Source: Theionarchaea archaeon (GTDB taxonomy: Archaea > Methanobacteriota_B > Thermococci > Methanofastidiosales > SZ-28-30). Taken from it: a DNA stretch of 64,000 nt. A program made the position numbers and the translations under genes. Below, one piece after another: positions 1 to 64,000 of the stretch (the first letter of the stretch is position 1; every line of letters starts with the position of its first letter). The notes below the pieces were generated by a model. The model saw only the letters and a list, made by a program, of their open reading frames with translations, was not told where the DNA came from and did not search any database. The stretch spans positions 67,349 to 131,348 of the forward strand of contig JACVGT010000014.1 in NCBI GenBank assembly GCA_018992685.1. The letters are read 5' to 3'.

Positions 1-420
1 AAAAGAAGGAAGTCTGATCTTGACTGTGGTATCCAGATGGGGTACTTTGTATTTTTCCCCACCAATAACGTCGATCAAGGGCAGTTCAAATCGACGGACT
101 GTCTCTCCGTCTGCCCTTTGAAAGGTGAGAGTCATTCTGGTTTCATTTGCTTCCACCGTAAGAACGTCATCTGGTCGTGAACGATTGATGATTTTTCTGT
201 TCTCATCCACATCCAGTCCCAGAGAAGTCTCTTCGGTGACTTCATATTCTTCAAAATGCTCCTTCCCCATATGAAAGTCCACCATGCTGATGTGGGAGGG
301 GTCCATAGCAGTGAATTTGATGCCCTCTGGCGCAGCCTCAATGGATACTTCCTCTATGATGCTGGCCAGAGCATTGATTATCTTTTTCCACGTTTTGGCT
401 TCCAGTTTTGCGCGAAACAT
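1..420 (-). CDS. pcn: PCNA, DNA polymerase sliding clamp (3' end runs off the left edge)
   Basis: Not in the ORF track. Manual translation from ATG 420 gives MFRAKLEAKTWKKIINALASIIEEVSIEAAPEGIKFTAMDPSHISMVDF..., with the PCNA AMDPSH motif and later RRFELPLID; AAACCTTTAAATA BRE/TATA upstream. Confidence 0.93.
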   Translation of the reverse strand, partial: MFRAKLEAKTWKKIINALASIIEEVSIEAAPEGIKFTAMDPSHISMVDFHMGKEHFEEYEVTEETSLGLDVDENRKIINRSRPDDVLTVEANETRMTLTFQRADGETVRRFELPLIDVIGGEKYKVPHLDTTVKIRLPSF

Positions 421-701
421 TCCACCACCAATTGAGTCAGAGAGGGTTTTGTGTTATTTAAAGGTTTGTACTGCGAGATGTCCTCTCGGGCGCTGTGTCA
501 GGCAACCTCTGATTCTGGGGAACATTAACAGTGCAGAAGCGCTTGGGAAGGTGACTCAGGAGAGTTCATCGAATAAGCCACGGAACCATCATAACCGTAG
601 TGGTTCTTCAGGGACAGAAGGCCGGACATGCAGCCACAGCACAGGTGAAAAAAGTGCATTCGAAAGGACGCGTCTCGACGCCTCTGACTCCACGTGCAGC
701 T

Positions 702-2204
702 CTATAATGGTTCAATGGTCTGAGGGGGTTTGTGAGACACAAAATAGGCGACTGACACTACCTCTGGAATTTCATTTGTTATTCTGGTGGACATTCTCTC
801 CAGTACATCCCAATCAACCTTCACAAAGTTGGCAGTCATGGCATCTAGCGATTGTACAATCCTTATGCCCACAACATTTCCCAGGTTTCGTTCATCTCCC
901 ACTACACCCACGACCTTGTCCTCAAACAGAACAGCAAATCCCTGCCATACCTCATTATAGAGTCCTGCGGCCTTCAATTCATCTTCCACAATTGTGCAGG
1001 CCTTCCTGCAGATGATAATAGACTGATCATTGACTTCTCCCAGCACTCTCACAGCCAGACCTGGACCCGGAAAAGGGTGCTTCCTCAGGATGTCATCTGG
1101 CAGTCCCAGTGTTTTTCCCACTTCACGGACTTCGTCCTTGTACAGGTCCTGCAGGGGCTCCACCACCTGTTCAAATTCCATGACCTCAGGCAGTGCTCCC
1201 ACATTGTGGTGGGACTTGATGACATCAGCATGCTGCGTGATACCACTTTCGATCCTGTCAGGATAGATGGTCCCCTGTACCAGCGTGGTTGCCTTCACTT
1301 TACGAGCCTCTTCCTCAAATATTCGAATAAACTCCTCTCCAATTACTCTTCGTTTCTCTTCAGGATCGAGAACCCCTTTCAATTTTGAGAAGAACCTGTC
1401 CTTTGCAGATATGACTTCCAACGTTACCTTTCCTTCAAACCACGTTCTTACCTGCTCTACTTCACCTGCAGGAAGCAGCCCGTGATCCACAAAAACTGCT
1501 GTTAACCGTGTACCTATGGCTCTACTCACCAGAGTGGCAGCGACACTGGAATCAACACCTCCACTCAGCCCGATAACTGCATTCCCTGGAATCTTCTCTC
1601 GTAGCTCTGCCACAGTCTGCCTGGTGAAATCTTCCAGATGCCAGTCTCTCGTTGCACCTGCAATTTCCAGAAAATTCGACAACATTTTCATTCCATTTTC
1701 TGTGTGGTGAACCTCAGGGTGCCACTGGACTGCATACATGGTATTACAGCGGAAGGCCGCAAACTCACTGTTCTCCGTGGATGCAATCCTTGAGAATCCA
1801 GGTGGTAGTGCTTCCACCCTATCTCCATGGCTCATCCAGACTTTCTGCGTTATGTCCAGCTCCTTGAAAAGAGGATCATCTACGACAAACGCATCAGCTG
1901 TGCCGTATTCTCTCTCTTTTCCTTTTACTACCTTCCCTCCAAAGTGCTGGGCAATTAAATGCAGACCATAGCAAATCCCCAGGGTTGGAATCTTCTCGGC
2001 GAACAGCCAATCTAAAAGTGCATCATTCCGGGGTGCATTCTCGCGATACACACTGGAAGGTCCTCCAGAAAGGATAACTGCCTCCACATCAGTGTCTGCA
2101 ACATCCTGGTAGAATGGGAATATCTCTGAATACACATTGAGCTGACGAATCCGCCTGGCAATCAGGTGGGTGTACTGGCTGCCAAAGTCCATCACGGCGA
2201 GCAT
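702..2204 (-). CDS. guaA: GMP synthase (glutamine-hydrolysing), single-chain GATase+ATPPase
   Basis: MDFGSQYTHLIARRIR, GICYG, QWHPEV, SGGVDSS, IKSHHNV and HPFPGPGLAVR motifs; start trimmed to MLAVMDFG. Confidence 0.96.
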   Translation of the reverse strand: MLAVMDFGSQYTHLIARRIRQLNVYSEIFPFYQDVADTDVEAVILSGGPSSVYRENAPRNDALLDWLFAEKIPTLGICYGLHLIAQHFGGKVVKGKEREYGTADAFVVDDPLFKELDITQKVWMSHGDRVEALPPGFSRIASTENSEFAAFRCNTMYAVQWHPEVHHTENGMKMLSNFLEIAGATRDWHLEDFTRQTVAELREKIPGNAVIGLSGGVDSSVAATLVSRAIGTRLTAVFVDHGLLPAGEVEQVRTWFEGKVTLEVISAKDRFFSKLKGVLDPEEKRRVIGEEFIRIFEEEARKVKATTLVQGTIYPDRIESGITQHADVIKSHHNVGALPEVMEFEQVVEPLQDLYKDEVREVGKTLGLPDDILRKHPFPGPGLAVRVLGEVNDQSIIICRKACTIVEDELKAAGLYNEVWQGFAVLFEDKVVGVVGDERNLGNVVGIRIVQSLDAMTANFVKVDWDVLERMSTRITNEIPEVVSVAYFVSHKPPQTIEPL

Positions 2205-2256
2205 ATATCCATCAATAAGGAGAAAGCTTATAAAGATAATTGACATGCTTGTGGTT

Positions 2257-2955
2257 ATGAACATGGTGGAGAGCATGAAGTTGAGGATACGTTCTGTAGA
2301 GTATCTGCAGATGCTCAAGAGAAAGTTCACCTATTCTCAGCTGGGTGAGATGTTTGAGCTGCCTGCCACTGTCCTCAACCGGTACATCATGGGCAGGGTC
2401 CTTCCCAATGAAGAGAGAGCAAGAGAATTCATTGCCCACTTTAGAGAGTACTACAACCTGGAGCAGGAGATACGAGACAGGATCCACTGTGATCGCGAAG
2501 GATATTTTGACAATTCCCCTATTCTGTATGACACGCTTCTACTCTTGGAAATTGCAGATCAGGTGGCAGAACGATTCCAGGAAACAGAGAAGATTTTGAC
2601 CTCTGAGACAGATGGAATCCCGGTAGCGTGCAGCATTGCAGCTCGTCTTGGAGTTGATGCTGTCTATGCCAGAAAGAACAGAGAAGTGGGGGTCACTGAT
2701 TATGTTGAGGAGACCTATGTACCCAGTTCCTCAGGAAACCTCATGTCCCTGTATCTTCCCAAGAATGCAATTCAGAAGAATGAAAAAGTTCTCATAGTCG
2801 ACGACGTCCTGAGATCAGGAGAAACCCAGAGAGCCCTGATTAACCTGGCGGAAAAAAGTGGAGCTTCTATTTATGGGATTTTCATGGTTATCAGTGTGGG
2901 TGATGCAGATCTCGTGAAGGGTGAGAGTTTCTTCTCTTTGGTTACCCTTCAGTAG
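2257..2955 (+). CDS. HTH + purine phosphoribosyltransferase domain protein (archaeal PurR/Apt-like)
   Basis: N-terminal HTH (TYSQLGEMFELPATVLNRY), PRPP-binding VLIVDDVLRSGET; divergent from guaA. Confidence 0.85.
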   Translation: MNMVESMKLRIRSVEYLQMLKRKFTYSQLGEMFELPATVLNRYIMGRVLPNEERAREFIAHFREYYNLEQEIRDRIHCDREGYFDNSPILYDTLLLLEIADQVAERFQETEKILTSETDGIPVACSIAARLGVDAVYARKNREVGVTDYVEETYVPSSSGNLMSLYLPKNAIQKNEKVLIVDDVLRSGETQRALINLAEKSGASIYGIFMVISVGDADLVKGESFFSLVTLQ

Positions 2956-3142
2956 GGAATGCAAAGGTCATGCTGCCAGGTTGTATCTCTTTCTATCAGG
3001 TGTCTCAGTCATCCTCTTGGACACACATGCACCTGTTCTGGCAATCTATTAGAAGGAAAATCTGCTACCATTTACAAATGTAAGCCCTTGTATGGTTCTG
3101 ATCATGCAAAAATATATATGTTCTATTCAGAAGAAGGTAGTA

Positions 3143-3592
3143 ATGTATAAGAAGATTCTAATTGCCACAGATGGATCTGAACACTCGGAGAGAGCTGAGG
3201 CCCATGGATTGATGCTCGCCAAGAGATCTGGTGCACTGGTGACTGCATTGTACGTCGTGGAAGTGGTGCATCCTGCGCGATCCATTGGCGGTCCTCCTTC
3301 GTTGCTCCTTGAAGAGCAGAAAGAAGGGCTCATGGAAGAGGGTAAGAAAATAGTGGACAGAGTTGTGCAGAAGGGAAAAGACATGGGGGTCGAGGTGCAT
3401 CCCATGGTTGAGGAGGGGCACCCCGCCCAGGAGATTATCGATCACGCCGCGGACTATGACCTGGTGGTCGTGGGCACACTGGGGAGGACGGGACTATCTC
3501 ATCTGTTACTGGGGAGTGTTGCTGAGAGAGTGGTGAGACATGCACCTGCACCCGTTTTGGTGGTGAGAACTCGAAAAGATGAACCAGGCTGA
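3143..3592 (+). CDS. Universal stress protein (UspA family)
   Basis: KKILIATDGS and GTLGRTGLSHLLLGSVAERVVRHAPAPVLVV. Confidence 0.95.
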   Translation: MYKKILIATDGSEHSERAEAHGLMLAKRSGALVTALYVVEVVHPARSIGGPPSLLLEEQKEGLMEEGKKIVDRVVQKGKDMGVEVHPMVEEGHPAQEIIDHAADYDLVVVGTLGRTGLSHLLLGSVAERVVRHAPAPVLVVRTRKDEPG

Positions 3593-3779
3593 ACTCTCCG
3601 GATTCTCCCGTCTTTCTGTCCCTTTACAGCTGGCAGCTTCCACGTTGATAATGGGAATCATCGGAATGAAGGTGGGGAGATGGATATACGGGGATTTTGG
3701 GGGGGCCCTGGGATTGATGATTGGACTAATCGCAGGGTTCTTCATCTACATTGCGGTAATTGTAAAGAGAGAACAGTAG
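3579..3779 (+). CDS. Small two-TM membrane protein (AtpZ/AtpI-like pattern)
   Basis: Two hydrophobic segments around GRWIYGDFG; overlaps the usp stop. Confidence 0.5.
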   Translation: MNQAELSGFSRLSVPLQLAASTLIMGIIGMKVGRWIYGDFGGALGLMIGLIAGFFIYIAVIVKREQ

Positions 3780-3809
3780 GTTTTTATGCTCGAAGGAATA
3801 GGTACCACC

Positions 3810-4064
3810 ATGAAGAACTGTCCTCACTGCGCAGCTTCAAACTCCGAAAAGGCTGGTTTCTGCTGGAGATGCTACAAACCACTGGATTCTTTCAGCTATG
3901 AAGGATTCATATCCCTGCGGCAGAGAATCAGAGAGAAAGTGCGGGATATTGTACAGTATAGGGATATTCGAGAGCTCCTGAGAGAGAAGATCAAACTGCT
4001 GGCAGAGAGGGAGAGTGAGGAACGGGGTGAGCTGCTTACTGAAGGACTGCCAAGGAGTCGGTGA
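3810..4064 (+). CDS. Zinc-ribbon protein
   Basis: CPHC...FCWRC followed by a charged helical tail. Confidence 0.65.
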   Translation: MKNCPHCAASNSEKAGFCWRCYKPLDSFSYEGFISLRQRIREKVRDIVQYRDIRELLREKIKLLAERESEERGELLTEGLPRSR

Positions 4065-4160
4065 GAGAGGACACGTTCATACCACGAGTGTGACAGCTTC
4101 GCGGTGGACAATCTACGGGAAAGGGAAAAGCTTTTCTTATCTTCATTCTGAGGAAGGGTC

Positions 4161-4892
4161 ATGGGTTATGAAGCATCCGCACAGTACTATGATCTTTTTG
4201 GAGAAAAACCAGATCTAGAATATTATAAACAGCTGGCAGAGAAAGCTGGAAAAGCTCTCGAGATAGGGGTTGGAACCGGGCGGGTAGCTCTGGAACTGGC
4301 GAAGGTGGGTGTTGAGGTATGGGGGATTGATAATTCCCCGGCAATGCTGAAAATCGCAGAGGCCAAAATCAAAGAATTGCCAACCCATGCACAGGATAAG
4401 ATCAAGCTTGTGCAGGCTGACATGATTTCATTTGATCTTTGTCGAAAGTTTCCACTGGCGTATATGCCATCTTCCACATTGAGCCACTGCATCACCACGG
4501 AAGATCAGGTGAAAGCACTCCGCTGCGTCCATGATCACCTGCAAGAAGACGGGATCTTTGCATTTGACATATTGCTTCCATCCTCCAGGTTCGATGGCGC
4601 TCTCAGACCTGCTGGAAGGCAGCCAATGGGAGACCGGACTGTCATGCGGTGGATTTCCAATCGTTCAGATCCTGCAAGTCAGGTACTACATACGATTCTG
4701 ATCTTTGAAGTGTACGAGAACAACATTCTGATAGAAAAGGTCATGGAATCTTCTACGGTGAGCCTCATCACCAGACGAGAAGTCGAGCTCCTCCTGGAGA
4801 AAGCCAACTTTGAAATTGAAACCCAGTTCGGTGACTTCTCCTACTCTGAGAATATCACTGATCTTCTGGTTATACAGGCACGAAAACCCTAA
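4161..4892 (+). CDS. Class I SAM-dependent methyltransferase
   Basis: LEIGVGTGRV motif I, GIDNS, QADM. Confidence 0.92.
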   Translation: MGYEASAQYYDLFGEKPDLEYYKQLAEKAGKALEIGVGTGRVALELAKVGVEVWGIDNSPAMLKIAEAKIKELPTHAQDKIKLVQADMISFDLCRKFPLAYMPSSTLSHCITTEDQVKALRCVHDHLQEDGIFAFDILLPSSRFDGALRPAGRQPMGDRTVMRWISNRSDPASQVLHTILIFEVYENNILIEKVMESSTVSLITRREVELLLEKANFEIETQFGDFSYSENITDLLVIQARKP

Positions 4893-4923
4893 ACCTTTTT
4901 ATTCTCCCCACAGTGGTAGTCGC

Positions 4924-5862
4924 ATGATCTGGGACATCACCATTATCGCTCTTGGATTCTTCTTTCTGTGGAAGGGCAGCGAGTACTTTGTGACGGCGGC
5001 TGCAGAAATTGCCAGGCGTATAGGGGTCTCTGATTTAGTCATCGGCCTAACTCTGGTATCGGCCAGTACCACGTTGCCTGAATTCATGGCCTCTGTCATG
5101 GCGTCCCATCTCGGATCTGGCGGAATATGTGTTGGGAATGCAGTCGGCAGCAACATAACAAATATCGCTCTCATTCTGGGAATCTGCATGATACTTGAAG
5201 GATACCGGGTGGAACCTGTGGTATTGAAAAGGTATGGTGCTGTCCTCTTACTGGTGTGCTGTCTGTTTGTAGTTTTCTGTCTGGGTGGTGTGTCCCGTCT
5301 GGAAGGGGGTCTCCTCTTAACATTATTCTTTGTATATTTGTTTGTGTTGAGCAGGGAGAAGCATACGAGACGAGAAATGGTGGAAGTATCCATTGAGTTG
5401 AGGGATATCCACAGGGAACCAGTGTGGAAGATACTGGTGAAATTTGTGGGAGGAGGTGCTGCTATCTTCATAGGAGCACGGTATCTGGTCCAGTCAGCTC
5501 TGAACATTGCTGCTGCGTTGCAGGTACAGGAATCAGCCATCGGGGCTACTATTGTGGCATTGGGGACATCATTGCCCGAATTCGCAGTAGCACTGAGAGC
5601 TTTGAAGGAGGATTTTGAGGAGATATCAGTAGGGAATATTCTAGGTGCCAACACGTTCAATATATTGTGGGTTGTTGGGGTTTCTGCATTGGTGAGACCT
5701 TTGGCCCTGGACAGCAACCTACTGTACTTCAATATACCCATGATGATGGGAGTTACCCTGCTCCTTCTAGGATTCATGAGCAGGGGGTATCAGTTGAGGA
5801 GATGGCAGGGCATGTTGTTCGTAGGATTGTATTTGCTGTTTGTGATAACTAATTTTGTGTGA
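4924..5862 (+). CDS. Ca2+/Na+ antiporter (CaCA family)
   Basis: Two alpha repeats STTLPE/GSNITN and GTSLPE/GANTFN; about 10 TM segments. Confidence 0.93.
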   Translation: MIWDITIIALGFFFLWKGSEYFVTAAAEIARRIGVSDLVIGLTLVSASTTLPEFMASVMASHLGSGGICVGNAVGSNITNIALILGICMILEGYRVEPVVLKRYGAVLLLVCCLFVVFCLGGVSRLEGGLLLTLFFVYLFVLSREKHTRREMVEVSIELRDIHREPVWKILVKFVGGGAAIFIGARYLVQSALNIAAALQVQESAIGATIVALGTSLPEFAVALRALKEDFEEISVGNILGANTFNILWVVGVSALVRPLALDSNLLYFNIPMMMGVTLLLLGFMSRGYQLRRWQGMLFVGLYLLFVITNFV

Positions 5863-6078
5863 GAAGCTGGGACAACCAGGACCTGCTGACGGTGGGAGTG
5901 GTGCAGAGCTTCTGTTGACAGAAGTACCAGTGGTTTTTTGAAGGTGAGAACACTGAATTTATGGCGGAGGACACTATAGATGGGCTGTATGCAGTACCTC
6001 TCTTGAGAGATTTCAGGTGGTCGTTGATGGATCACGGTAGAACCTCTACGTTTAAAAAGAGATGTCCCATGACTATGC

Positions 6079-6912
6079 ATGGATATTTGGGAAGCTTCTG
6101 AATACGCATGTATCATTGAGGCAGGAACCTTCAAACCCGGAAACGTGCATTCGAGACGAGAAGAGTTTCTGGATTTTGTGATGAGTGCTCTCCTGCTGGG
6201 AAAGAGCATTCGAAACATGCTGAGCCAGAATGAGATACACATGGGAAAATTCATTAGGGAAGCAGTAATGGAAAGGTCAAGAGTGGTGCCTTCGAATACG
6301 AATTTGGGAATTATCCTGCTTCATATTCCACTTGCGGTGGCAGCTTCGGTAAATCGAAAAAACATGCAACAGGCTCTGGATACACTAGTTCGTACCGCTA
6401 CAGTAGGGGATGCTGAGCATGTGGCCGAGGCTCTCAGGATTTCAAACGCACGCCTGGGAACTCCTTTGGAGGGTCCTGACATGAGGAATGAACAGGTTGC
6501 TGTTGAAATCCACAAGAAGGGGCTGACTTTGCCTGATTTGTTTTTGCTGTCTTCCTCCTGGGATATGATAGCATCGGAGTGGGTAACAGGGTTTCCAATC
6601 ACCTTTTCATGCGCAAAGAGGTTGGTGGAGGGTGATTCTGTCCTCAGTGTGTACATGGACATACTCTGTAACTACCCTGACTCACTCGTACAGCGGAAAT
6701 TCGGGAAAGAAGTGGCAGAAAGAATCAGGTCAGACGCAGCGAACATGCGTTCTGTTGAGGACATGAAGGAATGGGATGCATTGCTACACACTGAGGGGAT
6801 CAATCCTGGGACGACAGCAGATCTGGTGGCATCCAGTATTTTTGTTGCTCTCCTGGATGACGAGAGTCTGCTCCAGAGGTTGGTGAAAGACACCCGTTCT
6901 TATCAGCACTAG
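6079..6912 (+). CDS. citG: Triphosphoribosyl-dephospho-CoA synthase-like protein (CitG family)
   Basis: KPGNVH, NTNLGIILL, PDSLVQRKFG, INPGTTADLV motifs. Confidence 0.88.
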   Translation: MDIWEASEYACIIEAGTFKPGNVHSRREEFLDFVMSALLLGKSIRNMLSQNEIHMGKFIREAVMERSRVVPSNTNLGIILLHIPLAVAASVNRKNMQQALDTLVRTATVGDAEHVAEALRISNARLGTPLEGPDMRNEQVAVEIHKKGLTLPDLFLLSSSWDMIASEWVTGFPITFSCAKRLVEGDSVLSVYMDILCNYPDSLVQRKFGKEVAERIRSDAANMRSVEDMKEWDALLHTEGINPGTTADLVASSIFVALLDDESLLQRLVKDTRSYQH

Positions 6913-7076
6913 GGAAAGGCTGAAAACACGAGATACTGGAAATAGAAAACTCCAGGGGATTCCTATATGGATGATTTATCGATAATGAAATACTGAAAAG
7001 AGATCTTGCAGGAAAAGATGGATAGATGACTTAACAGGCAGAAGAATATTCATTCGGAGCTGAAACTGCAGGAGCA

Positions 7077-7090
7077 AAACCTTATATATA
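7077..7090 (+). promoter_or_regulatory. Archaeal BRE/TATA promoter of the tRNA gene
   Basis: AAACCTTATATATA about 25 nt upstream of the tRNA 5' end. Confidence 0.7.
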
Positions 7091-7111
7091 TCATGTCAGA
7101 GGAAACATCAT

Positions 7112-7218
7112 GCCGGGGTGGCTTAGCCTGGTTATAGCGCTCGGCTCATAAGCTCAATGAAATTGGATTCATCACCTGAGACACCGAGAGGTCGCGGGTT
7201 CGGATCCCGCCCCCGGCA
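7112..7218 (+). tRNA. tRNA-Met(CAT), elongator type, with a 32-nt intron at 37/38 (7151-7182)
   Basis: Acceptor stem GCCGGGG/CCCCGGC, anticodon stem CTCGG/CCGAG, CAT at 7147-7149, T arm GCGGG-TTCGGAT-CCCGC; bulge-helix-bulge with CTCA/TGAG central helix and TAA/ACA bulges. Confidence 0.93.
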
Positions 7219-7454
7219 TCATATGACTTGTTCCGATCTCTAACTTTCCATTTCTTCCTAATCTCATAAGATTGCTGTTTTTAGGAATCTTTCATTTCAG
7301 TTGTTTTCAACGCCTTGAGGAGACCTTGCTCGCCTGTATCACATTCAAATGATCTTCGTAGCCAGTCACAGTCTGATTTGACCAAAGGTGGTTTTAGAGA
7401 CTCCCATCACTGTTTGATCAGAGACATCATAATAATCTAAGATTATCGCTCTCT

Positions 7455-7901
7455 TCATCCGACAATGACCGTCCCATCTTCTTGTATCTCGATGTCCTGT
7501 CCATTCTCCACGCGATCCAGAAACTCCCTGCCCAATTGATCTACAGTGACAATTCGCTTTTCTAGCCAAATTTCAGCTAGAATTATCCCAGATGCAGCAA
7601 GTGAATCAATGCCCTCTGAAAAAAGCATGGCTTTCGGCATAAGTCTTCTATTAGCTGCCGTCTCCAGCAACAGGCCTCCCGCAGTCGAACCGATAGTCCC
7701 AGGAAGACAGAGGATCTTGCCTGTCATCACTTTTTGATACAGCTCAGGATTGTCATGATCTCCACAGACTGCTTTTCCAGTCACGTTGAAGAGTAGACTG
7801 CTGCGAAAAGATGCCAGAATGTTGAAAGGACTATGCGTAACCAACGCTTCACCTTCAATATGTCCTGGAAGAACTGCCCTTCCCTGAAAAGTCTTGCTCA
7901 T
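7455..7901 (-). CDS. Aconitase X swivel subunit (DUF126)
   Basis: GEALVT, GKILCLPGTIGSTAG; overlaps the catalytic-subunit gene by 4 nt. Confidence 0.9.
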   Translation of the reverse strand: MSKTFQGRAVLPGHIEGEALVTHSPFNILASFRSSLLFNVTGKAVCGDHDNPELYQKVMTGKILCLPGTIGSTAGGLLLETAANRRLMPKAMLFSEGIDSLAASGIILAEIWLEKRIVTVDQLGREFLDRVENGQDIEIQEDGTVIVG

Positions 7902-9211
7902 TGTACTCCCCCTGGTACATTTCCGGTGGTAACTATCTTCAGAATGTCCTCGTCTATGAAAAACCTGGCTGAAGAATATCCACGCAATTTGCTGGAGTTG
8001 GTGATTACAGCAATTCTTGAGGACAGTGGGTTATTCATTTGTGCGAGAGGACAGACAGAGCTTAGATTGGCACCAACAGTCTTCATCTGCTCATGTTCTG
8101 TACTGTACTGTTTCTTGAACAGTTCCACAACATCGGGAGCAGCACACAAGACTGTGTCTACTGTGACTTTTGAATTCCTCACTTCATGTACGGCATTCTG
8201 TATCTGGTGTACCCACCAACGGACTTGTTGCAGGCTGAGATGTGGACAGCCAATGAAACAAAGCTGGGGTCTGGCATCTGCGTGTTTCCACTGCATTGGA
8301 TAGCTATGCATTACCCGTTCAAGTTCTGCATCATCGACAACATAGGTTTGATGATCCTTGATCAAGAGGTTCCGCTGAAGCTTCAAAGCTTCAGGAGTGA
8401 CATTTTCTACATGAAAAAGCCCCACTGCACCATTGGTTGCCGCAGCCGCTCCCATATCCTTCAAGTAATCTCTGGCGGTTTCTGAAAGTCCTCTGCCCAA
8501 AAAACGGTCCAGACCAATAATGAAAGGAGTACTTTCAGCAACACGTAATCCGATGGCGCTGCCCAACAACTGAGGATTCGGAAGGTTGGAGGTCTTCACA
8601 TCTACCAGCCAGGTGGCACGTCGTCCTTCGTCTGTCACTAACCCAAAGAATGGCACTTTGCCCACAATGTTACACAGCAAATCGATTCCAGCAGAATTGC
8701 GGTGAGTCCGCGCTCCTAACACTGAATTAACATAGACCACAGCTGAGGATTCAGACCACGCCGATATATCTCCTTCCTGTGGTGTGTTCCCGACTTCAGG
8801 TAGGTAACTGGTACAGGTGAACGCCCTGTCGTTCATCAGCCCTAACTGGATCAGTTTCTTCTCGTAGTCTCCCTGCCCAGCATACATGTACCTGAAGATA
8901 ATCTTCTGTAGTAGGCTGCATTTGACGTTCTTGAAATCCATGGGACGCGGATCTGTCGTAAAGGGTCTTGTTGTCTTGATTCCTGCTGCTATCAATTCAT
9001 CTACCATCTCAAAGTAAGGACCTAGTATACCAGAACTCGCAGAAAGAACCAGATGTGGGTTTGCATCAATCTTCACCAATTTTCGTGCTCCAAATGTTTC
9101 TCCATAGGCTATCACAGACTTCATTACCTTTCGCATGGTTTCTCCATGCAACCCATTCAAGACGTCCTGTTCGTCTTGGGTCAGTTCCATGGTGGAATGA
9201 TGTCTATTCAT
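7898..9211 (-). CDS. Aconitase X catalytic subunit (DUF521)
   Basis: TCTSY, WSESSAVVYVNSVLGART, GLFHVENVTPE, IGCPH, TNSSK motifs. Confidence 0.92.
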   Translation of the reverse strand: MNRHHSTMELTQDEQDVLNGLHGETMRKVMKSVIAYGETFGARKLVKIDANPHLVLSASSGILGPYFEMVDELIAAGIKTTRPFTTDPRPMDFKNVKCSLLQKIIFRYMYAGQGDYEKKLIQLGLMNDRAFTCTSYLPEVGNTPQEGDISAWSESSAVVYVNSVLGARTHRNSAGIDLLCNIVGKVPFFGLVTDEGRRATWLVDVKTSNLPNPQLLGSAIGLRVAESTPFIIGLDRFLGRGLSETARDYLKDMGAAAATNGAVGLFHVENVTPEALKLQRNLLIKDHQTYVVDDAELERVMHSYPMQWKHADARPQLCFIGCPHLSLQQVRWWVHQIQNAVHEVRNSKVTVDTVLCAAPDVVELFKKQYSTEHEQMKTVGANLSSVCPLAQMNNPLSSRIAVITNSSKLRGYSSARFFIDEDILKIVTTGNVPGGVQ

Positions 9212-9312
9212 GATCTTCCTCCCGATTGCTTTTCATCAACATACTACTACCGTGTTGAATTCTCATCAGCTATTATCTCAGTCAGGAACTTTCCCCTCCA
9301 TTTCTTCCTCAT

Positions 9313-9951
9313 CTAACTCTCTCTTGTGCGTGCTTTCGCAATCCTGAATATATCAGCTGACCTACCGGTAGCTCTACACTCAACCTCTTTCACCTCATGG
9401 TCATGACCTGTAATCCACCTCATGAGGTATCGGATCATTCCAGTGTAGACACCGCATACAGGTTCCTCTGAGGTTACTCCATCACTCTCGAACCGATCCT
9501 TGTGAATGAGGTAGAAGTAGTCGTCATCCTCTTTCAGTTCGATAATTGGTCCACTCACCGTTGATGTGAACCATTCGTTTCCTGTCTCTACCAACTTATT
9601 GAGAAGCAGATGCATTTTCGTTCTTTCTGGAGCAAGACGGGCCGCAATCAGTAAGGCTTTCACCAATCCTGAGCGACCTTCGATGCCGACACGGGCAAAT
9701 TCTCGACCAACTCGAAGGGAGAGAGTCCGAGAACCTTTTTTTCCAAATAAGTCATAGAGAGATAGAAATAGATCTCTCGCATCTTTCACTGGAATTTCTA
9801 ACAAATCGTTGTCTGGTGGAAAATTATCAATGTATCTCTCTAAATGAGCAAAGTTCAAAACTGATTTCAGTCCATTGGGTCCAATAGTATTCTCAACAGT
9901 CTGAAGCCAGCATCTCATCATGAAATTATCTGTCTTCTTTTCTTCTGCCAT
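9313..9951 (-). CDS. V4R (4-vinyl reductase) domain protein
   Basis: IGPNGLKSVLN, PPDN, PVC...VKEVECRATG; GGAGGTG RBS before MAEEKK. Confidence 0.85.
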   Translation of the reverse strand: MAEEKKTDNFMMRCWLQTVENTIGPNGLKSVLNFAHLERYIDNFPPDNDLLEIPVKDARDLFLSLYDLFGKKGSRTLSLRVGREFARVGIEGRSGLVKALLIAARLAPERTKMHLLLNKLVETGNEWFTSTVSGPIIELKEDDDYFYLIHKDRFESDGVTSEEPVCGVYTGMIRYLMRWITGHDHEVKEVECRATGRSADIFRIAKARTRES

Positions 9952-9982
9952 GGATCTGCACCTCCTAGTGTGATATGTATTT

Positions 9983-10366
9983 TCAAACAAGCTTTGATAT
10001 CTCTTCAGCAGTTCTCTTCATATCTAGAAATACTAGTCCAAGTTTGGCATCTCTTCTTGCCAGAGCAGTCAGCACAGCATTTTCTCCTGAAGCCATTAGA
10101 ACCACATAACCATTTTCACCCTTTACATACACTTCGGAGAGACCACCACGAGCCAACTCGCTAGCTGTTCTCTCTCCTAACGATAGCATCGCAGCTGACA
10201 TGGCAGCTACTCTATCTTCTTCTACATCTCTCGGTAGCTCGGATGCAATCATTAGTCCGTCCACAGAAACCACAGCAGAAGCCTCAATATCGGGAGTAGT
10301 TGCTTCCAGATCTTTCAAAAGAGTTGACAACTCTTCAACTCTTGATTTCTTGGCTATTTGACTCAC
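9983..10366 (-). CDS. Roadblock/LC7 (MglB-like) protein
   Basis: ASAVVSVDGLMIAS, DRVAAMSAAMLSLGER, KLGLVFLDM. Confidence 0.93.
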   Translation of the reverse strand: MSQIAKKSRVEELSTLLKDLEATTPDIEASAVVSVDGLMIASELPRDVEEDRVAAMSAAMLSLGERTASELARGGLSEVYVKGENGYVVLMASGENAVLTALARRDAKLGLVFLDMKRTAEEISKLV

Positions 10367-10656
10367 CTCATTTCATTTTATTCTCTATGTGGGTGTTTCT
10401 CTTCTCTCCTTTTCCTTTTTATCCGCTACGTTTTGGAGCATATAAATCTTACGGAAAATTGGAACCCCACATCATCCCACGGGACCATTAGAAGATGAAG
10501 AATGAAGAGATTTTAATTGGAAGTGGTTCTGATTCTGAGGGAATGCTGTCAGTCTTCTCGTCCAGAAGTGAAATCAACCTACAATGTAATGTTGCTTAAA
10601 AATAAAGAGTAGGTAACCTACAAAAAAGACTGTTGTCACCAAATCGTGCTTTCTAG

Positions 10657-10956
10657 CTACAGTTCCCTTTTTCGGATCAAAGAGTTCCCCACAGTAAGTG
10701 TATCCGTGTCCTTAATACCCGTGACAGTGGCTATTTTCCCTCCAATTAACCTCATTCCCCTTTCCAGACTCTCTTGGAGGAAATGTCGCTCAATATCCAG
10801 GACCAGAAGAATGTCATGCCTCCCAAATATACTGTGCACTTCTGTCGTTTCTGGGAATTTCTTCAGCTTCTCCACTACCTCTTCGTGCTTTCCACCCTCT
10901 GTATCTACAAGCACAAAAAACCGCTGGGTTTTCTTGGGTTCAATGTATTCACTCAT
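10657..10956 (-). CDS. Stand-alone Lrp/AsnC ligand-binding (RAM) domain protein
   Basis: FVLVDTEGG...EVHSIFGRHDILL...GIKDTDT; no HTH. Confidence 0.8.
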   Translation of the reverse strand: MSEYIEPKKTQRFFVLVDTEGGKHEEVVEKLKKFPETTEVHSIFGRHDILLVLDIERHFLQESLERGMRLIGGKIATVTGIKDTDTLTVGNSLIRKREL

Positions 10957-11220
10957 GGTAGTTTCTAACCAGGAGATTTTATAAGCATTTCCTTACTTCA
11001 GTCGTTCCTACACATTTATCCTCTTGAACCCCACATCGTGATTAAAATCTCTTCATGGCTGTCAACTTTTGAAGATCCCTCGATACAATTCGATTTACGG
11101 TGGATAATTTATGACAAATTGAGAGGTTCATCATGGGTTCCTCCAGCACAGAGAGAGGAGAAAAGGAAATGTTATATACCCTGTATGAAATGAAAAGCAT
11201 GAACCCGAGGAGGAACCCTC

Positions 11221-11976
11221 ATGAATATGGTTGAAACGGAATATCATGGTGATGTAGCTCTCATAAGGCTGGCCAGAGACACCACCAATGCCCTGAATAC
11301 CCCGTTTATTATTGAACTATCTCAGATGCTGGATATGGCGAGAAAAGATCCAGATGTGCACAGCATTGTCATTTCAAGCTCTAATAACAAGTTTTTCTGT
11401 ATCGGATATGATCTCAAGGAGTTGCATTCCGTTTCCCGCCAGGAGTTCACAGAATTCTATCACGCATTCAATCGTCTCTGCATTGAACTCCTGACTACAC
11501 CAAAACCAACCATTGCAGCAATTACCGGACATGCCATAGCCGGGGGATGTGCTCTCACACTGTGCTGTGACTACCGGTATATTGCTGAAGGCCATAAGTT
11601 GATGGGATTCAATGTATTAAGACTGGGTATCCCTGTTCCTTATCTTGTGGAGTGGCTCCTGCACCACATCGTTGGAGCACGAACTGCCAGGAATGTTGTA
11701 GACTCCGGCCAGTTTTTTACACCTGATCTCTTGTTAGAGATGGGTCTCGTGGACGCTGTTCTGCCGTTGGAGACTCTTATCCCTCGATCTCTGGAGAGAG
11801 CTCAGGAACTGGGCAGTATGCCGCATAAAGCATTCGCTGTGACCAAACGCAACCGCAGTGAAGTGTTAGAGTACCAAATTCTGGTCAAGCTTGAGGAGAA
11901 AAACCAGGAATTCATAGATTGTTGGTTTTCAGAAGAGGCGCAGACTCTGTTGAAAGATGCAGTGAAGAAATTCTAA
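11221..11976 (+). CDS. Enoyl-CoA hydratase/isomerase family protein
   Basis: FCIGYDL, PKPTIAAITGHAIAGG, CDYR. Confidence 0.9.
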   Translation: MNMVETEYHGDVALIRLARDTTNALNTPFIIELSQMLDMARKDPDVHSIVISSSNNKFFCIGYDLKELHSVSRQEFTEFYHAFNRLCIELLTTPKPTIAAITGHAIAGGCALTLCCDYRYIAEGHKLMGFNVLRLGIPVPYLVEWLLHHIVGARTARNVVDSGQFFTPDLLLEMGLVDAVLPLETLIPRSLERAQELGSMPHKAFAVTKRNRSEVLEYQILVKLEEKNQEFIDCWFSEEAQTLLKDAVKKF

Positions 11977-12024
11977 GAATATGTTTACTGAAAAGCTTAT
12001 ATCCTTCAGTGTCTAGCTTTTTGC

Positions 12025-12921
12025 ATGACATACATCATCAACAGTTACCAGGAAGCTTTCGTTGAAGATCAAGAACGAGTGGGAAAGGAAGTCACCAAAA
12101 ACTGGAAGTCCTTTGAACAGTCCAGTGTTGATCAGCTGCGACAAGTGTATTCAGCACCTGATTTTGATCCTGAGACCAGATTTTACTGTTTTAGAGATAA
12201 TGAATTAGTGGGATTTTTGACCTCCAACATAATAAAAGACGTAACACCCAGGAAGGCCAACCTGGAATTCCCCCTGGTCTTGCCTGCGCATGAAGAGGCT
12301 GAATCTCTCTTATTTGAGAAAGCGCTGGATGTACTCAGGGGAAAAGGTGTTAAAGTGGTGAGAACCCGGGTGAGTAAAGCCTGGGGAAAGACATATGACA
12401 TGGCACAAAGGTGGGGATATACATTTGTGGAGGAGCAGGGAGTAACATACAGTGCAGACCTGACTGGAGTGTCAATACCGGAGAGCACTGGATTGGACAG
12501 AGTTGAAGAGTATGATTATCAGAGAGACTGTCAGCAGATGGTTGACATCTTCGTGAAACACTACGGCATGACCCCAGAGCAGGCACAGGCGAATTTTGAC
12601 GCACTGGCCGATGCTGCAGATCAAGTTATTTCTCATGTGGTAATTCGGAAGAATGGGCAAATTACAGGCCGAGCCCTGGCACTCCGTTACAGGAATGATC
12701 CTACCCGTGGACATACAGGGGCTTTTTTTGTTACTGATGAAAAGCAGCGCCTTCCGCTTGTGGCCCGAATAGTGAAGGACTGTATGGCAAAGAGGGTTAC
12801 CACTCTTGAGGCTGCCCTTTTTGGGGACATGCTCAAGGATAAGGACGTAATTTCCAGCATGTTTGAATCCCTGGGGTTTGTTCACCAGGCTACCATATCC
12901 TTCTATGAAAAAAGGATTTAG
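12025..12921 (+). CDS. Tandem GNAT-like hypothetical protein
   Basis: 298-aa ORF with upstream TATA; two GNAT-like halves ending RWGY and ESLGF. Confidence 0.6.
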   Translation: MTYIINSYQEAFVEDQERVGKEVTKNWKSFEQSSVDQLRQVYSAPDFDPETRFYCFRDNELVGFLTSNIIKDVTPRKANLEFPLVLPAHEEAESLLFEKALDVLRGKGVKVVRTRVSKAWGKTYDMAQRWGYTFVEEQGVTYSADLTGVSIPESTGLDRVEEYDYQRDCQQMVDIFVKHYGMTPEQAQANFDALADAADQVISHVVIRKNGQITGRALALRYRNDPTRGHTGAFFVTDEKQRLPLVARIVKDCMAKRVTTLEAALFGDMLKDKDVISSMFESLGFVHQATISFYEKRI

Positions 12922-12988
12922 ATTCACGGTGGTCTCCAGGAATTCTGTGATGATGACACGGTGTTCCAGAGAGGAATGACATGGATGA

Positions 12989-13228
12989 TTTCAAACGCTG
13001 TATCTTGCGAGGCAACTCCTTCACCTCGCCACAAGGGCAGAGGTAGCTGCAGTCATTCTCAATGACGGTTTCATTGTTGGCACTTGGCAGATGAAAAAAG
13101 AGGGGGACTCGTATTTGTTTCATGCAGAGCCCTTAACAGGCTTTGAAGAGTATGAGACGGCCTCGATTGAAAAAAGGATAGATGAGATTGCCCATTTTCT
13201 GGGAACTGATGATTACGAGATTCGCTAG
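12989..13228 (+). pseudogene. Remnant of an AlkZ/YcaQ-like (HTH_42) winged-helix glycosylase gene
   Basis: Start-less open frame FQTLYLARQLLHLATRAEVAAVILNDGFIVGTWQMKK...IAHFLG; VILNDGFIVGTW resembles the family C-terminal motif. Confidence 0.45.
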
Positions 13229-13300
13229 GTAAGACTTTGCTCTTCACTGCTGCCCTCTCCCTCTGAGAATCTCTTACAGTACTGGCGAGAAGTGAAATTT

Positions 13301-13387
13301 CTAATTCTTCTTCTTGCCGGGGAAGAGGGCGAATTTTGAAGACATCCTTTCTTCCCATTCTTTCAATTTGGTGCTCCACGTTTCCAT
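13301..13387 (-). CDS. Putative 28-aa microprotein METWSTKLKEWEERMSSKFALFPGKKKN
   Basis: GAGGTGA RBS 5 nt before ATG; below the ORF-track cutoff. Confidence 0.4.
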   Translation of the reverse strand: METWSTKLKEWEERMSSKFALFPGKKKN

Positions 13388-13439
13388 TTTCGTCACCTCG
13401 ATTCGGTTTTTCAGAGCTCATTGAGTAATATCCTGAGAC

Positions 13440-13476
13440 CAGGTTCAATACTCAATCAGGTTCAAAACTCAACCAG
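13440..13476. repeat. 17-bp tandem duplication CAGGTTCAA(T/A)ACTCAA(T/C)
   Basis: caggttcaatactcaat caggttcaaaactcaac cag read directly. Confidence 0.7.
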
Positions 13477-13957
13477 AAATTGATCGATCTCAGATAGTGC
13501 TTCAGTAATATCAACCGACAGTATTTCTCTTTTCGTACCTTCTGTGTGAATTCTTGCCTCGACAGTCAGTTCAAAATCTCCTCAATATACTTCTGCATGT
13601 TCATTCTGAATCCTCAGAACAAATCACAGCCGAAGCATGGGGGTTGTGCCCTTCTTGCCTTTGCAGAATCTGACTATCTTTCAATCTCGATATGTGATTC
13701 TATTAGTTCCCTCCTTTATGAAGCTTTCTATAGGGGTCAAGAGATGTTGGGCTCAACGATGTCAGTCTCGAACGTGCCTTTTCTGGTTCTTTGAAAAGTC
13801 TCCGGGCAGAGTGGAGTGTTACCAGGGCATGCAGGTTTTTGATTTCCAACACTCCTGTAATCCCCTAGCGGGAAAAACACGGAGTCACCTTATAACAGAA
13901 TAGATACCTTCAGCAGGAAAGAAGACAAATGGCAGCCAAAATAAAAGAAAGAAAAAA

Positions 13958-14653
13958 TTACTTTCTATCAAGATACAGCACCGTATATGCCACGATTGCA
14001 TACATTCCTACAAAAACACTGAGCAAGCCACCAATCCAAGGGACAAGACCAACGACAAGGCCAAGTACAAGGAAGACTAACACAAGAATCAAGACTTCAA
14101 AGAAGTTTTCCTTGGCAATGCTGTAGCTCCTGCTGAATGCTGTTCCCAGATCAAGATCATCAACCACTATTCCCTGTTTCACAAAGATGAGCAAGATCAT
14201 GACGATCAACGCACCGATGCAGAAGACGAAAAATCCAAGAATTGTCAGCAAAGTCACGATTATGGAAGCAATCAGCAGGATGAGTATTTTTCCTGCTCCA
14301 ATTTCGTTCCACACTTCAGACAGCGACAGCTTCTTCCCTTGAGTAGCATTATACGCAATCCTGATAGCAAATGCGTCAATCACTACGCCAAATATCCAGC
14401 TGAGTATCCCAAAGACTGATATAAGTCCGAGGAATGACAATGCCGTGCCCAGGAAGTACTCTGGATCAACCTCGAATCCCCTGAATCCAGGCTGCATCAT
14501 CCCTTGCTGAAAGAACACTCCCACTGTAGTGAGGATACCGATCAATGATAGTATCACAGGTATCAGGTACAGCACGATGATGATCGGATTCTTTCCGATG
14601 ATGTCCAAAGCCTCAGAGAGTATTTCTCCTATTCCTTTCTTTTCATTTGTCAT
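13958..14653 (-). CDS. Multi-pass membrane protein, hypothetical
   Basis: Five to six hydrophobic segments; AFSRSYSIAKENF motif. Confidence 0.8.
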   Translation of the reverse strand: MTNEKKGIGEILSEALDIIGKNPIIIVLYLIPVILSLIGILTTVGVFFQQGMMQPGFRGFEVDPEYFLGTALSFLGLISVFGILSWIFGVVIDAFAIRIAYNATQGKKLSLSEVWNEIGAGKILILLIASIIVTLLTILGFFVFCIGALIVMILLIFVKQGIVVDDLDLGTAFSRSYSIAKENFFEVLILVLVFLVLGLVVGLVPWIGGLLSVFVGMYAIVAYTVLYLDRK

Positions 14654-14905
14654 GGTAACACCTGAAGATATAGGAGAATTCACACTTAAATAACTTTTCG
14701 CTTCCAGAGAGGGTGCTATGTAACTTTTTGGCTTCTGTCAGGATTTTACTTTGTGTTTTGGCAGGATATGAAATAGTTCCCATGATTTGCTGAAATAGAA
14801 CACGTGCGGCTTGAGGTGGTATTCACCAATGTGTAGATAGTACTGAATTAGCTGAAGAAGATGAGTCGTGTGAAAAGATACTTAAGGGACCTTGCCCCTC
14901 ACACA

Positions 14906-15697
14906 ATGATGAAGATTGCTGTGGCTGGAAAGGGTGGAGTAGGAAAGACCACCCTGACAGCACTACTCTCAACACTGTATAGAAATGAAGGACGCACAGT
15001 CCTGGCTATTGATGCAGATTCAAATCCCAATCTCGCTGACATTCTTGGTGTTTCAACCCATATTGTTCCCTTGACTGATCAGAAAGAGTTGGTAGAAGAA
15101 AGAACCCAGAGCACATTGGGAGGGTTTGGAGGCATTTTCAAGTTGAATCCTCGAGTCGACGATATTGCCTCCAAGTATGCAGTTGAGCATCAAGGAATTA
15201 AGGTGTTGGTTATGGGATCAGTGAAAGTGGCAGAAAGTGGGTGTGCGTGCCCCGCCAATGTACTGGTAAAGAATTTATTGAGTCACATACTCCTCACCGA
15301 AAAGGATGTGGTGATCTGTGACATGGAAGCAGGAGTTGAGCACCTGGGACGGGGAACTGCCAAGGCAGTCGATGCCATGGTGGTGGTGGTTGAGCCCGGG
15401 AGAAGAAGCGTGGAAACGGCCAATCGTATCTATCGCCTGGCAAGGGACCTGGGAATTCAGAACATTTTTGCTGTGGGAAATAAGGTGAGAAACCAAGAAG
15501 AAAAAGAATTTCTCGAGGATATGGTGGACATGGAGGTTCTGGGCACCATCATGTATGACGAGAGGATCATTGAATCGGATATGAGAGGGAGCCTACCACA
15601 ACATGACAACCTGGTTTCAGAGATTAGAGTCATAAAGGAGAATTTGGAAACGCAGGTAAAAAAGTCAGTTCCTACCAAGAATAGCAACGAATACTAA
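14906..15697 (+). CDS. cooC: CooC-type nickel-insertion ATPase
   Basis: GKGGVGKTT, IDADSNPNL, GCACP, DMEAGVEHLGRGTA. Confidence 0.92.
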   Translation: MMKIAVAGKGGVGKTTLTALLSTLYRNEGRTVLAIDADSNPNLADILGVSTHIVPLTDQKELVEERTQSTLGGFGGIFKLNPRVDDIASKYAVEHQGIKVLVMGSVKVAESGCACPANVLVKNLLSHILLTEKDVVICDMEAGVEHLGRGTAKAVDAMVVVVEPGRRSVETANRIYRLARDLGIQNIFAVGNKVRNQEEKEFLEDMVDMEVLGTIMYDERIIESDMRGSLPQHDNLVSEIRVIKENLETQVKKSVPTKNSNEY

Positions 15698-15725
15698 GTA
15701 AAAAGCGAAAAAAAGGAAAAAGTGA

Positions 15726-17084
15726 TTATTCGGGGGCTTCTGGAATGTATCCTTTTTCCATGAGCAGCCCGGTCTGGGCCCGGGATTTTCTGATAATTTC
15801 CATGGCCTCTTCCATCAGAGTCTGGCGAGACGCTTTTCTCCTGGCAATGCCCTGCTCAATGGCCTTGAGTCCTACAGCCACAGCTTCTCTGGGGAACACT
15901 TCCCACTCATCCATGGTGGGGACAATGTATTCCTCATGAATACCATTATCCTCAGCAGTCTTGGCCAGCTCAAGAGCAGCTGCAATGCACATCTCGTCTG
16001 TGATAGTTTTCGCCATGACGTCCAGCGTACCTCTGAAGATACCGGGGAATCCCAGTGAATTGTTAATCTGGTTGGCAAAATCCGATCTGCCAGTCGCCAC
16101 GATGTAGGCACCTCCCTCTTTGGCTTCCCACGGCCAGATTTCAGGAATAGGATTTGCGGTGGCAAATACAATGGACTTGTCTGCCATGCCTTTGACTTCT
16201 TCAGAAGTGATGGTGCCAGGACCCGGTTTTGAGGCGGCAAGACAGATATCAGCACCCTTCAAAGCATCCTTAATGGTTCCCGACCGCTGTTCCTTGTTGG
16301 AGTTGACAGCCATATCCCACTTTAAGGGGTTATTCTTTTTATCTGCTTCCAGGTCTTTTCTCTGAGCGTTGAGAATACCTTTCGAATCCACCATGATGAT
16401 ATTACCCTTGGTGGCTCCCGCAGCAATCAGTACTCTGGATATGGCAATATTGGCAGCACCTGCTCCGATCATAGTAATGGATGCTTCTTTTATCTTTTTC
16501 CCAACCAGCCTGAGGGCGTTGATGGCTCCTGCCACCACGATGGTAGCAGTACCCTGTTGGTCATCATGCCACACAGGGATATCCATCTCAGGATCAGATC
16601 GCAATGTATCCAGGATATAGAAGCACTTGGGTTTTTCAATATCTTCCAGGTTAATACCGCCGAAGGAAGGTTTCAGAAGCTTTACCGTCTTGATAATATC
16701 GTCAGGATCTCTGGTATCCAAGCAGATAGGGTATGCGTCCACACCACCCAGGTACTTGAAAAGCATAGCCTTTCCTTCCATAACAGGCATCCCCGCTTCG
16801 GGCCCGATATTTCCCAGGCCTAGTACACGGGTTCCATCTGTCACAACAGCTACAGCGTTCCACTTATTGGTGTATTTGAACACCAACTCTTTGTCCTTTG
16901 CGATCTCTTTGCAGGGAGCGGCAACCCCTGGCGTATACCAGATGGCAAAATCATCAAAGGAGCGGACACATGCTTTAGGGTTAACTTCGATTTTTCCCCT
17001 GTAAAAAGGATGAAGTTTCATTGCATCTTCATTCGGTTTCATAGCCTTTTTCAGGAGTTCTTCTTTAGTCATTTTTTCATTCAT
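15726..17084 (-). CDS. NAD(P)-dependent malic enzyme
   Basis: WYTPGVA, VMEGKA, INLEDI, HDDQQGTA, GAGAA, NQINNSLGFPG. Confidence 0.96.
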   Translation of the reverse strand: MNEKMTKEELLKKAMKPNEDAMKLHPFYRGKIEVNPKACVRSFDDFAIWYTPGVAAPCKEIAKDKELVFKYTNKWNAVAVVTDGTRVLGLGNIGPEAGMPVMEGKAMLFKYLGGVDAYPICLDTRDPDDIIKTVKLLKPSFGGINLEDIEKPKCFYILDTLRSDPEMDIPVWHDDQQGTATIVVAGAINALRLVGKKIKEASITMIGAGAANIAISRVLIAAGATKGNIIMVDSKGILNAQRKDLEADKKNNPLKWDMAVNSNKEQRSGTIKDALKGADICLAASKPGPGTITSEEVKGMADKSIVFATANPIPEIWPWEAKEGGAYIVATGRSDFANQINNSLGFPGIFRGTLDVMAKTITDEMCIAAALELAKTAEDNGIHEEYIVPTMDEWEVFPREAVAVGLKAIEQGIARRKASRQTLMEEAMEIIRKSRAQTGLLMEKGYIPEAPE

Positions 17085-17359
17085 GGGAATACCTCCCGTT
17101 GCAGATTTGTGTTGGATTTATAAAGGTTTTCTCTGTATTCCGCAAATGCGAAGTTTGGATGTTCTTTCAGTCTCTTTTCCAGTCAGAATCAGACTTCATT
17201 CCTATCACTCCTACATCCTTCTCTCGGACAATTCACAGAGAAGTTGCAGTCATGACCTCCAATGAGAGTTTCTCCCGATGTCTTTTCATTCCTAGACCCA
17301 GTTCCCGGCACGTCTCTTCCCGTTCTGTTCGGAAGACGTATCGTCTGTTTCAGATCTCT

Positions 17360-17728
17360 TTATGTCTTCCTTTCCAGATCAAATTCATAGTCTCTCTTTT
17401 CCAGATTTTGAAACTTGTATACCAGCTTGTGAGCACACAAACAAAAAGTGCAGTTCTTGCATTCGGGAGCAATGTATTCAAGGATAATCCTGTTGCCCAA
17501 GATCTGGCAGTCTCCGTCTGTGATCTCTTCGGCACAGTTAATGTTGACGTAGACTGTGACCATCAGTGTTTCACCATCTATCCACTGAACATCTTTCACA
17601 CCCATGTCTGTGTTATAGGGGTCAATGCTGCTGTCACAGGGGCCAGCAGAAAACTCTAAATGAGGAGACTGGCTGATGCATCCACAGAACAGGGCCACAA
17701 GCATGAACAGGTAATACTTCGGATTCAT
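17360..17728 (-). CDS. Putative Cys-rich lipoprotein
   Basis: Signal peptide with lipobox-like FCGC; NC...CTFCLC. Confidence 0.65.
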   Translation of the reverse strand: MNPKYYLFMLVALFCGCISQSPHLEFSAGPCDSSIDPYNTDMGVKDVQWIDGETLMVTVYVNINCAEEITDGDCQILGNRIILEYIAPECKNCTFCLCAHKLVYKFQNLEKRDYEFDLERKT

Positions 17729-17892
17729 GCTTTTCTACTCCGGTTTTTATACTTAAATCTATCGGGGGGATGCAGCTGACTTTTTATGTCACCAGGGTCT
17801 GGAGTAAAAGACTGCATGACATCCCTGAGCGCAGGCAATCTCTTGCTACATACTTTCAAAAAGTTTATATTGCAGCCGGGAACCTGATACCC

Positions 17893-18462
17893 ATGAATCG
17901 ACGACAATGGTATGAAGAACATACCCTGAGAATAGGCCGTACAATAGCTCGTACTGGGCTAACACCCAATCAGTTAACTCTTCTCTCTTTGGTTCCTGCA
18001 GTCGTGAGTGCATACTTCTTCGCCAGTAGAAGAGAACTTGTGGGCGGACTCTTCTTGGTAATCATGTTAGTGTTTGATGTTTTTGATGGATCTGTAGCCA
18101 GAGCTCAAAACAAAAAAACTGATTATGGATTCGTCCTGGATGCTACCATTGATCGCTACTGTGAGATCATCGTTCTTTTTGGGATTCTCCTTGGAGGGTT
18201 TGCTGAAGGATGGGTCGTCTTATTGTGCTTTTCTGGTATGATTATGGCGTCATATGTGAGAGCTCGCATTGAATCCAAAGGTATATCTGCCATGAGCATT
18301 GGGCTCATGGAACGTATGCAGAAAATGACGATACTGCTCATAGGGGTCGTGCTGTACGGGTTCTTTGACAAAAGTATCACTGTGGCACTGTTACTTACTG
18401 GAATTCTTTCACATGTTACTGCTGCGCAGAGGCTCGCTTACTGCAGGAGGGAATTCTCATGA
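17893..18462 (+). CDS. CDP-alcohol phosphatidyltransferase (archaetidylinositol-phosphate synthase-like)
   Basis: TPNQLT, DVFDGSVAR...GFVLDATIDR, SYVRAR, GLMER. Confidence 0.9.
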   Translation: MNRRQWYEEHTLRIGRTIARTGLTPNQLTLLSLVPAVVSAYFFASRRELVGGLFLVIMLVFDVFDGSVARAQNKKTDYGFVLDATIDRYCEIIVLFGILLGGFAEGWVVLLCFSGMIMASYVRARIESKGISAMSIGLMERMQKMTILLIGVVLYGFFDKSITVALLLTGILSHVTAAQRLAYCRREFS

Positions 18463-19346
18463 TGGTGGCTATTGGAAATCCCGTTTATGATCTCATCAAT
18501 ACACCTCTCACTCGAACCACGGAAAGAGTGTTATCTGGCTGTTCCACCAATGCATGCATTGTGTGCAGCCAACTCATGTATGACACGGCTCTGGTGGGCT
18601 GCGTGGGGGATGACTACAAGAAACAGACAGAAGAGATTCTCATGGGGTTCGGAGTGAACCCTTGGCTGTATCCCTCAAGAGAGACGGGTGGATTCTCCCT
18701 GCTCTACGATGATCAAGGGAACAGGGAGCTGGCCATTCTGGGACGGGCAGATCCCATCAAAGACGTTCCACAAGAGGTTCTCAATGCAGATGTTCTCCTG
18801 TTTGGACCAATCTTGCAAGAGATAGATCCTTCGCTGGTTGTTAGACTGTCTGAATCATCGCCCCTGCTCTTCTGTGACCCTCAGGGGTTTCTCAGAGGTA
18901 TCGAGAATGACCAGATTACCCACTTCTTTCCCGAATCCTTCAAAGAGATCCTTCCTCTGTTCGATGTCATCAAACCCAATGAACTGGAAGCATACATCAT
19001 GACAGGAAAAAACCCCTTAGAATATCCAGAACAGGTCATGGAATCACTGTATGAGTTTGGGACTGAAATCTGTATTGTTACCCTGGCAGGGAACGGATCT
19101 CTCATTTACGATGGCTCCGAGCTTCTGAAAATACTTCCCTATGCCACAGAAGCCAGAGACCCCACTGGAGCAGGGGATACCTACGCTGCAGGATTCATAG
19201 TGGAATACATGCGCACCAGAAACCTGTACAAATCCGGACTGTTTGCTTCCTGCACTGCGTCTATATGGGTAGAGAAAATTGGGCCATATGTAGAGATCAC
19301 AGAAGAAAAAGTGAGAAAAAGAGTAGAAATCCTAGAACAACGTTGA
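18459..19346 (+). CDS. PfkB/ribokinase-family kinase (possible myo-inositol kinase)
   Basis: DPQG, KPNELEA, DPTGAGDT; ATGA overlap with the upstream gene. Confidence 0.88.
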   Translation: MMVAIGNPVYDLINTPLTRTTERVLSGCSTNACIVCSQLMYDTALVGCVGDDYKKQTEEILMGFGVNPWLYPSRETGGFSLLYDDQGNRELAILGRADPIKDVPQEVLNADVLLFGPILQEIDPSLVVRLSESSPLLFCDPQGFLRGIENDQITHFFPESFKEILPLFDVIKPNELEAYIMTGKNPLEYPEQVMESLYEFGTEICIVTLAGNGSLIYDGSELLKILPYATEARDPTGAGDTYAAGFIVEYMRTRNLYKSGLFASCTASIWVEKIGPYVEITEEKVRKRVEILEQR

Positions 19347-20672
19347 ACCAGTAAAAGTAAACTCTCCAACCCGGAGAGCAGGGGCACAGACAGCAGCCTT
19401 TGCATACTCCATTCGGAGAATCCCCAGTTCATCACCTATCCCTTGAACGGTGGACAGTGCGCCCAGGACGCTCTGAGTGAATCGCATGTTCTTCAACCCT
19501 TTTACAATTTCTCCATTTTCGATGAGAAAAGTCCCGTCCCTGGTCATTCCGGTGATGACTGTCTTGAGGCGGTGCATGGGGTTAATATAGTGGAATCGGG
19601 TGACCAGAATGGCGCGTTTGCATTCGGAGATCAAATCTTCGAGACTGGATTTGCCTTCACCCATGAACATGTTGGCGGAAAATGGGCCTGTCCCAAAGGG
19701 TAGGTCTATAGCATGTCCGGTATTCTGCGTCCCCGCTTTCTGTGCGTAATATGAATCATACACAACATTACGCGCAATCCCCTGTTCTATGAGATCCACT
19801 TTCTGCCTGGGAACACCTTCTGCATCAAAGGGAAGTGGGAATCCCCTCTCATCCAGTCCATCATCCCATATGGAGATGCTGCTATCTGCCACCTGATCTC
19901 CAAGATGATCTGAAAAAGCACTTCGCCCTTCAAGGTACGGTTGAGCACCAAAGGTCATCATGGCCAGATACATCAGCATTTCACACACTGCCTGTTCTTC
20001 CAGAACTACCTGGTAGGAACCTGGATTTGCGGGTTCAGTTTTTCTGCTGTTCAAAGCCTTGTGGCATGCCTTCTCAGTCAATGCCTCAGAGTTAAGGTCT
20101 TTGTGGTTGCGGGAAAACCTCTGAGCTATTCCCGTTCCTTCGCCCAATCGGGTGTTGATCTTGAAGCAGGAGAGGGTCCCCCTGAAAAAGGCCTCTATTC
20201 CCAGAGAATTGGCTACAGCGATTTCTTCCGTCCCAGTGTAGTGGGTACCAGACACACTCTCCATGCCCATGGTTTCTGCCTGATCTATAGCTGCCTTCAC
20301 CACCAAAGCACGGGCATCTGGTTCCACGTCAGCTGTCTCCTTAAAGAACCCCTTCACTGACGGTACCGGATCAGGTGACGGCAACGACACGAAATCAGGA
20401 ATCTCTCTTTGGACCCGGGCAATGTCGTCAGCTCTTCTCACAGCCTCAGCCATGGATTCAGGATCAAGTTGATTGGTCTGAGCCTTTCCAATTTTCTTTC
20501 CAAAGACAGATCGTATGGTGAGCTCTGCATTGTCTTCCACGACATTCTGATGGATGTAATTGTTGGCAAACCGAGTCAACCCCCAGGACATACCTGATAG
20601 GCGGGCTTCACACTGATCTGCTTTGGACATTTTCACTGCTTTCTCCACAATAGATAAATACTCCTCCTTCAT
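19332..20672 (-). CDS. pmbA: TldD/PmbA family protein (PmbA/TldE-like subunit)
   Basis: TRFANNYIHQN, PFDAEGVP, TGMTRDG; lacks HExxH. Confidence 0.88.
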   Translation of the reverse strand: MKEEYLSIVEKAVKMSKADQCEARLSGMSWGLTRFANNYIHQNVVEDNAELTIRSVFGKKIGKAQTNQLDPESMAEAVRRADDIARVQREIPDFVSLPSPDPVPSVKGFFKETADVEPDARALVVKAAIDQAETMGMESVSGTHYTGTEEIAVANSLGIEAFFRGTLSCFKINTRLGEGTGIAQRFSRNHKDLNSEALTEKACHKALNSRKTEPANPGSYQVVLEEQAVCEMLMYLAMMTFGAQPYLEGRSAFSDHLGDQVADSSISIWDDGLDERGFPLPFDAEGVPRQKVDLIEQGIARNVVYDSYYAQKAGTQNTGHAIDLPFGTGPFSANMFMGEGKSSLEDLISECKRAILVTRFHYINPMHRLKTVITGMTRDGTFLIENGEIVKGLKNMRFTQSVLGALSTVQGIGDELGILRMEYAKAAVCAPALRVGEFTFTGSTLF

Positions 20673-22087
20673 TAACCCACCCCCGTCCTGATGTTTCTAA
20701 ATCGCGCTGGAGCTGCCCCATGGCCCACAAACATGGTTTGAGAGGGCTCACCTTTTCCGCAATTCGGAACGCCCCATAAGTGCCAGTCTTTCGATATTGC
20801 ATCACAGGCCCCCCAGAATTCAGGAGTCAGTGCAGTGTAGCTGGGATTCTTGATGACATCCGTCAGTTCACCATCTTTGATCTTGTATCCAATTTCACAT
20901 CCGAACTGGAAGTTAATTCTCCTGTCGTCAATGCTCCAGCTTTTATTGGTCTGCATGAAGATACCCTCCTGGATATCTTCCAGCAGTTCTTCAAAGGTAT
21001 AGTCTCCTGGCATCAAGTTAACATTAGTCATTCGAATTATTGGCATGAAGTTGAAATCAGTAGCCCGCATAGCCCCATTGCTTCTTTCTCCCATCTGGTG
21101 CGCAGTCTCTCTGGATGTCAGGTACCCTGAGAAGATGCCCCTGTCCACCAGAGTGGTTTTGCATGCCTTAACGCCTTCATCATCATAGCCAAATGTCCCA
21201 AGCCCGCCGGGTGTGGTAGAATCTGCCACGATGGTTACAGAGGGGGATCCATACCTGTAGTGACCCAGTTTTTCTTGAGTGAGGAAGCTCGTTCCTGCAT
21301 AGCTGGCTTCGAATCCGAGAACTCGATCCAGTTCAGTGGGGTGGCCACACGATTCGTGAACCTGCAGAGCCAACTGAGAGGAATCCAGCACAATATCCAT
21401 TGTGCCTGAGGGACATGTTTCAGCATCCACCAACTTGATGGCTTCTTCTGCCGTCTCTTCACAGTGATCATACAAACTGAGCGCTTCAACAAATTCATAC
21501 CCTTGCTGAGAGAAATTCCCATCAAATGAAGTGGGGTATGACCGTTTCTGCACGTCTCCTCCCTTAACCACTATGGCTGTGATACCTGCACCGCAGAAAG
21601 TGGTGTCCTGATGGATTTTGGCGCCTTCAGAACTGGAAAACCACTTTTCCTGAGACCTTGTGCGCATGGAAGCTTGAGCCACCTTGACATCCTTGTGTTC
21701 AAGGAGAGCTCTGCCACAATCTGACAGAAGGGATAATTTCTCTTCCATGGGTACTGAAAAGGGATCTTTTTTCATGGGAGCTTTCCAGGAACCAGTGCAA
21801 GGGGTCAGATCTGACAGCTTGATGTCCTCTTTCTTCGCAAGGGCACTGCCTCGTGCTACCTTGACTGCCCTCGTCGCAGTCTGTTCCGGATCTTGACCAG
21901 CAGCAAAGCCCCAAGCCCCCCTCAGGAGAACACGTACTCCATACCCCTGGTTTACCTTTGAGGATACCTTCTCCGGGTTGCGCCCTCTGACTCGAATCTC
22001 TTCTTCGCGATTTACCACAAACCGTACATCACAGTAGTCAGCACCTTCGTTTACAGCTACAGCAATTACTTTCTCTAGATCTTCCAT
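20672..22087 (-). CDS. tldD: TldD metalloprotease subunit
   Basis: HESCGHPTELDR, YDDEGV, IRMTN, CGKGEP. Confidence 0.93.
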   Translation of the reverse strand: MEDLEKVIAVAVNEGADYCDVRFVVNREEEIRVRGRNPEKVSSKVNQGYGVRVLLRGAWGFAAGQDPEQTATRAVKVARGSALAKKEDIKLSDLTPCTGSWKAPMKKDPFSVPMEEKLSLLSDCGRALLEHKDVKVAQASMRTRSQEKWFSSSEGAKIHQDTTFCGAGITAIVVKGGDVQKRSYPTSFDGNFSQQGYEFVEALSLYDHCEETAEEAIKLVDAETCPSGTMDIVLDSSQLALQVHESCGHPTELDRVLGFEASYAGTSFLTQEKLGHYRYGSPSVTIVADSTTPGGLGTFGYDDEGVKACKTTLVDRGIFSGYLTSRETAHQMGERSNGAMRATDFNFMPIIRMTNVNLMPGDYTFEELLEDIQEGIFMQTNKSWSIDDRRINFQFGCEIGYKIKDGELTDVIKNPSYTALTPEFWGACDAISKDWHLWGVPNCGKGEPSQTMFVGHGAAPARFRNIRTGVG

Positions 22088-22099
22088 AACAGTCCTCTC

Positions 22100-22678
22100 C
22101 TAGTTAGATCCTTTCATCTTCCTTATGAACTGGAACACCCTCCCCCTGAAATCTTCATTTTCTTCCATTCGAAGAAGGATGAGAAACAGTTCCAGCTTCT
22201 TGAGCATGATGATATCCAAAGGTTCGTCGATTTCTTCATATTCTCCAAATAACTCGCTGCGCAGGGCGGTAACGAAGCGTCGACCTTCCGTAATCAAATC
22301 GTCATCAATGTGGATATCCGCGCCCATCTTCTTCATCAGGTGGTAGAGCTTCTCCATCCTCTTGGCAGAGTACGTTTCCAAGAGTCTGGAGGTTTCTTCA
22401 GTTTCGGGCACCAGTATGAAGAAGTGAGCAGTTCGTGCATAGACTTTTTCTGGAATGTGATGAGTTTTCTTCTCTCCCCTCACTTCCACGAATCCCGCTT
22501 CTTCCAGTTTGCTCATGTGCCGATAAATGGTGGACTGGTCTTTCTGCAACACGTCAGCTATCTGGGAAACAGTCAGTTCACTGAATCTGAGAAGAGACAG
22601 AATATTCCTTCTGGTCTCGTCAACGACAATCTTGATCTTTTCGGGGTCTTTCAGGACACGGGTTTCTGATCTCTTCAT
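22100..22678 (-). CDS. ArsR-family winged-helix transcriptional regulator
   Basis: DETRRNILSLL...LTVSQIADVLQKDQSTIYRHMSKLEEAGFV. Confidence 0.9.
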   Translation of the reverse strand: MKRSETRVLKDPEKIKIVVDETRRNILSLLRFSELTVSQIADVLQKDQSTIYRHMSKLEEAGFVEVRGEKKTHHIPEKVYARTAHFFILVPETEETSRLLETYSAKRMEKLYHLMKKMGADIHIDDDLITEGRRFVTALRSELFGEYEEIDEPLDIIMLKKLELFLILLRMEENEDFRGRVFQFIRKMKGSN

Positions 22679-23120
22679 GAGTAAGAGTGGCATAAAGAGT
22701 ATATAAAGGTATTGATGTGCAAGGATGCAGGAGTTTGACTTGCTGAGGAGGGGTGAAGGATTTTGCGAACTACGAATGGCAGAATAACTGAAGATGTTCA
22801 CGGGAATTCTATGTAAAGGCTCATGAAAAAGAGAGGAGAACCGTGCATACTTCGCAAGTGTCGCATTAAAACTAAATGCCCAACTAGGACCTGTTTCTGA
22901 TAGGCCTTTCTCTCGGGCCGAATTCTGTTTTCTCTCAAATGCAGGTTTCTCATCCTCTAATTCTCAGAACCTGTGCCGTGATGCTTAACCACGTGCTCTC
23001 TTGTGGGGTTCTCAGATTCCGAGATTCTGATTCTCACACTCTGCAGTGTTGTCTTGTCATTTTGGATTGATAATCTTCTAAATATAATCGATACAGATAT
23101 ATAATGCCGAGGTGATGTGC

Positions 23121-23210
23121 ATGTGTGTAATATACACACTCATTCTCGGCATGGTCGGGATCATCCTCCTTGGAGGTCCTGTTCCCGGGGATGTACCGTA
23201 CCCCGGATAA
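23121..23210 (+). CDS. Putative 29-aa peptide MCVIYTLILGMVGIILLGGPVPGDVPYPG
   Basis: AT-rich TATA-like boxes at 23078-23104, GAGGTGA RBS at 23109-23115, T-tract downstream; not in the ORF track. Confidence 0.6.
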   Translation: MCVIYTLILGMVGIILLGGPVPGDVPYPG

Positions 23211-23250
23211 GAGAAAGTGAAACACGATAGATGTCTAGGTATACTCAATA

Positions 23251-23266
23251 TTCCTTTTCTTTTTTT
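23251..23266 (+). terminator. Oligo-T archaeal terminator after the peptide ORF
   Basis: TTCCTTTTCTTTTTTT about 40 nt after the stop. Confidence 0.45.
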
Positions 23267-23597
23267 GAACGTTCCTGTTTTCAGAAAGCGAGAGTTGATG
23301 TCATTTTCCGAGAATATCTCTGTGCTCAAACTTTTTCATGCATAGGACCCTGCGCTTCCAGAAGGAGACAGATGCTTTTCAGCTCATACAAGAGGAAGGG
23401 TTCCTGCAGACACGAGAAGAATCCACGCCGTCATCTCACAATTTTCAGCCAGGATTCGAATCTGACGTTCCCTAGACTGTGAGGTTTCTAGCCGCGATAT
23501 TCAATACAAGAGCAGATTGCTGTGGTTGATGCCAGGAGGATTACTCAAGAACGCTGAGAGCATAAACCCTTTTATAACCTCAGAATACATACCACCA

Positions 23598-24500
23598 ATG
23601 GACGACGAACTGAAGAACTTGTTGAAAAGGCAACACTACAGAATTGTAGGAAATCATTCCGCAGTGAAGCTCTGTCATTGGCTTCGGAAAAGCCTTCTAG
23701 AAGATCGGTTCTGCTACAAACAGAAGTTCTATGGAATCAGGTCCCACGGTTGCCTTCAAATGACTCCTGCGGTCATTGCGTGCACACAGAAGTGTCTATT
23801 TTGCTGGAGGCCCACTCAATTCACTGAAACGGCCCTTCCTGAATATGATCCCCCAGATTATATTGTTGAAGAAAGCTTGAAAGCTCAAAAGGCGTTGCTG
23901 GCAGGATATTTCGGGTTGCCAGGAAGGGTTTCTGCACGGAAACTCAAAGAAGCTCAAGATCCTGGTAATGTAGCTATCTCTCTGGCCGGAGAGCCCACCC
24001 TGTACCCTGAACTTTCTGAACTGATACGTCAATATAAATCCCGGGGAATGACCACATTCCTAGTCTCGAATGGTACCAACCCGGAAATTCTTGAGTCGCT
24101 GGAACTTCCCTGGAATCTGTATCTGACGCTGGCTGCTCCCACGGAAGCCATCTACAAGAAACTGTGTCACCCACAGACAAACGGATGGTCAGAAATCATG
24201 GAGACAGTGTCGATGTTCTCTCAGCTTGAGACTCAGAGGGTGATTCGGCTCACTTTGGTGAATCAATTCAACATGGTACATCCTGAAGGTTATGCCCGGC
24301 TCATCGAGAGAGCAGCTCCAGATTTTGTGGAAGCCAAGGCGTACATGTTTGTAGGCTACTCCAGACACAGGATGACTATTGAGAATATGCCTTCTTTTCT
24401 GCAGGTTCAAGAGTTTGCTCATGCAATTGAGGAGCATTCGTCCTATGAGGTTTGTGATTCTCAGAGTGAGAGCAGGGTGGTCTTGCTCAGGCGATCATGA
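23598..24500 (+). CDS. taw1: 4-demethylwyosine synthase (radical SAM)
   Basis: HSAVKLCHW, CYKQKFYGI, CTQKCLFCWR, AISLAGEPTLY, EAKAYM. Confidence 0.95.
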   Translation: MDDELKNLLKRQHYRIVGNHSAVKLCHWLRKSLLEDRFCYKQKFYGIRSHGCLQMTPAVIACTQKCLFCWRPTQFTETALPEYDPPDYIVEESLKAQKALLAGYFGLPGRVSARKLKEAQDPGNVAISLAGEPTLYPELSELIRQYKSRGMTTFLVSNGTNPEILESLELPWNLYLTLAAPTEAIYKKLCHPQTNGWSEIMETVSMFSQLETQRVIRLTLVNQFNMVHPEGYARLIERAAPDFVEAKAYMFVGYSRHRMTIENMPSFLQVQEFAHAIEEHSSYEVCDSQSESRVVLLRRS

Positions 24501-24599
24501 ATGGAGCTACTACAACCTTCTCTCATGTGAATGGAGATTCTCTTGTCATCTGAGCAAACCATTATAATGTATTCCCGAAATGGAAAAGCAGGTGTTATC

Positions 24600-25004
24600 A
24601 TGATGCGGCTGATTGTGAGAGGAATTGAAGCTAGAAGATTCTTGAAAGAAGGAGAAACGTTCCCAGAAGTGGGAATCAAAAACAATAGTTCCATAATAAA
24701 CATGGAAAAAGAAGATGACGGAATATCCATAGATTTCGTATTCAACACCATTTACAATCCTTCTATAGCCACCATAAAGATAGATGGGACATTGTTTTAT
24801 CGAGGAGAGGATGCTGATACGATTCTTGAACAGTGGAGAGCCAGCAAAACCATAAAAAATGTTCACATACAGAATGCAATCATAGAGAAGGGATTAATGG
24901 AGGCAGTTATTCTTGCAAAAGAACTCAATGTTGTACCTCCCATTCCCTTGCCTCGGATCAAGGAAGAGGAGAAAAAAGTTGAAGAGGAATTCTACCATGG
25001 ATAG
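24600..25004 (+). CDS. Conserved archaeal hypothetical protein
   Basis: GIEARRF...KELNVVPPIPLP; overlaps the sepS start. Confidence 0.7.
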   Translation: MMRLIVRGIEARRFLKEGETFPEVGIKNNSSIINMEKEDDGISIDFVFNTIYNPSIATIKIDGTLFYRGEDADTILEQWRASKTIKNVHIQNAIIEKGLMEAVILAKELNVVPPIPLPRIKEEEKKVEEEFYHG

Positions 25005-26466
25005 TCCGATAGAACCTTCAAAGAAAGACTTTGAACAGGGGTGGAAAGGGGAGAGTTCGAGATTCTATGGATCCAAAGGATTTGTTCTACCCTCTCGAAA
25101 GGGTAAACGACATCCTCTTTCAGTACACCTGAGGAAGATAGAGGATATCCTTCTGGACATGGGGTTCGACCAGGTCTTTCTCAAACCTGTGTGGGATGAA
25201 AAGCATGTCCACTTGCAGTACGGACCTGAAGCCCCTGCGATCTTGGATCGATTATACTACCTGGCATCACTGCCCCGTCCTGATATTGGTGTCCCCCAGG
25301 AGATCGAGAATGCCATACTGGAGAGATGTGCTCCCGACATGGGGGAGTTGAAGCAGATTTTCAGGGACTACAAGATGGGTATGATTGATTCAGGGGAGTT
25401 GGTTGAGACGTTTGTCCACAGGTTAGGAATTGCCACGGAAGACGCCCTGTATGTCCTGTCGTTATTTCCCGAGCTGGCAGACATAAAGCCAGACCCGACC
25501 TCCAAAACGTTGATCAGTCATTTTACCACAGCCTGGTTTCCCACGTTAGCATCTTTGAGGAGGGACCCTCCAGTGCTCTTGTATACCTGGGGATGGCGAT
25601 TCAGAAGAGAGCAAAAAGAAGATGCCAGTCATTTGAGAGCCCACTATAACCTCAGTCTGGTAGTCATGGGGGACCTGGGCATTGAGGATGGAAAGGAAAT
25701 CGTGAGAGAGTTCTTCACGCGACTGGGCATGGAGGTCCAATTCGCCCTCAAGGAGAATCAACCAAGCTATTACGCATACAACACCAATTATGAAGTATTC
25801 TGGAAAGGTATGGAAGTAGCAGATATTGGCATGTTCTCTCCCATTGCTTTGGATCACTATAAGATTGAATATCCCGTGTTTAATGCGGGTCCGGGGCTGG
25901 GGCGAATAGTCATGCTCAAAGAAGGGATATCCGACTTGAGACAGGTCCACTTCCCGGAGCTCTATGGGAGGAAATATTCAGATGGCGAAATTCTGGAATC
26001 TCTCTATTTGATTAAGAAGGCCGTAAACACTGAATTGGTGTCAAAGATTGTGGAAGCTGCCCGACAGCACAAAGATGCTGCAAGCCCCTGCAGGTTCACA
26101 GTGTACAAGGACAAAACCATTCAGATCGAGGTTGTGGAAGAAGAGGAAAACACAAGATTAATTGGACCTGCAGGATTCAATGAGTTATATGTATATGATG
26201 GATCAATATATGGCGTTCCACCTGAATCTAAGAATAAGAGAATCCAGGAAATTCTTGAGAGGGGGGTGACTGCTCATCTTTGCTACATGGAAGCGTTTGC
26301 TCATTCTGTGGTTTCTTCTCTGGAAGAAGGTACACACCGCGTGGGCATGGTCAAGAGTATGTCTGACATTAATGTAGACATTCCCTCCCATATCAGAGAC
26401 CATATCAGAGCTCAAGGAAGAATTGACGTGAGAGGCCCGATGTTTTGCACTGTGGTGATTTCTTGA
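24997..26466 (+). CDS. sepS: O-phosphoseryl-tRNA(Cys) synthetase
   Basis: QYGPEAPAILDRLYYLASLPRPDIG, SHFTTAWF, FRREQKEDASHL, GPAGFNELYV, IDVRGPMF. Confidence 0.93.
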   Translation: MDSPIEPSKKDFEQGWKGESSRFYGSKGFVLPSRKGKRHPLSVHLRKIEDILLDMGFDQVFLKPVWDEKHVHLQYGPEAPAILDRLYYLASLPRPDIGVPQEIENAILERCAPDMGELKQIFRDYKMGMIDSGELVETFVHRLGIATEDALYVLSLFPELADIKPDPTSKTLISHFTTAWFPTLASLRRDPPVLLYTWGWRFRREQKEDASHLRAHYNLSLVVMGDLGIEDGKEIVREFFTRLGMEVQFALKENQPSYYAYNTNYEVFWKGMEVADIGMFSPIALDHYKIEYPVFNAGPGLGRIVMLKEGISDLRQVHFPELYGRKYSDGEILESLYLIKKAVNTELVSKIVEAARQHKDAASPCRFTVYKDKTIQIEVVEEEENTRLIGPAGFNELYVYDGSIYGVPPESKNKRIQEILERGVTAHLCYMEAFAHSVVSSLEEGTHRVGMVKSMSDINVDIPSHIRDHIRAQGRIDVRGPMFCTVVIS

Positions 26467-26534
26467 ATAGTTTTCCCCTGCTCTTGGTAAATGTTTTTAA
26501 CTTTGGGTTGACTGTTAGGGGTCGGGGTGATAAC

Positions 26535-26708
26535 ATGAGTGATGTGAAACCAGATTTTGTGGTTCGAGTGGTGAAGGATGTTGGGGGCAAAGACAGATGG
26601 ACTGATGTTGGGGTGGCCTATAGGAATGCACGAGGATCTATCACCATTTACTTGTCAGCTTTGCCTCTCAATGATAAGATGTTACTGATCCCTTCCAAGG
26701 GTGAGTGA
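26535..26708 (+). CDS. 57-aa hypothetical protein (DUF736-like pattern)
   Basis: GGGGTGA RBS; RWTDVGVAY...GSITIYLSALP. Confidence 0.65.
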   Translation: MSDVKPDFVVRVVKDVGGKDRWTDVGVAYRNARGSITIYLSALPLNDKMLLIPSKGE

Positions 26709-27326
26709 GTGATTGGAAAAGGAGGTGAAAGATTCCAACATCTTCTCTCAGAGTATGTTCGGGAAGAGGACTGCTTTGAGAAAGTGGTAACACTGGCTGG
26801 GGTAGATGTCTCCTACAAGGGAGACATTGCCTCAGTCGCCTGTGTAGCCATGGAAGAGGGAGTGGTGACCCAGGAAGTAACCTGGATTGGCCAGCCCTCT
26901 TTCCCCTATGTGAGCTCTTTTTTTGCATTGCGGGAATTTCCTTTGATATATGAAGCGGTTAGAAGGGTTCCATGTGATTTGCTGTTTGTCCACGGGCACG
27001 GGAGAGCTCATCCCAGGAAATTTGGGCTTGCCTGCCACACTGGGTTGTACTTTCAGAGGCCTACTGTAGGAGTAGCAGGCCGGATTCTGGTGGGCGAGTT
27101 TGACAATTCCTATGGGGATTGGACGTATCTGCATTTTCAGAATGAGGCTGTTGGTGCTCTAGTGAGAACACAAGAAAAGATGAATCCCATTGTGGTTAGT
27201 GTGGGGCACATGATATCACTGAAGTCAGCAGTTGACTACACTCGTCTGAGCGTGATGGCTCACAGGTTCCCAGAGGTTGTGCACTTGGCTCACCTACTTT
27301 CCAGGAAGACGCTGGATTCCAGATAA
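26709..27326 (+). CDS. nfi: Endonuclease V family protein (variant active site)
   Basis: AGVDVSY, FPYVSSFFALRE, HGHGRAHPRKFGLACH, VSVGH. Confidence 0.88.
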   Translation: MIGKGGERFQHLLSEYVREEDCFEKVVTLAGVDVSYKGDIASVACVAMEEGVVTQEVTWIGQPSFPYVSSFFALREFPLIYEAVRRVPCDLLFVHGHGRAHPRKFGLACHTGLYFQRPTVGVAGRILVGEFDNSYGDWTYLHFQNEAVGALVRTQEKMNPIVVSVGHMISLKSAVDYTRLSVMAHRFPEVVHLAHLLSRKTLDSR

Positions 27327-27414
27327 CTTCTTCAGGGTGCAGTCCGGTGAATTGCGATAATATCCATGTTCACATTATGAAAAGGGTTTTAAGGTATCCA
27401 CAAAACATCAACTG

Positions 27415-28872
27415 GTGATTCACATGTTTGAGTTAAAAGGAGTCAATGTGGCTCTGGCCACTCCCTTTACCAAGGATTCTGTTGATGAAGAAGCTTTCAA
27501 AAATCTCATCCACTACTGCAAGGCGCAAGGTGTCCATGGGATTGTACCCTGTGGCTCCACAGGTGAATTCTCCAACATGACTTTTGAAGAGAAAGAGCGA
27601 GCCATAGAGATTGCAGTTGAAGAGGCCCAGGGGATGAAGGTCATTGCAGGAACAGGGGATTCAGGAACAGATAAAACCATTGGAATGACGAAGGCAGCCG
27701 AGGACATAGGTGCAGATGCCTGTCTGGTGGTTACCCCTTTTTACATGAAACCAGCAGACAAGGGGATGTTTGAACACTTTGCAGCGTTGGAGGAGTCAGT
27801 TGATCTCCCCATTGTCCTGTACAATATTCCTCCTTTGACAGGTGTTACTCTGCCCTGGAAGGTTGTCGAAGATCTTGCCGAATTGGAAGGCATTGTGGGC
27901 ATCAAAGACTCTTCTGGGAACATGTCGTATATCATGACGTTACTGGAGAAGGTTTCATCTAAGATAAACGTGGTGTGTGGATGGGATGAAATTGTTCTTC
28001 CCTCCCTTGCCGCAGGCGCAGACGGAATGATTTTGGCCTCAGCCAATATAATCGGTGATTACTGGGTGAAAATCTACAATGCCATGCAGAACAAGGAGTA
28101 CGAAAAGGCTGTGGAAATCCAGAAAAGAATCCAGAAATTAACCCGGATCATATGTGCTACAGGTGCTCTTGGGACAAAAGCGGGGCTGAACTACTTGGGT
28201 GTAAAGGTGGGGAAATGCAGGAACCCTCTCATGATTGGTGATACCTTGTCATATGAGAATAAGGAAGAGATTAGAATCGAACTTGAAAAACTGGGGAAAA
28301 TCAAAGCAGAAGAAATTACCTTCAAACTGGAAGGAAAAGAGGTAAAGTCACGGTTTACCACAGCGGGGATTACACCTGCAGTCATTGATGATTTCTCCCT
28401 GAGAATTGGAGAAGCTCTATGTGGCGAAGGGGCAGAAGTAGCTCACATTGATTTGTTGATCGGAGAACGGAAAGGTCCTGTGGGAGAGGCCTATGCCACC
28501 GTGCTGGCTTCTGATAAAAATGCATTGCAGGTCATATTGGAGCCAAATGTCCTGGTAAAACCCAATACACTGATTATCCCGACGGTGAAAATGAAGGACA
28601 TGCGTCATGCCTCTATTGTCTATGGTCCTGCTCAGGCAGGCGTCGCTAAAGCACTGGCAGATTCAGTTCAGGATGGTATTCTGCCCGAAGAAGTGCTGTT
28701 AATTGTCAATGTGTTTGTACATCCTTCAGCCTCGAACAGAAAGCAGGTATACATAAACAATTACAAGGCCACCCGTCACGCCATCAGGAGAGCAATAGAA
28801 GGAAGACCGACCAGGGAAGAGATCATGGAAGTCAAAGACAATGCACGTCATCCCTTCAGGTACTCTCCTTGA
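27415..28872 (+). CDS. DapA/NAL-family class I aldolase fused to a C-terminal formaldehyde-activating enzyme (Fae) domain
   Basis: GSTGE, LYNIP, GIKDSSG in the N-terminal barrel; [36 protein letters not shown] in the C-terminal domain. Confidence 0.9.
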   Translation: MIHMFELKGVNVALATPFTKDSVDEEAFKNLIHYCKAQGVHGIVPCGSTGEFSNMTFEEKERAIEIAVEEAQGMKVIAGTGDSGTDKTIGMTKAAEDIGADACLVVTPFYMKPADKGMFEHFAALEESVDLPIVLYNIPPLTGVTLPWKVVEDLAELEGIVGIKDSSGNMSYIMTLLEKVSSKINVVCGWDEIVLPSLAAGADGMILASANIIGDYWVKIYNAMQNKEYEKAVEIQKRIQKLTRIICATGALGTKAGLNYLGVKVGKCRNPLMIGDTLSYENKEEIRIELEKLGKIKAEEITFKLEGKEVKSRFTTAGITPAVIDDFSLRIGEALCGEGAEVAHIDLLIGERKGPVGEAYATVLASDKNALQVILEPNVLVKPNTLIIPTVKMKDMRHASIVYGPAQAGVAKALADSVQDGILPEEVLLIVNVFVHPSASNRKQVYINNYKATRHAIRRAIEGRPTREEIMEVKDNARHPFRYSP

Positions 28873-29127
28873 CTTCTTTTCCTTTTCCCTTTTCATTTCC
28901 TCTTTCATTTTCACTTCCGTTTTCTTGAATAAGTCCCTTTTGGCCATCACTATCTCCGAAGAAGATTCTTGCACTTGTTCTGAAACTACCGAGGAGTGTA
29001 GAGATTGAAAATCATACCAGAATGTGGAAAGCAGCCCAATCAAGAGCCCTCCAAATGGAAGGGAAAACTTCGTCCCTATAAAAAGAGAGAGAAAGAATTT
29101 GTTACTGTGATCATTGCTCTTGGACGA

Positions 29128-31020
29128 TCAGCCCACAAAAATGGGTCTCTTTGAAAGCATCTTGGGCAAAGGAAGTGGCTTGAACGGCATACTCTCTGCC
29201 GTCTCGTTGACCTCTTTCGCCAGAGCATCCAGATTCATCTTCTCCTGTTTTCCCGTCTTCCTCACTCGCACCATGAACTGACCAGATTCGACTTCCTGGT
29301 CTCCGACGACCAGTATATAGGGAACCCATTCTTTTTCTCCATTCCGGATTCTCTTTCCCACACTCTCAGTTGTATCATCAATGTCCACCCGTACACATTG
29401 GTTCTCAAGCTGAGATGCAACCTCTTCACAGAATTTCAGATGCGCATCAGTTACAGGCACAAGTCTCACCTGAGTTGGTGATACCCACACAGGAAGCATG
29501 GGCTTCTTTCCTGCCTGTTGATCAAAATACGCCTTCTCCAGAAGTGCATACATTACCCGCTCAGTTGCTCCAGAAGGAGACAGGTGCATGAGAACAAAAT
29601 CCTTCTTTTTCCCATCCTGATCTATATAGCCCAGCCCATATCTCTGGGAATTCTCCACATCAATTTGATCAGTGGTCAGTGCACTTGCCTTGCTCAAAGC
29701 ATCGACAAAGTTCCATTCATACTTCAGTATGAAGTAGAAGAACTGTTTCTCCCACATTTCGATGAGGGCAGGCTTCCCCCATGTTCTCACCAGTCCAGCC
29801 ACGAACTCCTTGTTCTCACTATAGAAGTCCCTGGTTACTCTGATGGCAAATTCCAGGTCATCAGGCACTGTCAGTCCGAAGGATTCCTGAAGTTCCCAGG
29901 ACACCCTGAACCGAGTTTCCATCTCTTTCTTGGCCTGCTCAATGTCCTTGCAGAAGGCATGACAGTCAGGCATGGTGAAAGCTCTCAACCTCCTGAGTCC
30001 GGTCAGTTCTCCCCGCTGTTCAACTCTGAAACTGTATCTAGTTAATTCATATAGCTTGAGAGGGAGTTGCCTATAGGAGATACTCATGTCATGCGCCATG
30101 AGGAATTGACCAAAGCAGGCAGCAAAGCGCAGGAACACTCTCTTATTAGGAGTCTGTATAGTGTATTGACGTGCCGGAAACCTGTGCAGGTAGCTCTTCA
30201 GAGAAGGATGCTCAAAATCGTACATGATGGGAGCCTCGATCTCCATGGCACCGTATTCATTCATTTTCCTGTTGACTGTTTCCTCGATCATGCTCTTTAT
30301 GAACCTGCCTTTGGGATAATACCTGAGGTTTCCTGGATCAGACCCTGGCTCATAGTCCACGAGCTCTAGTCTTCTCATGAAGGTGACATGGGGAGGTTCC
30401 TGTGTCACTGCTCGTACCTTTGCCATTTCATACTGGCAGAACAATCTCAATCTCTCGTGGTTTGAGAAGTCAAATCCAAATAGACTCCCTCTATCAGATT
30501 CCAACTCATGCAGTTCCCCGTTGGTGTCAAGTATGTACCAGCGAGATTCCAGTTCCTTCTCCTTTTCTAGAGCTTCTGAAACTGTTTCCTTCTCCTCTTC
30601 CTCAGGGCCGAATTCTCTGGAAAGTTCAGAAAGGGGGTGGCCTTTGCACTTCACTGTGAATGCCTTATACCAGCCAAACGGAGCACGTTCAACCTCGAAT
30701 TCCTGTGCTCTCAACAGCTCCTCAGCATTTTTCAAAACAGTGAGGGCTGTACCCGGATTTCCTGGGGTCGATGTGAGATGAACGTAAGGGTAGAGCACAA
30801 TCCGTGTGGTTCCAACCTGTTCGGCAATATTCTTCACCTCGCTGACATAGCGAGTGGTTGTCGCCTCTGGATTCACTTCATCCTTTTTTTCCACAGCAGA
30901 GAATACAACAAGGCATTCCTCAATTGCTTTGTGCTTTTCTGCAGTGTCTTCGGCCTCCTTCATGGCCTTCTTCTTCACCTCAAATTCAACGAAATCCGAG
31001 TGTATAGCCAGTATTCTCAT
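29128..31020 (-). CDS. thrS: Threonyl-tRNA synthetase, archaeal type with DTD-like editing domain
   Basis: MRILAIHSD, YPYVHL, PFGWYKAF..CKGHPLSELSR, LRFAACFG, LRRLRAFTMPDCH. Confidence 0.97.
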   Translation of the reverse strand: MRILAIHSDFVEFEVKKKAMKEAEDTAEKHKAIEECLVVFSAVEKKDEVNPEATTTRYVSEVKNIAEQVGTTRIVLYPYVHLTSTPGNPGTALTVLKNAEELLRAQEFEVERAPFGWYKAFTVKCKGHPLSELSREFGPEEEEKETVSEALEKEKELESRWYILDTNGELHELESDRGSLFGFDFSNHERLRLFCQYEMAKVRAVTQEPPHVTFMRRLELVDYEPGSDPGNLRYYPKGRFIKSMIEETVNRKMNEYGAMEIEAPIMYDFEHPSLKSYLHRFPARQYTIQTPNKRVFLRFAACFGQFLMAHDMSISYRQLPLKLYELTRYSFRVEQRGELTGLRRLRAFTMPDCHAFCKDIEQAKKEMETRFRVSWELQESFGLTVPDDLEFAIRVTRDFYSENKEFVAGLVRTWGKPALIEMWEKQFFYFILKYEWNFVDALSKASALTTDQIDVENSQRYGLGYIDQDGKKKDFVLMHLSPSGATERVMYALLEKAYFDQQAGKKPMLPVWVSPTQVRLVPVTDAHLKFCEEVASQLENQCVRVDIDDTTESVGKRIRNGEKEWVPYILVVGDQEVESGQFMVRVRKTGKQEKMNLDALAKEVNETAESMPFKPLPLPKMLSKRPIFVG

Positions 31021-31193
31021 TTCAATACACCTTTTCTTAAGTTATGTAGGTAACTACCTAGTCTTATTTAAAGATAGTGGTAAAGACGTGTTCTCTCATG
31101 GTATCTTTCTTCTTTTGAAAAAGAGAACCTTCATCACTCTTGGTATTGTGCGCATCCTTAAGTAGACTGCTGACGACTTTTCACAGTGATACC

Positions 31194-32006
31194 ATGAACT
31201 CCGTTGGTACAATCATGGAGGAGGCAACAGCCTTCATATACAGCAACGGGACACCCCTTGAGATTGCAAGGCTCGACAGTATTCTCAAGAGAACGTCATC
31301 CACGGTCCTGAGAACTATTGAGGTCCTTCAAAATGACGACGGCGGGTTCCCCTACAATATGGAGTCCGGCAAGATATCCACCCTCAACACCACTGAGTTT
31401 GTGCTGGTGTGGCTTCATGATCTGGCTCTCCTGGATTCAGAAATGGGAAGAAAAGCATTCCGATTTATTCTGTCCATGCAGAGCCCTGATGGTACCTGGA
31501 ACGAAAAGGACGAAATCCTCCCATACAGTCCCCCTCCCTGGATGGTTCCCCACAACGAATATGCCATAGCCTTCACAACTGCCAATTCCGCTTTCTGGCT
31601 GGGAGTCAAGGGGCTGAAGACAGAACCCTTTTTCAGAGCATGTACGTTTCTTACGTCGTCTCAGAACGAATCTGGCAAATTCCCTGGGTTCCTCCACACC
31701 ACCTGGATCAGCGCCTCGGTGTTGGCCTTGGAGAAAGATTGGACGTCTCCTCATGTAGTTAGAGCCATGTCCTACTTGGAGGGACTCTCACTGGAGCAGT
31801 GGGAAGCCTCTCAGATCAGCTGGATGCTGTGGTATTTCTCTCTGGCTGGCATTCCCGCGCACCTCCCTCTTCTCAGGAGTGCATTCACAGAGCTTCTCAC
31901 CCGGCAGAACGAAGACGGGAGCTTCACGGCTGAAGATGGTGATTCCTACTCTGTCAACACCACGCTTGAAGTAGTCAAGGTCATTCTAGCCAACACATCT
32001 CTATGA
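31194..32006 (+). CDS. Prenyltransferase/squalene-oxidase repeat (alpha6-alpha6) protein
   Basis: Four QW-type repeats QNDDGGF, QSPDGTW, QNESGKF, QNEDGSF; no DxDD seen. Confidence 0.8.
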   Translation: MNSVGTIMEEATAFIYSNGTPLEIARLDSILKRTSSTVLRTIEVLQNDDGGFPYNMESGKISTLNTTEFVLVWLHDLALLDSEMGRKAFRFILSMQSPDGTWNEKDEILPYSPPPWMVPHNEYAIAFTTANSAFWLGVKGLKTEPFFRACTFLTSSQNESGKFPGFLHTTWISASVLALEKDWTSPHVVRAMSYLEGLSLEQWEASQISWMLWYFSLAGIPAHLPLLRSAFTELLTRQNEDGSFTAEDGDSYSVNTTLEVVKVILANTSL

Positions 32007-32038
32007 GGTCTTCCACCTTCCCCACGTGATCGGTATAA

Positions 32039-33493
32039 CTAGCTAGAGTCTCCCCGCAGATCCACCACTCGCAGTGCTTTCCACTTCTCCACCAATTCAT
32101 CCTCTAAAACCAGGGTATCCACTGTCTTCACAGAGGGTGTAATCTCAAAGATATTCTTAATCCTGGAGATGATGAGCTTCTCGATGTCAGACTCCTTCCC
32201 CTTTTCTATGCCTGCTTTTATGATAACCTCATCAAGTGAATACGGGTCTTTGGGATCAGTCCTGGTGATAATTGCTTGGTAGACCTCAAGTCCGGGAATC
32301 TCTGAGAGGAGATCATCTACTGCATTCAGGTCAAGGTTGGTCCCCTTGACACGGGCAATATTGATCCTGGTGGAATATTCATGCATTCTTCCAATGGGGC
32401 TCATGATTCTGGGAGATGTTCTTCCACATTCACACTTCTCAGACACAATTCCGCGCTCAGCCACATCGTGAGTAAGAAATCGTAGAAACACTGTGCCTCT
32501 GAAATCGATGTGAGTGAACGCCAGGACTCCTCTCTCGCCTTCACCAACTGGTTCCAGTGTCTTTTCATCCAGAATCTCCCAGATATGCACATCGGGATGC
32601 AGATGGAACCCACTTCCTGGGGCGCATTCCACAAAGCTGGTCTTACACTCAGATGATCCATACCCTTCCAGCACGCGGCATTCTGCACCAACTGCTCCCA
32701 GATTGTCCAGTATTCGCTTCTTCATACCTTCTGGAAATCGCTCACCAGCACACAGCACGTTTTTCAGATTGTGGAACGAGATGTCATGACCCTCTTCCTT
32801 CATACGAACTGCTGCTTCTGAAAGGTGCTTGGTGTATGTTGGGACTCCTACCATATCAGTAACACCAAACTTGTCAATAATTAAGACTTGCTTGTCAGTC
32901 ATTCCAGCCCCAAACCGGATAGACAGGGCACCAATAGTATCAGAGGCTGCAACACACTGCCAGAATGCCATGTGCAGTCCAGCAGGGAAGGCGATATGGA
33001 AAATAGAGTCCTCTGTGCCCCCAATGGTAGTTCCAATCCGTGCTCCACATTCTGCAAAGATCTCTGAGTCCTTCTTGGTATAGAAGACGGGTGTAGGCAT
33101 ACCGGATGCCCGCCCCGATGATACCACAAACATGACAGGTTTAAATTCTTCCTTGAGTTCTGAGGTAACTCTCTGCATGCTCATCAGCTTATCATAGAAA
33201 GCAGCTCTCAACTTGGTGGAAGTGGGGAGGGTCTTCCTTAGGGTGACTTCAGTAGGCTGCAAAATGAAATCTTTTGGCTGTTCCATCAGGTTCTCCTTCT
33301 TGGTCAAGGGGATCTTGGTCAGGTCGCCAAGAGTTCGGATGTCGCTGGGAGACAACCCGTTCTCTCTGAACAACTTTCTGTAAAAGGGACTGTGGTGATA
33401 TGCCAGTCTGACCATGTTGTGGAGTTTTCGCTCCTGCATTGATTTCATTGTTTCTTTGTCCATGGTCTCTATTTCCGGGTTCCAGAATTTCAT
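32039..33493 (-). CDS. Phenylacetate-CoA ligase-like AMP-forming ligase
   Basis: SPFYRKLF, SSGRASG, AGE, GYGSSE, FLRFLTHD, CECGRT. Confidence 0.88.
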   Translation of the reverse strand: MKFWNPEIETMDKETMKSMQERKLHNMVRLAYHHSPFYRKLFRENGLSPSDIRTLGDLTKIPLTKKENLMEQPKDFILQPTEVTLRKTLPTSTKLRAAFYDKLMSMQRVTSELKEEFKPVMFVVSSGRASGMPTPVFYTKKDSEIFAECGARIGTTIGGTEDSIFHIAFPAGLHMAFWQCVAASDTIGALSIRFGAGMTDKQVLIIDKFGVTDMVGVPTYTKHLSEAAVRMKEEGHDISFHNLKNVLCAGERFPEGMKKRILDNLGAVGAECRVLEGYGSSECKTSFVECAPGSGFHLHPDVHIWEILDEKTLEPVGEGERGVLAFTHIDFRGTVFLRFLTHDVAERGIVSEKCECGRTSPRIMSPIGRMHEYSTRINIARVKGTNLDLNAVDDLLSEIPGLEVYQAIITRTDPKDPYSLDEVIIKAGIEKGKESDIEKLIISRIKNIFEITPSVKTVDTLVLEDELVEKWKALRVVDLRGDSS

Positions 33494-33819
33494 ACCATTA
33501 GAATTATGCTATAGTATATAATGTTTGTGCTGCTGCGCCTTATGTACCTAAAGGCTCACCCTACAAGGAGAAGTTCCCTTTTTTTGACAGTAATCTGAGA
33601 TTCAGTTGCCCTCTCGGCGGGCATTGAAAAAGAAAAAGAAGAAAAAGGGGGTTTTCTTCTGCTACCGTTGCAGAGATCTGCAGGTTCTGCTTGAAATCCC
33701 TATCTCCTCCCCTTGGCTGTTAACGTACTGTTCTCATATAGGGAGTACCATCCTGTCTCCCCTGCCCTCTAACATGCCAGTCAGTCATGTTTATATATGT
33801 CAAGGTAGGCGTATCAGCA

Positions 33820-34974
33820 ATGGCTCTAGAGGAAAGAGAAACCTTCTCTATGATGGTGCGCATCATATGGATGCTCCTGTCGCACAAACATGCTTCCCTC
33901 AGATTCAGGAGGATATCCCCTCTGGTGAAAAAAGCACTGAATGAGTATGAAGAGAAGATGAATTCCCTGGCAAAGAGTCCTCACTGCTTGGGAAGCACTG
34001 CACTCATGAAGCACGGACTGCTCAAGGAAAGGTACTGGAGAGCAGGGATTCTTATGGCAGCAGCCACGTCTCTTCCTGTCCTGTATGAGACTGTTACTGA
34101 AGAAGAACTGGTTCAGGCGGTATGTGCCAAAGCTTCAGTGAGTACCAGCGCAAAGCTCCTGGACAACCTCAACGATATGGTCCACACATATGCTCAGGCA
34201 GTACATTCCTTATCTGGGTACGAATCTGCTCTTGCAAGAGGGAGCTACCATCCTGATGGCACCTCTGACGTAGCACGAGCTGAATCTTCTGCACACGAGA
34301 TTGCCTCGTGGGTGCACACCATCATGATGACCGTATGTGGGAACCCCCCATGTGCAAGAGACATTGAACTACTCATATCGGGGCAGATTGCTTCAATTCA
34401 GCACAAGAGAGGGGACTATCCCTCCATGCAAACGTATCTTTCCCAGGTATGCGAGCGCAGCATCGGAAATATGTGGATTGATGTTGATCTGACCTTTCTG
34501 CCTCAGGATAAGAGTTCTTCACTGAAAAAAGGAAATGACTATATTTTCAAGTCATATCTGCTGTATGACGATATTCAGGACATTAGAGAGGATATTAGGA
34601 CCAATTCGGTAAATTCAGCACTTATCATGGGAATGGAAAGGGGGTTACTCCGTGGGGAAGAAATCGTCCCCGAGAAGACTGAAGATATTATCCGTAACCT
34701 GGATGAAGCGGGGATTTTCTGGGACATCCTATCTCTTGGAGATCTCATTTTCCTGGAAGGGTTGGAAACTGTATCTCAATGTGGCAGTTCCATCGACAGG
34801 AAAGGATTGGCTGCCAGTCTCGGATTGATTAGGATGTTTAACTTGCGCAGGACACTCAAGAGGGAGAGAAGCATTCCTGTTCTCGGCGAGTTTCTGGCTG
34901 GCCGAAGAAGATTAGTCCAGGTGAGGGAGACCGTCCCTGACCGCATTCAGGATCTGGCAAACTGTGTCGCATAA
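33820..34974 (+). CDS. Class I isoprenoid-synthase-fold protein (terpene synthase/prenyltransferase-like)
   Basis: Asp-rich motifs KLLDNLND and LYDDIQDIRED, SGQ motif between; TTTATATA 30 nt upstream. Confidence 0.6.
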   Translation: MALEERETFSMMVRIIWMLLSHKHASLRFRRISPLVKKALNEYEEKMNSLAKSPHCLGSTALMKHGLLKERYWRAGILMAAATSLPVLYETVTEEELVQAVCAKASVSTSAKLLDNLNDMVHTYAQAVHSLSGYESALARGSYHPDGTSDVARAESSAHEIASWVHTIMMTVCGNPPCARDIELLISGQIASIQHKRGDYPSMQTYLSQVCERSIGNMWIDVDLTFLPQDKSSSLKKGNDYIFKSYLLYDDIQDIREDIRTNSVNSALIMGMERGLLRGEEIVPEKTEDIIRNLDEAGIFWDILSLGDLIFLEGLETVSQCGSSIDRKGLAASLGLIRMFNLRRTLKRERSIPVLGEFLAGRRRLVQVRETVPDRIQDLANCVA

Positions 34975-35019
34975 AGGTTTTGAGAAAGGGTTTTAATCCA
35001 TGTCGCCTTTTTCCCCCAC

Positions 35020-35250
35020 ATGGCAGAAGAAATTCGACGATTAATGGATCACACGTCTGCACGGATCTATGCCGGACTTGCGATTGCCTTTCTGGTTGTG
35101 TATACTACACTGGCGATTCATGAACATTTTACTGGAAGTGATGCCTGGACACTCTACTATCTGGGACTAGGATTTGGACTGTTCCTTCTCTTTTTTGTTG
35201 CTTCAGGCAGAACCATGAGACAGGCAATTGGTGGCCGCAAGACACGATAA
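35020..35250 (+). CDS. Small two-TM membrane protein
   Basis: Two hydrophobic helices; TTTTAA box upstream. Confidence 0.65.
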   Translation: MAEEIRRLMDHTSARIYAGLAIAFLVVYTTLAIHEHFTGSDAWTLYYLGLGFGLFLLFFVASGRTMRQAIGGRKTR

Positions 35251-35331
35251 TTCAACTCCTGACGTGGGTCCAGGGTGATCATGCCACTTGTGAGTCAATA
35301 CCATCTTAAGGAGTGGCAGCTAAGAATCTGC

Positions 35332-35511
35332 ATGCGTCAAGTCGTTGAGGTTACTGAGCAGCCGTGCACGCAGAAGGAAGGGGCTATCGTCAGGCGAATC
35401 ACGTATTCTGATGGAACGACAGAGGTCCGAGTTTCAGGTGACTGCTGGGGGTGTGACTACTTTTCAGTATGGATGAAATGTATAAAATACGAAAAAAGAG
35501 CTCATGAATGA
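35332..35511 (+). CDS. Small Cys-containing hypothetical protein
   Basis: PC...CWGC...C pattern. Confidence 0.45.
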   Translation: MRQVVEVTEQPCTQKEGAIVRRITYSDGTTEVRVSGDCWGCDYFSVWMKCIKYEKRAHE

Positions 35512-35936
35512 ATAATCTTTTCTACAATGTCTTCTGGAATGTATTCTCCATCTACAGTCGCCAGAACTGTTCCAGAAACACTGAGGGATTCACCTGGAGT
35601 CGTTATTACAATTTTTTTTGTTGGTACTGATTTAAATCCTTCAACGAGGATGATATCTGCTCTGGAAGACGCCAAGATTTCTTCTAGAGCAAATTCTTCA
35701 TGCGTGAGGTGATAGGTCAATCCAGGTGAGGTCAGCCACACCTCATCAGCCCCCGCTTCAGAGAAGGTGAACGTGTCTTTGCCTTTGTGGTCAAAGTCCC
35801 TGAACGAGAGTAGGTGGCCTGCATGCTTGATCACACATACCGTATACCCCCTGTCCTTCAACAGAGGGATAATCCGGGACAGGAGCAACGTCTTTCCGCT
35901 TTTTGAGGTTCCCACAATGGACACTACAATAGTCAT
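35502..35936 (-). CDS. mobB: Molybdopterin-guanine dinucleotide biosynthesis protein B
   Basis: GTSKSGKT, VIKH, DHKGKDT, LVEGFK. Confidence 0.92.
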   Translation of the reverse strand: MTIVVSIVGTSKSGKTLLLSRIIPLLKDRGYTVCVIKHAGHLLSFRDFDHKGKDTFTFSEAGADEVWLTSPGLTYHLTHEEFALEEILASSRADIILVEGFKSVPTKKIVITTPGESLSVSGTVLATVDGEYIPEDIVEKIIHS

Positions 35937-36535
35937 AGCAGTTCCTCCACCATCAGTTCTGCAGCCTGTAGGTCTGATAACATATTAATGTTTCTGAAAC
36001 TCAAGAGGTCAGGATCAAAGTCTCGCAGTTTTTCGAAGGGCACAAACCGGGGGAGAGGAAGATGTCTGACGAGGTCAAACAGCCGATTCTCGCGCTGACC
36101 GATGATAGCAGTACACGCCTCTCTGACATCATATGTCCGGTACACACAGCACAGGGGCTCGATGAACTCCCCTTCCCGGGGAAGACAGCAACTGTACCCT
36201 ATGGCATTCTCAAACAAGAATGTAATAACCTTGGGATTCAGGAATGGCATGTCACATCCTGTTACAAAGGTATATTCTGACTTTACCATTGAAAATCCAG
36301 CTTGAAACCCGGCCAGGGGACCAATTCCCGGAGTCATGTCCTCCACCACACGGTAACCAAAGGATTGGAGGTTGCAGCCTCCCGAAATGACGATCTCGTC
36401 CACACATGGGCGAATTGACTCGAGCACCCACTCAAGAAGCGATTTTCCGTTCAAAGGTAAGAGTGCTTTCTGTTCTTTTCTACAGCGAAGTGATTTCCCG
36501 CCTGCCAGAATGAGTGCAGCTCTCATTCCCCTCAC
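35933..36535 (-). CDS. mobA: Molybdenum cofactor guanylyltransferase
   Basis: LAGGKS, GPLAG, GCDMPF, EPLC, NIN. Confidence 0.92.
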   Translation of the reverse strand: MRGMRAALILAGGKSLRCRKEQKALLPLNGKSLLEWVLESIRPCVDEIVISGGCNLQSFGYRVVEDMTPGIGPLAGFQAGFSMVKSEYTFVTGCDMPFLNPKVITFLFENAIGYSCCLPREGEFIEPLCCVYRTYDVREACTAIIGQRENRLFDLVRHLPLPRFVPFEKLRDFDPDLLSFRNINMLSDLQAAELMVEELL

Positions 36536-36679
36536 ATGGAAATAGCATTAAAAAAAGGTTGCCGTTGATCAATGACAAGCCATACACGATACCTCCTTAG
36601 CCGTACGTCCGATTCACCGGAACACTTGTGCGATGTTTATCTTAACAACCTATAAATAGGAAAAAGAGCTCCCTATAAG

Positions 36680-37387
36680 ATGAGAAAAGTCCATGTGATC
36701 CGATTTGACACAATCCGTGGGAAGAGAACGGAAGCAGAAGAATGGGTAGTTTCAGAGAAAAAGTATCATCTAACAGCTGATGGCCGTGAGGTCTCAGTAA
36801 TCCCAGCCTCTCCCGGTATGGAAAAACAACTCGCCATTGGATACCTCGCAGGAAGGGGAATTGCCTTCGATTATGAATCAACAATTGTACATGGGAATAC
36901 CATCACGGTGGAGGTGCATGAGGACATCAATGAATATGTGGAGATTTCTCCTCGAAAGACACGTGCCCTGAGTAGTGGCTTACCGAAGATTCCCGCATCG
37001 CTCATTGTCCAGGCGGGTTCCCGACTCCAGAGGGATTCCGAAATCTGGAAAAAAACCAATGCAACTCATTCCGCTGCGCTGTTCCAGAAGAACGGAACTC
37101 TCATCCAGTTGATTGAAGATGTTGCACGGCGAAGCGCCTTTGATAAGGTCATTGGTCAGGCACTCCTGGACTCTCGTGATCTTTCTTCAACTTTTGCTGT
37201 CTTGAGCTGCCGAATCACAGAAGACGTAGTAATCAAAGCTGCAACCGTGGGAATTCCGATTGTAGCGTCTCTGTCAACGGTGATTGAACCTGCAGTCACA
37301 ACGGCTCACACTCTCGGTATAACACTGTTGGGATACAACCAGGAGGATCACGTAGTAGCCTTTGCACACCCTGAAAGGGTGCTCTGA
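36680..37387 (+). CDS. fdhD: FdhD/NarQ-family sulfurtransferase-like protein (degenerate motifs)
   Basis: SPG...LAIGYL, THSAAL, EDVARRSAFDKVIG, GITLLG, HPERV. Confidence 0.8.
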   Translation: MRKVHVIRFDTIRGKRTEAEEWVVSEKKYHLTADGREVSVIPASPGMEKQLAIGYLAGRGIAFDYESTIVHGNTITVEVHEDINEYVEISPRKTRALSSGLPKIPASLIVQAGSRLQRDSEIWKKTNATHSAALFQKNGTLIQLIEDVARRSAFDKVIGQALLDSRDLSSTFAVLSCRITEDVVIKAATVGIPIVASLSTVIEPAVTTAHTLGITLLGYNQEDHVVAFAHPERVL

Positions 37388-37490
37388 CCTGGAGAAGAGG
37401 GAATGCCATGTGATGAGGGCAGAGAATATTTTTCCCGTGCTCTCGGTACACGTTTTTATGTGGTGAGTCTCCTGATTACGTGGTGTAAAT

Positions 37491-37691
37491 ATGGCGGAAA
37501 AAGAACTGCTCCTCAAGATGGAACCTCAGATTCAGGCCAATAGGAGGAATTTACCCTTTCCCCGTCTTCTCGTGGAAGGGATTCTTCACACGGCACGTCC
37601 CCTGGCAGAAAAAGAGGCCATATTGGGGGAATTATTTGGAGTACCTGTCGAACAGGGTCAGCATACCTTGAAAGAGATTGCTGCAAGCTAA
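37491..37691 (+). CDS. Hypothetical small protein or gene fragment
   Basis: 66-aa ORF with a weak GGTG RBS; no motif recognised. Confidence 0.3.
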   Translation: MAEKELLLKMEPQIQANRRNLPFPRLLVEGILHTARPLAEKEAILGELFGVPVEQGQHTLKEIAAS

Positions 37692-37924
37692 TTCAGATCA
37701 CTCTTATTTCCTGAACTTTTTTTACTATATCTGGCAGTTCTCTGTGTTCTTAGTTTTCTATTGCATCTCTTCTTGCCTGCGGGAAGGAACAGGGGTCTCT
37801 AGCTTCTCTTCTGACTACCACGCCCTTTTCAGCCTTCACATTCACGCTATGGATTGTCACAGTAAGACATTTAAGGGTGTTTCACCATGGTAGGTGCATG
37901 ATGATTATACGGACAGGTGAGTGA

Positions 37925-38872
37925 ATGGAAGATATTGAAATGTACAAGAAAATGCTGGAAATCAGAATGTTTGAGGAGAAAGTGTATGACCTTTTCGCTC
38001 AGAACCTCATCCCAGGAACCATGCATCTGTACATGGGACAGGAGGCGGTGGCTGTGGGGGTATGCGCAGCCCTCACTCCCAATGATTTTATCACCTCCAC
38101 TCACCGGGGACACGGCCACTGTATTGCTAAGGGTGCCTCTCTCAAGAAGATGATGGCTGAAATTTTCGGAAAGAAAACAGGCTACTGCAAAGGAAAGGGG
38201 GGGAGCATGCACATAACAGATAAGAATATCGGCATGCTGGGAGCAAATGCAGTCGTGGGAGGCGCTATTCCCATCGCTGTTGGAGCTGGACTCTCCTGCA
38301 AACTGAAATACCCGGAACGGGTGACAGCATGCTTTTTTGGCGACGGGGCATCAAACCAGGGAACTTTCCATGAAGGGATAAACATGGCGTCAGTCTGGGA
38401 TCTTCCTGTGATCTTTGTGTGTGAAAACAACCTGTATGCCATGGGAACCCGGCAGTCTCTGGTGATGAACATCCAGGACATTTCACAGAGAGCAGCAGGA
38501 TACAAGATACCTGGAGTGACAGTTGACGGAAATGACGTCATGGCGGTACATGAAGAAGCACAAAGGGCAGTGGCCAGAGCCAGAAATGGGGAAGGGCCGA
38601 CGTTGCTTGAATGCAAGACGTACAGGCACAAGGGACATTCCCGGTTTGATCCCGCAAAGTACAGGCCTCCGGAAGAAGTTGCTGAGTGGATGGCCAGAGA
38701 CCCAATAGAATCCTTTAGAGACAAGCTTCTGGATAAGGGAATCCCGGAGGAGTTCTTACATAAAATTGAATCCACAGTAGAAGCTGAAATCGACGAAGCC
38801 GTCAAATTTGCTGAAGAGAGCCCTCTCCCCGAGCCTGAGGACGCACTTAAGGACGTGTGGGTGATAGAATGA
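37925..38872 (+). CDS. TPP-dependent pyruvate/acetoin dehydrogenase E1 alpha
   Basis: HLYMGQEA, THRGHGH, GKGGSMH, GDGASNQG...ENN, TYRHKGHS. Confidence 0.95.
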   Translation: MEDIEMYKKMLEIRMFEEKVYDLFAQNLIPGTMHLYMGQEAVAVGVCAALTPNDFITSTHRGHGHCIAKGASLKKMMAEIFGKKTGYCKGKGGSMHITDKNIGMLGANAVVGGAIPIAVGAGLSCKLKYPERVTACFFGDGASNQGTFHEGINMASVWDLPVIFVCENNLYAMGTRQSLVMNIQDISQRAAGYKIPGVTVDGNDVMAVHEEAQRAVARARNGEGPTLLECKTYRHKGHSRFDPAKYRPPEEVAEWMARDPIESFRDKLLDKGIPEEFLHKIESTVEAEIDEAVKFAEESPLPEPEDALKDVWVIE

Positions 38873-39843
38873 GAGAAATCACTGTGGTTGAAGCACTGAA
38901 TGAAGCTCTGAGAGAAGAAATGCGAAGGGACGAAAATGTTGTACTGCTGGGAGAAGACATCGGAAAATACTGGCAGGGAGCTTTCAAGGTGACTAAGGGA
39001 CTGGAAGAGGAGTTCGGCTCAGATCGCGTGAGGGACACACCCATTTCAGAGAATGCAATTGTAGGGTGTGCAGTGGGTGCTGCCATGACAGGGCTGAGAC
39101 CCGTAGCTGAAATCATGTTTGGGGACCTGGTGGCTCTGGCAATGGATCAGATCTGCAACCAGGCTGCCAAGTTGCGCTACATGTCAGGGGGGCAGGTCAG
39201 GGTACCCATGGTTCTCCGTACTCCTTTTGGGGCAGGAGGATCCTATGCCTCCCATCACTCACAGAGCCTGGAAGCCTGGTTTATTCATGTGCCTGGACTG
39301 AAGGTGGTACAGCCTTCCAATGCGTATGATGCCAAGGGGCTGCTCAAAGCAAGCATTCGCGATGACAATCCCGTGGTGTTCTGTGAACATAAGTTTGTGT
39401 ACGGGCTGAAAGGGACTGTGCCAGAGGAGGACTATGTGGTTCCCCTTGGAGAAGCCAGGGTAGCACGAGAAGGTGAAGACATCACCATTGTAGCCACCTC
39501 CTTGATGGTAGAGAGAGCACTCAGGGCAGCTGCAGCGCTGGAAGAGGATGGAATTTCCTGTGAAATTGTTGATCCGCGTACTCTCAGACCACTGGATGAA
39601 GAAACGCTCTGTGCCTCAGCCAAGAAGACAGGCAAAGTTCTCATCATTCATGAGGCATGCGATACGGGCGGGATTTCTGGCGAGATCACCAAAACTCTAG
39701 TAAGGAGAGTTTTTTATTATCTGGATGCAATTGAGATACTGGCAGGAAAAGATGCTCCTATTCCATTCGCCCCAGTAATGGAAAAATGGGTAGCGCCAGA
39801 TGAAGAACGAATCAAGAAAGCCGTAAAGGAGATTGTAGTATGA
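38869..39843 (+). CDS. Pyruvate/acetoin dehydrogenase E1 beta
   Basis: GEDIG, DTPISE, GLRPVAEIMF, HHSQSLE, DPRTLRPLD. Confidence 0.95.
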   Translation: MREITVVEALNEALREEMRRDENVVLLGEDIGKYWQGAFKVTKGLEEEFGSDRVRDTPISENAIVGCAVGAAMTGLRPVAEIMFGDLVALAMDQICNQAAKLRYMSGGQVRVPMVLRTPFGAGGSYASHHSQSLEAWFIHVPGLKVVQPSNAYDAKGLLKASIRDDNPVVFCEHKFVYGLKGTVPEEDYVVPLGEARVAREGEDITIVATSLMVERALRAAAALEEDGISCEIVDPRTLRPLDEETLCASAKKTGKVLIIHEACDTGGISGEITKTLVRRVFYYLDAIEILAGKDAPIPFAPVMEKWVAPDEERIKKAVKEIVV

Positions 39844-41471
39844 AGATGGTAATGCCCAAAATGGGAATGACAATGGAAGAAGGAACCATTGTTGAATGGA
39901 AAAAGCGAGAGGGAGAATTCGTTGAAAAGGGTGAGATAATTCTGGAGATCATGACTAACAAAGTAAATATTGAGGTAGAAGCACCTGCATCTGGATTTTT
40001 GAAGATTCTACGAGGAGTGGATGACGTTGTGCTGGTGGGAGAGGTTATTGCATCGATTGAAGAAAAAGTTCCAGAAGCTGTGGAAAAGGCGGAGGTTTCT
40101 CGAGCTATGGAGGATGTCCCCTGGAAGGAACCAGAATTCAAGCCAGTAAGGCAGGAGAGAGAGGTGGTGGAAATTTCTGTACAAGAAGAGAGGACACCTG
40201 CATCTCCAAGGGCCAGGAGAGTGGCCGAAGACTACGGAGTTCTGCTGGAAAATGTGAGAGGAACTGGACCAGACGGTGCCGTCACTGAAGGAGACGTGCT
40301 CAGCTATGTTGGAAAGCGGAAATCTCAGGAAGCCTTTCAATCGGGGCTACCTGGAGTCTCTCCCCTTGCAGAACGCATTGCCCGGGAGAAGGGTATTGAT
40401 CTGTCTAGGATCAAGGGTACAGGACTCGAAGGGAAAATCACAAAGGAAGACGTTTTCAGGTACATGGAAGAAAGAGAGAAACCTGAACGGCCTAGAATGC
40501 AGAAGGAGTTGGAACCAGAAAAACCAGGAATAGAGAAGGAGCGGGAACCAGAGATTCCTAGAATAGAGAAGGAGCGGGAACCAGAGATTCCTAGAATAGA
40601 GAAAGAGCGGGAACCAGAGATTCCTAGAATAGAGAAGTCTTCAGAGATTGAATTGGAACAGGCAATCGAAAAGCCAATGATAAGACCTGAACCCGTTTCA
40701 CAGCTGCCACCAATACAGACCGGGGCAACACTGGCAGAACCAGAACACCGCGTTGAAGAGCCCATTATGCACCTTGAGAAACCTCTCGGGCCTGAACCGG
40801 AAGGAAAGACTCTCCCTTTGACAGGAATACGAAAACTCACTGCAGAGAGAATGAGCAGGAGCAAAAGAGAGGCTCCTCATCTGACCCTGGGCATGGACGT
40901 GGACATGACAGAGGCCAGCAACCTGAAAACCTCTCTTGCAGTCACCTACACCGACATTCTCGTCAAGGCTGTTGCCCTTGCGTTGAGGACCCATCCCCAG
41001 CTGAACTCTACCTTATCTGAAAACAGGATCGTACTGAGAGACACTATCAACATCGGAATTGCAGTGGCCAGGGGAGAGGATCTGCTGGTGCCTGTGATCC
41101 ACAGAGCAGATGCTCTCTCTTTAAAGAAGATTTCTCAGGCAACTGCAGATATCATAGAGCGAACTCGCAAGGACCAGTTGAAAGACACCGATGTTCTAGA
41201 CGGCACTTTTACCATTTCCAACCTGGGAATGTATGATATCGACTTTTTTACACCCATTATCAACCCCCCTGAAGCTGCAATCTTGGGAGTGGGAAGAATC
41301 ACACCGCGGCCTGTGGTGGTAAGGAATCGAATTGAAATACGTGAGATAGCTACCCTCTCTTTGAGTTTCGACCACCGAATTGTTAATGGCGTACCTGCTG
41401 CCCTTTTCCTCAAGGAGGTCAGGAATCTCCTGGAACATCCCTACAGGCTGCTGATGGAGGAAGAGCCATGA
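39840..41471 (+). CDS. Dihydrolipoamide acyltransferase E2
   Basis: Lipoyl domain (EIMTNKV), two subunit-binding domains, FTISNLG, PIINPPE, DHRIVNG. Confidence 0.95.
   Translation: MKMVMPKMGMTMEEGTIVEWKKREGEFVEKGEIILEIMTNKVNIEVEAPASGFLKILRGVDDVVLVGEVIASIEEKVPEAVEKAEVSRAMEDVPWKEPEFKPVRQEREVVEISVQEERTPASPRARRVAEDYGVLLENVRGTGPDGAVTEGDVLSYVGKRKSQEAFQSGLPGVSPLAERIAREKGIDLSRIKGTGLEGKITKEDVFRYMEEREKPERPRMQKELEPEKPGIEKEREPEIPRIEKEREPEIPRIEKEREPEIPRIEKSSEIELEQAIEKPMIRPEPVSQLPPIQTGATLAEPEHRVEEPIMHLEKPLGPEPEGKTLPLTGIRKLTAERMSRSKREAPHLTLGMDVDMTEASNLKTSLAVTYTDILVKAVALALRTHPQLNSTLSENRIVLRDTINIGIAVARGEDLLVPVIHRADALSLKKISQATADIIERTRKDQLKDTDVLDGTFTISNLGMYDIDFFTPIINPPEAAILGVGRITPRPVVVRNRIEIREIATLSLSFDHRIVNGVPAALFLKEVRNLLEHPYRLLMEEEP
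40492..40637 (+). repeat. 33-bp in-frame tandem repeat (IEKEREPEIPR) in the E2 linker, 3 near-perfect copies plus degenerate flanks
   Basis: GAATAGAGAAGGAGCGGGAACCAGAGATTCCTA at 40528, 40561 and 40594. Confidence 0.95.
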
Positions 41472-42784
41472 TAACGATACTTGGTGGGGGCCCTGGAGGG
41501 TACACAGCTGCCATCCGGGCAGTCCAGCTCGGCGCTGAGGTAACACTACTTGAAAAGGAAGAAGTGGGGGGAACCTGCCTGAACTGGGGCTGCGTTCCCT
41601 CTAAGGTATTCTTGAAAGGTTCTAAAATGTACAGCCAGCTTAAATTTGCTGAATCCTACGGTGTCTTTGCCAAACCATCTCCTTTTGACATGAGGAGGCT
41701 GGGAGAACGAAAGAACGAGGTCAAACAAGCGTTGGTCATGGGATTGAAGAACGTGCTCAGGTCGTATGGGGTGAATATTGTACACGGAGAGGGTCGGATG
41801 ATTGATGAACACACAGTGGTGGGTCCTGGAGGGAATATTGCGTGTGACAAGATTATTCTGGCCACGGGGTGTCAGCCGGAGGTGCCCCATTTGTTTCAAG
41901 AACTCTCCGTGACATACAAAGATGTTTTCCAGCTGCAATATCTTCCCAGAAGTGTTCTGGTGGTGAATGGGGGGGTGTTCGCTGTGGAAATGGCCTGGTT
42001 CTTTTTGGAATTGGGGTCACAGGTGACCATGGTGGCTGAAAATGTGCTGGAAAGGGATTTTGAGGATATTGAAACTCGCATAGCATCTTACCTTCAGAAC
42101 AGAGGAGTGAAATTTGTACAGGGAAGAATCGCATCCATCAAGAAACAAGGAGAACAGAAACTGGTAGAAATCGGAGAAGAAGAGATTATTGCAGAGGAGC
42201 TTATTTGGATGAATCGGAAACGCGTATTAGAGGGAATTCCAAGGAAGCTGGTGCAACATGAGAGTGTTGCTGTGAACGAGCACATGCAGACTGCCTTCCC
42301 GGCTGTGTATGCAGTGGGAGACATCACAGGGAGTTACACTGCAGGTGATGCCATGGCTCAGGGAGTTGTGGCAGCCGAGCACGCAATGGGGAATACGACT
42401 GCGTACAATCCTCGGACCGTTCCCAAGGTACTCTATGCTCCAGAAGCTGCAGTGATTGGACTGACGGAGAGAGAAGCTTCAGAGGAGTACGACGTGGTAA
42501 AGGGGAATTTCCCGTATGGAGCTTCAGGCAGAGCTCAGACGGTGGGTGCCATCAGAGGGAGAGTAACTATACTTGCGGATAAGAAGTATGGTGAAATCTT
42601 GGGGGCCCACATAGTGGGAAAAGGTGCCTCTGAGTTGATTCAGCTGATTGGGTTTGCAATGAGATTGGAAGCCACCATAGATGAGCTTTCGTCCTTGCTG
42701 TGTGCTCATCCTACTATGGTGGAAATGATACGGGATGCAGGATTGGATATTCATGGAAATGCCTTTAACCTACCCAGGAAATGA
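41468..42784 (+). CDS. lpdA: Dihydrolipoamide dehydrogenase E3
   Basis: GGGPGGY, GGTCLNWGCVPSK, YAVGD, HPT. Confidence 0.9.
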   Translation: MITILGGGPGGYTAAIRAVQLGAEVTLLEKEEVGGTCLNWGCVPSKVFLKGSKMYSQLKFAESYGVFAKPSPFDMRRLGERKNEVKQALVMGLKNVLRSYGVNIVHGEGRMIDEHTVVGPGGNIACDKIILATGCQPEVPHLFQELSVTYKDVFQLQYLPRSVLVVNGGVFAVEMAWFFLELGSQVTMVAENVLERDFEDIETRIASYLQNRGVKFVQGRIASIKKQGEQKLVEIGEEEIIAEELIWMNRKRVLEGIPRKLVQHESVAVNEHMQTAFPAVYAVGDITGSYTAGDAMAQGVVAAEHAMGNTTAYNPRTVPKVLYAPEAAVIGLTEREASEEYDVVKGNFPYGASGRAQTVGAIRGRVTILADKKYGEILGAHIVGKGASELIQLIGFAMRLEATIDELSSLLCAHPTMVEMIRDAGLDIHGNAFNLPRK

Positions 42785-43478
42785 GTTACGGCTGTTGTAC
42801 CAGCATGGCGATCCGGCTGTTTCTCTGGCTTTTGAGGAAGCCATAGCCAGGTGCGGTATACCGACGTTCAGGGTGTGGGTGACCTCGAAATGTGTGGTCA
42901 TAGGACGATTCCAGGACGTGAGTGAGGAAGTGGATGTGGAATACTGCACCGAGAAAGAGCTTCCCATTCTAAGACGGTTTACAGGAGGCGGGGCTGTCGT
43001 CTTGGATGAGGGTGTTGCCTGTCTTGCTTTTTGCCTTCCAGTGCAGAAGAACCCGCTGGATGTCTTTCACGCTCTGAGTGAATGTGTTGGTAGTGCTATC
43101 GGGGCTGAGATTGATGAAAGGAATAATCTGTTCGTGAACGGGAAGAAGGTCTCAGGTGCTGCAGGCTGTAAGAAGTGGGGCTCCCTATTCCACCACTTGA
43201 CCTTGCTGATGGCATGTGACACGGAACTGATGAGAGCTCTCACACCGGGGAGTGCAAGCCAATGCAAAACTGGCAGCGATGCACGTGAAGTCCGGAATAT
43301 TGGCACGAACATGAGAGATGTACTAGTCCGAGTGGCCAGAAACATTGGGAACCTGCTTGACACCAAGGTAACACCAGGAAAGATTACTCAGGAAGAGCGA
43401 AGCCTGGCAGATTACTTGCTCAGAGAGAAGTACGCCAAGAGCGAGTGGAATTTCATGGCCATTGATCCATTACACTAG
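42735..43478 (+). CDS. lplA: Lipoate-protein ligase A family (start uncertain)
   Basis: VVIGRFQ, RRFTGGGAV, GKKVSGAA. Confidence 0.88.
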   Translation: MQDWIFMEMPLTYPGNELRLLYQHGDPAVSLAFEEAIARCGIPTFRVWVTSKCVVIGRFQDVSEEVDVEYCTEKELPILRRFTGGGAVVLDEGVACLAFCLPVQKNPLDVFHALSECVGSAIGAEIDERNNLFVNGKKVSGAAGCKKWGSLFHHLTLLMACDTELMRALTPGSASQCKTGSDAREVRNIGTNMRDVLVRVARNIGNLLDTKVTPGKITQEERSLADYLLREKYAKSEWNFMAIDPLH

Positions 43479-43679
43479 GTGTAGACGAGCGATCTATTCA
43501 TGAATCCGCTTGTTATGAAGGAAACGTTACCTTTGCTTCATACACCGTTATGTTTATAAAGGATGAAAACTCTATAAAAGTCGTTGGAGCTGCAATGCTA
43601 CCAAATCTACCTCCTATCTCTTTTTTTTGTTTTCAATTGAATGGCAAAATCCTGGGTAAACGCGGAAAAAAAAAGAAAA

Positions 43680-43934
43680 TTAAATATCGTATCCAAGAAA
43701 GTACAGCAGTATGATGATCAAGACTCCCACAACTCCGCCTATAGCCGTCAAAACGACATCCCAGATTCCAATGTTTAATCCTGAAAGCAGACCCAGCCAC
43801 TTGAGCACACCCAGAATTATGAGACCGACGATGGTATTTACTGCTAAGTACACGATAGCCTTGGCAAGATAGTAGATGGCTACCACAACGAGGATCACCA
43901 AGACAAGAAGACCCAGCGTGATTACTAGAGCCAT
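43680..43934 (-). CDS. Small membrane protein, BofA-like
   Basis: LAVNTIVGLIIL...AIGGVVGV; three hydrophobic segments. Confidence 0.7.
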   Translation of the reverse strand: MALVITLGLLVLVILVVVAIYYLAKAIVYLAVNTIVGLIILGVLKWLGLLSGLNIGIWDVVLTAIGGVVGVLIIILLYFLGYDI

Positions 43935-44129
43935 ACGTTGATTTCAATTTAGAGTTTATAAAGATTTCTAGCATTCTTCAGTCTGTATAAGCTTGTTTTT
44001 GGATATTTGTCCACCGGTGGTAGATGGAAGTCTCAACAAGAGATTTTTCCTGTCAGTCAGAGGGTTGATTCACAGGGTCACACTAGGGTTTGGACCATAC
44101 ACTTTTTATTGCAAGCACTAATTGATACT

Positions 44130-45341
44130 ATGCCTACGCTTGTTGAGACCATCGTTTCAAAGCACAAGGAATCACCAGTCAGAGCAGGGGACGAGATTGA
44201 AGAATTGCCTGTCGATAGACTGCTTATTAATGATGTGGCAGCCGTACAGCTGGTGGAACGCTACAGGGAAATTGAGGATCTACTTCCGGCTCCTTTTGAT
44301 CCTTCATCTGTATTTGTAGTATTGGACCACGTAGTTCCCCCTTGTGATTCCGTGATAGCTGATAACCTGCAGAGAACAAAGCAATTTGCCCGTACGCTGC
44401 ACCTGAACCTCTTCAAAGAGGGGGAAGGGATCGAACACGTCCTCCTTCCTGAAAATAACCTGGTCAGTCCAGGTGATATTCTACTGGGAACGGATTCTCA
44501 CACCTGTACGAATGGGGCTTTGGGTTGTTTCGCGTTCGGTATCGGGATCACAGATGCTCTGTTCGTCCTGTTCACAGGAACTTTCTATAACTTTGTCGTA
44601 CCAGAAACAGTTTTGCTGACCTGTTCAGGCAAGCTTCAAAAGGGGGTTTATGCCAAAGACCTGATTCTGTACGTGTTGTCCCACCTTGATCAGCAAAAGA
44701 TGTTGAATAAAGTACTTCAATTCAGTGGCCCAGTCTTTGCGTCCATGCCGCTCGATGGAATGCTGACGGTTTGTAACATGACCACAGAAATCAGTGCAAA
44801 GACGGGGATCATGCCCTATGAAACTAGGGAAGACCTATCAGCAGAATTTGCAGAAAGATATACCTTTGATGTTACCCCGCTTGAACCCGTTGTGGCTGTT
44901 CCTCACTCCCCGCTGAATGGAAAGCCAGTGGCTGAACTGACCGTTGAGATCACCAAAGCATTCCTCGGGTCATGCACCAATAGCAGGCTGTCTGATCTGC
45001 AGGTAGCAGCTTCCATTCTCAGGGGTAAGAAAGTCAAAGACACAGTAGATTTGTATATTGTGCCGGGTTCCCGGAAAATCTATGAAAAAATCCAGGAGAG
45101 TGGTATCCTTTCCACCTTCATCCAGGCAGGGGCTGTTATTCTCCCCCCGAATTGCGCAGCCTGCTTTGGTAGACATATGGGGGTCTTGGGACCCAGCGAT
45201 GTGTGTATTTCTTCGGCAAACAGGAATTTCGTTGGGAGAATGGGGTCTAAGGATGCCAAAGTATATCTTGGGTCCCCAGCCACCGTGGCTGCATCTGCAT
45301 TGACAGGGATGATAACTGATCCAAGGGAGGTCCTACCATGA
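44130..45341 (+). CDS. 3-isopropylmalate dehydratase/homoaconitase large subunit (LeuC/HacA family)
   Basis: LDHVVP, GTDSHTCT, GSCTNSR, CAACFG, NRNFVGRMG. Confidence 0.93.
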   Translation: MPTLVETIVSKHKESPVRAGDEIEELPVDRLLINDVAAVQLVERYREIEDLLPAPFDPSSVFVVLDHVVPPCDSVIADNLQRTKQFARTLHLNLFKEGEGIEHVLLPENNLVSPGDILLGTDSHTCTNGALGCFAFGIGITDALFVLFTGTFYNFVVPETVLLTCSGKLQKGVYAKDLILYVLSHLDQQKMLNKVLQFSGPVFASMPLDGMLTVCNMTTEISAKTGIMPYETREDLSAEFAERYTFDVTPLEPVVAVPHSPLNGKPVAELTVEITKAFLGSCTNSRLSDLQVAASILRGKKVKDTVDLYIVPGSRKIYEKIQESGILSTFIQAGAVILPPNCAACFGRHMGVLGPSDVCISSANRNFVGRMGSKDAKVYLGSPATVAASALTGMITDPREVLP

Positions 45342-45823
45342 AAATTGAAGGGACTGCCCTACCAGTGGGAGATGACATTGATACTGATCTCATTATTCCT
45401 ACATTCGCACTACAGAAGTCAAGGGATCCCAGAACGTTCGCTGACTATGCCTTCTGCCACACCATACCGGGGTTCAAAGAGATACCTGAGAAAATCATCG
45501 TTGCTGGCCACAACTTCGGGTGCGGATCATCCCGGGAGGAAGCAGTTTTTGCCCTCCTATATGCGGATGTTAAGGCAGTTCTGGCCAGGTCTTTTGCCCC
45601 TATCTTCAAGAGAAATGCATTCAATAATGCATTACTGTCTATAGAGATGGATACGTCAAGAATCAAGAAGAGTGATCCTCTGAGAATTGATCTAGACAGG
45701 AAAACGGTATGTGACACTACAACGGGAGAAGACTACTCATTTACACTGACTGCAGCTGAAGAAACGTTGATTCAGCACGGTGGATTACTGCCCATGTTAA
45801 GGAAACGGCTTGCCAATCCGTGA
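45338..45823 (+). CDS. 3-isopropylmalate dehydratase/homoaconitase small subunit (LeuD/HacB family)
   Basis: DDIDTDLIIP, NFGCGSSRE, SFAPIFKRNA, GGLL. Confidence 0.93.
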   Translation: MKIEGTALPVGDDIDTDLIIPTFALQKSRDPRTFADYAFCHTIPGFKEIPEKIIVAGHNFGCGSSREEAVFALLYADVKAVLARSFAPIFKRNAFNNALLSIEMDTSRIKKSDPLRIDLDRKTVCDTTTGEDYSFTLTAAEETLIQHGGLLPMLRKRLANP

Positions 45824-45885
45824 AGGACTCATGCTGGCTTGAAAGGTTAGAGGATTAGGTTCACCCGTCATGTTCTACCTGAGAA

Positions 45886-47046
45886 TCACTCCACGTTGTG
45901 TCTGCGCATTCTCAGCCCGATGAGAACGGACACAATAATGGCTGGAATGAGCAGGATGGCAGGAATTCCTACCTCGTTCTCTTCTTCAACTTCTCCTCTT
46001 TCTTCTTTCTCGAAAAGAGGTTCCTCTACTCCCGATTCCTTCTCTTCTGCTACTGGTCCTTCCTGGGGAGACACAAGGTCCTGGTCTGAAGTCTCAACTT
46101 CGCTGGGTTCAACCTGGCTGCCATCTTTCCCTTTCTGAGCATCCACATACACCATCTGAACCTTATCCAAATCTATCTCTCCCAGCCCCATTTCGTACGC
46201 AGCCGTGAGATGCCCAACATCATCACTGTCCCGCTCCAGAAGCTCACACGCATACCTGTCAATGGCGACAGGGTCCACACCAACAACAACCTCCCCGACC
46301 TCGTTCACTTTGCCGGGGCCTCGAGGTCCATTACTCATCAAAATCCGGTAGGCATCCAGTACTATCAGATCTGGCTTCACCAAACTGCTCAAATCAGCAA
46401 TGCACTGGTCCAATCCTCGGGTATGAAACTCTCCTCTGTTCCACACAACACCCATTAGATTCTTCATGGATACAGTAATTTTGGCGGAGCCGTGCACCTT
46501 CGCTATGGGTACATTGATGAATACATCTGCACCCAGGACCTCCTTTGACAGCTCCGTTTTCTTCAGTTTCCTTCCCAGTGGAATGTCCACTTCCTCATAA
46601 TCCCCACGGGAATCTATTACCTTGATTTTCCCTCCAGCCTGGACCACTGCATCTTTTATCTCTGACGTGTCCATGCACATCCGACCATTCTCCAGAGTAT
46701 TATCAACCACCACAACCTCTGAGGCACCTGCTTCCCTGCATATCTCTACAAGTCTTCCCACCAGTTCGGGGTTTGTGGTAGCTGCCCGAGAAGGCGGCTG
46801 ATTGAATGACATATTGACCTTGATTACGACTTTTTGTCCTTTCCTCACCACCTTCCCGATGCCCCCGATGCCCTTGAGAGCTGCATCCACGAGTTCTCCA
46901 GGAGTCCCATTTTGGGCAATCACCAGTTCTGTACCTGAAGACGCATGCAGTACTGGCGCAAAACGGCTGATCCTCTCAAGCAATGATGCACTCAGGAATA
47001 GTCCAGCTCCTTCTCTGAAGAATTCCCGTCTGGTCATGATGCGCAT
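45886..47046 (-). CDS. DUF362 domain protein with Tat-like signal and C-terminal membrane anchor
   Basis: TRREFF, VIKVN, TTNPELV, NVPIAKVH, SMKNLMG, DPVAID; terminal hydrophobic helix followed by RMRR. Confidence 0.85.
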   Translation of the reverse strand: MRIMTRREFFREGAGLFLSASLLERISRFAPVLHASSGTELVIAQNGTPGELVDAALKGIGGIGKVVRKGQKVVIKVNMSFNQPPSRAATTNPELVGRLVEICREAGASEVVVVDNTLENGRMCMDTSEIKDAVVQAGGKIKVIDSRGDYEEVDIPLGRKLKKTELSKEVLGADVFINVPIAKVHGSAKITVSMKNLMGVVWNRGEFHTRGLDQCIADLSSLVKPDLIVLDAYRILMSNGPRGPGKVNEVGEVVVGVDPVAIDRYACELLERDSDDVGHLTAAYEMGLGEIDLDKVQMVYVDAQKGKDGSQVEPSEVETSDQDLVSPQEGPVAEEKESGVEEPLFEKEERGEVEEENEVGIPAILLIPAIIVSVLIGLRMRRHNVE

Positions 47047-47109
47047 AGTATGTATCTGATTGCAGATTTATAAACCTAGCCCGGCACCAGCAACGGACAG
47101 GCGCAACAT

Positions 47110-47469
47110 TCAGGCCAGCTTTTCCTCAATCATCTTGCACCATTCTTTCGCTTCTTCTATAATGACTTTTTTCAACTTTTTTCTTGATATGGCAGAATAT
47201 CTGTATATATATCCCCTCTTGAGACTGTCAGCGCGCCTGACAGCCAGCCCCTGATTCATCAGTTGGTCCAGTGCCTTCTGGACTGTGCTCCGATGTCTCT
47301 CCACTGCCTGGGCAATTTCCTTGGCAGTAACCCCTGAATGTGAAAAAAGATAGAAGAGGACTGTGCTCTCCAGATCATTCAATGAAAGAAGACAGGATAA
47401 CAGCCGATCTTCGTCCATCTTGTCAATCTGCAGTTTACTGCACAGGTTCTCATTCATGAGAAACCGCAT
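47110..47469 (-). CDS. TrmB-like HTH transcriptional regulator
   Basis: CLLSLNDLE, TAKEIAQAVERHRSTVQKAL, GYIYRY. Confidence 0.85.
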   Translation of the reverse strand: MRFLMNENLCSKLQIDKMDEDRLLSCLLSLNDLESTVLFYLFSHSGVTAKEIAQAVERHRSTVQKALDQLMNQGLAVRRADSLKRGYIYRYSAISRKKLKKVIIEEAKEWCKMIEEKLA

Positions 47470-47852
47470 TACAGTGCCTCCATAATCTGCTGCTCCAGAT
47501 GCTGCTGTGGAACAGCTCCCACAATGCGCTTGACTGGTGAACCTTTTTTGAACACCAGCAATGTGGGAATGCTCATGACCTGGTATCGAGCGGCGGTCTT
47601 GGGGTTTTCGTCCACATTCAACTTGGCGAAAACCACCCTGCCTGCCATCTTCTCAGCCAGTGCTTCTACGGCTGGCTCGATCATCTTGCAGGGCATGCAC
47701 CAGCTAGCCCACAAATCCACAACCACAGCATCATAGTTCCTGAGAGCGTCCTCAAAATCGCTGTCGGTAACCTTGATGGGTTTCTTGGGCATATTTGCCT
47801 CATCCTGAAGCTTTTCCAATTTTTCCTGACGAATACGTTGACGTTCATCCAT
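47469..47852 (-). CDS. trxA: Thioredoxin
   Basis: WASWCMPC, SIPT. Confidence 0.95.
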   Translation of the reverse strand: MDERQRIRQEKLEKLQDEANMPKKPIKVTDSDFEDALRNYDAVVVDLWASWCMPCKMIEPAVEALAEKMAGRVVFAKLNVDENPKTAARYQVMSIPTLLVFKKGSPVKRIVGAVPQQHLEQQIMEAL

Positions 47853-48039
47853 GGGTATGGTGCTTGGTGCACGGTTATAAAGGTTTCGATTATTTATGCA
47901 ACATCTTTGCGCAACTTTTCTTCTAGATGAAAACCTGTTCTTTCGTCACGGGGACTCAGTTAAAGAAGTGAACCCGTATCACTGTTGGGAATTCTGCAGT
48001 ACAACAAACCTTTATATTTAGCAGCTCTAACAGGAGACT

Positions 48040-48774
48040 ATGAGCGAGGAGCTGCAGAAGGAAGAACGCCAGGAACTGCTTGAAAAACTGGGGATATCCC
48101 TACCGAAAGATGAAGAATTTGAAGAACTCCTTGAACGGGAAGGAATTGGATATTTGATTAGGAAAGATGTTCAGGAATCTTTTTCTCCTGGCGAAATTGA
48201 AAGGATTAACAAGAATATTGACAGTATTCTGGCTGATCTTGCAGCTTCTCCCACTGGTCTTTCGGGAACTGAAAGAATCATCAGTGAAGTGCTCCAGAAA
48301 GAGGCCAAGAACCTGGGTACGTTTGTTGTTCAGGGAATACAGTGTGACATGAGAGAAAAAGGATATGGCTGGAAAGGGACCACTTCCATATTTATGTCAG
48401 CTGAAGACTGGTCCAAGGCGACCAAGCAGGTGGAACTGATTGCCCGGCTTACTTTGATGAAGCTGGCCAGAAACAGGGGACTGGTCCCCAAGGTGACAAT
48501 CAATTTTGAGAAACAGAAAGGAGATGCGGAAGGACAATCTGCACTCACGCCGGCTGAAGCTGCAGCTCAGATTGAGGCATTCGCCAGGAAGTTGCTGGGA
48601 GACGACTATATCATGGTGAAGAAACGCCTGCAGAAGAACTTCACGAACAAGGAGGACTTGATGGATGCCTGCTCTGAGGTACAGCGTATTGTCACTCTGT
48701 TCATTGATGAGAGTCTGGCAAACAGCTTTAGAGATAGAGTTGCAGATATTGTGTACAGGATTCAAGGTGGTTAA
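48040..48774 (+). CDS. Hypothetical protein, co-transcribed with a KaiC-like ATPase
   Basis: 244-aa ORF with GGAG RBS and AAACCTTTATAT promoter; abuts the next gene. Confidence 0.75.
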   Translation: MSEELQKEERQELLEKLGISLPKDEEFEELLEREGIGYLIRKDVQESFSPGEIERINKNIDSILADLAASPTGLSGTERIISEVLQKEAKNLGTFVVQGIQCDMREKGYGWKGTTSIFMSAEDWSKATKQVELIARLTLMKLARNRGLVPKVTINFEKQKGDAEGQSALTPAEAAAQIEAFARKLLGDDYIMVKKRLQKNFTNKEDLMDACSEVQRIVTLFIDESLANSFRDRVADIVYRIQGG

Positions 48775-49479
48775 ATGAGAAGAGTCAAGACGGGTGTTCC
48801 AGGATTGGACAAAATGCTGCACGGAGGATTGATAGCGGGGAGGCCATACGTCATTGCAGGCCCTCCCGGTTCAGGGAAGACTATTCTGGGTATGCATTTT
48901 TTACTCCAGGGAATTGAAGATGGGGTCAGGGGGCTGTACATTTCATTATCTGAACCAGCAGGAGAAATAAGAGACAACATGAGTGCCTTTGGATGGGACA
49001 TCTCCCGCGTAAGAATTCTGGATGTATCTCCTGAGGGGGGGACAGGTGTGTGGGTACTCCCCACAGATGGACTACTGGAGAGTGTTCGGTTCAATGTGGC
49101 CAACCTCAATAATCTGATAACCTCTGAATTGACCGTGCATAAGGTGGGGAATATTGTCATTGATTCCATTACTGCCCTGAAAGAGTTGTGTGAAAGAGAG
49201 AGGGACATACGGGTGGATCTGTTATCTCTCATGAATTACCTTTCAGAAAATAGGTGTACATCCCTTCTCATAAGCGAGTCTCTAGGAGAGGCTGTAGAGG
49301 TGGAAAGCTTCCTGGCCAGGGGAACGGTGAGACTACAGACAGTTTTCCTCAATGGCAAGAGAAAGCGCTCCATCCTGGTAGAGAAAATGAGGGGAACCGG
49401 ATTTGATGAAGAAGCGCGCCCCATGAAGATAACAAGAAGGGGCATTGAGGTATATCCTTCTGAATCTCTGCTGGAATAA
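48775..49479 (+). CDS. KaiC/RAD55-family single-domain ATPase
   Basis: TGVPGLDKML, GPPGSGKT, VIDSIT, EKMRGT. Confidence 0.93.
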   Translation: MRRVKTGVPGLDKMLHGGLIAGRPYVIAGPPGSGKTILGMHFLLQGIEDGVRGLYISLSEPAGEIRDNMSAFGWDISRVRILDVSPEGGTGVWVLPTDGLLESVRFNVANLNNLITSELTVHKVGNIVIDSITALKELCERERDIRVDLLSLMNYLSENRCTSLLISESLGEAVEVESFLARGTVRLQTVFLNGKRKRSILVEKMRGTGFDEEARPMKITRRGIEVYPSESLLE

Positions 49480-49523
49480 TCATATCTAAAAGAATCAGAA
49501 ATAAAACAAAAGAAAAAAGGGGA

Positions 49524-49967
49524 TCAATGCATCGTTGAGCACCCAAGTGCGGGACCCAGGCTGCCTGGATTGTACGGCACTGGAATGAAGGCTGCGTATA
49601 CGGTATTGGTCCCATATTCGTTGCTTGCAGAGACACCGATGTAGGCAACCTTTCCCTGTTCACTATCACTGATTGACAGGGGGATTCTCTCGAATAGATC
49701 TGGCCCAAACTTCGGATCGTATCCAGGGACTGGGATACCATTAAATTCAATGTATAACTCATTCGTGGTACCTGATGCATACACCAAGAGGTAGATAATA
49801 CCTCCATTTGGAATAGACGGCAGCTCAACCTCTCTGCACTGTTCAGGGTGAACGAACATTGTAACCTGTTTGGGATGGATAATGGCTACTCGTGGAACTT
49901 CATTTGCGCCTACAAATGATGTAAAGATCACCAAAGCAACAAAGGCTGCAAATATTCCTTTTTTCAC
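49524..49967 (-). CDS. Secreted hypothetical protein, paralog A
   Basis: Signal peptide; aligns end to end with 50154-50609. Confidence 0.8.
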   Translation of the reverse strand: MKKGIFAAFVALVIFTSFVGANEVPRVAIIHPKQVTMFVHPEQCREVELPSIPNGGIIYLLVYASGTTNELYIEFNGIPVPGYDPKFGPDLFERIPLSISDSEQGKVAYIGVSASNEYGTNTVYAAFIPVPYNPGSLGPALGCSTMH

Positions 49968-50153
49968 ATTTACACCTCTTTCTTACTTTATATTTGATTT
50001 AATCCTTTATATACCTTTCGTTTTCTATAAAAATTTACTTTACCCGGAATTAGCAGGAGATGTCCTTCCTGGAGTGCAAAGGGGAGAGATACGAGGAATG
50101 AGAAGGGAAGCGGTTGAAAAAAGGATGAAAGAGAGATGGAAAAGCCAGCCCAG

Positions 50154-50609
50154 TCAGTACATTGTGGTACACCCGTAGGCAGCAGTCATCTCGCCGCCCC
50201 CTGTGGGAATGGGTATGAATACTGAATACACCGTGTTTGCCCCGTATTGGTTGACAGCGCGGGCCATGACGTAACAGGGCTTGTGTTGATACTGTTCTTC
50301 GATGATGACAGGAATAATCTCCAGGGTTTCAGGAGTGACTTTTGGATAGTAGATAATGGTGCCCGTTTCGTCCCTGATGGATTGGCCATTGAATTCGATA
50401 TAGAGCTCATGGGCTCCACTGGTATACACCTGGAGGTAAACAGTCCCATCATTGGGAATAGAAGGGAGTTCTCTGCTCTCGCAGATAGGGGGATAGATGA
50501 ATACTTTCGCCTGTTGCGGACGCTGAATAGCTACTCGGGGAACACTTCCCGCCTGTACTGCTGATGCTGTAAGGAGGATCAGCACCAGGACTCCAATCAC
50601 GTTCTTCAT
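50154..50609 (-). CDS. Secreted hypothetical protein, paralog B
   Basis: Signal peptide; shares VPRVAI, ELPSIPN, ELYIEFNG, NTVY, GCxTM with paralog A. Confidence 0.8.
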   Translation of the reverse strand: MKNVIGVLVLILLTASAVQAGSVPRVAIQRPQQAKVFIYPPICESRELPSIPNDGTVYLQVYTSGAHELYIEFNGQSIRDETGTIIYYPKVTPETLEIIPVIIEEQYQHKPCYVMARAVNQYGANTVYSVFIPIPTGGGEMTAAYGCTTMY

Positions 50610-51025
50610 GGGAACACCTTTTTCTCTCTTTGGAGAAGGAATATATAGACTTTTCTTTTACAGAAAAGGAGTCGAGGTTTCTCTTTGCAGTCCAGGTTGC
50701 GGTGGATACTTGGAGGCTGCAAACGATAGAGAAGAACTTTCAAGCATGCATTTTCAGATTGTGGCTCGGTCCTTTGATGGAAGATCCGCTCCCAGGACTC
50801 TAATCCGTGGCACGTGTACCCTTGGAATACGGTGGATAATCAACATAGCAAGGAATCCTGGACACACAAATGGCAGAACTCCGAATTTGCCCAATTCGAC
50901 AGCATCGTGACAAGGAAACTCATCATTATCCACCGAGTTTCGAATAGATTCATGCAGAAAAAGACTGGAAAATCCCTTCACAAGAAGAGCCATAACCTTA
51001 TATAGGAATGTGAACAATAGTTATC

Positions 51026-52234
51026 ATGAAAATTGGAGAAGCCTTAGTAGGGGATGGACTGGAAGTCGCTCATATTGATCTGATTATTGGAGAAAAGGAC
51101 AGTGCAGTTGGGCAGGCTTTTGTAAGCAGCCTTGCTCAGCCTTCCTACGGTCATACCCCTATGCTGGGCGTCATACGTCCCAACCTGCCCTCTAAACCAT
51201 CCACCCTTATTGTGCCCAAAGTCACCATAAGAGGGTTCAAAGATGCAGGAAAAATGTTCGGCCCTGCCCAGGCAGGAGTTGCCAAGGCAGTGGCTGATGC
51301 AGTGGAGGAGGGACTGATTCCACGAGAACACTGCGAGGACTGGGTTGTCATTGTTTCTGTGTTTATTCACAAAGATGCTTCAGATTATCGGAAGATTTAT
51401 CAATATAACTACGGAGCAACGAAACTGGCCATAAAGAGGGCCATGGAAGACTATCCTTCGGTTGAGAAAGTCATAAGAGAGAAGGATAGGGCTACTCACC
51501 CCATCATGGGATTCAGAGTGTACCGGCTGTGGAATTCACCCTATCTGCAGGTTGCTCTTGACCTGACCAGCGAAGAACAGGTCAAGAATATCATCGAAAA
51601 ACTGCCTCTCAGGGAGCGATTGCTGCTGGAAGCGGGTACGCCTCTCATAAAGAACTGCGGCATTGAAATCGTGGAAAAGATTAGGGCAATGCGACAGGAA
51701 TCTTTCATTATTGCAGACCTGAAAACACTGGATGTGGGAAGGTTAGAGGTGAAAATGGCAGCAGATGCAACAGCAGATGCAGTGTGTATTTCAGGACTCG
51801 GTCCCAATGCATCGGTGGAAAAATCCATTCAGGAAGCGTACAGGCAGGGCATTTACTCGATTGTGGACTTTATGAATGTTACAGATATTGAGAAAAAACT
51901 GAAATCTCTGAAATATAAGCCCGATATCGCCCTCATTCACCGCAATGTGGATGTGGAGACTGCGGCCAGAGAACGAGGGGAGGAGCCGGAGACCAAATGG
52001 GGAAATATTACAGCTATCAAGAAGCTGGTCAAGCTTGTTTCAGTGGCAGGCGGCATCACGCCTCAGACCTGTGGAGAGGCACTGGACAAAGGTGCTGATA
52101 TTATAGTAGTTGGCAGGTACATTATCAGGTCGTATGATCCCTACCAGGCAGCCCGGGACTTCTTGGAGAAAATGCCTCCTGATCCTGATACTATGCGACT
52201 AATCCTGGACGAAGATGAAGTGGTAGGAACATAA
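51026..52234 (+). CDS. fae-hps: Bifunctional formaldehyde-activating enzyme / 3-hexulose-6-phosphate synthase
   Basis: [36 protein letters not shown]; [25 protein letters not shown]. Confidence 0.95.
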
Positions 52235-52381
52235 TTCTCAGTGATTTCTTTTCTTCTCTCTCTCATTTGCTGATACGTACGATAGGCTATTTGTAACAGT
52301 ACCTGATTGTATTCAGCTACCAGTTACCAAAACATTTATATTGCGTCGATTAGTAGTATATGTTAATGTTACAGATAAGAG

Positions 52382-52681
52382 GTGATGAACATGCCAATTG
52401 CTCTTGCACCTGTTGATAGAATCTTGCGGAAAGCGGGAGCTGAAAGAGTGTCAAGAGATGCTGCTCTTGAACTGAGAGAAATCGTAGAGAATTTTGCACA
52501 CAGGATTGCTAAAGAAGCTGTCAAGAGATCCAGTGAATCCGGGAGAAAGACAGTATTCAAAGAAGACGTCCTGCAGGCACCGGCATCAGTGGTGGGAAGA
52601 GTTAAAGAGAACATCTTGATAGATGTAGAGACGGAGATTTTGAGGGAGCTTGAAGATCTAATACCCCCTCGGCAAGGATAA
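52382..52681 (+). CDS. Archaeal histone with C-terminal extension
   Basis: LAPVDRILRKAGAERVS...GRKTVFKEDV histone fold plus about 30 extra residues. Confidence 0.88.
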   Translation: MMNMPIALAPVDRILRKAGAERVSRDAALELREIVENFAHRIAKEAVKRSSESGRKTVFKEDVLQAPASVVGRVKENILIDVETEILRELEDLIPPRQG

Positions 52682-52791
52682 TAGCCTCATATCCCCTCTC
52701 CTTTTTTGTTGGTGCCGCTCAGACAGACTGTTTGCCCCTGATTTGCTAGAGTGACAGAAACCTTTTTAAAACAGAATCACAGACTACTTCC

Positions 52792-53091
52792 ATGGAAATT
52801 CAGATTCTCGAAGAAAAGAACAATCCATTACTGGAACGCAGAGAAATTCAGCTGAGGATAATTCAGGATGCGGGGAGTCCCAAAATAGCTGATGTGAGAA
52901 GGAAGATCGCCGCTCAGCTCTCACTGGATGAGTCTTTGTTCGTAGTTCAGAACGTGAGGGCAGAATATGGGATGAATGAATCACGCTGCCTGCTCAAGGT
53001 GTATGCGTCAAAGAACCGGCTGCAGACGGTGGAGGCAGATCACGTCATCAAAAAGAACGGGCTCGTGGAGGGATCTGATGAAAGCAAATGA
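52792..53091 (+). CDS. rps24e: 30S ribosomal protein S24e
   Basis: [22 protein letters not shown]. Confidence 0.93.
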
Positions 53092-53230
53092 ACTGTATGA
53101 GCTAAAAGACGGCAAATTGACTAGAAAGAATCCTCTGTGCCCTCGCTGTGGTCAAGGAACTTTCATGGCAGACCATGGAGATCGCCTCACCTGTGGAAGA
53201 TGTGGATATACCAAGTGGAAAGGTACTTGA
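53078..53230 (+). CDS. rps27ae: 30S ribosomal protein S27ae
   Basis: [25 protein letters not shown]. Confidence 0.95.
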
Positions 53231-53377
53231 GCCTGGTTGAGTTCCCGACTAGTTTTTCCGGCAGAGTTGTCTGGTAGAGGAATACTCTTTTTTGAGCAGA
53301 GTGGTACCGAGAGATGACATGAAAGGGTCTTTGGGGACATGCAAAAGTATCTTATACTCTGAGGTCTTTTCTGAGAC

Positions 53378-54346
53378 ATGATTTGCCTGGGTATCGAAAG
53401 TACTGCGCACACTTTTGGAGTGGGAATTGTCACAGAAGATGAAGTTCTGGCCAATGAAAGTGATAGTTATTCAGGAGTCGGTATCCATCCCAGAGAAGCT
53501 GCAGATCATCATGCGGAAGTGGCAGGACGCGTATTGAAACAGGCGTTGAAGAAGGCAGATATTGGGGTTACTGATACTGATGTAGTTTCCTTTTCAAAAG
53601 GGCCTGGGTTGGGTCCCTGTTTGAGAATTGCAGCTACGTGTGCACGTACCATATCGCTGCAGTCCGGAATTCCCATCGTAGGAGTGAACCACTGCATTGC
53701 ACATGTGGAAGTGGGAAGGTGGGTAACAGAAGCCTGTGACCCCGTTACATTATATGTTTCGGGAGGTAATACACAGATCATCGCATATGCAGGTGGAAGA
53801 TACAGAGTATTCGGAGAGACTCTGGATATTGGGATTGGAAACATGCAGGATATCTTCGGCAGGGAAGCAGGATTGCCCTTCCCATGCTACAGGGAGATGG
53901 ACAAAATGGTGAGGACAGGTGTGTACATACCAGGGCTTCCGTACACAGTAAAAGGGAATGACTTTTCGTTCTCAGGGCTGCTAACACAGGCACTGAAAAT
54001 GGTTCAGGAACACACCGTGGAAAATGCAGCCAAGTCGCTCATGGAAAATGCATATGCCATGGTGGTAGAGGCTACTGAACGAGCCATGGCGCATACCGAG
54101 AAAACAGAATTGCTGCTGACAGGAGGCGTTGCTGCTTCTCCTCGGCTGCAGGAGATGTGCTGCACCATGTGCAGAGAAAGAGATGCTTCTTTCTATGTAC
54201 CTCCTCACAGTCTGTGTAGGGACAATGGTGCCATGATTGCCCACCAGGGACTGCTAGAATACTCCCATGGGAAAAGAATGAGGCTGGAAGATACAGTAGT
54301 CAGCCAAAAATGGAGGACTGACGAAGTTGAAATCACCTGGCGTTGA
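53378..54346 (+). CDS. kae1: tRNA N6-threonylcarbamoyltransferase Kae1
   Basis: GIESTAHT, HCIAHVE, YVSGGNT, ETLDIGIGN, DNGAMIA. Confidence 0.96.
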   Translation: MICLGIESTAHTFGVGIVTEDEVLANESDSYSGVGIHPREAADHHAEVAGRVLKQALKKADIGVTDTDVVSFSKGPGLGPCLRIAATCARTISLQSGIPIVGVNHCIAHVEVGRWVTEACDPVTLYVSGGNTQIIAYAGGRYRVFGETLDIGIGNMQDIFGREAGLPFPCYREMDKMVRTGVYIPGLPYTVKGNDFSFSGLLTQALKMVQEHTVENAAKSLMENAYAMVVEATERAMAHTEKTELLLTGGVAASPRLQEMCCTMCRERDASFYVPPHSLCRDNGAMIAHQGLLEYSHGKRMRLEDTVVSQKWRTDEVEITWR

Positions 54347-54366
54347 TTGCCTGCATCATACAGACA

Positions 54367-55437
54367 TCATACTCGCACAATATTGAACCCTGCTGATTTT
54401 CTCAACCTATTCATGATTGCCAATCCAATCTCGGCAGTGACTACCCCTTCTGCTATGATAATATCCACTCCTTGTTCATCGAAAGCACGAAGCACATCAA
54501 ACAAGTTCCTGGCTACAGTTCCCAGGTTCCTGCGGGAACCTACTACCTTAATGAGACCCTGATTGTAGCAATGCGCTGTTTCTTCGGTTGCCATTACTCC
54601 TACCTTCAGTCCTTGACGTATTTTCTGGTTCAGGAGCTGGTTAATTTTTTCTACCATGGGCCCTACCTGACCTTCCACCACAATCACTTCAGCATGAGGT
54701 GAGTAATGTTTGTACTTCATGCCAGGTGCGCGGGCTTCTGCTTCCGTTTTTGCTGCTGCAGCTGCTACAGGATGAACCTCCACGTTACCCAGAACTGCTC
54801 TAAGATCTTCTAGAGTAATGCCCCCCGGTCTCAGAATAGTGGGCACCTCCCCTGTTAGATCAAGAACAGTAGACTCAACTCCCACATCACACGGCCCTCC
54901 ATCAAGGAGAACTTCTATCTTTCCTGCCAGGTCTTGATACACATGCTGAGCTGTGGTGGGACTTACCCCACCTGAGATATTTGCGCTGGGAGCAGATATG
55001 GGAACCCCTGATTCAGCAATGAGTGCCAAAGCTACGTTGTGATCAGGCATCCTCACTGTTATCTCATCTATGTTCTCCGGTCTGGGCACATGTGGGGCTT
55101 TCTTCAGCAGCAACGTGAGGGGTCCAGGCCAGAACCGTTTGGTTAATACCTCTGTGGAATCTGGTATTTCCCTTGCCAAATCATACACTGCATCTTTCTC
55201 AGACACATGGACAATGAGTGGATTGTCATATGGTCTGTTTTTGGCCTGGAAGATTCTCAAGACAGCTCTGACGTCGAAAGTATTTGCACCCAGCCCGTAC
55301 ACTGTTTCTGTGGGAAATGCAACCAATCCACCTTCCCTAATCACCTGTGCTGCAATCCTGATTTTGTAGAGTTCCGGGGTTTCCCTGTCCACAGTAATGA
55401 CCTGGGTTTTCACGACGGGTCCAGTCTTCGTTTCCAT
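54367..55437 (-). CDS. sua5: Threonylcarbamoyl-AMP synthase Sua5
   Basis: FPTETVYGL, KNRPYDNPLIVH, APSANISG, PGMKYKHYSP. Confidence 0.96.
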   Translation of the reverse strand: METKTGPVVKTQVITVDRETPELYKIRIAAQVIREGGLVAFPTETVYGLGANTFDVRAVLRIFQAKNRPYDNPLIVHVSEKDAVYDLAREIPDSTEVLTKRFWPGPLTLLLKKAPHVPRPENIDEITVRMPDHNVALALIAESGVPISAPSANISGGVSPTTAQHVYQDLAGKIEVLLDGGPCDVGVESTVLDLTGEVPTILRPGGITLEDLRAVLGNVEVHPVAAAAAKTEAEARAPGMKYKHYSPHAEVIVVEGQVGPMVEKINQLLNQKIRQGLKVGVMATEETAHCYNQGLIKVVGSRRNLGTVARNLFDVLRAFDEQGVDIIIAEGVVTAEIGLAIMNRLRKSAGFNIVRV

Positions 55438-55572
55438 TTCAACATCCTCACGCTGTAGATCTATTCTCCTAATGAGTATACAAGTATATAAGTACTGGGC
55501 AGGTAATCAGGAAAAGGAATTCATAAGCCAAAGAAGTCAAAAAGATTCAGGCTTCCTTCGTGATGTGATTGG

Positions 55573-56190
55573 ATGATACGTATCAGGAAAGGTGCAGAAG
55601 CTGACCTGTATCTCACAGAGTTTTCAGCATTGTATTTCCCCTGGAACAGTGAAAAGGTCCTCATTAAGAAAAGAATCAGCAAAGGGTACAGACAACCAGA
55701 GCTTGATCATGAACTCAGGCAGAGAAGGACGATCCATGAAGCAAAGCTTCTTCATGAAGCCAAAGCATATGTTCATACCCCCGTTCTCTATGAGATAGAC
55801 ACAGAAGACTGTACCATCACAATGGAGTACGTTGAGGGAGCGAGGGCGAAAGATGACATGACAGAAGACATGGCAGAAGAGATTGGTGCGTGCATTGCCC
55901 GCCTACATGAAGGAGGAATTGTGCATGGCGATTTAACCACCTCTAATATCATTCTGAAAGGGTCCCGCATCTACTTCATTGATTTCGGACTGGGAGAAGT
56001 CACCACGGAAATAGAGCCTCAGGCAGTTGATTTGCATCTTTTGAAACAGGCCCTAGAGAGCACTCATTATACACACTGGAGGAAATTATGGAAGAAAATT
56101 CTGGAAGGATACAAAACTCGTTCTGGATCCCATGATGTAATTAAAAGGATCAGAGAAATCGAGAAAAGGGGACGATATTCCAAACGTTAG
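55573..56190 (+). CDS. bud32: KEOPS kinase Bud32
   Basis: GAEA, KKRISKGYR, HGDLTTSN, IDFGL, RGRY. Confidence 0.95.
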   Translation: MIRIRKGAEADLYLTEFSALYFPWNSEKVLIKKRISKGYRQPELDHELRQRRTIHEAKLLHEAKAYVHTPVLYEIDTEDCTITMEYVEGARAKDDMTEDMAEEIGACIARLHEGGIVHGDLTTSNIILKGSRIYFIDFGLGEVTTEIEPQAVDLHLLKQALESTHYTHWRKLWKKILEGYKTRSGSHDVIKRIREIEKRGRYSKR

Positions 56191-56477
56191 GGCTCCAGTC
56201 CCTCATACCTTTTCTGTTTGGTTGCAAGGCTTTCCAGCACTTCTGTGAGCTTATTAATGTGTTCTTTGAGCCGCATGGTATCCTTGGCCATGAGCTCAGT
56301 CCGTTCTTTGAGCTTTTCTATCTGTCTTCCCTGTTCAGCTATCTTCCTTTCAAGGTTTCCCGTGTTTTCTGCCTTTTTGCCCTGAAGATAATTAATGTAT
56401 CGTTCCAGCTTTTTTTGATGTTCCCGCAATTCCTCAACATCATGAAATAAACGGGGCAATCGGTAGCTGTAATCCAT
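56187..56477 (-). CDS. Coiled-coil hypothetical protein
   Basis: Heptad-rich 96-aa ORF; CTTATAT box upstream. Confidence 0.6.
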   Translation of the reverse strand: MDYSYRLPRLFHDVEELREHQKKLERYINYLQGKKAENTGNLERKIAEQGRQIEKLKERTELMAKDTMRLKEHINKLTEVLESLATKQKRYEGLEP

Positions 56478-56651
56478 AAATCTTGTGGTAAGACCGGATA
56501 TATAAGTCTTGTGCTGTGATGAGATCAACGATCACTTGAGAGATCATACCGTGGAGAACTACAGAGTTTACCAATGCCAATGGACTACCAAAAGGTTTAT
56601 ATTTACAGTCATAAGGTATTTTATGAGAATTAATGTTCTACGAGGAGGGGT

Positions 56652-58793
<2,142 letters not shown>

Positions 58794-58970
58794 ACGGATG
58801 TATACGATTCACCTTAAAAGGTGTTTTGCTAGCATCATTTTTGGCAGGAGGAACCGATCCAACGGAGAGGATGGGTGTGATTAACCCACCAGATTATCCC
58901 GAAGCTAGATTCAACATATGCTGGAACCGGCAGCAAAATGGCCTTCCGAAATTTTCAAGTGAACTTCGAT

Positions 58971-58991
58971 ATTTCCACTCTATATGGAAAT
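58971..58991. promoter_or_regulatory. 7-7-7 inverted repeat, candidate operator upstream of the terpene cyclase locus
   Basis: ATTTCCA-ctctata-TGGAAAT, about 80 nt before an AAACCTTTTAAA BRE/TATA box. Confidence 0.3.
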
Positions 58992-59300
58992 TTTACAGAA
59001 AAAACATCAATCCTTCGGTAAGATGATTGCAATTCCTTCAACGAAAAAAACAACTGCATGTTGGTACCATAAACCTTTTAAAGGGGACTCAACCAATGTG
59101 AAAGCGGAGGAAAAGGATGAGAGACAAGGTACTGTGTAGAGGACGAGCTAGACAGAATGTGGCTCGGGCAAGAGCCGTCTTTTTATCAGATAGGAATTTG
59201 TCATTGGACAGAAATAACCACTTTAGAGTCTTTTTCAGATATTTCTGCTCATTATTCCTCTATACCTTTGGTACCCCTCTCAGACAAGGGAGGTGTGAAG

Positions 59301-59528
59301 ATGAAGATGAAGATGAGTATAGATGAGTTTTTGGATTTTTTTGATCTCGGTGGGACCCAGATGCGAGGAAAAATCCAAAGGGTTTTTCCTGAGGGCGTCC
59401 CAAAGCCGGAATTGGACACTATTTGTGCAGCAGATTCCCTTTTCAGGAGATCTGTAATTGATTTTGGCGGTTTGAGCTCGCATTCCGGAGGTGGGAAATA
59501 TGCAAAACACGGTTTTGCAGTCAACTGA
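59301..59528 (+). CDS. Small ORF or gene remnant directly upstream of the cyclase
   Basis: GGAGGTG RBS then MKMKMSIDEFLDFFDLGG...; overlaps the cyclase start. Confidence 0.35.
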   Translation: MKMKMSIDEFLDFFDLGGTQMRGKIQRVFPEGVPKPELDTICAADSLFRRSVIDFGGLSSHSGGGKYAKHGFAVN

Positions 59529-60969
59529 AATTGTGAAACATGACGGAGGAAAAATGAGCAGTTCAGCATATGATACTGCGTGGGTGGCACGGGTCACAGA
59601 CCAACAGGGGACATCAGTATTTCCAGAATGTGTTCAATGGATTCTGGAAAACCAGAAACAGGATGGAAGCTGGGGCAGTCAGATTCTGGATTATCATGAC
59701 AGGATACTTTCTACCTTGAGTGCCATCATAGCTCTCAAAGAGCTAGATGGGATTCGGTACAAGGACCATATCCAGAAAGGAGAAAGCTACATCTGGAGGA
59801 ACATGAGGAAAATGAGGAAGGACAACTGTGTATTCGTCGGAGGAGAGCTCCTCTTGCCTTCACTCATGGAACACGCAGAATCAATAGGGCTGAATCTTCC
59901 ATATTACGTGAAAGTCTATGAGAGGAAGTGCAGGGCAAAACTTGAGAAAATTGACAGATCCTTATGGTATTCGCCCTTAACATCTCTTTCATTCTCGTTT
60001 GAATTTTTGGGAGATGAGGTGGATGTGGAGCGCCTGCCATACATCAGACTGCCCAATGGGTCTGTGGGGAACTCCCCTGCAGCCACTGCTTTCTACCTCA
60101 AACATAGAAAGGATGAGGAGGCTGTCCAGTATCTGAGGAGAATTCTCTGCCTAAGAGGAGATGGCTCAGTCATGGAAGCATTCCCCATTGAAGCATTTGA
60201 ATTGGGATGGGTCATGTACAACCTTATGCTGGCAGGTCTTTATCTTGAGCAATACAATGAAATCTGCACGTATCTGACGAAAAACTTGAAGCCTTCAGGG
60301 ATTGGCATGTCTACAGGATTTCCCGTTCCAGATTTGGACGATACAGCAATACTCCTGAAAGCACTGCACAGAATGCAACACTGTGTAGATTTCAGCATAA
60401 TTGACGAATATGACATGGGGGAGTACTACGCCACGTACACCTTTGAGGTAGGTGCTTCAGTTAGCACTAACATTCACATGTTGGATCTTGTCAAGAGCTG
60501 CCCTCAATTTCCGCGGAGAAATGAGAACATAGATAAGTTGATAGCGTTCATTAAGAAAGAAATGCATTCTCCAGGTTATTGGGCCGATAAGTGGCACATT
60601 TCGCCGTATTATACCACCAGTCATGGAATCATGGCCTTAAGTGGGTTAGACTCAGACCTGGCTGGGAAAGCTGTATCCTGGATTCTGCAATCTCAAAACG
60701 AGAATGGAAAATGGGGAAGAAATGGAGGAACATTGGAGGAAACGGCATTGGCTTTGCAGGCCCTGATGTACTACCATCGCAACGTTGAACCCATTGACAT
60801 GGAAGGAATTTCCAAAGCCATGAAGTTTCTTCATGTCGATGTGTCTTCTCTGACCTCTCTGGATTTACCCGACATGTGGATATGCAAGGTCTTGTACACT
60901 CCCACACGAATTGTTCAATCTTCGATAGCTAGCACGCAATTACTGGGGGGAATAGAGAACTGTGGATAG
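59500..60969 (+). CDS. Class II (protonation-initiated) diterpene cyclase, beta-gamma didomain
   Basis: SSAYDTAWVA, QKQDGSWG, GSVGNSPAATA, catalytic DLDDTA, SVSTNIH, DKWHISPYYTT, QNENGKWG, EETALA; GGAGGTG RBS. Confidence 0.88.
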   Translation: MQNTVLQSTEIVKHDGGKMSSSAYDTAWVARVTDQQGTSVFPECVQWILENQKQDGSWGSQILDYHDRILSTLSAIIALKELDGIRYKDHIQKGESYIWRNMRKMRKDNCVFVGGELLLPSLMEHAESIGLNLPYYVKVYERKCRAKLEKIDRSLWYSPLTSLSFSFEFLGDEVDVERLPYIRLPNGSVGNSPAATAFYLKHRKDEEAVQYLRRILCLRGDGSVMEAFPIEAFELGWVMYNLMLAGLYLEQYNEICTYLTKNLKPSGIGMSTGFPVPDLDDTAILLKALHRMQHCVDFSIIDEYDMGEYYATYTFEVGASVSTNIHMLDLVKSCPQFPRRNENIDKLIAFIKKEMHSPGYWADKWHISPYYTTSHGIMALSGLDSDLAGKAVSWILQSQNENGKWGRNGGTLEETALALQALMYYHRNVEPIDMEGISKAMKFLHVDVSSLTSLDLPDMWICKVLYTPTRIVQSSIASTQLLGGIENCG

Positions 60970-61173
60970 CCTCCCGAGATGACGTCTCCCTATAGACACG
61001 ATGGGCCGTGGGGTTGTAGCTGAACAATTGGGAGCGCTTGTTTGAAGAATCCAGAAATGCCAGGTGCACCAGCTGACCGCATCAAATCGACCAGTGACAG
61101 TAACCCTGTTGATTTATATATCTGATAAGCCTTGTACTTTCATCACGATTGGAGATATCAGGAGGACTTTCAA

Positions 61174-61881
61174 GTGTCAATCGAAGCTGTACTCTTTGAT
61201 CTAGACGACACGCTAATCAGAAGATCTATGAAGAAGCCAGAAGACTTACACAGAGTTCTAAATCAGAAAAACATATCAGTTTCTCTGGAAGAGGTAAGAA
61301 GGGCATGTTGCCGACTGGAAAGTGAACTACAGGAAAGTCTGGGATATAAATTGAAGACTCAGCGTGGAAAGGTTCCTCATTCCACACTTTACCACATATG
61401 GAAATCATATTTCTATAAAGCGATCGGAATAGAAGCTCATAAGATGAATGGGAAACACGAAATTGATCTAGGCTGGGCAGATATCTGTGATACCGAAATC
61501 TATCCTGACGTAATTCCTTTTTTGGCAAATCTGAAGTCTCAAGGGATTAGGGTGGGGATTATTTCAAATGCCTATGAAAGGGAAGTGGAACAAATACTAG
61601 AGATCGCGGGATTGGACAGGGAGTTCTTTGATATCATTGTCGGGCCGGATACTGCATCTAGTATTAAGCCGGAGCCGGAAATCTTCCTGCATGTATTGAG
61701 GATTCTTGGGGTCGAACCTGCCCACGCAATCTATGTGGGAAATGATCTAGAGAGAGATTATGTAGGAGCTGAAGAAGTAGGCATGAAATCTTTTTTGATC
61801 TTGAGATCAGAAAATGAGAAAGTAAACGAAAATGTAAGACTCATCAGGAATCTCACGTCTCTGAAAGAGCAGTTGGACTAG
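61174..61881 (+). CDS. HAD-superfamily hydrolase
   Basis: FDLDDTL, ISN, KPEPEIF, VGNDLERDYVGA; GGAGG RBS before GTG. Confidence 0.92.
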   Translation: MSIEAVLFDLDDTLIRRSMKKPEDLHRVLNQKNISVSLEEVRRACCRLESELQESLGYKLKTQRGKVPHSTLYHIWKSYFYKAIGIEAHKMNGKHEIDLGWADICDTEIYPDVIPFLANLKSQGIRVGIISNAYEREVEQILEIAGLDREFFDIIVGPDTASSIKPEPEIFLHVLRILGVEPAHAIYVGNDLERDYVGAEEVGMKSFLILRSENEKVNENVRLIRNLTSLKEQLD

Positions 61882-62060
61882 TACCCCGATCTTCTTTGAG
61901 GTTCCCCGATACTCTCTAGTCTATCATCATCGAATTGAACATGATTTTCTGGTGTAATGCCTGGCTTCTAATGTTGCTCTGGCTTTCCCAGCCATGCTCG
62001 ATGAGACTCAGTTTTCTAGAAAAAAAATGTAACTTCGCTAAAAAAAGAAAAGATGAAAAA

Positions 62061-62717
62061 TCATCTTCTTGTAACTTTCCCGATAGCCATTCCGTAGAAT
62101 ATGACAATCCATGCAACTGCATGAAGCAGATGAGTTGCCGCTTCAACAGCAACCGAAAGTGCCAATCCAAAGATGACGGCAGTCAATGCATCTAAGGCCC
62201 ATCCATAAGCCAGCAGTGAAACTGTTCTTCTCCGTGGATCGCCTGCTTCGAGTCTCCTGTATACCCGATAGAAGAGAAATGCTATGGAGAACTTGATCGG
62301 TCCCATCACAATGATCCCTGATAGAACAGTAGCTCCAGCAATGAAATCTTGTTCGTCAGCAAATATGCTAAAAAGTGCAATAATCGAAAAGAATATCACC
62401 AGAAGGATGACCGAAAATTTCTCTCTGAAAAAAGATCCTGAGCTGAAAAACAGTTGGGATGCTCCATAGTACAATAGTACCATTGCCAAAGCCAACACCA
62501 TGAATCCAAGGGTCATTGCAAGTACTCCGACTTGAGTGGGACCAGATACTTCAACGAGAATGGGTTGAATCTGCGTCAAAGAATACAGGAAGAGCCCCAC
62601 TGCCCAAGCGAGTGATGCACGTAGCCTCTTGGCAAAGTAGTCACGGAAAAAATAGAGCGAAAGTACCAATCCTGCCGCAATGGCAACTACGTAGGTTCCG
62701 GTAACCAAGTAGTTCAT
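62061..62717 (-). CDS. Polytopic (about 7 TM) membrane protein
   Basis: Seven hydrophobic segments; resembles stand-alone sensor N-terminal domains. Confidence 0.75.
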   Translation of the reverse strand: MNYLVTGTYVVAIAAGLVLSLYFFRDYFAKRLRASLAWAVGLFLYSLTQIQPILVEVSGPTQVGVLAMTLGFMVLALAMVLLYYGASQLFFSSGSFFREKFSVILLVIFFSIIALFSIFADEQDFIAGATVLSGIIVMGPIKFSIAFLFYRVYRRLEAGDPRRRTVSLLAYGWALDALTAVIFGLALSVAVEAATHLLHAVAWIVIFYGMAIGKVTRR

Positions 62718-62833
62718 GAATTCACCTTTTGGGTTTTGTTTGAGGGTCGAGTCATAGCTCGTACTATTAGGATAATGTGACGGACTCATATTTAAGTCTA
62801 TCTGTTAGGATGGCTTCGGGACAGAATTCATTT

Positions 62834-62995
62834 TCACTTCTTTAGGATTATGACATAAGCCCTCCTGCCGATATATTCTCTTGGAGCACCAATCTTTGCG
62901 CTGTTTCCAAACGGAGTTATTTCTTTCTCATATACCATTTCTGCTTCATCGGTGAGCACGATCTTCTCATTGTCAATGATCTCAATTTTCCTCAT
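62834..62995 (-). CDS. DUF2080 transposase-associated protein
   Basis: YEKEITPFGNSAKIGAPREYIGRRAYVII. Confidence 0.9.
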   Translation of the reverse strand: MRKIEIIDNEKIVLTDEAEMVYEKEITPFGNSAKIGAPREYIGRRAYVIILKK

Positions 62996-63046
62996 ATATA
63001 GGATATCCAAGGATATCCTTATAAAGGTTTCTCTCATTGTAACTTT

Positions 63047-64000
63047 ATGAGGATCACAAAGAAGGAGGTACAAGACGCGATCAATACGTTAAAAATAGTG
63101 AGAAAGAAGATTTTTGAGGGGAGAAAACCAGACTACTCCCATACAGAGTGGGAACAGAAGAGAAAGAAGGTGAATGAAAAACTGAGAAAGCTCTATGCAT
63201 TCGTTGATGAGGCAGTCAGTACCATTGCCATTACACACTCCCGTGGCAGACCAAGAACTCTTGACCTGGCAAAGAGGACCATACTCTTCCTGTTTACTGT
63301 GCTCATTAACAAGAGCAACAGAGATACTGCTGCATTACTCGAATTTTTCGAGCCATTTTTTGGATTCAAAGTCAACTACAAGTACATAGAAAGACTCTAC
63401 TCTGATGAACAGGTCAAGGCGGCCTTACACAATATCTTCTACCTGCTACTGGTAGCTGAAGGGATATCTGGTAAGTTCGCAGGTGATGGTACGGGATATT
63501 CTCTAACCATTACGAAGCACTACCGGTCCACTCCTCAAAAGAAGGCAAAAGATTACCGGTATGCCTTCAGGTTGATTGACCTGGAGACTGGCATGTACAC
63601 AGGGGTTGGATACTCCACACGATCAGAAATGGATGCGTTCAACAAGGCCATGAGTATGCTCTCTGATTCTGGAATATCAATCACTTCCATTGCTCTAGAC
63701 AAGTACTACAGCTCACGAAAGGTATTAAAGCTCTTTGGTGAAGAAACAGCAGTATACGTCATCCCCAAAAACAATATTTCGAGAATAGGACCAAAATGGG
63801 CGAAAATCTTCAAAACGATCATGGAAAACCCTGTTGAATACCTGGAAAAGTACTTCCAGAGAAACCTGAGTGAAACAGGCTTCTCAGCAGATAAGAGACG
63901 ATTTGGATGGACACTACGCCAGAAACGAGAGGATAGACAGGAAACAGCCATGTTTTCCATTGCCCTTCTGCATAATCTCTTTGCAGTACGAGTGTCAACG
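63047..64000 (+). CDS. DDE transposase (open to the window edge)
   Basis: Manual translation MRITKKEV...RGRP...KSNR...YKYIERLYSD...GDGTGY...LDKYYS...RNLSETGFSADKRRFG, no internal stop. Confidence 0.9.
   Translation, partial: MRITKKEVQDAINTLKIVRKKIFEGRKPDYSHTEWEQKRKKVNEKLRKLYAFVDEAVSTIAITHSRGRPRTLDLAKRTILFLFTVLINKSNRDTAALLEFFEPFFGFKVNYKYIERLYSDEQVKAALHNIFYLLLVAEGISGKFAGDGTGYSLTITKHYRSTPQKKAKDYRYAFRLIDLETGMYTGVGYSTRSEMDAFNKAMSMLSDSGISITSIALDKYYSSRKVLKLFGEETAVYVIPKNNISRIGPKWAKIFKTIMENPVEYLEKYFQRNLSETGFSADKRRFGWTLRQKREDRQETAMFSIALLHNLFAVRVST

Follow-up and report, generated by a model that had tools for sequence, protein, structure and literature searches.

What might a protein do that joins a barrel resembling the lysine-pathway enzyme DapA to a formaldehyde-activating enzyme (Fae)? 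The question is raised by one gene of a Theionarchaea archaeon, found in a stretch of 64,000 nucleotides (contig JACVGT010000014.1, positions 67,349 to 131,348) that is called the window here. The gene lies on the forward strand at 27415..28872 and encodes 485 amino acids when read from the GTG at 27415, or 482 when read from the ATG at 27424. The ATG is the likelier start because close homologues begin with MFELKG. The first-pass annotation of this DNA had described a single 485-residue reading frame that joins a DapA-family barrel to a full Fae domain. Profile searches bear this out, placing in one open frame a DHDPS-family barrel at residues 7-284 (PF00701, E 2.7e-72) and a complete Fae domain at residues 331-481 (PF08714, E 1.9e-50). 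The annotation had also allowed that the fusion could be an assembly artefact. This was ruled out by homologues and by independent sequence: each of the 120 best homologues listed has both Pfam domains, and a 732-base Logan contig of an independent study runs ungapped over 28182-28913 and spans the domain junction. The C-terminal helix of the barrel and a conserved linker (LSYENKEEIRIELEKLGKI; secondary structure as modelled) lead into the Fae domain at 28267..28404 on the same strand. In the AF2 model of the two-domain chain (pTM 0.83, pLDDT 86.2), linker residues 299-314 form a beta-hairpin that precedes the Fae domain. A Foldseek fold search with the fusion returned DHDPS structures only, and no solved chain spanning both domains was found in it. 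The fusion protein looks soluble, and its oligomer might be a D5 decamer built from dimers of the DHDPS type and pentamers of the Fae type.

The N-terminal barrel (27433..28266, forward strand) is best described as a class I, Schiff-base aldolase of the DHDPS/NAL superfamily, presumably of the pyruvate type that acts on 2-oxo acids, with pyruvate itself as the likely keto acid. Alignment with E. coli DapA, NanA, YagE and YjhH shows that the catalytic set is intact. S48/T49 of the GSTGE motif correspond to T44/T45 of E. coli DapA, Y110 to Y107, Y136 of LYNIP to Y133, and K164 of GIKDS (codon at 27904..27906, forward strand) to the Schiff-base lysine K161. The three motifs had been named in the first-pass annotation, and all are present and align with E. 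coli DapA as it stated. The best sequence and structure matches of the domain are genuine DHDPS enzymes (30-40% identity, Foldseek TMt ~0.9), and the protein scores 239.8 bits against the NCBIfam dapA model TIGR00674, for which the cut-off is 206.15. Aspartate semialdehyde (ASA) is bound at the active-site entrance of DapA by Arg138, according to a section of a published study (PMC4977564). The fusion carries Leu141 at this position (codon TTG at 27835..27837, forward strand), and the loss of the ASA-binding Arg, the residue that gives DapA its specificity for ASA, is thereby upheld; it had been read from the change of YNxPxRTG to YNIPPLTG. Arg occupies the column in the DHDPS enzymes of Aquifex, M. 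jannaschii and Agrobacterium. The E. coli enzymes NanA, YagE and YjhH have Leu there like the fusion, which speaks for a pyruvate aldolase other than DapA. Among 195 members of the fusion family, a redundant set in which 120 are close Bathyarchaeia-type relatives, the column holds C, L, V, A, T, I or Y and in no case Arg. The same set retains the Schiff-base Lys in 193 sequences, Tyr136 in 194, Asp191 in 193 and Glu192 in all 195. The last two residues belong to a G189-W-D-E192 motif that reads G-[HWY]-D-E across the family.

The C-terminal Fae domain (28405..28857, forward strand) matches PF08714 over profile positions 1-158 of 159 with 171.4 bits and reaches 180.7 bits against the NCBIfam fae-domain model TIGR03126 (cut-off 118.05). 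Its alignment with PDB 1Y5Y, the 169-residue Fae of M. extorquens, takes in residues 6-166 of the latter (E 7.7e-33), and the domain has a C-terminal RHPFR tail. The claim that the domain is full and keeps the AHID histidine was thus confirmed above curated cut-offs. This histidine is His344 (28444-28446, forward strand), within an EVAHIDL motif that is identical in 1Y5Y, and we take it to be an active-site residue of Fae. It is kept in 170 of the 195 family members and lost in 25, mostly the upstream copies of tandem pairs; the Fae-like domain of part of the family is therefore not a working Fae. Tandem paralogues with an intact aldolase set and a degenerate Fae-like domain were found at 17 of 46 loci. 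The RHPF tail is missing from all 17 of these copies and the Fae His from 15. The second copy of the pair has an intact Fae in 17/17 cases, so Fae chemistry is retained at every locus seen.

How widespread is this architecture? Homologues of the fusion come from several archaeal phyla and some Anaerolineae, under the source labels Theionarchaea (this genome), Bathyarchaeia, Lokiarchaeota/Promethearchaeota, Korarchaeota and Anaerolineae. Clustering at 50% left 13 full-length representatives. The fusion thus appears to be old and widespread, which argues for selection keeping the two domains joined. The source names seen for the family were DapA (4-hydroxy-tetrahydrodipicolinate synthase), Fae or hypothetical protein, with no others. 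In a tree of 143 aldolase-domain sequences (FastTree, a single method, midpoint-rooted), the fusions group in a single 18-tip clade (support 0.978) whose sisters are two unfused Leu-bearing proteins (support 0.987). The fusion clade is separate from that of the Arg-bearing DapA proteins, and E. coli DapA is placed elsewhere, among Arg-bearing sequences. The fusion does not group with NanA, YagE or YjhH, the three E. coli references used, in a part of the tree where deep branches are weakly resolved. No standalone fae was found adjoining the 11 unfused relatives examined. A search of the literature, with subscription journals and supplements outside its scope, found no description of a DHDPS-Fae fusion. 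Excerpts of a paper on Bathyarchaeia genomics present fae as widespread and leave the fusion unmentioned (PMC10321748).

With its two domains, the fusion probably carries one-carbon units between tetrahydromethanopterin (H4MPT), the C1 carrier of archaea, and a small keto acid. A more specific reading is a bifunctional aldolase-Fae that would serve as an H4MPT-linked pyruvate hydroxymethyltransferase and pass formaldehyde between its sites; we consider the chances of this reading to be evenly balanced. The aldolase domain, by means of the K164 Schiff base, would cleave or form 4-hydroxy-2-oxobutanoate (HOB) in the reaction HOB <-> pyruvate + formaldehyde. The Fae domain would condense that formaldehyde with H4MPT, or would free formaldehyde from methylene-H4MPT. 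Together the two steps would amount to HOB + H4MPT <-> pyruvate + methylene-H4MPT + H2O. Free formaldehyde would never accumulate, by the same logic as in archaeal Fae-Hps. In this scheme, the identities of the aldehyde (formaldehyde) and the keto acid (pyruvate), the channelling from site to site and the direction taken in the cell are parts that we infer. A formaldehyde-linked pyruvate aldolase had been put forward in the first-pass annotation, and the proposal is partly supported: it offers the most economical reading of the protein, on the strength of analogy with Fae-Hps and of class I aldolase chemistry. The host has the H4MPT pathway, judging from mch (PF02289), which is above cut-off in 4/4 genomes of the fusion-bearing taxonomic family, and from a Fae-Hps gene. 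The gene neighbourhood was counted against the proposed reaction, as homoserine dehydrogenase lies near the fusion at only 2 of 46 loci.

Could the fusion instead be the DapA of this organism, feeding a non-canonical lysine/DAP route, with Fae fused to it for an unrelated reason? We consider this improbable, and the fusion is very probably not a lysine-pathway DHDPS. The score above the TIGR00674 cut-off and the intact catalytic triad and lysine speak for a DapA, and no other DHDPS-family gene was found in the source genome, which has dapF and two lysA genes. The gene asd, which makes ASA, is present in 2/4 genomes of the fusion-bearing family, and ASA may therefore be available. Against this stand the Leu at the Arg138 position, the absence of Arg from all 195 relatives and the position of the fusion clade in the tree. 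Searches with the dapB profiles TIGR00036 and PF05173 gave no match in the source genome, dapB was found in 0/4 genomes of its family, and no DapL was above cut-off in the source genome. Absences in this family are soft because its MAGs are 84-91% complete. The lysA and dapF genes are neighboured by a solute symporter, an M29-peptidase-like gene and a racemase-like gene, surroundings that look more like DAP salvage. A sister family of the same order has dapB in 5/7 genomes, adjoining an unfused dapA that keeps the Arg (YNIxGR[ST]G in the three genes fetched). LysX (TIGR02144) gave matches below cut-off only; these adjoin mch and presumably represent the H4MPT glutamate ligase MptN, not a lysine enzyme. 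The earlier suggestion that this is not a lysine DHDPS is well supported by the lost Arg, the separate clade, the missing dapB and the ordinary dapB-dapA pair of the sister family, with the profile score as a caveat.

Two further readings keep an aldolase and change its partner or its substrate. The protein could be a class I pyruvate aldolase for another 4-hydroxy-2-oxo acid, in which the Fae-like domain serves as a scaffold or regulator, or handles another aldehyde, and no formaldehyde is channelled. A 2-keto-3-deoxy sugar acid yielding glycolaldehyde or glyceraldehyde would be an example of such a substrate, and oligomerisation an example of a scaffold role. In NanA, the Asp/Glu of the G-x-D-E motif binds sugar hydroxyls. 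The NanA-like Asp191/Glu192 of the fusion would fit a larger polyhydroxy substrate, an observation that was counted against HOB. The near-invariance of these two residues in a motif resembling the GYDE of NanA thus points to a sugar-acid aldolase, as does the Leu at the Arg138 position, which is shared with the non-DapA pyruvate aldolases NanA, YagE and YjhH of the same superfamily in E. coli. G-x-D-E together with a non-Arg residue at DapA position 138 is taken as a mark of the NAL subfamily, and both are present in the fusion. The G-x-D-E motif is not diagnostic, however, because M. jannaschii DapA reads GNDE. The Fae-degenerate paralogues at 17 of 46 loci show that the domain can persist without Fae chemistry, but the Fae His is kept in this protein and in most of its family, the domain here scores above the NCBI fae equivalog-domain cut-off, and every tandem pair retains an intact Fae in its second copy. 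Sugar-acid dehydratase or kinase genes were not found nearby. We regard this reading as rather unlikely.

The other reading is that the fusion hydroxymethylates a different 2-oxo acid with methylene-H4MPT as donor, for instance alpha-ketoisovalerate to ketopantoate, as a class I analogue of PanB. Its chemistry is formally equal to that of the H4MPT-linked pyruvate hydroxymethyltransferase, with another donor. PanB (PF02548) is above cut-off in 0/34 genomes of the order and in neither of two methanogen controls, so these are H4MPT users without a known ketopantoate hydroxymethyltransferase. Yet the PanB-lacking methanogens are also without the fusion. PPS (PF02006), the enzyme by which archaea consume pantoate, was found in 0/4 genomes of the fusion-bearing family and in 16/17 and 7/7 genomes of the two fusion-lacking families, whereas a PanB analogue would lead one to expect the reverse. 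A PanB analogue is disfavoured by the absence of PPS from exactly the family that bears the fusion, and it must be considered highly improbable.

How does the proposed pyruvate hydroxymethyltransferase compare with known systems? Archaeal Fae-Hps is a bifunctional formaldehyde-activating enzyme and 3-hexulose-6-phosphate synthase, in which formaldehyde is handed to or from H4MPT. The conventional Fae-Hps gene reported at 51026 was recovered in the same window (51026..52234, forward strand), with Fae at residues 3-161 and an OMPdecase/HUMPS domain at 172-378. Like Fae-Hps (NF009833), the fusion joins Fae to a lyase, in its case a proposed one, that makes or uses formaldehyde passed to or from H4MPT. 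The Fae domains of the two proteins from this genome are 47% identical. The partner in Fae-Hps is an Hps of the OMP-decarboxylase fold, whereas the fusion has a class I Schiff-base aldolase of the DHDPS superfamily. Fae is N-terminal in Fae-Hps and C-terminal in the fusion, and the carbon acceptor is ribulose-5-phosphate in the former and would be pyruvate in the latter. DapA (TIGR00674, PF00701) shares with the fusion its fold, Schiff-base Lys and Thr/Tyr/Tyr proton relay, with 30-40% identity between the fusion and solved DHDPS enzymes. The fusion differs from DapA in having no Arg138 equivalent, a separate clade, no dapB in the taxonomic family and an extra Fae domain, and it reads KDSSG and G-W-D-E where DapA has K-[EA]-[AS]-[ST]-G and G-D-D. 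NanA, YagE and YjhH, retro-aldol enzymes that release pyruvate, have in common with the fusion the Leu and a G-x-D-[ED] motif, located beyond the barrel strand that comes after the Schiff-base lysine. They have no Fae domain, and sugar-acid genes are not near the fusion.

Further parallels in chemistry come from proteins of other folds. Serine hydroxymethyltransferase, which uses PLP, and PanB, which uses a metal, exchange hydroxymethyl groups between a methylene-pterin carrier and a carbon acid. The net reaction type proposed for the fusion is the same, but the folds and cofactors are entirely different. Unlike these enzymes, the fusion would divide the transfer between two active sites joined in one protein, and formaldehyde would be the intermediate. 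E. coli RhmA (YfaU) is a class II aldolase that depends on a metal and has a different fold; unlike what is proposed for the fusion, it is not coupled to a one-carbon carrier. As an HOB aldolase, it catalyses the very reaction proposed here, the condensation of pyruvate and formaldehyde to HOB; parts of the source describe this activity as promiscuous, HOB as a non-native metabolite, and the reaction as a known aldolase activity that is used in a synthetic homoserine cycle (PMC8879981).

What would the fusion mean for its hosts? Metabolic reconstructions that trust the DapA label would credit the hosts with a lysine step that they probably lack. Those that trust the current names would also overlook a connection of the H4MPT one-carbon pool to C3/C4 keto acids. 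The interconversion of pyruvate plus a one-carbon unit with HOB has so far been known as a promiscuous side activity that synthetic methylotrophy puts to use. Should the proposed reaction prove right, the fusion would be the first natural enzyme dedicated to it and, after Fae-Hps, the second case of formaldehyde channelling to H4MPT. It is also conceivable, though unlikely, that the fusion runs in the synthetic direction as a dedicated H4MPT-dependent enzyme. One-carbon units from the archaeal Wood-Ljungdahl pathway and pyruvate would then give HOB, which would be transaminated to homoserine. Homoserine dehydrogenase was found in 1/4 genomes of the fusion-bearing family and ThrC as matches below cut-off only; both data are too patchy to count either way for a link to homoserine. 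In anoxic sediments, Bathyarchaeia and Lokiarchaeota rank among the most common archaea. If the synthetic reading were true, these abundant sediment archaea (Bathyarchaeia, Lokiarchaeota, Theionarchaea) could reach homoserine, threonine and methionine by a route that does not need aspartate. They would build C4 compounds from C1 and C3 units, in what would be nature's counterpart to the engineered 'homoserine cycle'.

The surroundings of the gene give hardly any metabolic hint. No metabolic operon around the fusion emerged from the 46 loci. The recurrent neighbours are a 433-aa protein (14 loci), TrmI (10 loci) and a highly conserved 316-aa protein (9 loci). The 433-aa protein had no Pfam or NCBIfam match at E<5 and no usable Atlas match. 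The 316-aa protein is not an obligate partner, since it is present in 6/6 genomes of a fusion-lacking family and lies apart from the fusion in the source genome. Its AF2 model (pLDDT 82) is a TIM barrel, with CutC (Z 15.2) and the U32 peptidase Mk0906 (Z 14.4) as the best structural matches, and its Atlas features indicate U32-like clusters.

One uninterrupted reading frame of 485 aa on the plus strand (27415-28872) encodes the aldolase-Fae fusion. The likelier start is the ATG at 27424, because close homologues begin at MFELKG. Pfam places a DHDPS-family barrel at residues 7-284 (E 2.7e-72), followed at residues 331-481 by a complete Fae domain (E 1.9e-50); the protein belongs to both the DHDPS superfamily and the Fae family. 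The C-terminal part scores 180.7 bits, above the NCBIfam fae equivalog-domain cut-off of 118.05. When aligned with E. coli DapA (from NC_000913.3), residues S48/T49, Y110, Y136 and K164 of the fusion correspond to T44/T45, Y107, Y133 and the Schiff-base lysine K161. Leu141 of the fusion occupies the R138 column, which is Arg in the DHDPS structures of Aquifex, M. jannaschii and Agrobacterium. Arg138 of E. coli DapA lies at the active-site entrance, where it binds aspartate semialdehyde (ASA) (PMC4977564). The Fae part aligned end to end with Fae of M. extorquens (PDB 1Y5Y, E 7.7e-33), and both read EVAHIDL. A conventional Fae-Hps gene lies separately at 51026-52234. The open frame, two domains, catalytic residues, lost Arg and separate Fae-Hps described in the first-pass annotation were all confirmed. 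The whole-chain AF2 model is confident (mean pLDDT 86.2, pTM 0.83), and in it residues 299-314 are predicted to form a beta-hairpin leading into the Fae domain. Foldseek matches of this model were DHDPS structures only, with no solved chain spanning both domains among them.

An assembly artefact as the origin of the fusion is rejected. Both Pfam domains were present in all of the best 120 homologues listed from 2964 matches (7999 scored candidates), and a Logan contig from a different study covers 28182-28913, including the domain junction, with 3 mismatches and 0 gaps. Nor is the combination of DHDPS and Fae rare. By source name, the homologues come from, among others, Theionarchaea (82% identical), Methanofastidiosia, Bathyarchaeia, Lokiarchaeota/Promethearchaeota, Korarchaeota/Thermoproteota and one Anaerolineae bacterium. 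When 50%-identity representatives were searched exhaustively, 13 full-length two-domain proteins at 35-58% identity (P0121-P0130, P0134-P0136) were listed, below which stood ordinary unfused DHDPS-family proteins at about 40% identity or less. The closest match in a genome record, at 93% identity, is to a Theionarchaea MAG. In a sample of 121 genomes of the class, full-length fused matches were confined to the window's family (3/4 genomes: the window's own, G000, together with G046 and G030); the remaining genomes matched the aldolase part (at most 39% identity), the Fae part of Fae-Hps, or nothing. The product names that sources supply are 4-hydroxy-tetrahydrodipicolinate synthase, formaldehyde-activating enzyme and hypothetical protein. 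No paper describing a DHDPS-Fae fusion was found in a full-text literature search, the range of which ended short of subscription journals and supplements. According to passages of a large genomic study of Bathyarchaeia, fae is widespread; the fusion is not mentioned there (PMC10321748). The architecture is not unseen, as the combination is visible in precomputed Pfam annotations; the new part would be its function. Members of the family are found widely among the dominant archaea of sediments, carry wrong labels in the sources consulted and lend themselves to simple assays.

Is the fusion a DapA? Its N-terminal part scores 239.8 bits, above the dapA equivalog cut-off of 206.15 (NCBIfam). It fails three defining tests of DapA, namely Arg138, clade placement and a dapB partner. 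An alignment of 195 fusion-family sequences was assembled from the query, the 120 listed homologues, 14 representatives and the fetched-locus copies of at least 400 aa; its members are redundant and not independent. Within it, the R138 position is Cys in 131, Leu in 23, Val in 22, Ala in 10, Thr in 6, Ile in 2 and Tyr in 1, and Arg in none of the 195. The Schiff-base Lys is kept in 193/195, Tyr136 in 194/195, Asp191 in 193/195 and Glu192 in 195/195. The Leu of the fusion is shared at this position by NanA, YagE and YjhH of E. coli, which are non-DapA pyruvate aldolases of the same superfamily. A tree of 143 aldolase-domain sequences (FastTree, LG+gamma) drew on the query, 150 representatives and 4 references from E. 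coli, after removal of 12 rows that had fewer than 240 domain residues. One 18-tip clade (support 0.978) holds the fusions along with three short relatives, unfused or fragmentary; its sisters are two unfused, also Leu-bearing proteins (support 0.987). E. coli DapA was placed elsewhere, among 76 Arg-bearing sequences.

The gene content of the host bears on the same question. In the window's genome (3.03 Mb, 91% complete), searches found no DHDPS-family gene besides the fusion, no dapB, no asd and no DapL above cut-off. dapB was found in 0/4 genomes of the window's family and 0/23 of two other families of the order. It is present in 5/7 genomes of a further family (f4), where it directly adjoins an unfused DHDPS gene; all three of these unfused genes that were examined carry the canonical DapA signature (GTTGE, YNIxGR[ST]G, KEASG, SGDD). 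The family's MAGs are fragmentary, and with asd in 2/4 and homoserine dehydrogenase in 1/4 of them such absences are soft and ASA may be available. These several independent lines make a strong case that the fusion is not DapA, and a true DapA is quite improbable. dapF and two lysA paralogues are present in the window's genome. They lie on contig C4 (50730-59158; locus L008) with genes for a Na+/solute symporter, an M29-peptidase-like protein, an Asp/Glu-racemase (arylmalonate-decarboxylase-like) and a class V aminotransferase, a cluster that looks suited to taking up and salvaging peptides that contain diaminopimelate, not to making it de novo. G046, of the same genus as the window's genome, has another DHDPS-family gene (C36:23312-25908; L117, L125), which is divergent (31% identity to the barrel of the fusion) and was not found in G000. 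It has Arg at the 138 position and unusual KEAVP and TCDS motifs, and adjoins a ThrC-like gene and a weak PanB/PEP-mutase-like match.

The first-pass annotation had proposed a pyruvate aldolase acting on formaldehyde and coupled to tetrahydromethanopterin (H4MPT) through Fae. Its exclusion of a lysine-pathway enzyme is strongly supported, and the positive assignment is only plausible. The host is an H4MPT user, with methenyl-H4MPT cyclohydrolase in 4/4 genomes of the window's family and a Fae-Hps gene in the window's genome. In archaeal Fae-Hps, the lyase releases formaldehyde that is then condensed with H4MPT. This enzyme would be closest in working to the fusion, which differs in its new partner domain and reverse domain order. 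An intact Fae and an intact class I aldolase have been kept fused across several phyla, which argues that formaldehyde is the shared intermediate. In the aldolase, a 2-oxo acid would be bound as a Schiff base, and an aldehyde would be added or released at C3. If the aldehyde is formaldehyde and the donor pyruvate, the substrate would be 4-hydroxy-2-oxobutanoate (HOB) and the overall reaction HOB + H4MPT <-> pyruvate + methylene-H4MPT. The fusion would then formally be a pyruvate hydroxymethyltransferase, with an outcome analogous to that of SHMT or PanB. We infer the substrate, the channelling and the direction alike, and consider the favoured reading, an HOB/formaldehyde aldolase coupled to H4MPT, to have even odds. 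The aldol half is known: a review attributes it to E. coli RhmA as a promiscuous activity, in the context of a synthetic homoserine cycle, and terms HOB a non-native metabolite (PMC8879981).

A different substrate, with a largely structural Fae domain, is an unlikely alternative. The invariant G-x-D-E of the family resembles a motif of NanA, where it contacts sugar hydroxyls, and a larger polyhydroxy substrate is possible; however, the motif is not diagnostic, as M. jannaschii DapA also reads GNDE. A Fae-like fold can persist as a non-catalytic module, as in the degenerate upstream copies of tandem fusion pairs, yet one intact Fae is kept in every locus, tandem pairs included. Hydroxymethylation of another keto acid is highly improbable, and some of the probability is assigned to no named reading. 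Ketopantoate synthesis by an H4MPT-dependent PanB analogue was disfavoured by the wrong pattern of the archaeal pantoate-consuming enzyme phosphopantothenate synthetase (PPS) across families, this enzyme being found in 0/4 genomes of the fusion-bearing family and in 16/17 and 7/7 of fusion-less families. PanB itself was found in 0/34 genomes of the order and in neither of two methanogen controls, as that idea would predict. By family, PPS occurs in 0/10 genomes of f1 and f2 together and 23/24 of f3 and f4; with the absence of PanB, this suggests that CoA-precursor auxotrophy differs between lineages of the order.

Gene neighbourhoods were compared across 46 loci (461 ORFs, BLASTP clustering), and no metabolic operon was seen around the fusion in them. 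Homoserine dehydrogenase was nearby in only 2/46. The Theionarchaea gene is flanked by endonuclease V and a convergent thrS, and the Bathyarchaeia type by a 433-aa protein and the tRNA methyltransferase TrmI. Next to Bathyarchaeia-type fusions, the protein of about 433 aa occurs most often (14 loci, e.g., L040:76-1377, minus strand), in divergent, co-directional and overlapping arrangements; it had no Pfam/NCBIfam match and no usable Atlas match, and tblastn in the window's genome was negative. Another protein, of about 316 aa, adjoins the fusion in nine loci (L023 of G030, L048, L050, L055, L063, L073, L076, L078 and L091). It is very conserved (mean column identity 70% across lineages) and had no Pfam or NCBIfam match. 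It is predicted to be a TIM barrel of the CutC/U32 type, the structures nearest to its model being CutC and the U32 peptidase Mk0906. It is not an obligate partner, because it is also present in 6/6 genomes of a fusion-less family and is unlinked to the fusion in G000 (C12:81964-82941, minus strand; L109:7962-8942).

Two tandem fusion genes were found in 17/46 loci, all metagenomic (L037, L046, L060, L062, L065, L067-L069, L071-L074, L076, L078, L081, L082 and L097). In the upstream copy, the aldolase part has its full catalytic set and the Fae-like domain is degenerate: the C-terminal RHPF tail is missing in 17/17 and the His is replaced in 15/17, often by Gln or Ser. Both domains of the downstream copy are intact. 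These sequence features suggest that the copies perhaps assemble into a hetero-oligomer in which the Fae-like domain of one serves as a non-catalytic scaffold. Some members of this group, at least, may be bacterial, given that Anaerolineae is the name of one cluster and that there are LytR-type neighbours.

Other genes of the host were also noted. On contig C20 of the window's genome (15719-16342, minus strand), an ATP-grasp gene of RimK/LysX type scores below the LysX cut-off and has one in-frame TGA in its match. It lies near mch (17646-18563), and the two adjoin in 3/4 genomes of the family; it probably resembles MptN, the H4MPT glutamate ligase. At 24913-26466 (plus strand), a Pfam match indicates a class II tRNA synthetase with a PheRS-alpha-type core, presumably O-phosphoseryl-tRNA synthetase (SepRS), which would fit a methanogen-related archaeal lineage. 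An aconitase X pair (AcnX large subunit and swivel domain) and a separate aconitase/IPM-isomerase-type large/small pair are encoded at 7455-9211 (minus strand) and 44007-45823 (plus strand). An operon for a complete 2-oxo-acid dehydrogenase complex (E1 alpha, E1 beta, E2, E3), with lipoate-protein ligase, lies at 37925-43478 (plus strand) in this presumably anaerobic archaeon, and GcvH is encoded elsewhere in the genome (C12).

Follow-up and report, generated by a model that had tools for sequence, protein, structure and literature searches.

Does an archaeal genome carry a class II diterpene cyclase of its own, and which of the neighbouring genes belong with it? The question is raised by a 64,000-nt stretch of a Theionarchaea archaeon contig (JACVGT010000014.1), here called the window, to which all plain coordinates refer. 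A sequence-only reading had proposed that the cyclase converts GGPP and that a HAD phosphatase releases a cyclic diterpenoid alcohol. Our account, which as a whole we consider likely, is that the locus encodes a functional, native GGPP cyclase, coupled to a small protein and inherited together with a seven-TM membrane protein (7-TM protein), with the HAD hydrolase as an incidental neighbour.

It was only in 2025 that diterpene cyclases were demonstrated in archaea, and for two Asgard enzymes alone, which turn GGPP into halimadienyl diphosphate in vitro (McShea et al., bioRxiv 10.1101/2025.02.07.637177). The earlier statement that archaea have no established cyclised terpenoid products is therefore outdated. 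The tree of that study contains a clade of Theionarchaea, Methanofastidiosia and Thermoplasmata, sister to the Asgard and plant enzymes; the assays concern the Asgard enzymes. Class II cyclases of archaea are thus already known and the clade has been placed, while the three-gene module presented here is undescribed: the main text of that study describes no gene neighbourhood and mentions neither the small ORF nor the 7-TM partner nor the leader. The window provides a clean, complete and native example from the euryarchaeal sister clade.

Gene content of the locus

Table 1 Features of the cyclase locus (window coordinates)
Feature	Position	Strand	Remarks
Conserved non-coding region upstream of the module	58945-59145	+	alignments A5 and A6 of 9 loci, blastn
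Small ORF	59301-59528	+	75 aa (about 69-76 aa in relatives); own SD GGGAGGTG
Class II (beta-gamma) diterpene cyclase, predicted	59500-60969	+	489 aa from ATG; ORF, homology and residues
TATA-like element TTTATATA	61113-61120	+	about 54 nt upstream of the HAD start codon; promoter by consensus only
HAD-IA hydrolase	61174-61881	+	235 aa from GTG 61174 (likely start); DLDDT nucleophile motif; Pfam and NCBIfam
Seven-TM membrane protein	62061-62717	-	218 aa; ORF open back to 62789; convergent with the cyclase
IS5-family element	62812-64000	+	transposase ORF from 63047, open at the 3' end; ends the contig

The small ORF and the cyclase gene each have their own SD and ATG (Table 1), which speaks against a programmed frameshift as the link between the two. 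An SD-like GGAGGTG lies 6 nt ahead of the cyclase ATG, and an alternative GTG start at 59491 would give a protein of 492 aa. The last 29 nt of the small ORF overlap the start of the cyclase gene in a different frame. The small ORF was detected in 12 of 15 related loci (tblastn and HMM), and its frame is open in all nine loci examined; the other forward frames contain 3-8 stops. A profile search yielded 31 representatives, and in two homologues of 712 aa, P0044 and P0061, the small ORF is joined in frame to the cyclase. In the structural model of the P0044 fusion the cyclase part is confident; the small-ORF module (residues 137-234) has a pLDDT below 50, and no docking is readable. The protein belongs to no known family, with no match in Pfam or NCBIfam and no lead in the Atlas (best score 0.81, recognition 1327).

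The gene of the 7-TM protein is present in 13 of the 15 related loci. Conserved basic loops of the protein include RLRASLAW, GSFFREK and DPRRRT. It likewise falls into no known family and has no match in Pfam or NCBIfam. The AF2 model (pLDDT 92.4) shows seven helices, and Foldseek against the PDB returned nothing at E ≤ 0.001. The helix arrangement is GPCR-like: VIA-align gave a top Z of 13.4, with GPCRs or designed GPCR-like folds in 49 of the best 50 rows, although Z values around 13 are common for helical bundles. The nearest named Atlas cluster carries HisKA_7TM on 10% of its members (score 0.85). Both conserved partners, the small overlapping ORF and the 7-TM protein, had been missed in the sequence-only reading.

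Upstream of the module, 71-82% nucleotide identity is maintained across 89-212 nt in 12 loci (blastn). This region features a near-palindrome, TTCCGAAATTTTCAAG, at about 58937-58952, a BRE/TATA-like element, CCTTTTAAAGG, at 59074-59084 and, approximately 25 nt downstream of the latter, a nearly invariant box starting GGAGGAAAAGGATGAGAGAC from 59106. From these elements we infer a promoter for the module, with transcription predicted to start near 59106. A second locus to set beside the palindrome and the leader box lies at C1:288329-288410. Minus-strand ORFs of 64-83 aa seen here in relatives are not counted as genes: their starts are TTG, and reading them in the window would need a frame change. 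Because of this frame change the conservation of the region is not protein-coding. RNAalifold gave no consensus RNA fold for the upstream region (energies 0 to -5), and a search of Rfam over 55000-64000 gave nothing credible, PhrS at E 0.94 being the sole match.

Identity of the cyclase

Pfam and NCBIfam name the cyclase at the level of the generic squalene-cyclase superfamily domain only (SQHop_cyclase_C, 2e-15). When read from the translation, the protein contains SAYDTAW at residues 22-28, the acid motif DLDD at D278-D281, which is a canonical DxDD followed by T282, and DKWHISPYY at D363-Y371. Two further motifs, NQKQDGSWG and SQNENGKWG, ending at W58 and W405, are of the QW-repeat type. 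All sequence features that had been named for the 489-aa ORF are present.

The best PDB match was Rv3377c (6vpt), with an E-value of 2e-58 over residues 16-479 of 489 (phmmer). Plant ent-CPS followed at 8e-42, compared to 4e-9 at best, over about 75 residues, for squalene-hopene cyclases and 0.57 for the drimenyl diphosphate synthase 7xq4. At the level of fold, an AF2 model of the relative P0044, which is 56% identical to the window cyclase and stands in for it here, superposed best on 6vpt (TM 0.85 on target, rmsd 3.6 Å, E 1e-26), with Tpn2 and PtmT2 next. The domain match, the full-length match to Rv3377c, the retained catalytic residues and the fold of the relative all support the class II diterpene cyclase that had been proposed, and the predicted assignment lies far beyond chance.

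Catalytic residues were mapped by hand from the alignment with Rv3377c, and the numbering was validated against residues named in PMC9585517. D295, H341 and W380 of Rv3377c correspond to D280, H326 and W365 of the window cyclase; Y479 (the base), Y328 and F171 correspond to Y466, Y313 and F165. D280, the middle Asp of the DxDD motif and thus at the general acid position, is invariant in the aligned family (39 of 39 sequences), as is H326 (39/39); W365 is retained in 38 and the putative base Y466 in 36 of the 39. The activating His of bacterial type (H326) and the acid-shielding D363-K364-W365 are therefore both present.

Rv3377c (MtHPS, halimadienyl/tuberculosinyl diphosphate synthase, EC 5.5.1.16) is the closest known system in both sequence and structure, and with 501 aa it is of similar length. 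It shares with the window cyclase the acid Asp, the activating His, the Trp of (D/E)KW, the base Tyr and the Y328 and F171 positions. The two proteins differ in that identity is only about 30%, in the acid motif (DxDT(T) in Rv3377c, DLDD in the window) and at A234-F235, which is replaced by E226-A227. The genomic context of Rv3377c is wholly different.

PtmT2 (5BP8), Tpn2 (7XKX) and AtCPS (3PYA) also feature the beta-gamma class II fold, a DxDD acid and QW motifs, and use GGPP, but match the window cyclase more weakly (E 1e-21 to 1e-42, TM 0.74-0.75). The His of the CPS base dyad is a Phe in the window cyclase (position 165), and the dyad Asn is a Glu. Unlike the bacterial and plant copalyl, kolavenyl and terpentedienyl enzymes compared, the window cyclase lacks an alpha domain. 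The Asgard cyclases (Hodarchaeales/Kariarchaeaceae) resemble it in being archaeal, stand-alone class II enzymes with an acidic DxD and equivalents of H341 and W380. The named relatives of the window cyclase belong to the Theionarchaea/Methanofastidiosia clade of McShea et al., the sister group of the Asgard and plant enzymes.

The HAD hydrolase

The likely GTG start of the HAD gene is preceded by an SD (AGGAGGA, 61160-61166) and by the TATA-like TTTATATA, and lies 204 nt past the cyclase stop in the same orientation, just as the sequence-only reading had described. That reading let the cyclase and the HAD hydrolase act in sequence, the latter releasing the alcohol from the bicyclic diterpenyl diphosphate by hydrolysis, and had itself flagged the link as unproven. 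The close, co-oriented arrangement speaks for such a pathway. So does the presence, in three other distinct loci (L007/L008, L010 and L042), of a same-family HAD at a distance of about 1-4 kb from the cyclase. The one precedent is AsDMS, a bacterial drimenol synthase in which a class II cyclase is reportedly fused to a HAD phosphatase (PMC12232559, PMC9128629, PMC12365925); the window likewise encodes both types close together.

In the window, however, each enzyme has a gene and start signals of its own; the hydrolase is a generic HAD-IA protein, and the cyclase is of the two-domain diterpene type. A HAD gene is close to the cyclase in only four of the 15 related loci and missing from the other 11; its strand and position vary, it is fused in none, and in L007/L008 and L042 it lies on the opposite strand with other genes in between. 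In the orthologous locus L003 (60% identical) the 7-TM gene comes straight after the cyclase, without a HAD. Pfam assigns the protein to Hydrolase (8.4e-24) and HAD_2 (1.3e-22), and in NCBIfam it stays below the cut-off of TIGR02253 (111 vs 169.75 bits). Its best PDB match is 4ygq (1.1e-20), and generic hydrolases and phosphoglycolate phosphatases lead the matches; among the best 60 of 85, no drimenol synthase or terpenyl-diphosphate phosphatase was found. The genome holds a paralogue at C3:229066-229731, and the HAD of L042 is about 47% identical to the window HAD and equally to this second copy. The HAD hydrolase is thus probably an incidental neighbour, the two-step pathway appears unlikely, and an appealing but weakly supported link is corrected.

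Substrate, product and proposed mechanism

The proposal that GGPP is the likely substrate of the cyclase is well supported. Class II cyclases can be envisaged that act on FPP to give drimenyl diphosphate, on a C25-C40 prenyl diphosphate or on a prenylated lipid such as an unsaturated archaeol precursor. The generic level of the Pfam and NCBIfam assignments leaves room for such a substrate, archaea contain many prenylated lipid intermediates, and the conserved membrane-protein partner could hint at a membrane-bound one. However, the strong matches are all GGPP users (Rv3377c, plant and fungal CPS, PtmT2 and Tpn2), the matches to drimenyl diphosphate synthase and squalene cyclases are far weaker, and GGPP is the substrate of the tested Asgard enzymes, the nearest assayed clade. 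A substrate other than GGPP is therefore quite improbable.

We propose that the 489-aa ORF encodes a stand-alone, functional diterpene cyclase of the beta-gamma class II type. H326 would hold D280 of the DLDD motif in a reactive orientation, with W365 shielding it, and D280 would protonate the terminal double bond of GGPP, which the archaeon already makes for its lipids. Three polyprenyl synthase genes were found in the genome (91% complete), and the search of this genome for the class I terpene synthase family PF19086 yielded none. The product would be a bicyclic C20 diphosphate that retains its diphosphate group.

A rearranged skeleton of halimadienyl or clerodane type is most likely, ahead of plain copalyl diphosphate. 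The Tyr base and the Y328 and F171 equivalents of halimadienyl diphosphate synthases are present (Y466, Y313 and F165), and many homologues carry the JGI name 'halimadienyl-diphosphate synthase', a label that is assigned automatically. However, the Tyr at the Y479 position is not enough for this call, since Tpn2 is reported to have an analogous Tyr and to make a clerodane and no halimadienyl diphosphate; the plant His/Phe rule reportedly failed for Tpn2 as well (PMC9814783). Residue-based prediction of the product is unreliable in prokaryotes. The DxDT variant, in turn, may not define the whole family of halimadienyl synthases, because the Asgard enzymes are described only with a DxD motif (bioRxiv 10.1101/2025.02.07.637177). 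Halimadienyl diphosphate itself may be the product, a serious candidate that we rate somewhat below an even chance. Should the product indeed prove to be a halimane or clerodane, bicyclic diterpane biomarkers that are now credited to plants or bacteria could also stem from anaerobic sediment archaea.

The cyclase gene would be driven by the conserved promoter and leader and be translationally coupled with the protein of about 70 aa, and the convergent 7-TM gene would be inherited along with it. Conserved adjacency suggests that the three genes function together; the neighbourhood also contains housekeeping genes, so part of this conservation could be due to vertical synteny. One tentative reading, which we think possible but rather improbable, groups the cyclase with the small protein and the GPCR-like 7-TM protein into a lineage-specific functional unit. 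The cyclase would be recruited to the GGPP-making membrane via the small acidic protein, the basic cytoplasmic loops of the 7-TM protein or both, and the 7-TM protein would export, sense or process the diterpenoid. If so, the locus would represent a dedicated archaeal module for diterpenoid production and perception (or membrane insertion) under a conserved regulatory leader, and biomarkers of halimane or clerodane type would have a source in marine-sediment archaea. More generally, the small coupled protein, the 7-TM protein and the leader may explain how archaea use a cyclic diterpenyl diphosphate.

Origin and distribution of the locus

The gene order TIM, GAPDH, phosphoesterase, small ORF, cyclase and 7-TM protein recurs in related loci whose cyclases are 47-63% identical; TIM, GAPDH and phosphoesterase flank the cyclase in six, eight and eight of the related loci, respectively. 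The nearest named homologues of the cyclase are proteins of Methanofastidiosia and Theionarchaea MAGs, and the genes on either side are of archaeal type (Kae1, Bud32, Sua5, Fae-Hps and a short TIM). With 0.445, the GC content at the module does not deviate from that of the window (0.43-0.50). The sequence-only reading had asked for a check of contig continuity with the archaeal genes: besides the conserved synteny, contigs of other runs bridge the junctions, and one from another sample spans 59114-62811 with five differences. The cyclase gene is native to the archaeon. That the segment is a bacterial insert, as the reading had feared, or a chimera from binning or assembly is refuted by the conserved synteny and barely credible, even with an IS5 element 1.1 kb from the module at the contig end and the gene in only two of 133 representative genomes of the phylum. 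We propose that the gene has long resided in the chromosome of a Theionarchaea/Methanofastidiosales-related lineage.

The homologue search yielded 925 cyclase homologues, more than 90 of them with at least 46% identity. In sediment metagenomes the clade is therefore far more diverse than the 64 archaeal cyclase genes reported (McShea et al., bioRxiv 10.1101/2025.02.07.637177). One metagenome contig holds the whole trio twice (L007 and L021). When related loci were sought among genome contigs, the only one obtained was L002, which is bacterial and unrelated.

An insertion sequence had been noted near the cyclase, and an IS5-family element does occupy the end of the window, which is also the contig end. 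Its transposase matches NCBIfam NF033579 without reaching the cut-off of that family (E 7.4e-14). Breaks in independent contigs fall at 62811/62818, and a copy of the end of the element is found at C3:23915-24155.

Run X3 showed no cover over 59760-62600 despite 0.93 of the sampled words of 58800-62100; such holes prove nothing. The wider neighbourhood of the relatives features PPDK-like, DUF7065-like, B12-radical SAM and condensation/PapA-like genes and a 313-aa family. These were left out of the system because none of them adjoins the cyclase in this genome. No member of the 313-aa family was detected there, and the PPDK-like and DUF7065-like genes are located at C7:109187-112478.

Identification of the diterpene cyclase

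The 489-aa protein is an intact two-domain class II diterpene cyclase, as follows from its matches to solved structures, its shared active-site residues and the superposition of a modelled relative. The motifs named in the sequence-only reading of the ORF, SAYDTAW, QW repeats (two QW-type motifs), DLDD (D278–D281) and DKWHxSPYY (here DKWHISPYY), are all present in the translation, and its assignment to this enzyme class is confirmed. Pfam recognises the superfamily domain only (SQHop_cyclase_C, 2e-15). Among solved structures, the top match is 6vpt_A (E 2e-58, residues 16–479 of 489), which is the halimadienyl diphosphate synthase Rv3377c (MtHPS) of M. tuberculosis according to the available part of PMC9585517. 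The plant ent-copalyl diphosphate synthase 3pya matches at 7.9e-42, followed by further plant and fungal class II or bifunctional diterpene synthases, while PtmT2 (5bp8) and Tpn2 (7xkx) match at 5.5e-33 and 7.8e-21, respectively. Squalene-hopene cyclases reach only 4e-9 over about 75 residues, and 7xq4, a drimenyl diphosphate synthase by its title in the fold search, only E 0.57.

In the available part of PMC9585517, the general acid of Rv3377c is D295, located inside D293-x-D295-T296; it is activated by H341 and shielded by the Trp of the (D/E)KW motif, W380. Y479 serves as catalytic base, and Y328 and F171 shape the product outcome. These residues were mapped by hand count on the 6vpt alignment, and the count was regarded as valid since every published Rv3377c number fell on the correct letter in the 6vpt row. 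At the positions of D295, H341, W380, Y479, Y328 and F171, the window protein carries the identical residues D280, H326, W365, Y466, Y313 and F165. In an alignment of 39 family members, D280 and H326 are conserved in all sequences, W365 in 38 and Y466 in 36. Position 165, equivalent to the base-dyad His of copalyl diphosphate synthases, is variable within the family (F in 22, H in 11 and Y in 6 of 39). For P0044, a relative with 56% identity, AlphaFold2 gave a model that is confident in its cyclase part and superposes best on 6vpt (target-normalised TM 0.85, rmsd 3.6 Å, E 1e-26), compared to TM values of 0.75 for Tpn2 and 0.74 for PtmT2.

A word-based protein search yielded 925 cyclase homologues. 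The closest named ones (55–61% identity) are labelled Candidatus Methanofastidiosia archaeon or Theionarchaea archaeon; "halimadienyl-diphosphate synthase" is an automatic name on many JGI entries. McShea, De Anda, Brocks, Welander and Baker reported 64 archaeal diterpenoid cyclase genes, and two Asgard enzymes turn GGPP into halimadienyl diphosphate (bioRxiv 10.1101/2025.02.07.637177), which contradicts the earlier statement that cyclised terpenoids are not established in archaea. The unassayed sister clade in that study comprises Thermoplasmata, Theionarchaea and Methanofastidiosia, and its main text is silent on gene neighbourhoods. Three further archaeal terpene synthases, none with an InterPro signature, were validated by Samusevich et al.; the product identified in the available part of that source is the sesquiterpenoid beta-bisabolol (10.1101/2024.01.29.577750). 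The window cyclase thus belongs to a known, recently described kind of enzyme, and the premise of its novelty is gone. Within its newly recognised clade of archaeal enzymes it is an ordinary though clean representative, whose value is raised by undescribed conserved companions: in the literature searched (archaeal diterpene cyclases, halimadienyl, Theionarchaea terpenoids), neither a coupled small ORF, nor a 7-TM partner with a duplicated gene trio, nor a conserved leader was found.

Proposed reaction and product

The native archaeal gene encodes an intact class II active site resembling that of Rv3377c, and the enzyme probably makes a bicyclic C20 diphosphate out of GGPP. According to known class II chemistry and the papers cited here, D280 would protonate the C14=C15 bond of GGPP and bicyclisation would lead to the labda-13-en-8-yl cation. 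Hydride and methyl shifts and a subsequent deprotonation, possibly by Y466, would then give a halimadienyl-type diphosphate.

Halimadienyl diphosphate as the specific product is a tentative assignment. In its favour, the counterparts of Y479, Y328 and F171 are all kept, a Phe is found where copalyl diphosphate synthases carry the base His, and halimadienyl diphosphate is the product of the neighbouring Asgard clade (10.1101/2025.02.07.637177). On the other hand, Tpn2 yields a clerodane with an analogous Tyr, and the His/Phe rule failed in bacteria, both according to the available part of PMC9814783. In addition, the acid motif is DxDD instead of the DxDT of Rv3377c, and E226-A227 occupies a product-shaping position. 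Position 226, the equivalent of the Asn in the base dyad of copalyl diphosphate synthases, is Glu only in the window cyclase and its three to four closest relatives in the family alignment and Thr in 27 of the 39 members. The variation at residues 165 and 226 hints at a product diversification inside the archaeal clade.

Three polyprenyl synthases are encoded in the genome, and no member of the class I terpene synthase family PF19086 was found in this 91%-complete assembly. The small protein and the 7-TM protein encoded next to the cyclase are obvious candidates for the next step of the product, be it membrane recruitment, export, sensing or processing.

Conserved companions of the cyclase gene

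Features of the cyclase locus (window positions)
Feature	Position	Strand	Remarks
Near-palindrome	about 58937–58952		in upstream region
Conserved non-coding region	roughly 58945–59145		~200 nt; between divergent phosphoesterase gene and small ORF
BRE/TATA-like box	59074–59084		CCTTTTAAAGG
Leader box, almost invariant	from 59106		~25 nt past BRE/TATA-like box
Small ORF	59301–59528	+	75 aa; own SD GGGAGGTG; last 29 nt overlap cyclase start in another frame
Class II diterpene cyclase	59500–60969	+	489 aa (ORF list), 492 aa if started at GTG 59491; SD-like GGAGGTG 6 nt 5' of ATG 59500
TTTATATA	61113–61120		upstream of HAD
AGGAGGA	61160–61166		5' of HAD start
HAD hydrolase	conserved part from GTG 61174	+	204 nt past cyclase stop
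7-TM protein	62061–62717	−	convergent with cyclase
IS5-family element	62812–64000		ends contig
IS5-family transposase ORF	63047 to window end		NCBIfam search

A metagenome scan resulted in 80 loci. Together with L003 from G033, a genome of the same genus, 15 loci hold cyclases at 47–63% identity; these represent about 11 distinct genes, since different samples contributed near-duplicates (L004/5/6, L007/8 and L018/19). On one metagenome contig, the trio of small ORF, cyclase and 7-TM gene is present twice in full, about 10 kb apart (L021 4230–7763, L007 6820–9313); its paralogous cyclases share 55% and 61% identity with the window protein. We regard this duplication as the best argument that the three genes belong together. 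Both the small ORF and the 7-TM protein are missing from the 67 more distant loci.

In 12 of the 15 related loci, a small-ORF homologue overlaps the cyclase start in the same way (tblastn and an HMM of the small ORF alignment), the exceptions being L010, in which the upstream sequence is cut off, L017 and L009 (one weak match elsewhere). The frame is open over the first 60 codons in 9 of 9 loci, whereas the other two forward frames contain 3–8 stops each. Pairwise differences at the three codon positions (408, 278 and 452 in 1182 codon comparisons) follow a weak but correct pattern suggestive of coding. Two cyclase homologues of 712 aa, P0044 (9 member sequences) and P0061, contain the peptide as an in-frame N-terminal fusion, itself preceded by about 150 aa of unassigned sequence; the N-terminal 234 residues are mostly of low confidence in the AlphaFold2 model (pLDDT <50 at 1–46, 75–101 and 137–234). 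The small-ORF profile matched 31 proteins among 1.84 billion representatives. Thirty of them are 52–163 aa long, with the match at the C-terminal end of the longer ones, and the weak match to a 1282-aa protein is probably spurious. Neither a Pfam family nor an Atlas lead was obtained for the small ORF. Its start (59301–59318) consists of a threefold AAGATG repeat (MKMKM), so that three in-frame start codons follow its SD; relatives have a single copy.

The 7-TM protein has homologues in 13 of the 15 related loci and is absent from L010 and L017, both with little downstream sequence. A word search brought up just 16 relatives, each either unnamed or annotated as hypothetical; PVF58_09475, one of these, adjoins the cyclase homologue PVF58_09470. 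The AlphaFold2 model is confident (pLDDT 92.4, pTM 0.88) and shows seven helices. Invariant residues concentrate in basic loops (RLRASLAW, GSFFREK, DPRRRT). Basic loops of membrane proteins lie on the cytoplasmic side (positive-inside rule), hence these loops should face the cytoplasm. Foldseek gave no match of the model to the PDB at E ≤ 0.001. In VIA-align, 49 of the 50 rows are GPCRs or designs with a GPCR-like fold; the top Z of 13.4 is commonplace for helical bundles. In the Atlas, unnamed archaeal clusters scored 0.95 and a HisKA_7TM-containing cluster only 0.85. A second paralogue (about 31% identical) is located at C5:86659–87330, on another contig of the genome and away from any cyclase.

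The non-coding region upstream of the small ORF reaches 71–82% nucleotide identity across 12 loci, which exceeds the conservation of the cyclase coding sequence. The BRE/TATA-like box is a putative promoter and the invariant box would mark the 5' end of the transcript. Minus-strand ORFs in this region are only apparent and were rejected; a consensus RNA fold or Rfam family was not found for it. The leader box and the SD-ATG context, as pieces of 19 nt each, repeat in the same order at C1:288329–288410 of the same genome, where they precede a 32-codon hydrophobic ORF. Contigs with the short form of the leader are abundant in metagenomes; in sequencing run X4 their joints have a depth of 333–340, and they are about 7× deeper than the cyclase contig. 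The common boxes could constitute a shared regulatory leader.

Further genes recur within a few kb of the cyclase in L005, L007, L009, L010, L014, L018, L021, L036 and L042. These code for an 875-aa PPDK_N/PEP-utiliser protein with a DUF7065-like neighbour of about 300 aa, B12-binding radical SAM enzymes, a condensation/PapA_C-type acyltransferase, an Fe-S protein and an unnamed 313-aa family. In the window's genome, the PPDK_N/DUF7065-like pair and the acyltransferase are located on other contigs (C7:109187–112478, C12:71079–72422), and the 313-aa family was not found. The dispersed genes may be a remnant of a larger biosynthetic neighbourhood.

The downstream HAD hydrolase

The sequence-only reading correctly noted a co-oriented HAD gene downstream and an IS nearby. 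Its pathway, in which the cyclase and this HAD act together, holds for the cyclase; the participation of the HAD is unlikely. Such a pathway is chemically reasonable because in the bacterial drimenol synthase AsDMS a class II cyclase and a HAD phosphatase form one fusion protein, according to the available parts of PMC12232559, PMC9128629 and PMC12365925. However, the pairing is not conserved. A homologue of the window HAD is found near the cyclase in 4 of the 15 related loci, and its strand and position vary: opposite strand past the 7-TM gene in L007 and its near-duplicate L008, opposite strand about 4 kb off in L042, and same strand past a radical-SAM gene in L010. No HAD intervenes in L003, the locus of the same-genus orthologue with 60% identity: there the cyclase is directly followed by the 7-TM gene. 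The L042 protein is about 47% identical to the window HAD and equally to a second genomic copy at C3:229066–229731, which makes its orthology to the window HAD doubtful.

The window HAD matches Pfam Hydrolase (8.4e-24), while its best NCBIfam model, TIGR02253, scores 111 bits and thus below the cut-off of 169.75. Its matches among solved structures are those of a generic HAD-IA protein, with 4ygq as the best (1.1e-20), followed by phosphoglycolate phosphatases and hypothetical HADs of Pyrococcus.

Host genome and residency of the locus

The window corresponds to C8:67349–131348 of its genome, which has a size of 3.03 Mb in 45 contigs, with a completeness of 91% and a contamination of 0.7%. The sequence-only reading had asked for a paralogue count without stating an outcome in advance: the cyclase is single-copy, and the gene occurs in only 2 of 133 species-representative genomes of the phylum (also of the class), namely the window's genome and G033. 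Flanking genes are of archaeal type and include Fae-Hps, Kae1/TsaD, Sua5, a Bud32-like kinase, a short TIM of 221 aa, GAPDH and an MJ0936-type phosphoesterase.

Searching the window genes by tblastn against 82 loci located TIM in 6, GAPDH in 8 and the phosphoesterase in 8, every such locus being among the 15 related ones. Gene order, mapped for 12 of these 15, agrees with the window, whereas the 67 other loci (cyclase identity of 42% or less) gave no match to the three genes. The GC content at the module is 0.445–0.446, compared to 0.43–0.50 across the window. Contigs of four other sequencing runs were compared over 55500–64000. One contig of X4, a different sample of the probable source study, spans 59114–62811 with 5 differences and joins the small ORF, cyclase, HAD and 7-TM gene. 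In X9 and X12, runs of other studies, contig pieces connect the end of the cyclase with the intergenic region, and the HAD with the 7-TM gene. Contigs break solely at 59074–59114, a short repeated box, and at 62811/62818, the IS edge. Based on shared synteny, archaeal-type flanks, normal GC and bridging contigs from other runs, a chimeric bacterial insert is rejected. The cyclase has long been inherited within this chromosomal neighbourhood.

The Fae-Hps gene (51026–52234), a formaldehyde-activating enzyme fused to an Hps-type OMP-decarboxylase fold, adjoins the Kae1, Sua5 and Bud32 cluster; these ordinary archaeal genes are usable as a host marker. The end of the window coincides with the end of its contig. 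The IS5-family element begins about 95 nt upstream of the likely start of the 7-TM gene, and its first 242 nt recur with 97.5% identity within contig C3 (23915–24155).
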